Program-made: the position numbers and the translations under genes
Part shown: in pieces, positions 1 through 54,829 of the stretch
How the letters are laid out: each line of letters begins with the position of its first letter
Position numbering within the stretch: position 1 is the stretch's first letter
The notes under the pieces: generated by a model
What the model was told of the DNA's origin: nothing
Seen by the model: only the letters and a program-made list of their open reading frames with translations
Databases searched by the model: none
Assembly: GCA_002811645.1 (NCBI GenBank)
Contig: PDIP01000058.1
Span: 44,162 to 98,990 of the forward strand
From: Corallochytrium limacisporum Hawaii
Lineage: Eukaryota > Protista > Pluriformea
Direction of reading: 5' to 3'
Length of the DNA stretch: 54,829 nucleotides

Positions 1-2485
1 CGGGAGTTGAAATATCTGGCATGGTTGCCGACCAACTTGTCCCGAGTCGAGTACAACAAACGAATCAAATATTGCAGCAAGTTTAACATCTTCATTGCCA
101 TGATCAAACTCCACGTCTTCAAAACAGTCCCATTTCATTGGTGATTTAGCTGCGGATCGTCTTATATACGTTGCATTTGCCTCAGACTTGGGTCAGAGAG
201 GGTTTCGGGGTCGCTGAGTTCGAATTTGAACTCGGTTGGCGCGAATTTCTCCCTCCCTCCTTATTCCGGTTGATTAAATGTGATTTGGAGCAATATTTCG
301 ACGCAGAGGATAGTACTTTAAAGGATAAGAACTTCCCTCTGGACCTAGGAAGCCTTGTTTTCTTCCGTGGGCACGAGTGTACATAGTAGAGTAGTATCAC
401 AGGTCTAGACTCAATACCCGGGGCTGGATTTGCACCTAAGAAAAACTGCGTTCGGGTGTGGCAAATCCTTGGTGTGGACGGACTTTGCCAAAAGGCCGGA
501 GATGTGACGGAAACAGCTGTCTTACACGTGCCGAATGTAACTAAAGGGAATAAGTCTGTTCAAAGACCGTTCTATGGGCCCTTTGTAGAGTTCAATCGCA
601 CGCAAAAGTCTGTTCCTTCACGGTCAGCTTGTAAGAATAAGGGAAAATGTGTTTCCAGGCTAGGCAACAAACCATCCACAGATAAACATCGAAGTTGGAT
701 GCATGGCTTATCTTCATGATTTCTTTACGAATGTTACAGTGTACCTTATCCGCAACTCGAACAGTGTGGTGACTATAGGCACCTTACAGTTCGAAGACCT
801 TGTACAAAAAATGTTCGGAGCTTCTCCTGGACCACGAAAGGCGGCTGACTTTACCTTGTGTCTGTCGTGTCAATCCGTCAGTTCACAAATAAGCAAAGTC
901 TGGACTCGTTTGCAGGTAACATAACGATTGGTCAGACTTAGATTGTTTGTCCTTTCCTTCCGCTTTCCCTTGCGCGTATTACACACACAGAACGCTACTA
1001 TCAGTGCTGTGCTCTTCGCCAAACACGCGATAAAGTGAGGACATTACATGTGCACTGTCATCGCGTCAGCCGAAGATCTCATCAGAGGCCATCGCATATT
1101 CACTAGCTAGGATTCCTGAAGAATTGATAAACATGCCATCGTGCCCATTGAGAGAATAGACTGTATGTTGTACCAGATGTAACGTTCAGAATGTGGCGCG
1201 GAACACCACGCCGACGACAAGGGAGGCCAAACTGTGCATCCGGCCCAAGACCTTCCATCGACTGGAGCGCAACATGACCTCCAAAAGGCAAGCATGATAA
1301 GGTTGTCCCCCGAGATGAAACCACAAAATGAGTCCACGGCACTTGTTCCGTCACTTTGAAACCGAAGCCAACTAGTTCTGCTCTTAGGTTTTCAGCCATG
1401 AAGTCAGGATTATGTAATCTTATCTTCCTCTGAATCATTCTAAACCATGTTGAGGTATTCTGTAACGCAGATCATTGGCAACTTAGTCTGTTTACAAGTG
1501 CTTAATAGATCCCGTCAGGCCATCTTCGAACATGGTTCATTCATGTTAGAAGTACCCGAAAAGGAAACTTAGGCTCGTTGGCTCGGACTTGATGCTAAGA
1601 GTCCTGAAAGATGTTTGCCATAAACGGCCTACTCAAAACATTGCTTTACAGCCCTGCAATGGGTCCCTCAAGGTCCTCAGCCAGTCGTGAATGTTCGGAT
1701 TCAGCATGGCCCTTCTATGCTTTTATCTCACCTAATCAATATCAAGATGGTGGGTTCGCCTATTGATGAATCAAACTGTGCATGTCGAGGAATGCCATGG
1801 ACACGTCCTTAGCATGCCACGCAAGCTTCTCTAAATACACAAAAGAAAGCTGCACATGGATACTACTGTGCCAATGTGTGTCGCTGACAAGGCCACCCGC
1901 AGCTGTCTGATGGCTGAGTGTTCCGTAGGATACCCTGATCTGTTTCTTCAGACTTCCGGGTTGCACAAAGTCCGCTGCAACATGTGTTTGCTCTTCACAT
2001 TCGAATGTTGGTCATTGTGGCCATGGCAGAAACCATCCCATGGTGACCTGCGCAGCCGTCACCTTCCAGCGTGTTGCCACTGCCCTTTCCCCCTCCCCAG
2101 GGGGTGGGGGGTGGTTGATACAGCCCATTTACTCGATCTGAGTCACCAATGGCGAAAGGACAAAGAGGTGCATTGCACTATGTTCCGTGTCGGGACAAAT
2201 CTCAGCAAAGCTGTGGACCAAACACTGGGTTCTAGACCAGCCCATGGACAAACATCAGAAAGGACAAACAAGGCAATGACCATAGTCACAGGGGCCTCGT
2301 AATACCTCGTGTACACGGCGACTTTGCCCTTCGACAAGGATCACACCCTGTTCGGGTATTTATATCGCCCGATTGGTAGATCCCGAATGTTCACAGAAGT
2401 TTCATTCAAGTGCATGCAGCCGAGCACATCAAGTTCATAAAATTTACTCTGTAGAGATCATCGCCCGCTTGCAAGTTCCATAATC

Positions 2486-4249
2486 ATGAAGTTCTTTGCT
2501 TTCGACACCAACACGTATCTGCTGACCCTGCTGGGTGTGATTATTCCCATTGCCAATGGCCACCCGCTGCCAGCGCGTAGCACTCCCTACTCGTGCTGGT
2601 ACAGTAACTGCGGGGACGCGTGTTCAGGTAATTTCTATTCCACTAACTCCACTGGATGGGATGGTAACTTGCTACCCAATAAGGATCAAGACCACGCTCG
2701 ATTTGGTCGTCTTGTGATCGAAGATATGGCCAAAGATGTTGCCGCAATGGGCAGCGGATATGAGGACTATATCGGACCCAAGTTGGGTGAATTTACTGTT
2801 GTGAAAGACGGCATCATGGATCCTTGGGATACCATGATCTACAAGCTTAATGCCGTGGCCAGTCCAGCCCTGCTTGCCCCATTCCATGTTCAACGCACGC
2901 CCGAGAATGCCGCGGACTGGGACGACTGGTGGGAAAGCTTACAGGATATGTTCCCGAAAGGACTCACTGATGACGACGGGAATGACATGAAGGGTCTTTG
3001 TGTAAACGGATCCACCGAAAAGAGTTTCATTCCTCGCTATGTGTCATTCCCGACGTACCATGCACGATATCACAGACTCGGCAGGGGAAATGAGTATGGC
3101 TTCCAGGAACCCGAGGAGCTCATGTCTCGAGTCTGGGACGCCAAGGCCAAGGAACTTCAAGGCGCACCACGCGAACTGGTCATGGTAAATGGCATGTACG
3201 CTGGATGCCAGAAGGGTTCGTTGGAGTACGAGGAGACCATTACCGATTCTCTTACTACCTCCTCTTCACGCGAGTTTGGCTCCAGTATCAGCCGATCCAG
3301 TAGCGTTGAGCTCAGTGCCTCAGTATCCTACGAATTCGACACATGCTTCGGCCTAGGTCTGGTTCCCTCCTTTGAGACTAAAATTCAAACAAGTTTGACC
3401 TCCGGACTGGAAAGTTCGTCTTCCCAGGCCTTTGGTACTGAGGAAACGTACTCAGAGTCAGAGGAAATTGGGCTGGATTTCGGTCCCGTGGCGCCACAGC
3501 TGCCTCCCCGTTCCGTCACCAACATCACCATGTACGCTGACCAAATAGTCGCAGACATGATCTATACTGGCGACGCCGTCTTTGATGAGGATTACACTGG
3601 TCTGCAGTTCTATATTGACGGCTATGGTGAACAGAGTGTGACGCTGGATTCCAATGACGAAAAAGAGGTTGTGGCGGCAATTAACGCTGGACTACTGACT
3701 ACTCCTGCCAAGGTCAAGGAAACCCTAAGGAAGGCTTCCCGCGCCATGGGTGCCGGCTGGTCGGAAACGTTCATCTCTGGTATGGTGTCTGCTTCCGGTT
3801 CCGCGAAGCTGAGCACTACTGTGGGTGACAGTGTCATGATGAAGATCCACCAATGTAATCTGGATGCCCTGGAAGCAAATGGCTACGTTGTTGACGGGCG
3901 CCCTAGATGTGACTTTGAACTGTCGAGAACTTATCCTGTGAACTATGATTGTGATGGTAACCCAACTGTAACTGAGACCGAGACAGAGACCGAGACAGAG
4001 ACCGAGACAGAGACCGAGACCGAGACCGAGACCAACACCGAGACCGAGACCGAGACCGAGACCGAAACCGAGACCGAAACCGAGACCGAAACCGAGACTC
4101 AGACCCATACTGAAACAGAGACAGAGACCCACACCGAGTCTCCGAAGCCGCCGAAGGATGACCGGCCGAAATGCTTTAAGCATCTCGCAGCCTGCTACAT
4201 TTTCAAGAAGGTCGCCCCGGACTCATGGTACGTTCAACAGCATTGCTAA
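2486..4249 (+). CDS. Secreted aerolysin/ETX-MTX2-like beta-pore-forming protein with Thr-Glu repeat linker and short Cys-containing C-terminal peptide (587 aa)
   Basis: N-terminal hydrophobic signal (YLLTLLGVIIPIANG). Ser/Thr-rich strands flank an alternating amphipathic hairpin (YEETITDSLTTSSSREFGSSISRSSSVELSASVSYEF-DTCFGLGLVP-SFETKIQTSLTSGLESSSSQAFGTEETYSESEEI). This is followed by LPPRSVTNITMYA..YTG, matching the aerolysin-family 'vPP.s...v.......y.g' strand, and a closing ISGMVSASGSAKLSTTV strand. Confidence 0.75.
   Translation: MKFFAFDTNTYLLTLLGVIIPIANGHPLPARSTPYSCWYSNCGDACSGNFYSTNSTGWDGNLLPNKDQDHARFGRLVIEDMAKDVAAMGSGYEDYIGPKLGEFTVVKDGIMDPWDTMIYKLNAVASPALLAPFHVQRTPENAADWDDWWESLQDMFPKGLTDDDGNDMKGLCVNGSTEKSFIPRYVSFPTYHARYHRLGRGNEYGFQEPEELMSRVWDAKAKELQGAPRELVMVNGMYAGCQKGSLEYEETITDSLTTSSSREFGSSISRSSSVELSASVSYEFDTCFGLGLVPSFETKIQTSLTSGLESSSSQAFGTEETYSESEEIGLDFGPVAPQLPPRSVTNITMYADQIVADMIYTGDAVFDEDYTGLQFYIDGYGEQSVTLDSNDEKEVVAAINAGLLTTPAKVKETLRKASRAMGAGWSETFISGMVSASGSAKLSTTVGDSVMMKIHQCNLDALEANGYVVDGRPRCDFELSRTYPVNYDCDGNPTVTETETETETETETETETETETNTETETETETETETETETETETQTHTETETETHTESPKPPKDDRPKCFKHLAACYIFKKVAPDSWYVQQHC
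3971..4138 (+). repeat. Coding hexanucleotide tandem repeat (ACC/ACA-GAG)n encoding a (Thr-Glu)n tract
   Basis: gagacc/gagaca units are directly visible and translate to TETETE... with a few N/Q/H variants. Confidence 0.95.
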
Positions 4250-4813
4250 AGTTTCTAAATGAATCCACTCGGGCAATGTATTAACCCCCTAGTCACATAG
4301 ACTGCAAACCACATAAGCTATAGAAATAAATCACAATTCCGAAGACCCTGGTCAGTGCCAACTCAGGAGGGCTCCCACACGTTCATTGCGGTAAATGCCG
4401 ACGGATATGAAGTACACATGGACGTGACTTCCCTTGCTCAAGCCATTGGACCCGATCCCGGCTCTCAGTCACAAGGTAGCAATACCGTGTTTCCGCGCAT
4501 GGCGTGGCGAAAGACACACGTCCATCCGGGAGCAGCGCAGCCACGTCTCGGGTAACGTTTGGGCAGAAACAAATCTGAACCGCGTTTATGTCGCGACCGC
4601 TGCCGTTGCGATGCAACAGACCCACCCCCCCCCTCCTTTTTTCCGGACGCGTGTTTGAAGACAGCGGGAAGGGGGGGGGGGAAAAGGGCCAGGAAACCAG
4701 TGACCTTAAATTAATGGTGCTGCTGTAAGTATTGATCGTCGGAGACGGGTCGAAAATAGACTCCCTTTTCACAATCGCCTTCCGCGAAAATCCTCGGGCC
4801 GATTGCCGCGGGG

Positions 4814-4958
4814 NNNNNNNNNNNNNNNNNNNNNNNNNNNNNNNNNNNNNNNNNNNNNNNNNNNNNNNNNNNNNNNNNNNNNNNNNNNNNNNNNNNNNNN
4901 NNNNNNNNNNNNNNNNNNNNNNNNNNNNNNNNNNNNNNNNNNNNNNNNNNNNNNNNNN
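4814..4958. other. Assembly gap (N run)
   Basis: Run of N flanked by poly-G. Confidence 0.99.
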
Positions 4959-5265
4959 GGGGGGGGGGAACGCAAGGGAACAGTCGGACAAGAGTGGGCA
5001 CGCTGCCGGCGGGGTTCCATTTGCGTGACCGGCGAGGGGGTGCTTGATGGTGTAAGGCGATTAGCAATACTTATCGTACTACCGAAGAAGGGTTTCGTAA
5101 TATGTGGCTCATGTTTGTGTTTACTGGCAGCAAGTGTCTACTAAGCCAAAGAGATTCAGCGAGATGAAAGGAACTTTCAAACTATCAACTAACGGTTTAG
5201 AATGAATGACTTTAGAGCGAGTTCCATTGGTTTTGCGCAGGTTCATGTTTGACCATTTAACGCAT

Positions 5266-7095
5266 TCATTGCGTAGCTGGCGACAGCAACCCCGGAGCAC
5301 CATGATGATGAGGACATGGCATTGTCATCGCTCTCAGAGCAACGGGGGAAGAGGGCTTCCATGGCTCCAGCTCAAGGTTTGTCTGGGGGAAGTCTGCGTA
5401 CACTTGTACATATTCTAACGAAGGCAATGATTCGTGATGCATTTTCGTAGGCAGAGAATGCATTTCTAGTTCCTCTGCATGGTTATCTTCACTAAGACCG
5501 TCACTGAATTCCTCGCGACCATGCGTGTCTTCGTTCGAATTGGTAGGTTGCAGACAAAGGTGCCGCTCAGAGACCGGGTTTGGATGGCCTGCAGGATCAC
5601 CCATGGAATAATCCACGTTGTAATGAATTTCTGTAGGAGATCGAGGCTGTACCCAAGATATCTTAGGCCAAAGGTAAGCCAGTAGCATCAGGAGGGCGCA
5701 CACATTCATCATGGCGCCCGACACGTAGAACGCCAGGCCTGGATTGGAGGAGAGAATAGCACCGACGCTCACTGGCCCGACCAATTCACCAATCCCGCGA
5801 CCAGCTCCGCTCAGACCAGTGATGCGTGCGGGATCGTAGCTCGGAAACCAATCGTGGACCACGGCGCTCTGCATGAAAAATATACCAGCAAAGGCGCCAA
5901 AGACAATGTTGATGATAATCAAAGAGGCACCGGTGTGGCATTGCGGATAGACATACAAAGCCAAAGCAGCTGAGACTAGGGAAAATATGAAGACACCTGG
6001 ACGACTGGTCCGGTCTCCGATCCATCCAAGCAGTGGCTTGGATGCAGCACTAGAGAAGGACACAAGACCAGACGCAAAGGCGGCCACAGTTGAATTAATG
6101 CCGTAGATCTCTGCCCAGGTTACTGTAAAGAAAAAGGGCGCAGCGTAGCTGTAGGCAAAAAAGACATTGTGCAGGAAGAGCAGGGTGAAGCGCGGCTCAC
6201 GGAAAAGGTGCAGGTCGAGAGTGGTCTGTTTGCGCTTCTTGGGGCGCAGGTCCTCCACCAGCACTAGGGCTACGGCAAGAAGAATGACCACACCGATGAC
6301 GCTGCCCCGCATAGTTGCTCGCCACCCGACTCGCTTAATCATCAGGCTTGCGGTGGGTGCGTAAATGAAACCACCGATACCCAAGCCCGCCATGGCCCAT
6401 CCGAGCGCATACGCTTTCTTACGACGGTACCAGTCGATCACCAGTCCCACGGTCGGATACATGATCAGCGACATGCCTACCCCGACCAAGACACCGTACG
6501 TAATGTACAGTTCCCAAACAACCGTGACCCAAGTACTGGAGAACATGCCAACCACGGCCAGTAGCCCCCCGATCGCAATGATCCGGCGTGTACCCCAGCG
6601 ACTGCTGAAACTTCCGGCCCAAGGCGCGGCACCGGCTCTGAGAGCGAGGGCCAGGGCACCCGGCCAGGCCACTAAAGATACACCCTCGTTTAAGTCCTCT
6701 GAAATGCGTGGAATGTACACACCCCAGCTCTGAGACAAGACACCGATGACCATGAATGTGAGGAATCCAGCCACTACCTGCTTGATGCCTGCCTTGGTGT
6801 CAACTAAGTCGTCGCGGTTTGCGTGCGCGCTGTCAAAACCGTTGACATCTGCGCCATTGCGATTTGACGGAGTAGCATCTAATGTGTAAGCGTTCCGTTC
6901 TCCAATGATTTCACCACTGATTCGCTTTTGCCAGGCCCTGTTTTTGATGCCAATGTTAGTGGATTCTGTAATTGAGGACCGCTGGGTCGCGATTATGTGA
7001 GGAATATGATCCGGTGGTGTGGGTGCTGTGACCATGACATGGTTATCGCCACGGCTGCAGGCGGCTACTTTTCCATTTGCGTATGTTGTACTCAT
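5266..7095 (-). CDS. MFS transporter, monocarboxylate porter (SLC16/MCT-like) type (609 aa)
   Basis: About 12 hydrophobic segments in two halves. MFS motif-A-like loops (GSFSSRWGTRR; GWIGDRTSR) and MCT-like segments (WELYITYGVLVGVGMSL, DWYRRKKAYALG, GWRATMR, LDLHLFREPRF). Confidence 0.9.
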   Translation of the reverse strand: MSTTYANGKVAACSRGDNHVMVTAPTPPDHIPHIIATQRSSITESTNIGIKNRAWQKRISGEIIGERNAYTLDATPSNRNGADVNGFDSAHANRDDLVDTKAGIKQVVAGFLTFMVIGVLSQSWGVYIPRISEDLNEGVSLVAWPGALALALRAGAAPWAGSFSSRWGTRRIIAIGGLLAVVGMFSSTWVTVVWELYITYGVLVGVGMSLIMYPTVGLVIDWYRRKKAYALGWAMAGLGIGGFIYAPTASLMIKRVGWRATMRGSVIGVVILLAVALVLVEDLRPKKRKQTTLDLHLFREPRFTLLFLHNVFFAYSYAAPFFFTVTWAEIYGINSTVAAFASGLVSFSSAASKPLLGWIGDRTSRPGVFIFSLVSAALALYVYPQCHTGASLIIINIVFGAFAGIFFMQSAVVHDWFPSYDPARITGLSGAGRGIGELVGPVSVGAILSSNPGLAFYVSGAMMNVCALLMLLAYLWPKISWVQPRSPTEIHYNVDYSMGDPAGHPNPVSERHLCLQPTNSNEDTHGREEFSDGLSEDNHAEELEMHSLPTKMHHESLPSLEYVQVYADFPQTNLELEPWKPSSPVALRAMTMPCPHHHGAPGLLSPATQ

Positions 7096-10000
7096 GATGA
7101 AACGTGCTATTACATGGTATTTGATAATGTTGGATATTGACCCAATGTGTTCGTGGTGTTGTCCGGGATCGGATCAGATGATCCTCTCTGACATTATTCT
7201 AGTACCTTTCCTAGGGACTTTAATCATATACCCATCCAGTCATTGGCTCGCCGTCAGCAGCTACCTGTTATAGCCCAGAAATCACAATTGCAGCTCAGTA
7301 GAAAGAGGTCAAGGTGAAGTAGGCCGACACCAGAACAAGAATCGTCGCCAAAGTACCCCCCATAGCCCGATGCCCCCTTTGGGTCCTCGCTCAATGGTGA
7401 AGGCAGAGGGAAGGGGGGAAGGGGGGAAAAGCGAGAGAGGGCGCAAAGACCGACTGTGCACGGCGGGGGTGGAGGAAGACTCGCAGACTGCGGTTCAAAA
7501 GGGCACAGGTGACGGGCTGTCCTCCACACTCCCTATCGAAACTCACGCCTGGACGAAGAGGCGGCTGACTGGTTGGTGCCGTTCTGGTATCTTTGTGACC
7601 CCGGGGCTCTTGACTTCGTAATGATCTTGTAGCACATCCTTATGGATGTCTTTCAGACTGAACTGAGGCTCAGTGCTCGATCCTTGATCCATGAATTAAT
7701 ACCAAGTCGGAACGCCAAAGAAACTCAAAGGTCACCGGGGTGCCCATCACCCGACACTCCAAGAAAGCCTTTCTAGATAGGTATCGCTTAAGTCTGTGCC
7801 ACCCTGCTCAGCAACCATTTCCTACATACGTATTGTCTTTGATACTTTTCTTTAAAGATGCACTGTCAACTGTGTCACGCTACACCGAGGAACTTTGGCA
7901 CCCATCCATGACATGCTTCTTAGTCACTTGGCACATCCAAGAACAGGTTCATTCCAATGAAAAGGGGCCAGCATATTCTGTAGAGAGGCACCGTCGATCG
8001 AGACAGTCACCATGATGAATAATAATTCTTTTCCACATCACACATGCTTCGGGTCAGGCAAGTTGACGTTGCATCCTACAAGTGCTGCGATGGTCATCAA
8101 ACGAAAACTTTTCGCGGGTCACCGGACCTACAGCCGTTTGGGCCGCTGGGCCCGAGGAAAGGGGGTGCGCGGGCGGGTTTTTCCCGGGGCTTGCTGAACA
8201 GTTCATACGGGAGGAAGAATTTTTTGCATACGAAATATACACCGTTTTTACCCTTTCTTTTGGTTTCTTGGGAAGGTTGCTTTCTGGGCCAGATGCTTTT
8301 TACCGGAACCCAACCCAACCCCCGACCTCCCGCGCCTGGACTCCCGACATTCGTCCGGGAGGAGGGCTGAGAAAAACTCTGGCCTCTGTTTTCCACCGAA
8401 CCAAGGGCCCCCGAGGGGAGAGAAGAAGGGGGGGGTCCCTGACGGGCCCAAATCCTGCCTTACCGCAGTAAAGAAGACGGTCGGCATGCAATTGGGGCGG
8501 CTCCTTGATGGCAGTGTTGGGATTGCATTCCGTCGCGCAGATTTCTTCCGGGTAGGTCTGGTCCGTTTGGCAAGGGTTCTGCCATGGCTAATATTCTGAT
8601 GATGCGCACTGCAAACCGTACAAGGCCCAACGGAGCCTGTCCTGGGCTGCGCCTAGGGCAGTTCTCCGGACAATGGCTAAACCTCGTTGACCATCTTCCA
8701 TGGTGATCCTGATCATAAATCCGAGCGATCCAATTCGCCATCACCGTCTGTTAACATTTGGATAGCGCTCTGCACCACCGCACTGTGTTTGCACAAGTTC
8801 ACCTCCCATGCTTTCAATACGTACGGTGCATGCGAAAGCGCTACACAAATTTTGACCCTTTATTCACATCTAGTGCGGTCTTGTGCACTATTCTCTGAGG
8901 GCTCGGAACTACTCAGTCTGTGGAGCCCGGGTTGTTTTGTCAAGCTCGACTCTGTGATTGTTTATGGGATCAAGTCTGAAATCGGTACTTGATCAGTATA
9001 GAAAGAAGGTGCTCAGCCAGATTCGGAACACTCACCGTGTACATTACCTAGCCTTTTGGCGATGATGCTCTCCTTGTTCAGAATATACCCGAGGATGCAT
9101 TCCAAAAAAAGAGAAGAGCTGACATACAACATACTGCCGTGCATAGTATGAAACTGCGGGCGCGGACCCTGCTCGCAGTATCCCCGTCAACCGCCTCCAT
9201 CGGATACGCCACAGAGAATTCAAGAGCCAGCCAGACATCCGCAAACAGGGCGCTACATACTAAGCTTATGTACATCACTCAACTCTTAGTCACGGGCGCC
9301 CCCAGTGATGGGTTACACAGAAGCTCCGCGATGCGCGATAGTACAAGAATTTATGCGTGGGCTGGCAAAAGCAGCGGGTCCCACACTGCAACCCAAGGAT
9401 GGGAGGCCCTCAGTGCGTTTGGGTGCTCACTCCGTGGTTTTGTCAGTTGTCAAACTACGAGCCTAATTGGTCCATACACAGCGACACTCCCCCTTTCCAC
9501 CGGCCAACACAAAGCCAGGAGAGAGAGGGAGGGGACAGAGAGAGAGAGAAAAAAATTGTTCGTGAAATTATTCGGTAGTGACACAGAGGAGTTGGCCCGA
9601 TAGTGAAAGCCGGAAGCAGATTTGGCTCGATAGTGAAGCAACAGCTCCAGGCGGTGTGTCGTGATGGAGCCCGGTGAACGGGAAAGAAAAAGTGGGCAGT
9701 TTGCCGCGACGGTACACAAACACCCAAGGAATCAAGCTATTTGTTACACACACACACAGACACACACACACCAACCGCAGGGTCAGTACACACACCACCA
9801 AGGAGATAGATGAGTGCTTCAATAGACCTTGATGAAAACTTGGCATGTGACGTGCTCGTATGAATGCGTTGTTTGATATCGCGGATGGTTACACCTCGTG
9901 ACGAAAAGGATGGACAGGAAAAGGACTTGGGGACCCCCCTCCCCTCCTTGGTGGGCGGAGGTTTGGTCGGCCTTAGTTTGTACTTAGGAATTTACTACCG

Positions 10001-10520
10001 ATAGTATTTGGTTCACGAATACCCTCGAAATCTCTCCCTCCAAAATGTTAATTATTTTTTCTTCTTTCGCCAGTCTTGGGCACTGCTATCGATTAGTAAA
10101 TTCGCGCTCGCGGGTAGTGGTCAGGACCTTCCGTTGGCTCTTGTATTACGATATTTCCTGGGGTATGCAATACTGCGCTTGCATATATGACCGTCCACAT
10201 GTATCCGCTTTGCGCATCCTCAATCGTCGTTTCGCCCACTCCTCCAAAACACACACCAGCGGGTGTATTTTTGATCAGTCCATGGCGGTCTATTTTTACA
10301 CTCTCATCTTCTCATCTCTCCTGAATCTCTCTTGCCCGTTTCCCATTTCGCTCTCGCGCCGCTTGCTCGCTCCTTGCTTTCTATCCCTCCTCCATTATTT
10401 TAACCCTGGTCCGCTGGCCCCGCAAGGATCCCCCTCCTCTCCTTCTCCCCGCATGCCTCTGCCTGCCTGCCTTGCCTGTCCCGTCCGTCGTGCGCCTACT
10501 CTCTCTTCCCCCCCCCCCCC

Positions 10521-10570
10521 NNNNNNNNNNNNNNNNNNNNNNNNNNNNNNNNNNNNNNNNNNNNNNNNNN
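10521..10570. other. Assembly gap (N run)
   Basis: 50 N following poly-C. Confidence 0.99.
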
Positions 10571-12660
10571 CCAACTTTTCTTTCTTCGTCCAAAGCTGAC
10601 AGCGAAAGGGAAAACAAGAAAAAGTTTCCTGTTATGGTGATCGTCGCTCTTCATCCGGGGTTCGGCCGGCTTTTCTTCATCGGACCCTGGTGGCCCTCCC
10701 CCCCTTCTCCCTTTTTTTTGTTTTACTGACATAGAAAAGAGAGTGGACAGTGGTTAAAAAAGAATGGTGAAAAAAAAGACCAGAAATAGAAAACCCAAAA
10801 AATATGTTTAAAAAAAAAACAAAAACAAAACTGATATTCCCGAACCCTCCCGTCCAGGGGCCTGTTCACGACAACAACCACGGGTGATGACGTGCTACGA
10901 CCCGGGCCACAACAGGAGCCAAAGGGGAGAAGCAGGGAGGGAGGGAGAGGAAAGAGAAGAGAAGGAGAAGAGAGGGAGAAGAGAAGGAGAAGAGAAAGGG
11001 GGGAGGGGGGGAAGGGAGGCGGGGAGGCGGGGAGGCGACGTGGACCTAGCACACCACACAGACACAAAAGCCAAACCAAAAAAAAAAATAGAAAACCACA
11101 AAACCTTGACCTTCGAAAAGGCAGGGACAGTGATAGAGGGCTCGGGCCCCATAATCTGTCCAATACCGTTTGTATGCTTTTAGTACTGCAGTCAAAAGAC
11201 CGTATAATCCCCGGACGGCACCTTCGCGGTATCCAAGGCCTTTAGAAAGCCCGCGGAGGTGTACTAAGTTCCGAGCCAGGACGAAAGGGTACATTGCGTT
11301 TTTGTCTCGCTCGCTGTTCTTCTTTCTCTCTCGTTCTCCGCCTTTTGTCCGGTATTCTCGCTAGGGTGTGTTGTGTAATGCGTTTCCTCCCGCTTTCCTC
11401 CGGCAGTCACGGCAGGACGGCCAAGTAGGTACCAACGAAGGGATGGGAGAGCGAATCACACGAGGGGGGGGCCTCCCCTAAGAGAAACATGCGTTTGGGC
11501 GAAAAACTGACGTTGGGTTGCCCGTACCTCAACATGCACAAAACATATAAGGTAAGGGGTTTATAGCGATGGGCCCGCTTTATACATACATTTATAGATA
11601 CACATACACACACACACCCAGTCCAAGCGGGCGGGTGTGTGTATGTATGTGTGTGTGTGCTGTGCTGGTGTGTGTGTGTGTGTGTGATGTGTCCCCCGAA
11701 GGCCGGATGGACGGCAAAACGCTTCCTCACGCGTCCGTTCCGGACTGGCCTGGTACTATGGGAGTGGGGCGCGTTGCGTGTGTGTCGCGTGTGCGTGTCA
11801 GGAAGGTGTGTGTTTTTTGGTTGGGAGGGGTAGTAAGGAGGCAAAAATAGGGAGAGGGGGAAAACAGCAACAAAGAAAAACGGGCGGGGTGGTGCGTGTA
11901 GTGCCCGGGAATTGAGGGGAAACGATGGGAAGAAATCGAGCGGGACCGGTGGGGCCCGGTGGGTGGAGAGACGAGGAGAGGGAGGGGGGGGGAAGGAGAA
12001 ACAGAAGAAAAAGAAAAATAGAGAGAGAGCGAGAAGAGTGAGTGAGTGAGTAAGTCTCTCCCTCGCCAAGGAGAGACCAAGGCGGATCTTTTGGACCCAA
12101 AAAAAAACCGTTTGTGTGTTGGAGGGGGGGGGGAAGGGCGCCCCGGGGAGGGGGCATTTTTATTGGGTGCTTCCACGCCCAGATTGCCCTCTATTCTTAG
12201 AAGTGAAGAGCTGACCTATCGCACGTAAGCCACACATTGTCCGAAAGTGGATGCAGCCCGTGGTCGGGGAAGGGGGAGAAAGGGGGGGATCCACCGTTGG
12301 CCGATGTCCGTTCGCGATTGGACAGATCTGGGTCCGTTTCTTCATATGTTACGTGTTGTTTAGCTTGCTCATTGTATTGTTCAGTTTGTGTTGATATGAT
12401 GTGAACGTGGAAATAGGAAAGATAAGAAATGCAAGCTCAGAGCAATTCGAGGTACTGAAACAGGTATAAGGGCGATGCAGATCCACTTGCAGGTGGCACA
12501 AGATATGCTGACCATTCCATCTTATGACCTTTTATTTTACAACATCGCAATTATTCTGACGTAACTAGTTTTCCTATTTCCAAACACATGCATGCACCAT
12601 TCTAAAGGACACTTAATTTCGTTTAGCCAAAAAACCACTCGCACACACACACACACGACC

Positions 12661-14106
12661 ATGCTGACAACGGATGAACTCTGGGATGCTTTGCGCAGCA
12701 GTCTGGTCATCGTGACTTCCACTATTGGGTCGGGTATTCTAACTATTCCGTACTCTTACGCTGCTCTGGGACCAGCCGGTAGTACGGTGCTGTTCTTTTT
12801 CATCGCTATCTTCTCTGCCATGGGTGGCTGCTTTTGGGGTCTGGTGTGCGCCCGCAGTAAGTCTTTCGTCATTCCCGACATTGTTGAAGAGCACCTTGGT
12901 CCCTACTTCCGCGTCTATGTTCAGCTGTGTCTGATCGCCGATCTCTTCTTCCGGGCCATTATCTACACTGTGCTTACTGCTAGCGCTCTGGACAATCTAC
13001 TGAGCTCCTACATTCATCTCACGTACGCGGAATGGGCCATCGTGACGGCCGTGGCTATGTGGCCCATTTGTCAATTCCCAAACTTCAAGGACATGACCTG
13101 GGTGCTTCTCGCTGGTACTCTTTCCTCCTACATCGTCGCCATCACCCTTCTGATAGAGTCTGGCGCGAATCTGACGAGTAACGTCCCCAGTTATGACGAC
13201 CCTGGCTTTGACGTCTCCATCAAGGCCGCGTCCGTTCTGGTCTTTGCGTACGGTTTCGGTTCCTACCTCCCAAGCGCCCGCCGCAACATGAAGTACCCCA
13301 ATAAGTTGCACTACCCCGTCATATTTGTCAGCATCATGCTGTTCCTGCTCTACGTTGCCGTCGGTCTCATGTCCTACTACGCATATGGCTGTGCCGTGAG
13401 CACAAACATTCTGGACACCTGGGATCATGATCCCACTTGGTACGTCGCCTCCATTGCTCTGATTGTCCACTTCATCGTGGCTGGCCCTGTGGCCCTGAAC
13501 CCTTGCCTGATCATTCTTGAGCAGATGATCCTTAACACCCACGTCGCTTACGCCTACAGTCACAACAATCCGTCTCAGGCCACCGAACCGTCAACCATCT
13601 CCGGCGCTGTGGAAACCGCTGGCAAGAAGGACCCCATTTCCCATATTGAAGGTGGCCTGAAGATTGACGAAGACGAAATTGACAAGCTCCCCATCGATGC
13701 GGCCAGGCACGAAGCCATCTACGACAAGACCGCCAAGGGAGAAGTCGAGGCCCAGAGGGATACCGCGGTTGTCATGAAACGTGTTCTTTTGCGCACTCTT
13801 CTGCTTGCCCTGGCCACGTTCATTGCCGTTCTGGTGCCCTTCTTTGGTTCCCTGACTGAGGCAGCAACTGGTTTGGCCACTGTTTCTCAGTCTTTCGCCA
13901 TGCCGACTCTGCTCTACATGGTCGTCTACTGGAAGGAGACCCCGACACAGGTTCACGTCTTTCTCGGCATTTTCATCGTGGTGGTCGAGATATTTGCCGT
14001 CTGTGCCACTGTGTCATCCATCAAGGACATCATCAACCAGGCATCTCAGTTCAAGGCTTTCCATGTCGAGGTCGATGATGTTGAATTCCTGTGTCCGCCA
14101 AACTAA
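12661..14106 (+). CDS. Amino acid/auxin permease (Aa_trans, AAAP family) transporter
   Basis: TIGSGILTIPYSYAALG first-helix motif, VFAYG, MKYPNK, GLMSYYAYG and VPFFGSL motifs, and about 11 TM segments. Start placed at ATG 12661 (MLTTDELW) because the upstream in-frame part (from 12592) runs through a (CA)n tract. Confidence 0.9.
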   Translation: MLTTDELWDALRSSLVIVTSTIGSGILTIPYSYAALGPAGSTVLFFFIAIFSAMGGCFWGLVCARSKSFVIPDIVEEHLGPYFRVYVQLCLIADLFFRAIIYTVLTASALDNLLSSYIHLTYAEWAIVTAVAMWPICQFPNFKDMTWVLLAGTLSSYIVAITLLIESGANLTSNVPSYDDPGFDVSIKAASVLVFAYGFGSYLPSARRNMKYPNKLHYPVIFVSIMLFLLYVAVGLMSYYAYGCAVSTNILDTWDHDPTWYVASIALIVHFIVAGPVALNPCLIILEQMILNTHVAYAYSHNNPSQATEPSTISGAVETAGKKDPISHIEGGLKIDEDEIDKLPIDAARHEAIYDKTAKGEVEAQRDTAVVMKRVLLRTLLLALATFIAVLVPFFGSLTEAATGLATVSQSFAMPTLLYMVVYWKETPTQVHVFLGIFIVVVEIFAVCATVSSIKDIINQASQFKAFHVEVDDVEFLCPPN

Positions 14107-14949
14107 AACGGTTCAAAATCGAAGGACACACATTTAGGTAGAGCAAACATAGTAGTTTTGGATATGGGGCACGCTGAAACCATCAATCTGCCACTCAGTA
14201 ATTGCCCACACACCCACACACACCTCACTCCAATCATCACACAGGACGTCCACACATCCACCGACCGGCCCCTTTTTAGCAACATAACTAGTGAGGGCCA
14301 AAAATTCTCCATGTACATGTCTATAGTTCCATATTTATAAAGAAGCCCATCGTTGGCACACATACAAACAGCGACAGGTCCTTTCCAACATTGCGGGATG
14401 TACGTTACAAGGCAAGCCAAGCAACCCCCAAACACGGCAACGGGCACCGAACGCCCGGTGCGAAAAGGGGCTCCCCTTGCCTCATGCTGCGAGCACGAAC
14501 GGTAGGTTCAGTCGCACAATGTCCGGTCATACAAAAACTGCGCAAATTGCTGGCCCAATTGTTCACGTCCGTGTATCCCAAGAAATTGATAACGGAGAGC
14601 GGGCCAAGGACGGCACAAACGCCGCGGAGTTTAACGGGCATTTTTGGACACAGGAAAATGACTACTTCCAGTCCCAGGGCACCCCACCCCATCAGTCGGT
14701 CAGTCCGTCCCTCTCTGCCTCTCTGCCTCTCTCCTCTCTCTCTCTCTCTCTCCCAGCCTTCCCCCGGCGGTGGCCCTGCTTGCAGACACAAAGCCTCAAA
14801 ACCGAGGGGCCGGCGCACGCGGTACAAAAGAGTGGGAGGGGGTGTTCCCAAGCAAGGAAAGGGGCGGCCTCCGGAAGAAATCACGACAGAAAACTTTGAC
14901 GTGAATTTTTAAACGCTCCGCTCCGGTACACCGCAAAGGCTAGAAATCC

Positions 14950-14953
<4 letters not shown>

Positions 14954-14988
<35 letters not shown>

Positions 14989-15092
14989 GCACCACCCCAC
15001 GCTCTGCAGGGAGTCACAGGGCCTTTTGACTTTTTAAATCGCCGGGGTCCGGAGTCCATTTTCTGGGGCTCCCACCACTCTCTCTCTCACTA

Positions 15093-15130
<38 letters not shown>

Positions 15131-15153
15131 ACACACACACACTCACTCTCTCA

Positions 15154-15184
<31 letters not shown>

Positions 15185-15347
15185 GCCCCGTGTGTCTGTC
15201 TCCAGGAATTTCGAAGAGAGTGTGTGTGCGTGTGCTGACGCCAGGAAACCCCATCGATACGCCGGGGGCAAGAGTGAGAGAGAGAGAGCGAGCGAGCGAG
15301 AGAGAGAGAGAGAGAGAGAAATAGAGAGAGAGAGAGAGAGAGAGAGA
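14954..15347. repeat. Compound microsatellite block: (CA)n, (CT)n tracts, then (GA)n tract
   Basis: (CA)n at ~14954-14986, CT tracts at ~15078-15184 and a GA tract at ~15272-15347 are directly visible. Confidence 0.95.
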
Positions 15348-16214
15348 AAAGAAAGGAGGAGGGGGCCCTTGTTTGAAACGGTGGGATTTGGGGCGTGTGC
15401 GGTCTGCGCTCTGGGTTTCGACGCTTCGCCCTTTATTTGCCGTCCGCTGACCCTGCCTGTCTTGTGGGCTTGCCGTGGAGATTTTTGGGTTTGGTTGTTT
15501 TGGTGGAATGTGCGTTTTGTGTGCGCAGGGGTTGGCTGGTGGCGTATGGTACGCGTGTTTGTGGATATTGACGGGTGTGCGGGTTCGGTGGTGCGCGGCC
15601 GTGGAAGCAGGAAGCTTGCAAGTAGAGCAAGCCTTATCCCAGGCTCTTGCGGGACCCACGGCCTCTTGTTCACTGAAACCTGTGTGCCAGATGTAAGTAT
15701 TGATCAAATTTATCTAACAGTGAATCGGTGTTATCGCTGTGGCTCAAACATTGCACAGTCAGCCTATCCAGATAGGGGACGGGCAGGTCTTGTATACTCC
15801 CGGGTGCTTCAGCGCGGCCCTGTACCCGCGGTGAGTGTTTGTGAGGTACGGTGGTACCTTACACTGCTCCAAGGGATCAGCGTGCTTACTCTTTCCCGTT
15901 CTCCTCGAACCCTCGTGCGCAGGAGGAGAGTCAGTCCCGAATAAGGTGCTGACGGTCTTCAAACAATGCTTTGAAAAAGGGACAGACTGGTGTAAGGTGA
16001 CAATATTATATATACGGAAATGGGTGCAGTGGTTACCATTAAATGAATGGGCGGATAAAGGTGCCCTGTTCTTCTTCCTCTCGGTCGTACCGCGATGTAA
16101 AGGGGACTTGTAACCTATCAACCTGTTTGCTGATCCGTCATAACGTTTGCGTTGTGATACTCTGCCCAGGCCAGCCACCGATTCCCAAAAGCGGCAGCGA
16201 AGCGTTTTAATCCC

Positions 16215-19200
16215 TCACAGTAGTGGCTCCTTGGTCTTCCTCAGTGACCGCACGACGATGGAGACCACCAGCAATACAGAGGCTGATCCGGCGAAGAGTA
16301 AAAGATGGTCATTACCGGGAACCTCACGCAGACCACCCTCGACAGTGTTTTCGTCAGTTGTCTCTGCTTCTTGCGTTACCGTACCATTGACCGCCGTCCT
16401 GCGCCGACGGTCCGGGACGTAGCCACCCACCGGCACAACTGTAAAGCCCGTACCAGGCAAGAGAACGATATCACCGGGATTGTTACCGCTTCGGTCATAC
16501 AGATTCACGACGGTGATTGTGGCGGACTGGACACTGTTTGCTTCAACGGTTGACAGTGCAGAAATGTCGTCTAAGGGCATCAGGATGGTAACGATATCGT
16601 CTTGGCATAACACTCCCGTAGTGAAGTTACCTACAACAGTGGCGTCGTCTGTAAGCAGCTCCACTACCGCAGACGGTATAGGATCAAAGTTCATGCAGTC
16701 CACATTCTCATCCAGCTGAACTATGACCTTTCGTGTTGACGTGGTGTACGATACACTTCCGTCTGGTTCAAACAGGCGCAGCTCCTGACTTGACGGCAAC
16801 AAGATGCGTGTCAGAGTGGGTGCAGTGCCATCAACAGTGAGCGGGAAGGCAGTTCCGTTAATGCCCAGCCCGGCGAAATTCGAAATGTCTGCCAACTGCA
16901 CAGTGGCCGCGGTAATGGTTACTGTAGAGTCTGTGAAGTGCTGTTCAATGTCCAAAACAGGCACACCTACCGTTACTTGCGTACCAGAGCATCCGACTGC
17001 TTCAGCATTTACCGTAACGGTGTCTCCCGAACTAAGTGTGAGTTTAAAGACCGCAGACACAGTGTTCATACAAGCCAGACTGACCGTGCTGTAGGTGGCT
17101 TCGATGGTGGGAGTCGGGTTACGACCTCGCAACACCACCGGTACGCCCTCTGGCGGGTTGAGCAAAAGAGCAGCACCGGGGCCAGAAGTAATGATGGGAA
17201 TGTCCAGTTCATAGGCATGAAGCAATGGATTGTGGGCTATGTCACGCAAACCTTCGATATGAACAGTCGCGGTGCTGAGGGTCGACGAAGTGGAGGACAA
17301 AGCGTTCGCGATTGCATCCAGAGGAAGGTAGACGGTGATGATGTCTCCCTCACATTCTACGCCCACTTCAGGGATTTCGGGTCCTTTTTCAAGGTCGCCC
17401 TTGAGTTGTAATTTTCCGGATGTAAAGGTGCAATTGACTGATTCACTAGCTTGCAGTACTAGTTCAGTAGTCGCCTCCTTGCCCTGTAGGGTAATATCTT
17501 CTTCTGCCGGCGCCAGGAGTGCGTCTATGGTGGGGTTGGTCAGGTCCACAACCAAAGGATAGTTGTCACTGCCGGAAAAGACAGCAGACTGCACTTGCGA
17601 CTCACAATTGCTGCTCGCTGACAATAGTACTCTGCCGTCCAGTATCTTCGCGGCAGCCAAATCTTCGGCACGCACCTCGATCTGAATGAACGAACTGGCA
17701 AGTGAGATGGAATATGTAGGCAGTGTTTGGGAGGGCACCTGACTTGCGTCAATCGAGTCAGAGCCCAGGTAATATTCAAGCTTATCTTCCGTCCAACAGG
17801 CGATCAAGGCACTATCTTCGGTGCATGGATCATTGGCGGATTTGACGGCATACAGTACAGACAGTCGACGGGCCTGCGGTTCCGTAGCTTCAAGTGTATC
17901 ATAGAGAAATGACACATCGATGCCAGTTTGGAGCAAATTGGAACCGATTGCCTTGGTGAAACGGCTGCCCCACGACTCGAACGGTTTGCCGCACTCTGGG
18001 TTAGTCAGAATGAGCATAAAATTGGAGCCTCCAGCGTTATTCAGGTACACATCGCGGCCCAGAGTCTTGGGAATGGCCAGCTCACCCTCCACCTGTATGG
18101 ACGGACACGCAGGTACCAGGTTGACAGCAATGTTGATGTTCTGCTGCAGAGTGCGATCACACGATGGCTCAGCACGAATCTGCACGTCCTCAAAGACACC
18201 AGCCACGTCTGCGTTCGGATCCAGCGTGACCTCAAGCCAGATGTCGGTATACTCCTGACGATTAAGTCGCCAATTGAAATCACGGCCCTGGGTGGCAGAA
18301 CGGAAGAAATCGCCATTAATCTTGAACACAAGTCCGGATCGTCGCGTGGTGATGGGATAAACAGATGTGTTATCAGTGTGCTCACGATCAACGGTACCAT
18401 CGCTACGAATGCGGAACTTGAATACCTGACCCTTAGTGGCGAGTACGGGTTGGTTGCTGCGGTCCGCTGGCAGGCCATCTATCAGGTTGAATATGACCTT
18501 CTGGCGTTGGAAAGTAACCTTCGGATAGTGCACACACATAGTCTGGCCAGCGTTGAGCTGGTACACAGGCATACCATTCTCATCCGCAAAAATATTAAAG
18601 TCATACGAGTCACCGGGCTGGCGATCTTCCAAGTGCAGGCCAATGGCCAAACCCTTTCCACCCTGGATAGAGTACCCACTGCCGCCGGAATAATTACCAG
18701 TGAAACGGACGCCAAATTTACGCTTCTGGATCTTGAACGCAAAGCCACCCGCGTACTTACCCGTCTGCGTGACGGAACCACCGGCCCAGATTGTCTGGTA
18801 AACACTTCCAATCTCATAGGACGATATGGCAGTTTTGGACGCCTGCTCCCAACGACGATGGCGCTCGAACTCTTTAGGGGGCCCTCCACCATTTCGAGCA
18901 TAATATTCGCGGCGGTGCCGGTGGAGGTGTTCCTTCACAACATCCATTTCAGTGGGCGTCTCCTCAATCGTCACTTCTTCACCGGCATGGACTCTTACCC
19001 ACATGTCGCGTAGGCGGTTCAAAGCCCGGGTGATCCGCTCTTGTTCACGATCGCGGCGCCAGGCCCTGCGCTTTTCACGAACAACATTAACGTCGGCAGG
19101 TCCTCCGAGGGGCATGTGACGGCGCTCGGCATGCAATTCGCTCAGAATTTCGCCCGTATTCTTGGGTAGATTCTTATGATATGGATTCGTATGTGTCTCC

Positions 19201-22200
19201 ATGACATGATTAAACAGCTTTTCCGCCACCTCCCAGTTGACTTCGTCATCGTTGATCTCGGTCTGATAGATCGGATCGTATCCCGTACTGCGACGGCGAC
19301 GGCCGTTGGGGTTATTTGGTGCAATAGCACCTCCGTTACCAGCTTGGATCTTCGCAGGGCCCACTCCACCACCAGCGTCAAAATTAAACTTGAAATCGAC
19401 CGCTGTGCCAAAGTTGGCACTCTTGTTTACCTTGATACCTGGCCTCTTGTAAGCCATTTCGACGACTAGGTTATACTTGACGTCACCTGCAAAGGACAAA
19501 CGCTGGATATCGTAGGGTCGCAGTTCAGAGAAGTACTTGTCCTTGACGTGGTTGTGATTAGCCATCTTCTCACCGGGCAAGTATCCACTACCACCTTGGT
19601 TGTAGTAGGAGTTTGGAAACAGGGTGCCAATACCGCTTGGTCCAGTATTTGCAATACTTGAGGCTTTGTCATAGACACTGGCTATAGAGTCACCAGCGAA
19701 TTCATTACCTTGCGGCAGAATGGGTGATACGTCAGTGAGGCGGCCAGACTTTTTCGCATTGCCGTCGCCGTTACGTTCAAGGAACCATTTGAATCCTTGC
19801 GATGATCCATTTACGGCAACCTTGGACGTTGCTTCATACCTAGTTAGCACATTGTCCAGGTAGTCAATCTCACACTGCAGAGCTTCTAGAGAGTTCCGTA
19901 CAATCGCCTCTTCATCTGGGGTCAGGGTACCACCCTCCAGACTCTCCGTAGCATTTCCATATTGCTGTAGGGAATAGGACAATTCCGTGCTCAGGAAGAC
20001 GTAGTCAGCCGCCCCCCAATCATCTTTGCCCTGGGGTCGATCCACATTAATAGTGGGAATGGGAGTCTGCAGGACAGAGCATGTCTCGGCATCGAAGGTA
20101 ACAAGAATGCTCAGGGCTAAAGAAAAGAAGGCTGGTGTGAAAATCAGTAGATCTCTGGGACTGCCAAATAGTTCATCGTCTTCCGAGTCAATCCACCACC
20201 CGCTGGTCGTGTCCACATTGTCGTGGCTGGTTAGCCAGGAAACAGCTTCGACAACATCACCAGATACAGTGTCACTGGCGGAGTATTTGTTATTGTTGGT
20301 GTAGCCAAGGCCAAAGAGGACTTCCGCCATCGCAACGGCACCAGTGTCTACTGCACCACCAATACCAAAGGGAGCTGTAACAGTAAGAACACCGCGTTTA
20401 TCCACACCGAAGCGAACACGAAACATGGCGGAACCACCCACCGAACCGGATTGCGCAAAGTGCACCGATTCGGCAAATTGCTCCACTGCTGCCGCCGCAA
20501 TTTTCGCAAAGGAATGATCTCCGGGCGGCTTTCGCAGCACAAGGAAGGCCTGCTCCGTTAGGTCGCTGACCAGGCTAGATGCTGTTTGAACAAATAGGGC
20601 CTGATCAGCGTCGCTAAATGTTTTCTGAGCAATCTTGTCAGCCATGTTGCCAACGTCATTCTTTGAAATGGACTTTGATTGTGGATTCACGCCAGAGTAT
20701 TGACCACTCACATCTGGCAATATGTCACGATCGTTGGGGTTTTGCAGCCCAAAAACTTCCTCATTCAACGTCTTAAGGTATGAAGCGGTGAGTGTGTCCA
20801 ATGTGGCTGTAAGGTTGGCGATCCCCGCACACGAATTGGGTACGCCCACTTGATCAAGGGAGCTGGTAGCATCGAGGTTCAACGGCAAAGGAATGGCACG
20901 AGGGCCACCACCCTGATTGCGAATGCCGACAATAACCACATTGACCGCGTGGCTGATGGTCTCGGTGAAGAAGGACTTATTGCGAACTGCGGAGAATACT
21001 ACAAAGGAAGTTGCAGGATCCTCTGTGGCCTCGGAGGCGGTAAAGTTGTGTGCAATGGAAGAAGTGCCCTGCAGTTGGCCCGAACAACTGGAGCCGGAGC
21101 AGGCCGTGCTGTCAATGTTGTCTTCAATAGTGTAGTTGAAAGTCAGATACTCACATGTCTGTCCGTATGCGTAGATCTCCTCATAGGTAGTAGTGAGTGT
21201 GTAGTTGGCTGTGGCTGTCTGGGGAATTACGAAATCAATTGGCGGGTTGGCTGATTTGCAGGTGGTCTGCTCGGCCACAGAGTTGCCATCGGTATCCACC
21301 AGTCGCAAAGTTTTCACAGTCGGCGTAGCATAGTACTGCCAACTGATCTGCTTAGGGTTGTTAATGTCCACCGATGCGTCCACAAGTGTAACATGTTTGG
21401 TGTGTTGGGACAAAGGCCCAAAGAATTCGCTGCTCCGGGTGGATGACTCGATTCGTGTATCCTGTGGAAAGCGATTATACTGCTGCAGGACAACGGAGTA
21501 GGACAGCGGCGGAAGGAAAATGGTTTTGGTGGAAAAGTAGTTCCAGGACACAGTCTTAGACAAGCAGGATGCAGAAGACTGATCCAGGGGAGTAATAGTG
21601 ACCGTTGCACCGCCACTCTGCACGTTGTCACAGTCAGAAGCGGCGGCAGTGATCTCTAGTGGCTTTGTCAGAATCTGACGGAAATTTGCACCAGAGATAC
21701 TATTCTCGATCGACTGAACGTGGTAGTACTCTGAATTGGAGGTGGTATTAGAGTTGGAGTAGAAGTGCGCAGTGTTGTCAATCTGCTGCTTGGACACAGC
21801 TTCATTGGGTCGCACCAGTTTTGATTCATTGCCCTCGAATTCAAGTTTGTCAGTACCGCACGTGATGGTTGAGTTGGGCAGGAAACTGGCAGCTGCACAT
21901 TTGTAGTCGTTGTTGTTTAGCGTCGTGGCGGCATCCGTGGGCTGATCCACCTTGTTGCTGGCCTGTGTCTGATAGGGTTGCATGAAGACGTACACGCTTC
22001 CACCCTTTGGCACTGCAACATTGTAACGCCCAGTTTCTTCATTGATCATTTGACAGGTTGGATCGTTGGCTAGCTGTGTGTCAATTGTGCAAGCACGACA
22101 CAGATTGTAAGGCACGCAATTATCGAACAATCCCGGATTGGACAGGCCCAAACCAAAGGTAACAAAGCCCTGCACACTCAGCGCTGACTGATCCCTCAAG

Positions 22201-25200
22201 GTTATGGTACCAAAGTTGTCCAAGTGTTGCACATTAACCTCCAGATAGTAGTAAGTATCACCATCAAACTGAAACGATGGTAATGCGGCCCCAGTCTCCG
22301 AGGCAATGAAGCCCGGAGTGTCCGAGCCTGGAAAGCGGTTCTCCAGCACAACCCACACGGTCTGCAGTGCTGATTGAGTGACACCACTGCCGAGGTCAAT
22401 ACCAATCTGAACGTCGCCTCTTCCGGTGGCCGCTGTTTGATAAAAGTTTTCAAAGCAGTCGAACTTATCTGCAGCGTTGAGATCAAAGAGATGAAGACTG
22501 GTGCAAAAGGCAGTGACGGATGGCGGGGTGATACGGTAGGGCACATCCGCGAGTCCAGCCGCACCATCTGCAGTATTGACCTGGATAAGTCCTGCTGACA
22601 GGAATGGAATTTCATACTGGAAGGAACACACTTCGGTGACCGTCGCACCATCAGCGCCGGTCAAACTGAATGTGTTCAGGATGGCCTCACCAAGGGTAAA
22701 TTCGGTGCTGAAGCTGGAGTCGCTGGGCAGTAGGAAGGAACTGTCTGCTCCGAAGAACGGAATGCCAGACTGGATACCAAATTGACAGCTGGCCTCTAGG
22801 GTCACTGCCCTGCTGGCGGAGGTTAGACCGATGATGCTTGCCTCCTGGCGGGTAACCTGCCACAATGCAGTTCTTTCGGTACAACCAAGGTCAATGTTAA
22901 GTCGGGCTGACAAGGAAAAGGCAGGACCGCTCTCCGCAATTTCGTACTGTGGTCTAACCGCGGCACATTCAAACGTAGAGCCGATGACGGTGTCAAGGTT
23001 GAGGGCCACGGTGGTTGCAATTGCTTGCGTGTTGTCCAAAGATCCGAGATTCAGGGTGACGCCAAAAGTAGCAGCAAAGGTAGGCAGGTCCACCTCCTCG
23101 ATGTCAAGTAGAGTGGCTGTCTGCGGGACACAGTTGCAGATTGAACCCTCGCTCAGTGTAACCGCTTGACTGGTACGGGCAACGTCGTAAGTCACCTCGT
23201 CGCTGCGGCATTTTCCATCCTGTCCAGGCAGCACAAAGTACGCCGGCACTTCATTCTCGGGGTCTGTGCTATCCTCGACGGCGGATACCAGACAATATCT
23301 CTCCTTGACCACGGCCAGAACTGTTCTTGATGAGGAGCTCTGGGTGCCTAGATCAATCTGGGACGAGATGCGAACAAGCTGATTGGGCTGTCCGAAGATC
23401 TCCACCTGGTCGCTGTTGCTCTGGAAGGACAGTGCCGCAGAGTCCACATGCTGCGAGCTTGGATTCGTTAGATCAGTCAAGCTGAGCACCACACCGCAGT
23501 ACGGCTGGTCGGTCAGACGATCAGTGCAATCTATAACTGCCGTGCCGTTCACTTCCGGGCAGATTGGTTGAATACAACGTCCTGGGTTGTACGCCACCTC
23601 AATATTTGTTGCACTTACAAAAACTTCCACGTCGCTCCATTGGCACTCGGGGTTGCCCGTGTTGTCCTTTGAGTCAACCGCCTCGTAGCCGGGCAGACAA
23701 TCCAGTGGAAAGCACGCTCCAATGTTTCCCGGAGCCGTGGTATTGTTGTTAGATTGTTTCTGTATCAGATCCTGCACACCAATAGGTGCCACGGGACTTT
23801 CGTATTTGAAACTACCAGAGCACTCCTGGCACACTGGCAGACCACCTCTGACGCCGTCAGGGATGGGGCAGCCAGTGCTGCACACACTTGGACAGGAAGA
23901 AAACTCAGCCGTGGTGCATGTCATTGAGCCTGCCACACTGTCTAGGCCCTGGATGCCGGACGATGTCACAGTGTTGAGAATTTCTTCGTATCGCGTGGTG
24001 TCAGATATGAAATTTGCGAACACAACATTGTCACCAAATGAAGTCGTACTCGTACTTGTCTCCGCACCAAGGAAGCTACCAACAGTCTCACAGTACATCA
24101 CCTTGTCATCGTTCCTGGCCTCAATTGCTGTTGTGCCGGCGGCGCTCTCAGTCAGTGACGTACCTTCCAGTGCATCCTGTGTGATCTGGCCATTCTGTGG
24201 AATCATGATGAACTGCGGAGTCATATCTTCAGCCACCACCAGCGTCAGACTGGCATCCACAGCCGCCTCCAGTGTAACACGCGGCACAATGGCTCGCTTC
24301 GCATTGCCATGGGTACCATACCTCTCATACATCACCGCACTGGCGTTCGCGTACTGGGTCAGATAGTCACCATCCGTCGCTAATGTATTGGAGAGATCAC
24401 CATCTCCGCTCAGTGCCAGAATCTGAGACGCTGTCAACTGCGTTCCTTTCTGTCGTAGACGACCCTGCGCTCCAGGCTCCGGCAGATCCGGCAAAGAACG
24501 TCTTGAGATGCCGATCGTCGTCTCCGGGAAGACCACATCGTCCAGGTACGCTGCTCGAGTGTCATCCACCACGTACTGGAAGCCAAACGGTTGTGCCTCA
24601 ACAAGCGCTCGGCAACACTGCCAGCTGCTTGGCTCGTATTCCGTGGCTCCAGGAGAATCTGTTGTTACCGTGCCCGGCGATGACACGGCAGCCAGCGGAT
24701 TACATATGGTGTTGTCCAGTGCATTGACATCCGTCGCATAGCTTAGGTACTCCGTGTACGGTATCGTGATGCCGTAAGAGCCTCGTACCTGCGGTGGCGG
24801 CAGGTTCAAACTACCCATAATATTCCAGTCCGGCACGCTCGAAACTGAGTCCTTGATCTGCTCAAAATCGTAGGTCTGAGTCGCGGTACCAAAGGTTAGG
24901 TAGTCAATGTCCTTCGTAAAGGAGGATAGTGTGGCGTTCGCTTCGTACACGTCGATAAACGTACTATTGAACGGACTCTCCGCGTTCCAAACCTTCAAGC
25001 ACGAGTAGTTAGTGGCTTCCTCAATACCTGTCACGTTGTCTTTGAAGAACGCAGATGCTGCCAGGCCTGGGAATCCCCCAATATAGTCAAAGTCATCTGC
25101 AGCCACACTGCCGGTTGAATTGCTCACCTCTGTGAACGTGATGGTTGTTGGTATCACGTACTGGCTGCCGGGGCACCCAATGGTGTAAAGTAGACCATCA

Positions 25201-25648
25201 TCATCGTTGTTGCTGCCGCTGTACAGGAAGGCATCTGCATTGCTCGCAACGTAATAGCAGCCCTGAGTTGTATACGTGTACAGATTCGAATTGTCATCCT
25301 TCTCAACAATATCAACTCCGTTGCAGTCCGCCTCCTGTGTGAAGTAGTCTCCAATCTTGTCCATTTCGGTCTGCACCTGATCAACCTCCGGAACGACCGC
25401 AAAATACAGTGACGGGCTCAACAGTCCTCCCAATTTACTAGAAGTGTAGTAAGAAGTGACTAAAGATGCCAGCTGCCAGACGTACGCACCCGTGAATGGA
25501 TCATTTTCTATGAATATTCCAGCTACCGCACTGTCGTCGTAGCTGATGGTGGTAAAGTCTTCCCTAAAAAACGCCAGTGCTTTCCCTTTCAAACTTGCAG
25601 ACCGGGTCTCCGGAGTGGCTGTGACATTCCGACAATCTGTCGATGGAC
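16215..25648 (-). CDS. Giant type I membrane protein (>3100 aa), main exon: Cys-rich/beta-rich ectodomain, putative beta-pore-forming core, three Ig-like repeats, C-terminal TM helix
   Basis: 9.4-kb open frame (ORF track 16215-25670) with many N-x-S/T sequons. C-terminal TM (LLLFAGSASVLLVVSIVV) is followed by the short basic tail RSLRKTKEPLL. Motifs FLVLRKPPGDHSFA, DLLIF, LSFAGD and LEDRQPGDSYDFNI..DENGMPVYQLNAGQTMC are present. The ORF's first Met has no signal peptide and probably lies in an intron. Confidence 0.85.
16470..17560 (-). repeat. Three tandem ~120-aa Ig-like repeats within the giant membrane protein
   Basis: Recurring pattern D.T.PT...E.V.C...C..D.(I/V)T(V/I)..P(L/V).(D)I...(T/S)AT(V/I)....(L/I).D...N, e.g. 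CEGDIITVYLPLDAI / CSGTQVTVGVPVLDI / CQDDIVTILMPLDDI. Confidence 0.7.
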
Positions 25649-25817
25649 CTACGAAAACGTTTGTCGACATTTCTTATTTCTATTTCTCAGTCTGCTGTCA
25701 TGCCCGATTTAATTCATGCGTACATGGTACTTTTATTCATTCTTGTATGCAGCTACTATGGTCCCGAGCATTTGAATCCCTTTTTGCAGGAGATGCCGTG
25801 CACAATTTACCACTTAC
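25649..25817 (-). other. Predicted GT-AG intron (169 nt) in the giant membrane protein gene
   Basis: Minus-strand donor G|GTAAGT at 25817 and acceptor TTTTCGTAG|GT ending at 25649. The phase-1 join gives an in-frame ...EDIGV-G-PSTDC. Confidence 0.6.
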
Positions 25818-25888
25818 CAACGCCAATGTCCTCAATGATCTGCCTTTTCAAGCTTTCGTACGCCCCACTTGATCCCACTCCATGAAAT
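25818..25888 (-). CDS. Predicted upstream coding exon of the giant membrane protein (FHGVGSSGAYESLKRQIIEDIGV)
   Basis: Preceded by a pyrimidine tract TTGCTTCTTTTCTTTCCTTTAG and followed by GTAAGT. Open in the frame required by the downstream exon. The true start exon was not resolved. Confidence 0.5.
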
Positions 25889-27153
25889 CTAAAGGAAAGA
25901 AAAGAAGCAACGGCTAGATATGCGCTAGCACAGCACTACGCAGTAGCCAATGAATGGTACAGGAATCTGAAGAGAACCCCAACACAAGAGAAGAAACACC
26001 TGCCGCCCCCTTGGCACCGGTGGTCCCTAATTCTCGTTCAATGTATGGGTGTCTGTATGGTCCCTGCGGTTACTCTCCATTCCCTCTCTTCACCATAGTG
26101 AGCAAACAGTATGCGCAAAGTGATCCCAAGCAGAATTGCCTTTGAGCTCACAGATACATTCGTACTCACACTCCGCGCCATTATTACCCCCCAATTCACT
26201 GTCTCGGCCATCATTCAGTACGGAGGATGGCAGTGGGCCTGCCTCATCACTAACCTCATGTCAGAATGGGGCATTTCAGTTCCGCCCATGGCGCATGACC
26301 ATGCCAGAGCGGACAGTGCAATAAGAGAGTGTCAGACACACCACTCTCACCCCGTCCTCCAGCCTGCCCCGAGCCAGGGGTGTGCCACGATGGAATACCG
26401 ATGGGTGAGGGAAGATTCAGGACAGCAAACAACTTTTGTCGTCGTGCGCTTGCTTTTCCCATTGGGAGAACACAAAGGAAATCGGGGGGGTCGGGGAATG
26501 CCTTGTTTCCGCACAATCCGTCCTTCGCTTCTGTTTAATCCCCCCACTTTCCCCCCGGGGGGGTCCACACTCCCGTCCTAGGCGGGCGGGCGCGTGTGCG
26601 CTTGGCAAGGGAGAGCAGTGTGGTCACAATTGGGGGGGGGCACCAGTACCGCTTGGAAAAAGCTTTTTGGCCCGTTCGAAAATTCTGCGTAGGGGGGGAA
26701 AGAGGGGAAAGCGCCGAAGGCGACGGCGTTCGGAGCGCGCACAAGCGAGAACGAAAGTGACGGCGAGATTCGAGGATGGCTTTTCCGACGCGCACGGCTT
26801 TGCAGTAAACAAACAAAGGCAACGGGAGGAGCGCGCAGCGAACTGGAGGAAAAGGACGCGGAAGCGCTTGACGACCACAGCACAAAGGGCGGAAGAAAAC
26901 AGAGTGGGAAGAGGCAGGTGCGCCATTGCTTTGGTCCTGGACCTCGCCCTAAACTTCGGGGTTGACCCATCGTCTTCCCCGAGGACCTTTCCCCTCTTTG
27001 CTACACTGTCCATATTCATAGTAAATGAATTGGGATCTATCTCAACACCTGCCTATCATCTTGGGGCAGAGCAGAGCAAAATGTTGAAAGGCCGGAAAAA
27101 GAAACTTTCAAAAATAAGGACTACAGCAAAAAAACACACAAGAGAAGAAAACA

Positions 27154-27186
<33 letters not shown>

Positions 27187-27896
27187 TGTAAACAGAACAA
27201 AAACATTTTAAATTGAAAAAGAAAAAAGGCAGAGTGTGTACAAAAACCAAAGGGCAGAAGAAAGAATAAATAAAGGGGGTTTGGTTGGCGGGCCGGGCCA
27301 ACACAGATGGGGGAGGGAGAAAAACAAGGGGGGGGGGAATCGGCGCACAAGGAAAACGAAACAGCCACAGCCACCGTCCACGAGAAAAAGGGGGGGGTAG
27401 AGATAGGAAAGAAAGATTTGACAGGCGGAAAAAATGAAAACGAAGAAGAGGTTGGTGGTAGTAAAAATCCCAGCATTAGCAGTTGGCATGTTGACTTACA
27501 GTAAGGAAGGGCAGAAACGAAAAAAAACGAAAAGGAGAAAGAACCCCGGTTGGAACAGGACCTCATGGCACGCGGGTGTGTCGTCTCGAAGAAAGGTGAC
27601 GGAAGCGATCGAGACTGATCGGTCATGGTTGTTGCTGCTTCGTCCTGTTTCCCGGGGTATCGTTGCGATGATTGTACAAGATGGGATTTTCCTGAGCACA
27701 GAAATATTAAAAGAGCTATGGAAGGTTCATGTCGAGTCCATGTTTGACTATTGAGCTTCTACGGCTTCCCGACTCCTGCACACCCGTTCACACCTGCGGG
27801 GATCGTGACATCTGTGCTGGCTAAGGCCTGAATCCAAGTCTAAACCAATTCTCTCTGTCTTCCCCTTGCCAGCATCCATGGGTGCATGTCTCTGAG

Positions 27897-27928
<32 letters not shown>

Positions 27929-28778
27929 AGTGTGTCGTAGTCACTCTCCCCTCAGAGCGTTGCCTCTCCGTCTCTCTCGCGATCCCCTTCGCCTTCTCCT
28001 TCCCGCCACCTCCCCACTTTTTTTCCTCTTCTCTCGCTATCTCTGGGTATGTCTGGAAAAGCAGCATTGCGGTCGTTCGCTCTTTCTTGTAAAACCTCAC
28101 TCCCATGCTTCGCCTTTGTAGTTCAACCCCCTCCTCCTCCGCCTCCCCCCGGCAGGGGAGGGGGCCCTTCTCACCCTAACTCTCTCCTCGTCTCTACCGC
28201 AGTGGTGCGGTACGCGTTCGCAGGACGCGGGAGACACGGAGGGCGACAGAAAAGCGTGGATGGGGGGATGTGTGCGAGGGGCCCGCTTCCGAGTAAGGAG
28301 GACACACACAGAGACACGCACAGTGAAGACCCTGAAGGGTTACGGAGGCAATTGGAGTGTTAGCATTTGTACCGAACTGTGTAACAATGCCTTTTGCTCA
28401 TTGGACAGTATGATTGACATTAAAGGAATCTGCCCAACAAAGTTTACTTCCTTTTGGCTATATGACTACATTGGGGAACAGGGAACATGGTCTCAAGCCT
28501 TTGATTTCACTATTGATGTATGGCTTCAGGGCAAGATCTCGTACTTGAATCAACCAAGGAACCTTACAAAGTTATTTTCCATGGCAATTATGCCGGTCTC
28601 TTTATAGTTTGCAGAATTTTTGAATAGTAACGTTATCCGGCGCACCTGATATGACCAACGCGTGTAATTGGTCCCTTTGAATCAAAACTTAGTTCTCGCA
28701 TTGAGTATTGGTAGGACCAGAATAATATCACACAAGAAACACAGACAGGTATACACATATTCCCGGGAAAATTTTACC

Positions 28779-31700
28779 ATGTTTGCTCCCGGACTCGCCT
28801 ACGCCGCCCTCACCGTAACACTACTGGCCGAGTTATCATGGGCACAATCCGCATGCGTTGACTATAGTTTTGTGCCCCCATCCAACGGGCCTAGTGACTT
28901 TGAGCTCGAGGGGGTGGCAAATTTTCTAGAAAACGGCAATGTTCTCCTCACCTTTGCCAGTGTGGAGCGTGCACCCCTCCAGGGGACAGCATCTCTCACA
29001 AGTCAGGACATCGTGATCGATGGAGGGATCGGAAATTACCTCGAAGCCGACGCACTTGTTGACATCTCCACCCTCGCGGACGGTTTGCAGCACGGTGATT
29101 ACATTCGTATGGGCCTATTCAATGTTTCGGATCCCACCGCCACTCCTACTGTAGTGCTGGCTGGTGAGTTGGACCTGTCACCAGCTGGGGAAGATGATCC
29201 CCGTGCCTTTCGCGATCGCGACACAGTCGTCGGTCTAAACCTGGACCCAGCCGATCCTGACGTTTCCCAGGTCGCTGCACCTTTGAATCTGACGCTCCCC
29301 ACGGATGGATCCTCTACGCGTATGCGTCTACACCTTGAGTTGCGCAACAACGTTGTGTCCTTCACGGCAGCAGTCGCCAAGACCGGCGAGACGGCCGCAG
29401 ATCTTGACAAGCCTTCCTTCGAATTTTCACAACCAAGTGGATTTGCAACGACCGCCTATGACCTGCCTCCGGGCACCTACCGCCTCGCGGTCACTGCCCG
29501 AACTCAGAATCGCGTTCGTGGGTCCACTTTCACAATGGCAGGGCTTCGTCTTGCGGCCAGTGGCAATGAAGCACCCGGTTTCTGCCTCAACAACAGCCCA
29601 GACCAGAATAAAACTGTGCCGCTGATGTGTCCTACCTCACAGCAGTTTCAGGCCGCCAACGGAAACTTTGGTGATGTCCTGCTGCAAGAGGGCGAGGTGC
29701 TCGTCGTCGGTGATGATGGCGTGCTGACCCTTGAGCCACTGGAGACGAACCCAGGCTCGGACACGGCCCCAACCACGACTGCTGTGCGTTTCATTCAACA
29801 ATTCGATGGACGGGGCCTTACCAGTCTGTCCAGTCAGGTCGATTTCCAAGTTCTGACCATTGCAGGAACCCCAACGGGATCCAGCGTCCAGCTGTTCTTT
29901 CAGGGATCTCATGAATACTTTCCCCGTTTGGGTGTCATTGCAGACTACACGTGGGGTTATGATGATGAACCGACTGATTTTAGCGATAAGGACCCTCCAT
30001 ACGTGTACAAGGCCGAGGCGCATCTGCGGATCTGTTCTGATGTGACCGCAAGTCTGTACAACAACTACGTTGGCACAAAAGTACAAGGAGAAGGCACAGG
30101 CACCATTCCGGAACCGTGCGAAGTCAACCTTACCATCGAAACCGACCGCATTATGGACACTACCGAGCACAGCCTCATCTTCCAGTACGCAAACGGAGTC
30201 ATGTTGCACGCCTGGTGCACACGAAAACAGATGAACTGGTTGCCCAGGCCGCAGTCAGCCTACATGATCTGACCTTTATGGGTGATGCTGTCTCTGGTTT
30301 CACACGTCCTGAACTGCTCAACGCACTCCTCGGCGATTCCTTCACCGCAGGTGCCTCAGTGCTTAGTGATGTTGGCTTAGGCGGCGAAGTACAAATTAGC
30401 GAGGTCAATGTCTTAGCCGAGAACACAGCCTGCGATACCTACGCCAATTTCTGCCCGCCATACTTGTTCGTACCCTCCGCAGGGCTGAAGGCGCCGTCGG
30501 TGTCTGGAAAACTGTCACAGCTGGATAACCCGGCCGGTAATATTACAGCGGGGAATGGCGAACCACTCGCCCCGACCACCCTCTCCGCATCCCTCTATGG
30601 CGAAGTCTCCCGCAACGATGCAGAAGAGGTTATGCTGAACACCACCTGCCGTAGTGAACACAACGCGAGCCGCGTGAATTTCCGGCAAAGCGTGCTAACT
30701 GCCATTGATGTGGACTTCTTGTACGCAAACCAACTCTTCTTCGTACCGCTCGCAACCGACGCAATGATAGGATGGTCCATTGATTTGGTCCCCAAAGCTC
30801 TATCCTCCGTCGCAGGTCTCCGCATCGTCTTTGAGCCGACCAACCAAAATGATACAGACAATGGTGCTGGCACATACGAGGGCGCCAATGGCACGTACGC
30901 AACCTACACCATATCTATCCGTGGGGGAATAGTCGACGGAGAGGAAGACCTCACCACACTTGTTCAGGAACACTTCCTCCATGAGGATTTTCGTCCGATT
31001 GTTGACTTCCAAGGTGGTGCTCGGGTCGACCCCTCCGACAACACTGAAGTTTTCAACACCACCTACGCGGACTATGGTACACTTGAGGTTAGCATAGAGT
31101 ATAAGGATGGGAATCTCGTGGTCGAGGTTCTCGCCCCAGGCTTCCCGGATCGTCCACTGGCGTTCCTGGCTACTCCTATTGGCGAGCTGACGGACTACGT
31201 CGGAAACGAATTTTTCCTATCGTATGCTGCCTGGTCACCACTCGCAAGCAACACGACTCTGTGTCCGATATTTGGTGGAGAGGACAACGACACGTCCGGA
31301 TTCCTCAACTTCAAGGAACTTACCGCCTTTTCCTTAACCAAAGACTGTTACCCTGCGACGACTTGTGGGGAGCTTGTTAGCTACTACATCGACCGCACAC
31401 ACCAGGACAAGTCTCAGTTCCTCGCCGCTGGCAACACAGTAATTGACAACACCACCCAAATCATCACCATGTCATCCCACGGCATCAACGCCGGCAATAC
31501 GCGGTCCCAACTCCTCATTGGCAATAGTACCATCGACACAGAGGATCTGCAGACTTTGAGCCTGGATCTGTTGGTTCTCCTTCGTACTGACCGTGAGCAC
31601 AAGGACCGTCATCCAATTGAAGGGTCCATCTTGCTTCCCTTGACCCCGGTCTACGGTGTCGATATTTGTGCCCCGATTACCGCCCTAATTCATTATGATA

Positions 31701-34700
31701 CCGATGAGAACAGCTCAACCGGCCTGTCCGTAACGCTGGCTATTTTGCAAGATCGGCCGAGTATATTTGTACGCGAATACGGGCGTGTAGTGGACGCCGC
31801 TGTGGACATGGACTCGGATTCTAGCGCTGTGACGCGCGTGACTGGCGATGCGCCTGCGGTTGGTGTTTCACACCGCATACGTCTCGAGTATGATGGTTCT
31901 CAGCTTTCTCTGTATCTGTTTAATGAGGACAATGCAATGGTTTTGGCCAATAACGGAGAAAACGCACTCCGCTTGACCGTAGATGTGGACAAAGGCACAC
32001 TACTGGATGTACTGGGTCGGACTCTGGCGCTGGGTGCCATTGTACAGGCGTCCCCAGATGCGTTCATTACCGTCGATATTGATGCCGCCGAGGTCAACAT
32101 CCAGCGCTTAGAATGCCCTACCAAACTTGAGGACGGGAGCACGGTAGACACCAACCAGGTGTCTTGCGATGACGTAGCATGGTCAGCAGAATTAGCCGAC
32201 AACTCTGTATGGGCCACAAATATCCAAAACAAGTTTTCTGAGGATGGTACTCTGACTTTAATGTCCAACATTGCCACAGGCAGCAGTAATCTGGCAGAGG
32301 CTAATTATCACTCGTACCGCCTTCGCTCCGGCATTGCTGGTGGACAATTTTTGATCAATCGCATCTTTGCACTAGATCTCGCCATTGACCGCGCTATTTC
32401 GGTGGTCGTCAATGGCGCAACCATCACAGCTCCGACGTTTGGTGCCGATCTGGCACTCACCTTCCATCCGTATGAGTTGTTCTCGGCTCCTGGCAGTGTT
32501 ATTTTGGAATTTGATGCTGGTGCGGCGGCTGGTACATTCAATGTTGGAATCCGTCTTGAGTCCTCAAGCGCATTCCAGCGGGGTGGTGCCTCGGATACGA
32601 CACCTGTTTGGTTTGACCGTACTTTTGAGCTCGGTAACACCTTCACGTTCCGGTTGGAGTTTTATCAAAACTTCTTGGTGGCCACAATCACGAAAGGAGG
32701 TACGGTGGCCAATGATGTGGCCAGTATCCTCAGCCGCCTAGAACTATTTGTACCTGATTTTGACGCGTTCTTCCCTGCTGGTTTGACTCAGCCTGCGCTT
32801 CACGTCCTCGAAAACGAAGCACATGCAGATGATGTAACCGCTGCTAAGCTTGTGCTATCCAAATTCGAGGTGCAGAGCTCCAGTTCCGCGTGCGCCAGTG
32901 ATTCACAACTTAACCCTGATTGCATGGCACCAGCCTACAATTGGGCCAAAAAGCCAACTTCAGCTCCGTTCCAGAATGCCGGCAAAGTCAACCTTATTGA
33001 CAACGGTAACGCCATGCAATTCTCTGCCCCTGGAGGTCTAGCACGGACTTCACAGATATTTGCAGCTGCGCCAGGATTTCGGAACTTGCTGATCAGCTCA
33101 GAGTTCGCCGTAAAGGACGAGACCTCCGGCGAAGAGCCTTACGGTGCTTACGCCATGGCCCTGCAGCCCGACGGACTGCGTCAGTTGTCTCCAGCCGTTG
33201 TGCTGGTTTCGTTTCCTGAGGGATCAACCACTGCGCGGCTTTGTGCTCTTACCGATGCCTATCTTGGTGATTTGAAATGCCCTGACCCCAGCAGCAGCAC
33301 CGGATCCATCGAAATTGATCGCAGTTCAGTGCTCAGCGGGAACCCGATCACACTGGAACTTGTCTATAGCGACTCAAGCCAAGAATTAGGAGCTTTGCTC
33401 TATTTCACTGGCTCGGACGAGTACATTGGCCTGGTGAAGATTGGAGCTATCAGCAATTTGGGCACTGCACACAAACTTGGCCTGACCTATGCGGTGGCCT
33501 TAGTTGCGGAGATAGACGGTCCCGCTGACGCAAGTCTGCAGCTGACCATGTTTATGAACATCCTGCTACACAATGACTGTCCTGAGAGCTTGCGTAAGTT
33601 CGTATACCAGGCCGCGTCAGGTGTGGACTTGGGTTTTACGCCGTTCTCTGCCGATGCGAATGATGTCATCCACTATGATTCCGGCGCTACAGTGCAATCA
33701 ATGCCCCTCAATTTCCTGAACAATTCGAACACGAACGAATATTTCACCCTTGATGAGCTGTTTGAGTGCGACGGTCTGTCCACCATCGACAAAGACACCG
33801 GCTCGCTTAAAATCCTGCCAGGTACAACTGCTGAGGAAGCCGGAGCCTGTCGTGTGGCTAAAGAGATTGACCTGAGCGGACTAGAATATGGTGAAATCTG
33901 CATGTTGGGAAAGCTGGACTCTCCGGATATGTTTGCCGATGACCTGTTACCAATCTTCTGGGGTGCGGTTGGTCTGCGTTTGCGTTTGCAAGACACAACC
34001 ACCGAGAGACAGATTTTCTTCGAGGTCGACTCGTACGTGAACACAAACTTAGATGTGCCGAACCCCATCAATCTCAAAGATCCTTTCCAATATCACTCCA
34101 GCATTAATGTGTTGGCACGTGATCAACCGTCTCAGGAGGTGAGCACCGAAACAGACGCTGAACTGCTGAGTCCCTTCACTCCGCTCAAAGATAGCACCGC
34201 GTTCTTTGACCCGCAGCCGGATTCCACTAGCTTTATTTTCCAGACTTGCGGAAAGATTGAACCACGACGCTTTGTGGTCCATACTGTACTACCCTCCTTT
34301 GCAATTGGCAATTCTGAAGGGTACTTCAATGCGCGCGAGGTGGCAGGCGATTCCCGCGAATACAGCGGTGCGAACACTCTGCTTAGTGGTTTGAATCTGC
34401 TCACAGTGTCTGCCTTTGGTCAATCCAAATTTGAAGTTTTCCAGCTGTCGTTCTCTAGTTCAACAGAAACAAGCCGCTACGAGGCAACCGTGATAGAGAA
34501 GCTGCAGACGATTGATGATCCAAGTACGCGCAAAAGACGGCGCAGTCGTCGTCAGGCCCGGAAGGCCATGGACTCCGTATTTCAAAGGGAAGGTGACAAT
34601 GTGAACATGGATATGGAAGAAGACGATACGTACCGCGGAGCATTCCATCTGAAGGAAAACTTTCTCTCCGCATGGCACGAACAGCATCAGCGTAATCTAC

Positions 34701-37171
34701 ACAATACCGGCAAGAAATACCGTCGCGATGTGACATGCACCACCACTGTGCATTCGGACTCGAGTATCTCTGATGCAATTTTAACCTCCCTACAGTCCGC
34801 GGCCGACGATGAAATTGTCACAGTTTGCCTGCAACCCGGCGTGACCTACATTGAAGACGTTTCCATCCCAAACGCGGCCACAGCTACGAATGTGAAATTG
34901 GTCCTGACCACCGACGGTTCAACTCACGCTATAATTGAGGCAGACACGGGCTCGGACCCTGCCCTAATTATTGACTCACCGCAGACTGAGATTGCCAATG
35001 TAATTGTCAGGGTCGACACCACTAAGGCACAGTCGGATGACAGTATTGTTATCATAGGTGCCCCCTCAGTGACACTGAACCACGTCACGGTTCACGCGAT
35101 GATCGATGCCAATGCCTGGGTTGGGACCTTTGAGGCGGTCGTGCTTGGTGTGCACCAGGACATTGTCATTTCCAATTCGTTTATCACTATCAGTGACCAG
35201 CAAGCTGCTCTCGCAGCAGCAGAGTCCAATGGTGGTGGGATGACAAACCTGACGGCCATTGCCATAGATCCCATAAATGGTGGTCAGACTGATAATTTGG
35301 ACGGCCTGGTGGTGGCCAACAGTACAATCTCTAAAGGGTGGGAGTTTGGTGTTGACCTGTCGGCATCCGGACTAACCGGTACTCCTTCACGACTGGTGAC
35401 AGTGTCCAACAATTTGTTCCAGGATGTGGGAACCCCAGTGACCATTGCCTTAGACAATCATGCGGCGATATCAATTCGCGGAAACCTTGTGTTCGCAAAC
35501 TCCAGTGTCGCCGCCAACGTGATTTTTGGCGGCATCTTTGGTCCTGGGATAGCTATTGATGATGCGCTCGATACCGCCGCCGAAAGTATCGCTATCTTTG
35601 GAAATGCGTTCCTCAGTCCGCAATCCCCTCTCATTGAAAACAACCTGGCCGCCCAGGGTATCGACGTTGAACCTCAGGTTTACTGCAACTATCTGACCAC
35701 GGGATCACCTGATGTGGCAACTTTTTATAATGGCATTACTGTCACATCTCTGTCCACCTATCTAACCAACAGTGGCGCTTGTGTCACCATAGAGACTGCC
35801 AAGCTAGACACGTGTGCAAACGTCGATTCGGCGGCTCTGTCCCTGACCGAGGACATTCTAGAGGATGAGAGCTGCTGTGTTGAGGCGTTCATGAATCCAA
35901 TCAATTTGCAGGCCGAAGCCGTCCTGTTTGACGGCTGTATCAAAAATGAGGCCACTGGTCTTGTCCAGTGCACAGGCACGTCTCAAGACCCAGCCGCAAT
36001 TCGGCTCCTGACAGAGATCGACTTTAGGGAGGACAAGAATACAATCCTGGATGTAATCCTGGAAACAACAGCAGGGGATGGAGATTTCAACTTGCAGCTC
36101 GCTCGGACAGACAACGCACTGCGTCCGTTGCCAATTATGCTGAACGTTGCACCGAACTCGACAGTTACCTGTCCAAATGGAGCGCTTTCCCTGAGTGATG
36201 TTGGCTATTCCACAACCATTGCGGAGGCCAGCGAATGCGTCAATTTCCCGAGCACAGATGACAATCGCCGTGTTCGATTTGTAATTGACCCTCTTGGCAC
36301 TCGCGTGACCGGCTCCTTGACGGGAGAGGCCAGTGACGGTGATTTTGTAGCCGATGGCTTCATGACTGCGTTCTATGGATCCGGCGGTGGGGTTTTCTCC
36401 ATCACACTGCAGTCTACCAGCAGCTTCACCATCAAGCAGGCACGGATCATCAGCTGTACCTTTGGTCTTCCTTTTATTTCTTCGTTCACTGTCGACGATA
36501 CGACTTCAGGCACTGCCTCGGACACCTTTGTTGAGCTCGATAGCAAGGACGAGGAAATTCCCGTTAAGGAGCGGCCCAACGGTGGTGTCTTGCTAAGTGG
36601 AAACTCACGCGAGATCCGCACCGTAGATAGCTACCAGATCAGTGATAGTGTTGCGGTACGCTTCGACTTTAACATTTACTTTACGAGGATTGATTATCTG
36701 AATCGTCCGGACTGCTCTGTGGACGAAACGCGTGATCTAGTTGTGACTCTGGAGGGCGACAGAGGCAATAACCTCGAACTCCTGCGTGTCAGCCAAGGTA
36801 CGCAGCCCCTACCCTCCGCCAGTTATGCGATTGACGCGTCCACATCCACTACTGACCTATTCGGTGTTCGGGAGACAATAACCTTTGGCGGTGACGAGTC
36901 CACTAACACAACCTTTGTTCCGCTGCAGAATCTAGACTTCAGTATCACGCTTGTTCAACAAACGACGCTGTCCGTGAACAGCTTGTTATCTAACCCGTTG
37001 GGCACAGCCAATGCAAATATCACAACGGAAGTGAACGACGGCTCATTAACATACCCACTTAGCATCCCTGTGAACGCAACGGATGTGGGCAATGCACGAA
37101 TTCTCTTTGAAGCAGACAACAGTGACTGTATCATTGCGAATCTACGCACATTGAATGTCGTGGTGCTGTAG
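28779..37171 (+). CDS. Giant secreted protein (~2797 aa once a 1-nt frameshift at ~30203 is corrected): ~6-7 tandem divergent legume(L-type)-lectin/ConA-like domains, polybasic spacer, parallel beta-helix, further beta-sandwich domains
   Basis: Signal peptide MFAPGLAYAALTVTLLAELSWA-Q from ATG 28779. L-lectin-like motifs DFELEGVANFLENGNVLLT, HRIRLEYDGSQLSLYL and FFEVDSYVN...DPFQYHSSINV, with Cys-pair linkers between units. Beta-helix cap ILTSLQSAADDEIVTVCLQPGVTYIEDVSI is followed by I.N/V.N coils (VTVSNNLFQD, ISIRGNLV, IAIFGNAF). The two ORFs (28668-30272 and 30116-37171) overlap in different frames. Confidence 0.75.
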
Positions 37172-37470
37172 GGGCCCTTAGAGGTTTTTTGAAATACGCC
37201 CAGCAGGCCAGGCTAACCTGAGCGTCTACTTTACATCATATTGCTATTTCTTGTCTTCCAGCCTGCCGTCCCTCTGTCCGAGTGGGCAGTCATCGGGTTG
37301 CGCGTAGGGTTACGTTTTGGTCAAGAAAAGAAATAGATCCGCTGGAATGCTGTTGGCTCTACCAGTAGTCGGCACCATGGTAGATGTTGGCTAACCAGAG
37401 AAAGGATCAATATATATATATATAGTAATTATGAAATATGAATAAACATGCTCTGATGGGATCATGACAA

Positions 37471-40122
37471 TCATGATGTGCTGTTCGAAGAAGTGACATC
37501 GCTAGTGTCCGTGCACACCGGATTCTCACAGCGCACGCAAAACTGTCCCGCAGGTTCCTGACACCCAACACAGCCTTCACGGTAGCAGCACGCACAGTCA
37601 TTGCGGGTGACATCAAACCAGCAGGGACAACCTGACCTCGACCGTTCGAATATATTTGAATCGATCTCAATCTCTGGAGGAGTAGAGCCACAGTCACTAA
37701 CGTCTCCATTGGTGTCGAAGTTGCATGACTCAACATTACACGGCTGGTCACACTTGCCGTCGCCGAGCCAGGACGTCAGACAACCAGGCGCACAGCGTCC
37801 GTCACAGTCCCCGTCGTCAAAGTTGCAAGCGGTAGTGAAGCAGTCCGGATCGCAGATGCCGTCGCCGAGCTTCTCCTCCGGGCAGGTAGGAGCACAGGGC
37901 TCTGATCCTTCTCCAAAGCGTGAGACACAGTCGTCGCCGTCAAAGTCACATTCTGGAGTCCAGCAGCCTGGATCACAAATCGTGTCATTCCGCCACGAGT
38001 CCGGACAGGCGAGTGAACAAATACCCAAACATGCGCCATTGTCAAAGTTGCAGGCCTCAACATTACATGCCCGGTCGCAGATCGTATCCTTCGTCCACAC
38101 GATTGGACAACCCGGGGCACAATAGTCCTCACCACAGTCACCTTGGTCATAGTCACATTCTGGCTTATTGCAGGCCTCGTCACAAATTCCATTGCCAAGT
38201 GCGCATGGACATTCGCCACTGCAGTCACCTCCGTCAAATCCACAGCCAAAAGTCGAATTAGTGAAGTTGCCACCGTTTTCAGTGTCGAGCGCAAAGACAA
38301 AGTTGGCATTGTTACAGACGGGGTCGCAAGTGCCGTCGCCGATCAGGGATGGGGTACAGCCCGGAGAACAGTTGCAGTCGCCAGCATCGTAATTACACTC
38401 TTCAGAATTGCACTGGATGTGACACTGACCATCACCAATTAGCCGGAGGGGACAGAGGCTGGTGTCGCAGGTGGAAAGTCCGGCGCAATCGCCAAAATCA
38501 TCCAAACCGTCAGCGCAGTCGAGGCAAGCCTCATCGCAGAAGCCATCGCCTCGTTGTAATGTAAGGCAAAAGGGACAAGAGCCCAGGTCCACGATCTCTT
38601 CCTCGCAGTCACCTTTGTCGTAATCACAGGCTTCGTTGAAGCAACCGTAGTCACATGTGCCGTCACCTACTTGTAGACCGGTGACGCACTGAGCGGAACA
38701 GCGAGTTTCGCAGTCGCCCCCATCAAAGGTGCATTCTTCATTGTAACAAGCCACGTCGCAGACTCCATTGCCAATGAGATCCGCGCTGCAGCCAGGACTG
38801 CACATGATACAATCGCGAGTACCGGTTGGTTTACCGCTGACCGGATCTTCAGGCGTGTCATAGAAGCACTCCGGGTTGTTACAGACAGCATCACAGACCA
38901 TGTTACCGCGCATGGAGTCTGTGCAGCCTGCGGCACAGTTAACACCAACGCAATCGCCATTGTCACGCATGCAGGGCTCTGTGTCGCATTGAAGATCGCA
39001 GACACCATTGTCCAGCAGGTCTGAGCCACAGGGACAGTTAATGAAGCGCGTGCCTTCGCCTTCACAGTCACCAAAGTCGAAGTTACACTCCTTAATGTTA
39101 CACTCCAAATCACACACGCCGTCGCCTAGCCAGGACCGAAGGCAATTAAACGGGCACAAGTTTAGGCACCGTTTGTTGTCAAACTCACACGCAATTACGG
39201 TACCATTCAAGCTTTCAACTGAATTGTCGTTGTCGCACGGAGAGTCGCATTGATCATTCTTGAGCAGGCGCGGGCTGCACCCGGGACTGCAGTAGCAGTC
39301 ACCGCGGTCATGTCCGCAGGCGGAAGTGTTGCACTGATCATGACAGACGCCGTCACCCAGCCATTGCGAATCACAGCCCGGGCTGCATTCGGACTCGCAC
39401 TCACCACCATCGAAGTCGCAAGCATCGTTGAAGCATCCGGCATCGCAGCGGCCATTGCCCAAGAACTCGGGTGGACAGCCAGGGGCACAGTATCCATCAC
39501 AGGCGCCATCATCGTTGTCACACTCAGCAACATTGCAAGCCGCGTCACAGCGGGTATTGCGACGGCGTGTCCATGGACAGCCCGGTGCACATTGACCACC
39601 ATCATCACGATCATACTGCGCTTCGGGAGCGACCATACAAGCCAAGTCGGATACGCCGTCACCGATCCAACTTCGGTGACAATCCGTGGCGGGAAACTCG
39701 AATGAGTTGTCCCTGGATCCACAGTCCAACCGGTCCCAATCGCACTCTTCGACGTAGCAGGCCTTGTCACATACTTTATTGCGCAGCTCCTCATCAGTAC
39801 AAGGGCACCCCGCTTGACGACGCCTCTCCTGTGGCTGTTGACCAGAAGCAACGACTGCATCATGCCCATGCAAAGCATTCAAATAGCGTTCTTTCGCCTC
39901 ATGCATAACATTCACGTAACCAGGAACCGCGCCTCCATTGGTGTTGCAAACGGGAGGCAGGCCTTTCTTACCATGGGCCCTGTACATTTTTAGTTTTGCG
40001 TCACAGTCCTTTACCCACGAACGAGATTCACGAACATGCTCTCTTTCACTTGTGGCTGAGACTTGTGTCGTGATCAAGAGCCCAGCCACGTACAGCAGTG
40101 TTACGAGTGCCTTGCCCGTCAT
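37471..40122 (-). CDS. Secreted tandem LNR (Lin-12/Notch repeat) protein, 19 repeats, with N-terminal pro-region and C-terminal Cys-rich module (883 aa)
   Basis: Signal peptide MTGKALVTLLYVAGLLITTQVSA. Repeated C.PGC...WLGDG.CD..CN...C.FDGGDC units (19 counted by eye). Terminal module GCPCWFDVTRNDCACCYREGCVGC..C..C...C. No TM segment. Confidence 0.9.
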   Translation of the reverse strand: MTGKALVTLLYVAGLLITTQVSATSEREHVRESRSWVKDCDAKLKMYRAHGKKGLPPVCNTNGGAVPGYVNVMHEAKERYLNALHGHDAVVASGQQPQERRRQAGCPCTDEELRNKVCDKACYVEECDWDRLDCGSRDNSFEFPATDCHRSWIGDGVSDLACMVAPEAQYDRDDGGQCAPGCPWTRRRNTRCDAACNVAECDNDDGACDGYCAPGCPPEFLGNGRCDAGCFNDACDFDGGECESECSPGCDSQWLGDGVCHDQCNTSACGHDRGDCYCSPGCSPRLLKNDQCDSPCDNDNSVESLNGTVIACEFDNKRCLNLCPFNCLRSWLGDGVCDLECNIKECNFDFGDCEGEGTRFINCPCGSDLLDNGVCDLQCDTEPCMRDNGDCVGVNCAAGCTDSMRGNMVCDAVCNNPECFYDTPEDPVSGKPTGTRDCIMCSPGCSADLIGNGVCDVACYNEECTFDGGDCETRCSAQCVTGLQVGDGTCDYGCFNEACDYDKGDCEEEIVDLGSCPFCLTLQRGDGFCDEACLDCADGLDDFGDCAGLSTCDTSLCPLRLIGDGQCHIQCNSEECNYDAGDCNCSPGCTPSLIGDGTCDPVCNNANFVFALDTENGGNFTNSTFGCGFDGGDCSGECPCALGNGICDEACNKPECDYDQGDCGEDYCAPGCPIVWTKDTICDRACNVEACNFDNGACLGICSLACPDSWRNDTICDPGCWTPECDFDGDDCVSRFGEGSEPCAPTCPEEKLGDGICDPDCFTTACNFDDGDCDGRCAPGCLTSWLGDGKCDQPCNVESCNFDTNGDVSDCGSTPPEIEIDSNIFERSRSGCPCWFDVTRNDCACCYREGCVGCQEPAGQFCVRCENPVCTDTSDVTSSNSTS

Positions 40123-43029
40123 TTTGTAATATTGTGTTGACTACTCACCGAAGGGACAATGGATCTCTACGTTTTCCGCCGTCCCGTCTTCCGTTTGGTT
40201 CTATCGCTATCGTTTCAAAAAGGTGACTAGAATCTTAGAGCATGATAGATTACAATTGTGTGCGACCAATTTTGCAGTACTGAAACAAGACTTGTATACT
40301 AAAGGTGATATTTGGCACAGGGGGTCATAGTAAGTAGAGGTCCATGTGCGGACCATTGTGTTGATGTTTTATAGTTTGGGGTCTGATGTAGCAATCGCCG
40401 AACTAGAATTCCCTTCAAAATTTTGGTAATGATTAAGGCTCAACAACACATACTTGGTGTCCCACAGTACACCAATGTAACGATGGTGCCAGTAATAGTA
40501 GTTCCACAAAAGAAGTCCTGAAGACCTGAAAATCGCTCCCAAAGCCATTGACAAATAGTGACAAAGGGGGAAGGGGAAGCAGACCAGGGAAAGGTGCCTG
40601 GGTGAGTATGGCACCGGTGTGCTCCGCTTCCAGTAGCCACAGGGCAAAGCACGACGGGGACCCCTCGAGTTTGTGGGGATCCAGCATACTGAAAATACCG
40701 TAGGGAGGGCACACTGAACTTTTGAGGCGGCACACCCAACGACTCCCCCCCCCTCTTTTTCCTCTTCACCGCGAGGACAAAACGGTGGTTTGCTCCCCCC
40801 CCGCGGGGGGCGGGGGGTTAGGACGGGACAGTTCGCGAGGGGAATCAAAAGTAGAGTGAGTGCACGGCAGGTGAAGGGAGGGTGGGAGCAGGGAGTTTCC
40901 CCAAGCAAAGCCTGGCCTGCGCTCTCGCTCCCCCTCTCCCCCCCCCACCCCAACCCCCCACTCAGCAGTGTGAGACGTCTCCTTGGCGGCGTGAGGGCTC
41001 GCGGGAGCAGTTGGAACTAAAGCCCCTCCGCCCCAACCTTTCGTGGCGCATCGGTGTGCGCCCCTTCTGATGAAGTATTGTTTCATTTCAGTTCTGCACC
41101 TTAGTCTTGAATTCCCTGGGTACGTGTACCCTTTTCAAAGTTTTGTTCTTCTTTCGAGGCTGCAAGTCAAAAACATCCGCGGCCCCTCGTTCTGCTCGCT
41201 GGCATCGTTGTTAATGATTACTATTAGGGTACAGTTAAATCCGTACTAGAAAGAGCTCTCCTGGGAGATGAGTGATGGAATATTGCTCTGAACCCCCACG
41301 CACTATTTCGTTCCAGTACCAAACGCAAAGAGAAAAACTACGACACAAGCGACAAGCTTTACGACCGTAAAAGCCTGAGACAAGAAGCAAAATCACAGTG
41401 CGGCCCGACGGAATGAGAGTAGATGTCAGACATACTAAGAGGCGGGGAATATCTTTTGCTGTTTTATATCCCCACTGCTTAAATTCACCGGGTCCCCTCC
41501 CTTCTTGTTGTTCGTTTGCACTGTTGGCCAGCCAAACAACAATAAGACAAACTAAAGGACTATCACGGGCTCAGGCGATGCCGGAGACATATCGGTGGGT
41601 CCAAACCACTATTGGCGACAGATTTGTTTCACAGGCACACGGCAGGCTTTTGCAGATTACGGTTAACTCCTGAAACAGCCACCCATCCAAACCACAGTAC
41701 ACGATAACGCACAATACGATTCAGAGCACATCCCCATCGACACCACCACTTAAAAGGGAATCCCCGGGAACAAAAAGTAGCAAACAAATTCCGCACCAAT
41801 CGGGTCGGGGAGGCCCACGAAAAAAAGAAAGCCAACTGCCCCATCATCACAACCCACCTATCGGGCCCCAAACTGACGCGCCCTTCGTCCCGTCAATACC
41901 AAATGGGCGAATGGTATGAATTGAGTAGGCTTCTTTGTCTTAGTGAAGCTACTACACTGCCTTTTACCTGCACTCACTCCCGGCGGGGGGACTTTAAGTC
42001 CCCCCCCCTCCCCCTGGCGCGTGGAATCGCGCGCCTTTGGTACGGTTTCTCTGAAACGAAGAGACACACACACACACGGGCGCAGATCCCCCCCTCTCCG
42101 GCGCTATCAGTGGTGTTTTCCCTGTGTTTTATATCTCATTTGTTTCTTGTCGGCTGTTGTCCTCGCACTATCGGGGCTCATTGCCGCGTGTTCTCGTTTT
42201 GGCCTTTGTTTCACTTTCTTTACGGAAGGAGGATTGTCTCTCACACGATTGGGATCCGATCGATCACATATGCTGGCTTGTCAGTTTGTTTGTGCTTAGT
42301 TTGGTATTCTTCGGGGCTTTTCGCCCAAGGTGTGTCTGAGTAAATGTGTCCGTGTGTGAATGTGTCTGTGCGTGTCTGAGGGCGTCTGTGTTCGTCCGTG
42401 TGTGTCTGCGACATCTCTCTTAAAGCCATTGTGGCTTCAGTGACCCGTCCCTGCGAGTCTGTTTGCTTTGAATCTCAGGACTTCCGTCCGTTGCTTTCAA
42501 TTGTAATGCTATCCTTTTTTTTTCTTTTTGTGGACGGGGGCGCGTACATTCTCTCTCCGGCGTGTTTCTCAGAGACCCAAAGAATGTGGGTTTTCATGGG
42601 AAGAATAGCTGCGGCAGGGACGCAGAAGGGGAGGGCCGTGCCTGTGATCGGGGATAGAACGGCAGGCATCAATCACTCTCATCCGTGGAAATGAGGAACT
42701 AAGGCGGCAATGAGATTACGTACGGCTCAGTGACGCACAGGAATTCTTATTGAATTCTATAGCAATAGAGATCAAATACTATGGAGGATAGGTTAGGGAT
42801 TTTTGGACATAACTTGGAATCAGGTCCAAAGTCTTTAGGGAACAACGGTATGAGGAACTACGAGTTAGATATGGTCTATTGCAACTGTGGCATGGATACT
42901 TATTTTTTTGAGGACGCAAGATAGCGTGTAGGAATAGCGGGAAAATGTTCCACGGCAACTAGAAACTATTTGGAAAAGCTAAAGGTAAGGCCGGGTATGG
43001 AAACGAAGGGCAGAGAACGAGAAACAGGC

Positions 43030-43285
43030 ACGTCAGTAGAATGCCCAAGAAAGTTCAGAGACACGTCACAGAGCAGGAGAAGGAATAGAAACCATAGGAG
43101 CACATACACATGGAACGGAACGTCATGGAAATATGGGTTCGAGTTAGCTACGTCAAACCTGCTTCTTTAGCCCAAAGTTTGCGCCAGGTTCAAAAAATGT
43201 CTACTATTTAGCCACTGTAAGACTCGCGTCAAGATTACTAGACCGCGCCATCATCGTCATCATCTCCGTCATTCCGTGCACGTCA
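43030..43285 (+). promoter_or_regulatory. Candidate homotypic cluster of ACGTCA (CRE/bZIP-like) sites
   Basis: ACGTCA at 43030, 43063, 43120, 43150 and 43280, plus CGTCA at 43227, 43255 and 43267. All are on the same strand, between two divergently transcribed genes. Confidence 0.35.
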
Positions 43286-45134
43286 CCGTTTCCAAGCGGG
43301 TTAAAAGGCTCTCATCAATTAAAGCTCACCATATTATTGCTACACTTTAATGGAGACCTAATTCCAACTGGTTCACGGCCTGCTAGTTTCAGGCAATGAT
43401 AACCCCATTCAATCCCTTTCATAAGTTCTCTATATGTTCATATCAATCTTCAACGCAAACGGTTTATCAAAACCTTCCACAATTACGTCTATTTTGTTCA
43501 CCATGGTGAGGCAGCGCCACTTGTCCGATCCGTCCACTCCACCTGTTGTATTAATTACGACGATTCCCCTAGAACGAGTTTAGAAAGCAATCGTCCCCAA
43601 ACTTTGCCCCTTCTAGTTGTCCTTGACTTGTCCTCTCATCATGTCTGTCCAAGATAAATTGATAGCAGCCTTCTATGTCTCGAATCTGATACTTTTGCAC
43701 AAACCTGCTTACGTGGGGATGCGGATGATGATTATCATGCCTGGGGACAATACTACTCTCCAGTGTGCTCTTCAAAATAGGCATGCTGTCTCCACACTCT
43801 CTTGTGGCTATATGTACATGCTTGGATGGGGCTTCTGCATGGTGTCGGGTCCCTTTTGTCACGGGCTGAAGGGGTACTCCGGCTGCAGGATCTGTATTAT
43901 CATTGGAGCAGAGCAAGCACACTGTAGCAGCGAAAGGTCCGGCACGCTGTCAGATTGAGTTCAAGGCGATCACGGAGTACACGGATAAAGAGGACAGATA
44001 GGACATCTCGAGCGTCCTTAGTTTCCCCATCCCTGCATGTCCGTCCGCGCCGGGGACAAGGGATTCTTGCGCACGCCCATGACTCTAGATGTGCGAATTT
44101 CCCCTCGGATTATCCCGGGGACGCAAATCCCCGCCATCGACAGGAACAAACGACCCAAGGCAAGATTCCACCCTGCGGTCTGTTCGCAGCACCAGGTTCT
44201 TCCTATTCCCTTACATTCACAACTTGTGCGTTCCTCTGCGCCCCTTAATGGACGAAAAGTATGATCTGTTATTCTGGTTTTGGTTACCGCCGAGTGTTAT
44301 GCACGTCGCTGGATGAAACAAGGGGCAACCGCGGGAATGGTGCGGTGCGCTTTCTAGGGAGACGATCGGGGAGAGGGAGAAGGGGGGTAGGAGACGGATT
44401 CAAAGGACGCTGCACACGCGGGATTGGGGGGAGGGGGAGGTAAACTCCATGGAAGAGAGCGCGGGATTGCTCGCGGGCAATGTGAACCGGACCGCCCTGG
44501 TGGGTTCTCCCGGTGGGGGGGGGGGGATTGAGCCGAAAACGTGGTGGGAGGGTTGTAAGGAAAGGGAGAGTCGCGGCAACGCGAGGGGGAGCAGGCACGG
44601 TGTGTTTATATCTCGCAGTTCGGCATTAATTAAACTGAACCCTAAAATCATTAACGAACGCGACACATTGAATGGAATGACCATACTGGACGATGAGAGG
44701 AGAGGAACGAATGGCAAACCGGAGCCAGGTCACTAGACCGTCTACCTTCGCAGGGCAATGGGCTGTTCTGACTTGATTTCGAAATTCAAAGAAGCAATTG
44801 CGAATCTTGTCTAATGTTTTCTAACCTAAATTCAACTTTACAAGGATTTTTTGTTGATTCACATTCAATCTATGCGCTCTTCAGGGTCCTTCAAGGATTA
44901 GCAAATCTACAGTGCCCTAACACCCGAGCCAATGCACAAGTAGAGAGTCAGTCATCGGCACGGACACTTCGGATAACATTTCTTTTGGGTTTTGTAGGCA
45001 GACTCACTGGGTGTTAATTGTTCAACTACATAGAACCACCATTTGATGCACATATCTAGAGTCGCGGCAAAAGCGGGGACAAGTCTCAAACACATTTCGA
45101 CTCGTCGACTTTGTGAACAGCGGTGAGGTGAATC

Positions 45135-45737
45135 ATGCGGAACGCAAACATTACAACCTTCCTATTAACAATATTTATTGCTATAAATTGCGTCTCTGGA
45201 CAAGCGCGAGTGCGCGAGGGTTCCTGTAGTCAACTTCAAGGTAGTCCTACAGACCCTGTAGCAGCCCTGGACGCCGCTGAGAATGTGTCAGAAACAATCT
45301 ACAAGCCCACCAACTTTGGTAGGTGCATCAGGCTTGACTGCTTAAAGATCTTTGCCTTCGACGGTGAACACTCGGGTGCCCACACCATGACCAAATTTGA
45401 AACTTTCAGTAGTAGTGCTGACAGGACAGGGACCGTGGACGGCGTAGACTATCTTTACTATGACGACGTTCCGCGTCTCATTGTGGGATTCAGAGACAGT
45501 GATCTCAATGATTATAACGACCTCGACGACTCTGCTACTGTAACTAACTGTCGCAAACACTGCAAAAGCGCGCCATGGTGTGGATTCTTTGGCGTAGAGC
45601 CACCTACCGTCCCCAGTTTGTTCGAACGCTGCTCCTATTGGTCCCTCGGACAGGAATCACTGAAGGACTCGTACCAGTACGTGTGCCGATTTAATGCCAC
45701 GACCACCGATGGAAATGTCTATGAGGTTCAGTCATAA
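45135..45737 (+). CDS. Small secreted Cys-containing protein with C-terminal PAN/apple-like module (200 aa)
   Basis: Signal peptide MRNANITTFLLTIFIAINCVSG-Q. The segment TVTNCRKHCKSAPWCGFFGV...RCSYWS fits the PAN pattern C-x3-C-x5-C-x2-F...C. Confidence 0.7.
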   Translation: MRNANITTFLLTIFIAINCVSGQARVREGSCSQLQGSPTDPVAALDAAENVSETIYKPTNFGRCIRLDCLKIFAFDGEHSGAHTMTKFETFSSSADRTGTVDGVDYLYYDDVPRLIVGFRDSDLNDYNDLDDSATVTNCRKHCKSAPWCGFFGVEPPTVPSLFERCSYWSLGQESLKDSYQYVCRFNATTTDGNVYEVQS

Positions 45738-46115
45738 GGTTCATACAAAAGCATGGAGATGATTGCGTTTGACACTGTGCCAAGCGATCTGCTCTCACAA
45801 ACTCTTGTACATGGCATTGCCCTTCGGCACCAATAGTTCGATGGCCATTGCAACCCTATTCCACTCTCCACATCTACCTATAAATTGCTTTCCTCGGAAA
45901 TTGATCGAATAGTATGATCCTAATCATACAGATTGTTCATGTCCATTGACCTTTCCTCAATGGTGTAAGTCTACAACGATGACAACATATATGTAAGAAC
46001 AAAGTTATCTGAAATATATTAGATTACTAAACGGCTGAAGTTCTCATGGTGTGCGATTCACAACGAGAAGATGATGGCATAGGTGCTCTATGATGATCGT
46101 AATGGCGTTTTTCTC

Positions 46116-49100
46116 TCACTGCACAGTGGCTGAACCTTCCGGAGGCACTTCTAAGCTCGTTTCGCCACCGTTGCTCTCTAACAATGTGACCGCTGCAACT
46201 GAACTGCCGCTATTCATGATTGTTGTAGAGCCGGAACCTACCACACAGTAGTTGATGGATGCCACTTCCGAATCATCATCTGCTGAGAAGGATGCAGTCT
46301 CCGAGGACGGTGTGAAGTAAAAGTTTGCAGTGCCGAGCTCGAGGAAAGCTGCAAGGTTGCCTCGGTCTGATGGCTGGCCAACAAGCAGCAGCCCACCATC
46401 CGGGAGTTCTGCGCCAGTTATATCACTATCAGAGAGAAGCGGCTCGTCCAGAAATGCACTGTCCATGGAGCTAACATCAATGCCGCAACAGTACGGTCGC
46501 GCTTCCGCGCTAATGCGGAGCGGTTCGATATCTAGCGGCGTATTGAACACTTTACGAGGAGCCTCAAAATAGTATCGACCGGCAAATGGCATGGCTGGGA
46601 GTGGTGCATTGGGCCAGTTATAGAGCTCCTCAAGCACAAGTTCCTTGCGGGGGGATGGTCCGATGAGAGGTCCACTGGTATTCAGGTCCTCTCCGTCTGC
46701 TGTCAAACGCTTGAGGTTGATGCCAATACTGCCATGGCCAGTCTTGCTACCACTGTTTTCAACGATGAATTCGGAATTGATGACATTCTCAATAACGACA
46801 TAACCGCCAGATGGAAGCAGGCCGCAGAACTCGCTGTTCGGCGCGTCGGTGAGAATCTCGCCAGAGGGACGAGTGAGAAGGCGGGCCAAAGATTGCCCTT
46901 TCAAATCATCGTCAGACTCCAGGAGCCCAATCTTGCCTAGCAATGAGCCGATTCGCACAATGGGCTCTGAACCGGGTTCTGTAGCGGCAACAGTTACGCG
47001 TACTTCTGTCATTACAAGCTGGCACTCGTCCACTGTGTTCGTAATCAAGGACTGGTCTGGGTTGGGCATCGTAGACAGACGACCGCGGTCCTTGGCAATT
47101 GCTGCGCTTAGAACATCACTGTAGTAATTCGTACAGTTTAAGGCGTAATCAGTGGCATTGGAAGAGCCAAAGAATTCGAGAGATGGAGGTGTGCTGACTG
47201 AGGTAACAACAGAGGGTTGGACTTCTACTAGGGTTTCCAGGTCAAATGGAATCACATCACTGCCAATAAAGCGGGTACGCAGAGAGCCATACAGCAGGGC
47301 ACTGCTCGGACTGGGAGCAACGCCAGCGAAAATGTTATCGTCAACGATCGACGGCACGGGCGCCACCAGATCCGCCACTGGTCCAGTCGTCGAAGGCGAC
47401 ACTAACCCACTGAGGAAGGCACCAGCGGACGCTGCACTGGCTAGTGGTGAGGCGTAGTCGGATAGAATGTCCAGTGGTCCAAGGTTGCGTGAAGTTGTGC
47501 GCCCTGCTGTTGTGCCAGTGTCGGAAAGGTCTTCTCCATCGTCACCATCATCATCGTCAGCAGCCACGAATGAAGGTATAGCCGGCACCACCGCGCCTCG
47601 GCCGTAGTGGCTCATCGTCAGAGCCAGACCAGCACAGGCTCCGGCACAACCACCGTCAACTAGAACCACTGTGCCGGTCAGGCGGGATGTGATCGTGGGT
47701 AGGTCTAGGTCCGGGAATAGTGCCTGGCATACCTCACCGGTACGTGAGTTAGTATTACCACGGTAGCCGTACGCTCCCTCAACATCGGTCTGGGTCAATC
47801 GATCCTCTCGTTCGAATTCGGTAATTGGATCTCCAGTGCAAGGGATACTACCCAGGCCGCCGTAGAGGGGCGCAGGGTTCGTCCAAGTCGACGGTGCGGT
47901 GGCATAGTTGACAGTAAGCCAACCAAGATCACCCCCGACAGCGGTCGTGTTGTCGTTCCCACCGGAACTGTTCAGAGCCACGTCAGGTGCAAGGATACCG
48001 TTCAGCACGTCAAAGAAACACTGAGCGTAGGTACCATAGGGAGCGATGGCACCTCGGAGATCAAGCATGAGCAGGGCGGTCGAATTAAGGGTCTCTACGG
48101 GCGGTTCCAACTCCAGCGCAGTCTGATTAAAGAGAATATCCGTTAGCTGGCTGAGCAGCAGGCGGTCGCTCATGATACGAGTGGCAATGGGGCTGAGAGC
48201 TGCCAGATCCTTAGGAGTGATGGCACTACCATCGTAGTCGTCATCGGATACTTCCGCAGCTGCGTCCAAAACCGTGTCTAGATCAGCCAGAAGCTCCTGT
48301 CCGCCGTAGCCTGCGTATCGCATGAGTACGACATTCTCCCCTGCAGGACCAAGGGAGTTGGCCTGCCAAATCGAATCCGTGCCCGTCGGAGCCGTGTAGT
48401 TTAGAGCGAACGATGTGGATGAGTTTGCCAGGCTCTCTGGATCTGCAGTGTAAAGACAGTCGGATGCGTAGTGCGCCTCGGATGCGCCGGTGAACCATGG
48501 CACGAGTGCTGGAGGGACACGAGTAACCGACCGGTCGTAGCCTTCGGTCGCGTCTGTGGGAAGTACCGTATTCTTTTCAGCAAGGGCTGCGGCACCAGTG
48601 GGGGCAATAATTGGGTCAACCAGGCTGAAGACACGCTGTTCCACTCCGAGTTCATCACCATACGGCAGCAGCACGGCACGTTCGACAGCAAATTCTGGGG
48701 GCAGCGGCAGAGTACCGAGGACGGCGACCTCTCCGTAGTAGGCACCGACGGGGAGGGCGAGCCGGCAATTTCCTGCGGAATTGTTGCATGGGGAGATCTG
48801 GTTCAGGACCATGGGGGTGCTCTGACGACGGCTCCTGTTAATGTCCTGGTCACTGTAATCGACGACATTTTCACTACGTCGTTTGCGGGTGGGATCATCA
48901 AAACTCTCGCTGAACGTGCCAATTATGGTCGATTGCGTAGGTTCCTCTGCAATTGGATCACGACAAGCAATGGTAGCAAGGACCATGTCGTCCTGGATTT
49001 GCATGAAGTTCTCCATGCCAAACACCGCAACTGGGAGTTGTCCACTGCGGAGCCAGGGGAGCGCAAGGTCCAGAGCTACGTCTGGGTCTTGACCAAAGGC

Positions 49101-52070
49101 ACCAGATGCCATTAGCAGAGTGTTTAAGTACTCTAGCACAGGTACATTATTGATTGCTTCCACGCACCGTCCCGCAAAGTTGGCAAGGGCTTTGTACGCC
49201 TTGACGTCATAGTCCTGGTATAGACCAGATGGAGTGGGGTTGCCCATGATCACTGATGGCAGGCCATGGTGGTTAGAACGCACATCCAGACCAAACGGCA
49301 GAACAAGGTACAGACTTGAGTACGTCATAGGAAGAGCGTACTGCTGATCCACCTGTCCAACGCTGCTGGCCAAGGCCTTGCGCACATCCTCATGAAATTG
49401 ATAGTCACTCGAGTAGGTTCGTCTGGGGTCATTGAGACGAAGGCGTACCATGTCCAGGGCTGGGGTGAGCAACTCTGTCTCGGGTTCAGCATCGTAGAGC
49501 GAGCGATGTACGGTGCCATCTACTAGTGCACCCGCTGCAACAGCCGCGTTTAGATAGTCTAGGGTCTGTGCATAAACATCCCGGGGCTGGAGAGGGAGAG
49601 CCTTCAGACAACGCTTGAAGGTTGACGGTTCGGCGGTAATGACCGCACCATCGTTCAGAACGGGTTTGCCAGGCGCAACAAATATGGAGGCATATACTTG
49701 CTGGTTGTCATCAGCGTTATACGCGGCACGGCTCTCAATGCCCAGATACGTACATGGGTCTTCGCTGCATTCTAGGAAATCCAATCGCAGGGCAACATCA
49801 CAGGATCCTGTAGCCACTGTTGATTGTGTGTTCTCGCACTCGACGGCCAACACGTGGACATCGGGGCCGTCCAAAACTTCAACACGTTGCAGATACTCGC
49901 CAGCTCGGAGCGCCCGGATAAGCACTGGCCTAACTTCGGCCCGAAAGCCATGGTTGAATAGACGGACGTCGTCTTCGCGCATTATAAAGACTGTCACGTC
50001 CTGGGTGCCACCGTTGGCAATCTCAAAACCGACTTGTTGCAGCTTGCCCCGACTCTTACAGTCATCCAGAGTGTTTAGGATCTGCAAGCCATCGCCGCCT
50101 ACGCCTTCGTATGTATCCTGTACAACAAGACCACTCTCTATGCCGTCGTAGCAGGCCCAGCCTTCAGGTTCCAGACTTGCATCACATTGGCAGGACGCAC
50201 CCCGAACTGGATCCTGTACTGATACAAAGCCACGTGGACAGCAAACAAACGATCCTGGAGTGTTAAAGCAGGTCGCGTAGGCCGCATCACAATCATCTTT
50301 GCCTAATGCACACTCATCAATGTCGTAGCAGGCGGGATTGTCTGTGCCATTTACGAGTGGATCATAAATGAAGCCGTCATCGCAGCAAATCAGATCTCCC
50401 TTACCTTCGGAATTGATGAAAGGCACGCAGTTCTCATCCTCCGGAATACATTCGGGCTGTTCGAACTGTGGATTGGTTGAGTCAATGTTCGGGTACGTGC
50501 CCCTTATCTTCGTCCCTTTGGGACATTTCAGGGGTAGATATTGTAGGATGTTTGGGTGGACCTGGAAACAGACACCGGAAGCCCCGGTGTTGGTGCCACC
50601 GTTGCAGGCGTCAAGGCCCGGGTTGCCGGCCAATTGGACTTCCTCAAGATTTTTAGACCCAGACAGGAAGTTGAGGGTTGCCGCTTCAATTCGATTGTTC
50701 CTCAAATCGAGCGATAAGAGATCGGTTAGGCCGTCAAAGAGAGGATTGTCCACGTCGTAGAGACGGTTATTACTCAAGTCCAGCGTTGTCAATTTCGCTA
50801 AGTCCTCAAAGGTTTCTGGATCTATGTACTCGATCAGGTTATCGTTCAACAGAAGAGTTTCCAGGCTGTTCATTCCGGCCAGGCAGTCAGGATGCATCTT
50901 GGTCAGAAGATTGTTACTCAGCTCCAAGTGAGTAATCCCGGCGGCGTCGATGAAGGTGTCCGTTTCGATGGTCTTAATCTGATTGTAGTCCAGAAGCAGG
51001 GTTGCCAGGGTGGCTTGGTCGGTGAATACCTCAGCATCAAGTTCAATGATTTCATTATTGCGTAGATTCAACGATTCCAGAGCTGGAAGGGTGTCGCTGC
51101 CGAACGCGTTCTTGCCCAGAGTTCGGATCACATTGCTGCTCAAGTCCAGGTCAGTGAGGCTGGGCAACGTGTCTTGGAATCCAGTCCAGGCCTGAAAATT
51201 GTTGGCATGTAGTTGCAGGACCTCAAGATTGGTTAGTTGATCCATGGCTCCGGTAGGTAGCTCCTCAATCTGATTCTCGGCCAGATTCAGAGATGTCAGG
51301 TTCGCAGAACCGAAATCGGGCATAGACGGACCGATCAAGTTACGACTCAAGTCTAGGATAGAAACTCTGTCACTGAATGGGTCTGCGACTGACCATCCTG
51401 TCAGCTCATTCGCGGACAGGTAGACTTCTTCAGCGCCGGGTATGGGCTGCTCCAGAACCTGAATCAGATTGTAACGCAAGTCCAGTATGCCCACGCCGGC
51501 AACTCCAACAAAGTCATCAACACCCTCAATTGTAGTCAGGGAATTGGATTCGAAAGAGAGCGTGTCGGTGACGGACAAGCCAAGACCTGATCCCAGCAGA
51601 TTTGCGGCAGTACTGAGGCTGTTGAAACTGAGATCTAGAGTCTCGTAGACCACAGTGTCAGTGCCATTCAGGACCGATTTGTCGTTCAGTTCGCTGCGAG
51701 TAATGATCACACTAGTGGCGGAGCCAAGAATGATCTCCTCAGTCACAGTTTTCCCAAGGGTGGGATTCTCATTTAGGTTCAAGGAGCCCACCTTCACGGC
51801 GGCGACCACCGCAAGGTCCGCTCCTGATAGCTTGTTCTTACTGAGATCCAATTCAGCCACGACGGGTGCTAGCGAAAACGCAGTCGAGTGGATCGCATCA
51901 AAACTGAAAGCGGAGAGAATGCACTTTTCCAAAGGATTTGCACAAGTCGATTCGCCCATGCAACAGAATTGTCTCAGAATGGGGTCGGTCAAGGTCGCGG
52001 CATCTGTCCCCAAAATGGCAGCAGTGGTGAAGGCCACAGCGGTGGCCACTCCTCGACGACGCGCGGACAT
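46116..52070 (-). CDS. Secreted multidomain protein: LRR array, calcium-binding EGF, degenerate peptidase S41-like domain (1984 aa)
   Basis: Signal-like N-terminus (GVATAVAFTTAAILGTDA). Many LxxLxLxxNxI repeats ending in LAGNP..C, then the cbEGF motif CYDIDECALGKDDCDAAYATCFNTPGSFVC. S41-like motifs: YSSDYQFHEDVRKAL, VEAINNVPVLEYL (PDZ-like), LMLDLRG and VVLVDGGCAGACA. Confidence 0.85.
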   Translation of the reverse strand: MSARRRGVATAVAFTTAAILGTDAATLTDPILRQFCCMGESTCANPLEKCILSAFSFDAIHSTAFSLAPVVAELDLSKNKLSGADLAVVAAVKVGSLNLNENPTLGKTVTEEIILGSATSVIITRSELNDKSVLNGTDTVVYETLDLSFNSLSTAANLLGSGLGLSVTDTLSFESNSLTTIEGVDDFVGVAGVGILDLRYNLIQVLEQPIPGAEEVYLSANELTGWSVADPFSDRVSILDLSRNLIGPSMPDFGSANLTSLNLAENQIEELPTGAMDQLTNLEVLQLHANNFQAWTGFQDTLPSLTDLDLSSNVIRTLGKNAFGSDTLPALESLNLRNNEIIELDAEVFTDQATLATLLLDYNQIKTIETDTFIDAAGITHLELSNNLLTKMHPDCLAGMNSLETLLLNDNLIEYIDPETFEDLAKLTTLDLSNNRLYDVDNPLFDGLTDLLSLDLRNNRIEAATLNFLSGSKNLEEVQLAGNPGLDACNGGTNTGASGVCFQVHPNILQYLPLKCPKGTKIRGTYPNIDSTNPQFEQPECIPEDENCVPFINSEGKGDLICCDDGFIYDPLVNGTDNPACYDIDECALGKDDCDAAYATCFNTPGSFVCCPRGFVSVQDPVRGASCQCDASLEPEGWACYDGIESGLVVQDTYEGVGGDGLQILNTLDDCKSRGKLQQVGFEIANGGTQDVTVFIMREDDVRLFNHGFRAEVRPVLIRALRAGEYLQRVEVLDGPDVHVLAVECENTQSTVATGSCDVALRLDFLECSEDPCTYLGIESRAAYNADDNQQVYASIFVAPGKPVLNDGAVITAEPSTFKRCLKALPLQPRDVYAQTLDYLNAAVAAGALVDGTVHRSLYDAEPETELLTPALDMVRLRLNDPRRTYSSDYQFHEDVRKALASSVGQVDQQYALPMTYSSLYLVLPFGLDVRSNHHGLPSVIMGNPTPSGLYQDYDVKAYKALANFAGRCVEAINNVPVLEYLNTLLMASGAFGQDPDVALDLALPWLRSGQLPVAVFGMENFMQIQDDMVLATIACRDPIAEEPTQSTIIGTFSESFDDPTRKRRSENVVDYSDQDINRSRRQSTPMVLNQISPCNNSAGNCRLALPVGAYYGEVAVLGTLPLPPEFAVERAVLLPYGDELGVEQRVFSLVDPIIAPTGAAALAEKNTVLPTDATEGYDRSVTRVPPALVPWFTGASEAHYASDCLYTADPESLANSSTSFALNYTAPTGTDSIWQANSLGPAGENVVLMRYAGYGGQELLADLDTVLDAAAEVSDDDYDGSAITPKDLAALSPIATRIMSDRLLLSQLTDILFNQTALELEPPVETLNSTALLMLDLRGAIAPYGTYAQCFFDVLNGILAPDVALNSSGGNDNTTAVGGDLGWLTVNYATAPSTWTNPAPLYGGLGSIPCTGDPITEFEREDRLTQTDVEGAYGYRGNTNSRTGEVCQALFPDLDLPTITSRLTGTVVLVDGGCAGACAGLALTMSHYGRGAVVPAIPSFVAADDDDGDDGEDLSDTGTTAGRTTSRNLGPLDILSDYASPLASAASAGAFLSGLVSPSTTGPVADLVAPVPSIVDDNIFAGVAPSPSSALLYGSLRTRFIGSDVIPFDLETLVEVQPSVVTSVSTPPSLEFFGSSNATDYALNCTNYYSDVLSAAIAKDRGRLSTMPNPDQSLITNTVDECQLVMTEVRVTVAATEPGSEPIVRIGSLLGKIGLLESDDDLKGQSLARLLTRPSGEILTDAPNSEFCGLLPSGGYVVIENVINSEFIVENSGSKTGHGSIGINLKRLTADGEDLNTSGPLIGPSPRKELVLEELYNWPNAPLPAMPFAGRYYFEAPRKVFNTPLDIEPLRISAEARPYCCGIDVSSMDSAFLDEPLLSDSDITGAELPDGGLLLVGQPSDRGNLAAFLELGTANFYFTPSSETASFSADDDSEVASINYCVVGSGSTTIMNSGSSVAAVTLLESNGGETSLEVPPEGSATVQ

Positions 52071-54829
52071 TGCTATTTCCTATCTAACGTATACCTGATC
52101 TGACAATTATAGAACCAGTTTCATTTGTTGCTAGGGCTTGATGTCCCGAACTTCCAATGGTAAATGAGCCCTTCCAGATGTGAGATGGCAGGTACACACT
52201 TGTTCCTTTCCTAGTCTTTATGTTTTTGAGCCTCTCAAGGCGTTTGTTCAACATACATATATAGACTGCTTTGCTTTCTGTAGGTTGCCCCGTGAACCCC
52301 TGCAATGGGGTGTGATCAGTTTCTAGAAGGCACTGTGGAGTCAACTTATGGTATTGTGTAAGCCAGGCCAACTCATACCTTCCCAAGATCCCGCAACATG
52401 TACAACTTTTTTCTTACTGACATACTCAAATAAAAGCTAATGGTGATCATTTCAACATAGGCTCCCGAGATTTGTTAGCCCTCCGCTTATAGAGAAGCAA
52501 CTGTACTTCAACTGTATTACTTTTCAGGGTTGGGTACCCACTACTTCAGTCGCGTATTGGCTCCGTTGGACAGGAGTGGAAGGGACCTCCTGTGAAGGGC
52601 TGGCTAGGAGACTGAAGCAAGAGATCATGACGAATCTCAGTCTGGCCAGTACTCTTCTATTCAGAATCTGGGGACGCAATAAGCGCATCGCGAAAGCTAG
52701 ATCCTCCGGCCAAGATGCTGCTGCCACATTTACACTCCCCTACCCCTTCCCAACCACCGTCGGGGAGGGGGGATAGTCAGAAAGGGAGGAGACAGCTGTG
52801 TGGGGGACCAACGATACACAACCCCCTCCCACACTGGGTAAAGGGGGATCGGGAGTTTCCTCATGCAAGGGGACCCGTATCGCGGCAAGTTTTTTCGTCT
52901 AACAGAGAGAGGCAGGGCAAAGCCGGTCAGGAACGGCTTTAAAATATTTAACTAAGTCGACACCACTGAAACAGATGCAGTGAGGGACACTGGATGAAAT
53001 GTAAGGTGTGCCAAAAAGCAAACCACAAAGCGCGGGGTGCGTTAGAGACAATCCGCGCCCCTCCCGGTGCGCGGCCCCCAAACGCAAAATTGAACAGAGA
53101 GGTGTTCCCTTCGCGGCCGAGAACAATCGATGTTTACAATTATCAATACGTTCAGTACTGGAATGTCATCGATGACAGGTTGGGGATTCAAGTTGGACAA
53201 CGGGAATGTTCATCGTCCCACCGTTCAAAGCCTAGCCGTGAAACATGGGATAAGGCGGGACATTGGATCGCCTGTCTATTTGTAAGGTTTTCATGATCTC
53301 AAGCAGCTATCATTCCCGGAACTCAATACCCTTTGAAGTCATCCCTGGTATCATTTGGTGTCAATAGGCTTGACCAGCTGTGTCTCTCTGTCTCGCATTT
53401 CGCGTGCTGCAGCAGAACCGGTAAAACGGATTGGTAGCTTCTATGAAGACATCGCGGTAACCCATCCGCATCTAAAATGCCTTATCTAAGCACATTTTTG
53501 GTCTCTCTACACAATGATGCCAACCGTCGCTGCGATCATGCACGAAACCCATGCAGACAGATGAGATAGCCTTTCCATCGGAGCCTCCCAAAGTTGCCCC
53601 TTAGCTCGATGGTAAACGAACTCGAACAGTACGGATCCAAGGGATAGCAAATACAGTGCAACAGCACAACAACCACTGCCAAATAGATCACACCGTACGT
53701 GCATCATGCAGCATGTTCAGGAGGCCGCAGGGGATGATGTACATAAGAAACAGAGCTGCAATGGGGAGTTAACAAAATCCCGCGTCTGTCCATTCCCGGG
53801 TCCATGCTGGGAAGCGGGGAGGAGGGGGAAGTGAATGGCAGTGTAGTAATTGTAAATCCCCAACCCTTCGGTACCGATGACGACGGACGAGGGAAGAAAT
53901 GAGAACAACAAAACGCTCGGGAAGAAAGGGGGAGGGACCCTTCCTCTTTCCCCCTCCTCCCCCTCCCGCTTGCCCCGGCCCTTCCTCTTCTCCTTCCCCA
54001 GCTCTCCCACCCACCACCTGGACGCTCGCGGGACATGGGAAAGGGGGGGGGGGGGAACTGAAAGAGGGAGGGAAAGGAACTACCTAGAATTCTCGTAACG
54101 GTCGGGTATTTGGTTTCACTCATTGGATGGGGAGGGTGGTGCGCAGGTGTGTTGGGGGAGGGGGAGGGAGGCAGGGCGTAAAGAGGGCACGCAATGTGGA
54201 TCCCTTCGCCGCACTCCGTTTCTGCTGTTGCCAACAAAAAAAAAACCGAAAGACTCAAATACTATCGTCACATAGAGAAAGAAACACCAACACACCTGCA
54301 GCACTTTATTTCTATGTGCCACAGTGTGTTCCCTTTTTCTCCATTCCGTCTTCAAGCTTTTCTCGTCCGTATTTTTTACTTTTTTTCTCCTCGATCTTGT
54401 CGCACTTTCAGTTTCCGCCACCACCGTTGAAGAATGCGAAAGGGCGTGAGTACGTCACTCTGAATTCTTTCCCTGCCTACAAACTCACGCAGGAAGGAAC
54501 CCAACGTGAAGCATCGCGGGATGTCATGGCCACCGGAACTACCGAGCCGAGCGAGCGGCTCAGTCTGTTCCGAAGTGTCAAAAGTGGGCTCGTTCCTAGA
54601 AAGATTTTGTCTTCGCCGCAACGCCACCAATGCGCGAGAGCCACAGCAGAAAAGTACGGGAAATGAGAAAAACAGGGGAGCACGCACAACTCGACACTGT
54701 AAGCACAGTTTTCTTCACGCATGGCGAATAAAGATAGTGGGTACCTCATGGATCCATACCTAGACATCGGAAACGGGGAGAGCAAAAGGTAAGCGGGGGG
54801 TAGGGCCGGGGGGGGGGGGGAGGGGGGAG

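Follow-up and report, generated by a model that had tools for sequence, protein, structure and literature searches.

A charged insert bracketed by candidate furin/kexin sites in a giant putative surface protein of Corallochytrium limacisporum

A 3151-aa protein of Corallochytrium limacisporum contains a 146-aa insert flanked by furin/kexin-type motifs, and about half of our confidence goes to the explanation that this insert is the connecting spacer of a convertase-processed precursor, a lineage-specific giant surface glycoprotein. In such a precursor, a furin/kexin-type convertase would cut behind RRRR2127 in the late secretory pathway and a second time behind RHRR2254 (in this copy also behind RHRR2273 and possibly behind REKRR2202), and a stretch of roughly 130 to 146 aa that is helical, charged, and rich in His would be removed or fragmented. 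A further cut behind RRRR3091 would release the ectodomain from its membrane anchor, and the mature product would consist of two large chains, an N-chain ending at aa 2127 and a C-chain of some 820 to 840 aa. The relevant features, numbered along the window (the whole stretch of DNA analyzed, 54,829 nucleotides), are as follows.

16215..25670, minus strand: intronless ORF of 3151 aa (translation, one open frame)
20271..20465, minus strand: first Gly/aromatic beta stretch, aa 1736-1800 (41.5% identity to the paralogue)
20091..20201, minus strand: best-conserved block of the region, aa 1824-1860 (paralogue alignment)
19827..20018, minus strand: probable helical segment between the two beta stretches, aa 1885-1948 (DSSP on a low-confidence model, plus composition)
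19338..19502, minus strand: pre-insert beta stretch, aa 2057-2111 (strand, turn, return strand)
19290..19337, minus strand: Gly/Asn/Pro-rich linker ending in RRRR 2124-2127 (non-conserved, 17.6% identity)
19290..19301, minus strand: RRRR, aa 2124-2127, proposed first cleavage site RRRR↓S (GNRRR↓S in the paralogue)
18852..19289, minus strand: insert, aa 2128-2273, 146 aa, charged, His-rich, Cys-free (composition, alignment)
19065..19079, minus strand: REKRR, aa 2198-2202, inside the insert
18909..18920, minus strand: RHRR, aa 2251-2254, inside the insert (RQRR in the paralogue)
18852..18863, minus strand: RHRR, aa 2270-2273, insert end (not conserved)
18651..18851, minus strand: post-insert Gly/aromatic stretch, aa 2274-2340 (hypervariable)
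18051..18650, minus strand: highly conserved downstream block from LHLED..PGD.YDF, aa 2341-2540 (65% identity to the paralogue over aa 2341-2440)
16398..16409, minus strand: juxtamembrane RRRR, aa 3088-3091 (NNRRR↓S at the aligned position of the paralogue)
16248..16304, minus strand: sole strong hydrophobic helix, aa 3123-3141 (Kyte-Doolittle 2.29)

The host protein and its paralogue

The protein is an orphan along its entire length apart from a same-genome paralogue (eukprot Clim_evm1s112; 46% identity over 2311 aa), which was the only homologue found among 1.84e9 representatives and 5.8e9 clusters, such that "conserved" refers throughout to one comparison of two sequences only. Neither Pfam nor PDB yielded a sequence match, and the Pfam scan detected no ZP or other known module. 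Behind the single C-terminal transmembrane helix, which would act as a type-I anchor, comes a short basic tail; together with 27 N-x-S/T sequons and paired Cys residues, nearly all of which are kept in the paralogue, this helix suggests that the giant, lineage-restricted protein is a surface protein. The first 60 residues of the ORF, counted from its Met, show no signal peptide, and we therefore infer the secretory topology from these other traits; the true 5' end may sit in an upstream exon. The conserved Cys residues are even in number on either side of the insert (20 before and 12 after), and therefore no interchain disulfide is implied.

An 8140-nt contig from an independent public run is colinear with positions 16200 to 22100 and shows no joint. 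It differs from the window by 33 SNPs (23 synonymous and 9 nonsynonymous among the 32 listed), none of them at the basic sites, and this pattern against a second strain or allele is that of a real, constrained gene.

The insert, its basic sites, and the convertase gene

The insert consists of 13.7% Arg, 13.7% Glu, and 6.8% His, with no Cys (36% charged residues and a net charge of about -1), and includes nine i/i+4 pairs of opposite charge; the protein as a whole has 3.7% Arg, 5.4% Glu, 1.0% His, 1.9% Cys, and 7.5% Gly, and the flanks of the insert are Gly rich (10.8% before and 16.8% after). Sites of the form R-x-[KR]-R number 5 in the full protein versus 0.27 expected from shuffles, with four of the five in or at the insert and the fifth just before the C-terminal transmembrane helix. 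Within aa 2121-2276, there are 4 sites versus 0.64 in shuffles of that segment, at least 4 being reached in 9 of 2000 shuffles. Some R-x-x-R motifs are to be expected from the composition of so Arg-rich an insert, although the excess is still significant (about 0.005). Composition and site positions bear out the description of the insert in the sequence-only reading as charged, Cys free, and bracketed by convertase motifs.

The paralogue carries a charged, His-rich, Cys-free insert at the equivalent position, and the two are alike in length (146 versus 162 aa), charge (36 to 38%), His content (10 to 12 residues), and lack of Cys. Their similarity exceeds that due to composition (z of 3.5 to 3.9, with the score reached by 3 to 6 of 500 shuffles); judged by this alignment, the insert is homologous beyond composition and ancestral to both paralogues. 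Identity is 40 to 55% ahead of the insert, falls to 17.6% in the linker, stands at 25.5% over the insert and 22% behind it, and then rises to 65%. Three basic elements are conserved, namely, RRR↓S at the start of the insert, an EHLxRxRR motif near its end (in which RHRR 2251-2254 aligns with RQRR), and the site near the C-terminal end, whereas REKRR 2198-2202 and RHRR 2270-2273 are not kept in the alignment. The equally long segment of the paralogue does have basic sites and therefore does not refute the sequence-only reading, which named homologues lacking such sites as counterevidence. The conserved RRRR 3088-3091 lies 31 residues upstream of the transmembrane helix and is a candidate site for ectodomain release; the N-terminus following it would be TAVNGT.

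The genome encodes a clear furin/kexin homologue, a 753-aa ORF (G000:C7) with Peptidase_S8 and P_proprotein domains that matches furin (1p8j) at an E value of 4e-126 and kexin at 3e-117, and it is the one ORF in the genome with a P-domain match. Paired polybasic sites also occur in two giant ORFs of the window that are unrelated to the 3151-aa ORF, at aa 1472/1476 of the ORF at 30116-37171 (plus strand) and at aa 1062/1079 of the ORF at 46116-52070 (minus strand), and are absent from the five smaller ORFs of the window. Because these two other giant surface ORFs share the pattern, the paired sites look like a signature of general secretory processing.

Flanking domains and rival explanations

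The sequence-only reading had proposed a pore-forming core lying between LRKPPGD (aa 1712-1718, nt 20517-20537) and AGQTMC (aa 2374-2379, nt 18534-18551, within the downstream block), with an insert that splits its second beta hairpin until a convertase excises it. The strings that it quoted, including RRRR, RHRR, and the internal REKRR and RHRR, are located as given. Excision itself is plausible in light of the bracketing sites, the equally long paralogue insert, the RRR↓S and RQRR matches, and the enzyme gene, but the interruption of a hairpin is not borne out. On the alignment, aa 2057-2111 appears to be a self-contained hairpin in both paralogues, with a GGGxGP turn (aa 2100-2105) that is invariant in both, and the post-insert stretch aa 2274-2340 aligns with 22 gap columns and resembles the paralogue no more than its composition would predict (z of ~0). 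With conservation lost in the post-insert half and a turn of its own conserved in the pre-insert stretch, the insert has the look of a spacer between domains, placed in a variable zone (aa 2106-2340) with a conserved block on either side, rather than of a segment within a hairpin. The downstream block probably forms a beta-rich domain of its own. Given the low confidence of the two AlphaFold2 models (mean pLDDT values of 28.8 and 31.0, with no residue at or above 70), the flanks may nevertheless make up one domain that the insert interrupts; the helix call at aa 1885-1948 comes solely from a model with a pLDDT of ~45 there, plus composition. The vitellogenin open beta-sheet family of large lipid transfer proteins (PF09172) matches aa 2058-2102 below the cutoff (45 residues, E value of 0.032, 13.9 versus 23.7 bits) and has no match in the paralogue.

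That the Gly/aromatic stretches form hairpins with which a fusogen-like protein or beta-pore-former inserts into membranes, and that these are held inactive until the insert is excised, strikes us as highly unlikely. The language-model look-alikes of aa 1690-2127 are clusters of the ETX_MTX2 type, but their score of 0.88 falls under the 0.9 line, with 119 of 256 features, as is typical of chance or very distant matches. An amphipathic hairpin at about aa 1748-1774 of the first stretch (two hydrophobic faces, each made up of five residues, with charged faces opposite them) and a conserved 19-residue hydrophobic stretch (aa 1840-1858, Kyte-Doolittle 1.9), which follows a WWID...ELFGSPRD motif in the best-conserved block, would suit a pore-former, and convertase cleavage activates many beta-pore-formers. 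Against this, ETX_MTX2 (PF03318) and Aerolysin (PF01117) have no match in the whole protein or its subregions at E values up to 10, and genome-wide scans with both never picked out this gene, hitting either other loci or nothing at all; for MACPF/CDC and the remaining Pfam families of pore-formers, there was no match at E values up to 1 (whole protein) or up to 10 (pieces). ETX_MTX2 candidates do occur elsewhere in the genome (one above the Pfam cutoff), as does a diverged relative at 2486-4249 of the window, but they differ in appearance from the 3151-aa protein, having Ser/Thr-rich alternating hairpins in place of Gly/aromatic stretches; two-member profiles (the protein and its paralogue) covering aa 1700-2127 and aa 2255-2400 gave hhalign probabilities of 0.3% and 0.1% against four ETX_MTX2-like ORFs of the genome. 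Nor is the strict beta alternation special to this region, more top-3% windows being held by aa 900-1100 and aa 2400-2600. The conserved turn before the insert and the unconserved stretch after it also count against a split pore hairpin, and a release resembling that of a fusion peptide, as the sequence-only reading had envisaged, fits poorly with candidate new N-termini (STGYDP, EYYARN, and WEQASK) that are all polar and lack the hydrophobic fusion peptide of class I viral-type fusogens; the Ala/Gly-rich start after RQRR in the paralogue is not conserved in this copy. Longer odds still attach to a previously unseen membrane-active module, in which convertase excision of a conserved His-rich helical "catch" of ~150 residues would arm a cell-anchored or shed pore or fusogen. 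Such a "safety catch" would be notable, but the idea stems from sequence texture alone. Corallochytrium growth includes a multinucleate stage, and a membrane-active protein, if real, could bear on cell-cell or membrane remodeling before animals arose.

Two further alternatives concern the insert itself. It might stay uncut, as a permanent charged helical spacer or binding module of a single-chain protein whose R-x-x-R motifs are a by-product of Arg-rich composition, which we consider doubtful but a serious contender: the near-neutral charge, the opposite-charge pairs, the four to five helices drawn in the insert by the low-confidence model, and the absence of two of the four sites from the paralogue all suit it, and homology beyond composition suggests some sequence-dependent role. 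However, the sites exceed what the segment's own composition yields, and the first of them is conserved and falls where the linker ends, not in the helical part; RRR(R)↓S/T recurs beside the transmembrane helix and in the other giant ORFs of the window, and the enzyme is present in the genome. It is scarcely credible, in turn, that the true protein lacks the insert and that a misassembly or an in-frame intron left unspliced accounts for it. The composition of the insert is unlike that of the flanks and its conservation is weak, but its 146 codons run without an in-frame stop, whereas the other frames contain 5 and 10. GC3 in the insert is 0.56, like that of the gene, and a GTRAGT donor is absent, and hence the insert is coding sequence and not an unspliced intron; in addition, the paralogue has an open, homologous counterpart of 162 codons, and the independent contig runs through without a joint.

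Parallels and implications

The processed precursor that we favor has partial counterparts among known systems. In the F protein of respiratory syncytial virus, two furin-type polybasic sites bracket the 27-aa p27, whose removal during secretion yields two chains, one of which then begins with a newly exposed hydrophobic fusion peptide. The layout of a type-I membrane glycoprotein with an internal segment between polybasic sites would be similar here, cleavage being predicted, but the insert is far longer (130 to 146 aa), helical, and charged, the new N-termini would be polar, and neither sequence nor any detectable family membership connects the two proteins. An internal piece is likewise excised from the ENaC alpha and gamma subunits (inhibitory tracts), proinsulin (C-peptide), and factors V and VIII (B domain) to leave a two-chain mature protein, and a poorly conserved internal piece flanked by basic sites in an extracellular precursor is the shared element; activation by excision has been demonstrated for those proteins, whereas in the 3151-aa protein cleavage is only predicted. 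Aerolysin and ETX-MTX2 protoxins resemble the region in being beta rich, with amphipathic strands, a convertase-type site nearby, and a weak language-model likeness, but they share no HMM or profile similarity with it and have a terminal propeptide instead of an internal insert. ZP-module and other shed type-I surface proteins have a consensus furin site next to the membrane, comparable to the juxtamembrane RRRR, although the Pfam scan detected no ZP module here. Fungal Kex2 substrates are secreted precursors that one kexin-type enzyme cuts into several pieces at basic sites, and the recurrence of basic sites across unrelated genes of the window is reminiscent of them; they are mostly small repeat proteins yielding peptides, whereas the products here would be very large multidomain chains.

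The maturation of surface proteins into multiple chains with removal of a spacer is mostly discussed for animals and their viruses. If the predicted cuts are real, several giant surface precursors with no relation to one another would be split into chains and stripped of their spacers by a single furin/kexin-type enzyme, and such processing would occur in a unicellular relative of animals.

An orphan giant gene and its paralogue

The giant protein is encoded by one uninterrupted reading frame (3151 codons, 16215-25670 (-)), in which every string quoted by an earlier, sequence-only reading of this DNA was found where that reading placed it, and with which its residue numbering of the charged, 146-aa insert (aa 2128-2273) also agrees. 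The genome examined comprises 24.1 Mb in 286 contigs (set G000; the window is G000:C240), and the gene's neighbors in the window are eukaryotic, namely, an MFS transporter, an amino acid transporter, a protein with 11 LNR (Notch) repeats, and an LRR and EGF protein. No signal peptide follows the first Met of the giant ORF. Upstream of this Met, within 25677-25900 (-), a GTAAGT donor lies near 25814, and an AG acceptor immediately before the ATG would link the upstream open frame in phase; therefore, the true 5' end of the gene is probably further upstream.

In an independent public run (its designation as RNA is only a guess), one contig of 8140 nt spans 16200-22100 with no gap and no joint. 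It differs from the window at 33 positions, none of them at a basic site; 23 of the 32 differences listed are synonymous and 9 are not, which argues for purifying selection on the gene.

The giant protein is, by sequence searches, an orphan, matching no Pfam family at E values up to 1 and nothing in the PDB by either sequence or profile search. When subregions of both the giant protein and its paralogue were compared with Pfam at E values up to 10, the scattered subthreshold matches included none common to the two. (A vitellogenin open-sheet identity was rejected, its match being subthreshold and absent from the paralogue.) An exhaustive HMMER search of 1.84 billion representatives and word-indexed searches of 5.8 billion clusters (queried with the full-length protein, with aa 1700-2400, and with a profile built from aa 1700-2127) returned only the giant protein and one homologue, eukprot Clim_evm1s112, with 46% identity across 2311 residues. 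This sole database homologue is located on contig C114 (locus L009, G000:C114:1-9000) of the genome that carries the giant gene and is therefore a paralogue. The contig begins inside the paralogue's ORF (1-7089 of L009), which thus lacks its N terminus, and no transmembrane helix is present at the ORF's end; because runs of N (assembly gaps) occur within the next 500 bases, the assembly may lack a C-terminal anchor.

Position and conservation of the insert

The insert has no in-frame stops (versus 5 and 10 in the other two frames), its GC3 resembles that of the remainder of the gene, and a search within it for a strong splice donor found none; for these reasons, and because the independent contig is colinear, we reject a retained intron. 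The paralogue, aligned as the sequence-only reading had proposed for homologues, carries an insert of 162 aa at the same place (L009:4018-4503). Both inserts are 36 to 38% charged and near neutral, with 10 to 12 His and no Cys. Their similarity (z of 3.5 global and 3.9 local, scores reached in 3 to 6 of 500 shuffles) indicates that they are homologous beyond composition, and the insert is thus, on this alignment, older than the gene duplication. As the sole query against the genome, the insert matches only itself.

Identity of the giant protein to its paralogue around the insert
aa 1690-1960: 42-55%
aa 1961-2050: 29%
aa 2051-2110: 40%
aa 2111-2127, G/N/P linker: 17.6%
aa 2128-2273, insert: 25.5%
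aa 2274-2340: 22%, with 22 gap columns
aa 2341-2440: 65%

The insert had been thought to split the second of two beta-hairpins, a picture that the alignment does not support. In both copies, the stretch preceding the insert has a strand that passes through an invariant GGGxGP turn into a return strand, and the stretch following the insert shows no similarity to its counterpart beyond composition (z of about 0), such that conservation is higher in the insert than in the "half hairpin" it supposedly interrupts. With a self-contained turn before it and an unconserved stretch after it, the insert therefore occupies, as judged from the two copies, a variable zone that separates two conserved blocks, and not the interior of one hairpin. 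BLAST of beta stretch 1 against beta stretch 2 found no internal repeats.

Conserved Cys residues number 20 before the insert and 12 after it, and since both numbers are even, we reject an inter-chain disulfide across the excision site. Cys2560 (window 17993) is Ser in the paralogue and in a second strain or allele, which places it outside the conserved disulfide set.

Comparison with pore-forming toxins

The sequence-only reading also regarded the region as a putative pore-forming core, citing its alternating beta stretches. Windows of strict hydrophobic/polar alternation are, however, more numerous at aa 900-1100 and 2400-2600, and the distinguishing mark of the region flanking the insert is its Gly content. 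In a language-model search with aa 1690-2127, the nearest look-alikes were clusters of the ETX_MTX2 type (a beta-pore-forming toxin family), with a score of 0.88 and 119 of 256 features shared, values under the tool's own thresholds for a reliable call. Scans of the genome with PF03318 and PF01117 did not include the giant gene among their matches, and when the profiles of the two flanks were aligned with that of the genome's own ETX_MTX2-like family, the probabilities were 0.3% and 0.1%; on these results, the pore-forming core is unsupported. Whereas the ETX_MTX2-like proteins of this genome have Ser/Thr-rich alternating stretches, those of the giant protein are Gly/aromatic, and the termini that the predicted cleavage would create are polar. 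AlphaFold2 models built from two-sequence alignments had mean pLDDT values of 28.8 (aa 1690-2440) and 31.0 (aa 2255-2540), too low for the models to be usable, and a complex prediction for aa 1700-2127 with aa 2255-2540 scored 0.01, which is evidence neither way.

The PF03318 scan did recover a family of ORFs of about 450 to 490 aa elsewhere in the genome, one of which (L004) reaches the Pfam ETX_MTX2 cutoff at 25.6 bits. A 587-aa ORF in the window (2486-4249 (+)) is distantly related to this family (BLASTP E value of 4e-14, 23% identity); it contains an alternating stretch rich in Ser/Thr and, at its C terminus, a (TE)n tract. Aerolysin-type candidates are therefore present at a distance of 12 kb from the giant gene.

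Basic sites and processing of the insert

R-x-[KR]-R sites in the giant protein and in two other giant ORFs of the window
16215-25670, minus strand: giant protein; aa 2124, 2198, 2251, 2270, and 3088
30116-37171, plus strand: 2351-aa ORF; aa 1472 and 1476, overlapping (span 1472-1480)
46116-52070, minus strand: 1984-aa LRR/EGF ORF; aa 1062 and 1079 (span 1062-1082)

The five sites in the 3151 residues of the giant protein compare with 0.27 expected from shuffles, and four of them are in or at the insert; the fifth, at aa 3088, is 31 residues ahead of the sole strong hydrophobic helix (aa 3123-3141). When the Arg-rich insert is shuffled by itself, 0.64 sites are expected, and four or more arise in only 9 of 2000 shuffles. 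The paralogue's insert starts after GNRRR|S and ends at EHLARQRR, aligned with EHLHRHRR (2247-2254) of the giant protein, and the aligned site near the C-terminal end is kept as NNRRR|S. An equally long insert in the homologue thus has basic sites, and this check, set by the sequence-only reading, comes out in favor of the excision idea.

A candidate enzyme is encoded at L003:76-2334 (G000:C7), the sole P-domain match in the genome scan; this 753-aa ORF has Peptidase_S8 and P_proprotein domains, and its matches to furin (E value of 4e-126) and kexin (3e-117) span the catalytic and P domains. Our search of the literature on Corallochytrium with convertase or pore found nothing relevant. The paired sites in the two other giant surface ORFs, which are unrelated, are a few to 17 residues apart and in both cases preceded by DDP(S)T-RKRR, and the window's five smaller ORFs contain no R-x-[KR]-R.

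Given the clustered and retained sites, we see roughly even chances that the insert is a connecting spacer cut out by a furin/kexin-type convertase in secretion, and that this belongs to a general mode of processing for the organism's giant surface precursors. An insert that remains uncut and has a structural role is about half as probable; its homology to the paralogue's insert would suit either reading, and the retained basic sites speak for excision. An armed pore or fusogen is improbable: the resemblance to ETX_MTX2-type clusters speaks for it, the family scans and profile comparisons against it. That the insert is an artefact is scarcely credible beside its open frame, the joint-free contig, and the paralogous copy.

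Comparable arrangements are found in RSV F p27, the inhibitory tracts of ENaC, C-peptide, the B-domain, ZP-type juxtamembrane sites, and fungal Kex2 precursors, parallels that may indicate a possible working mode for the spacer, not family membership. In this organism, the bracketing of spacers by paired polybasic sites seems to be a general route by which giant surface precursors mature.
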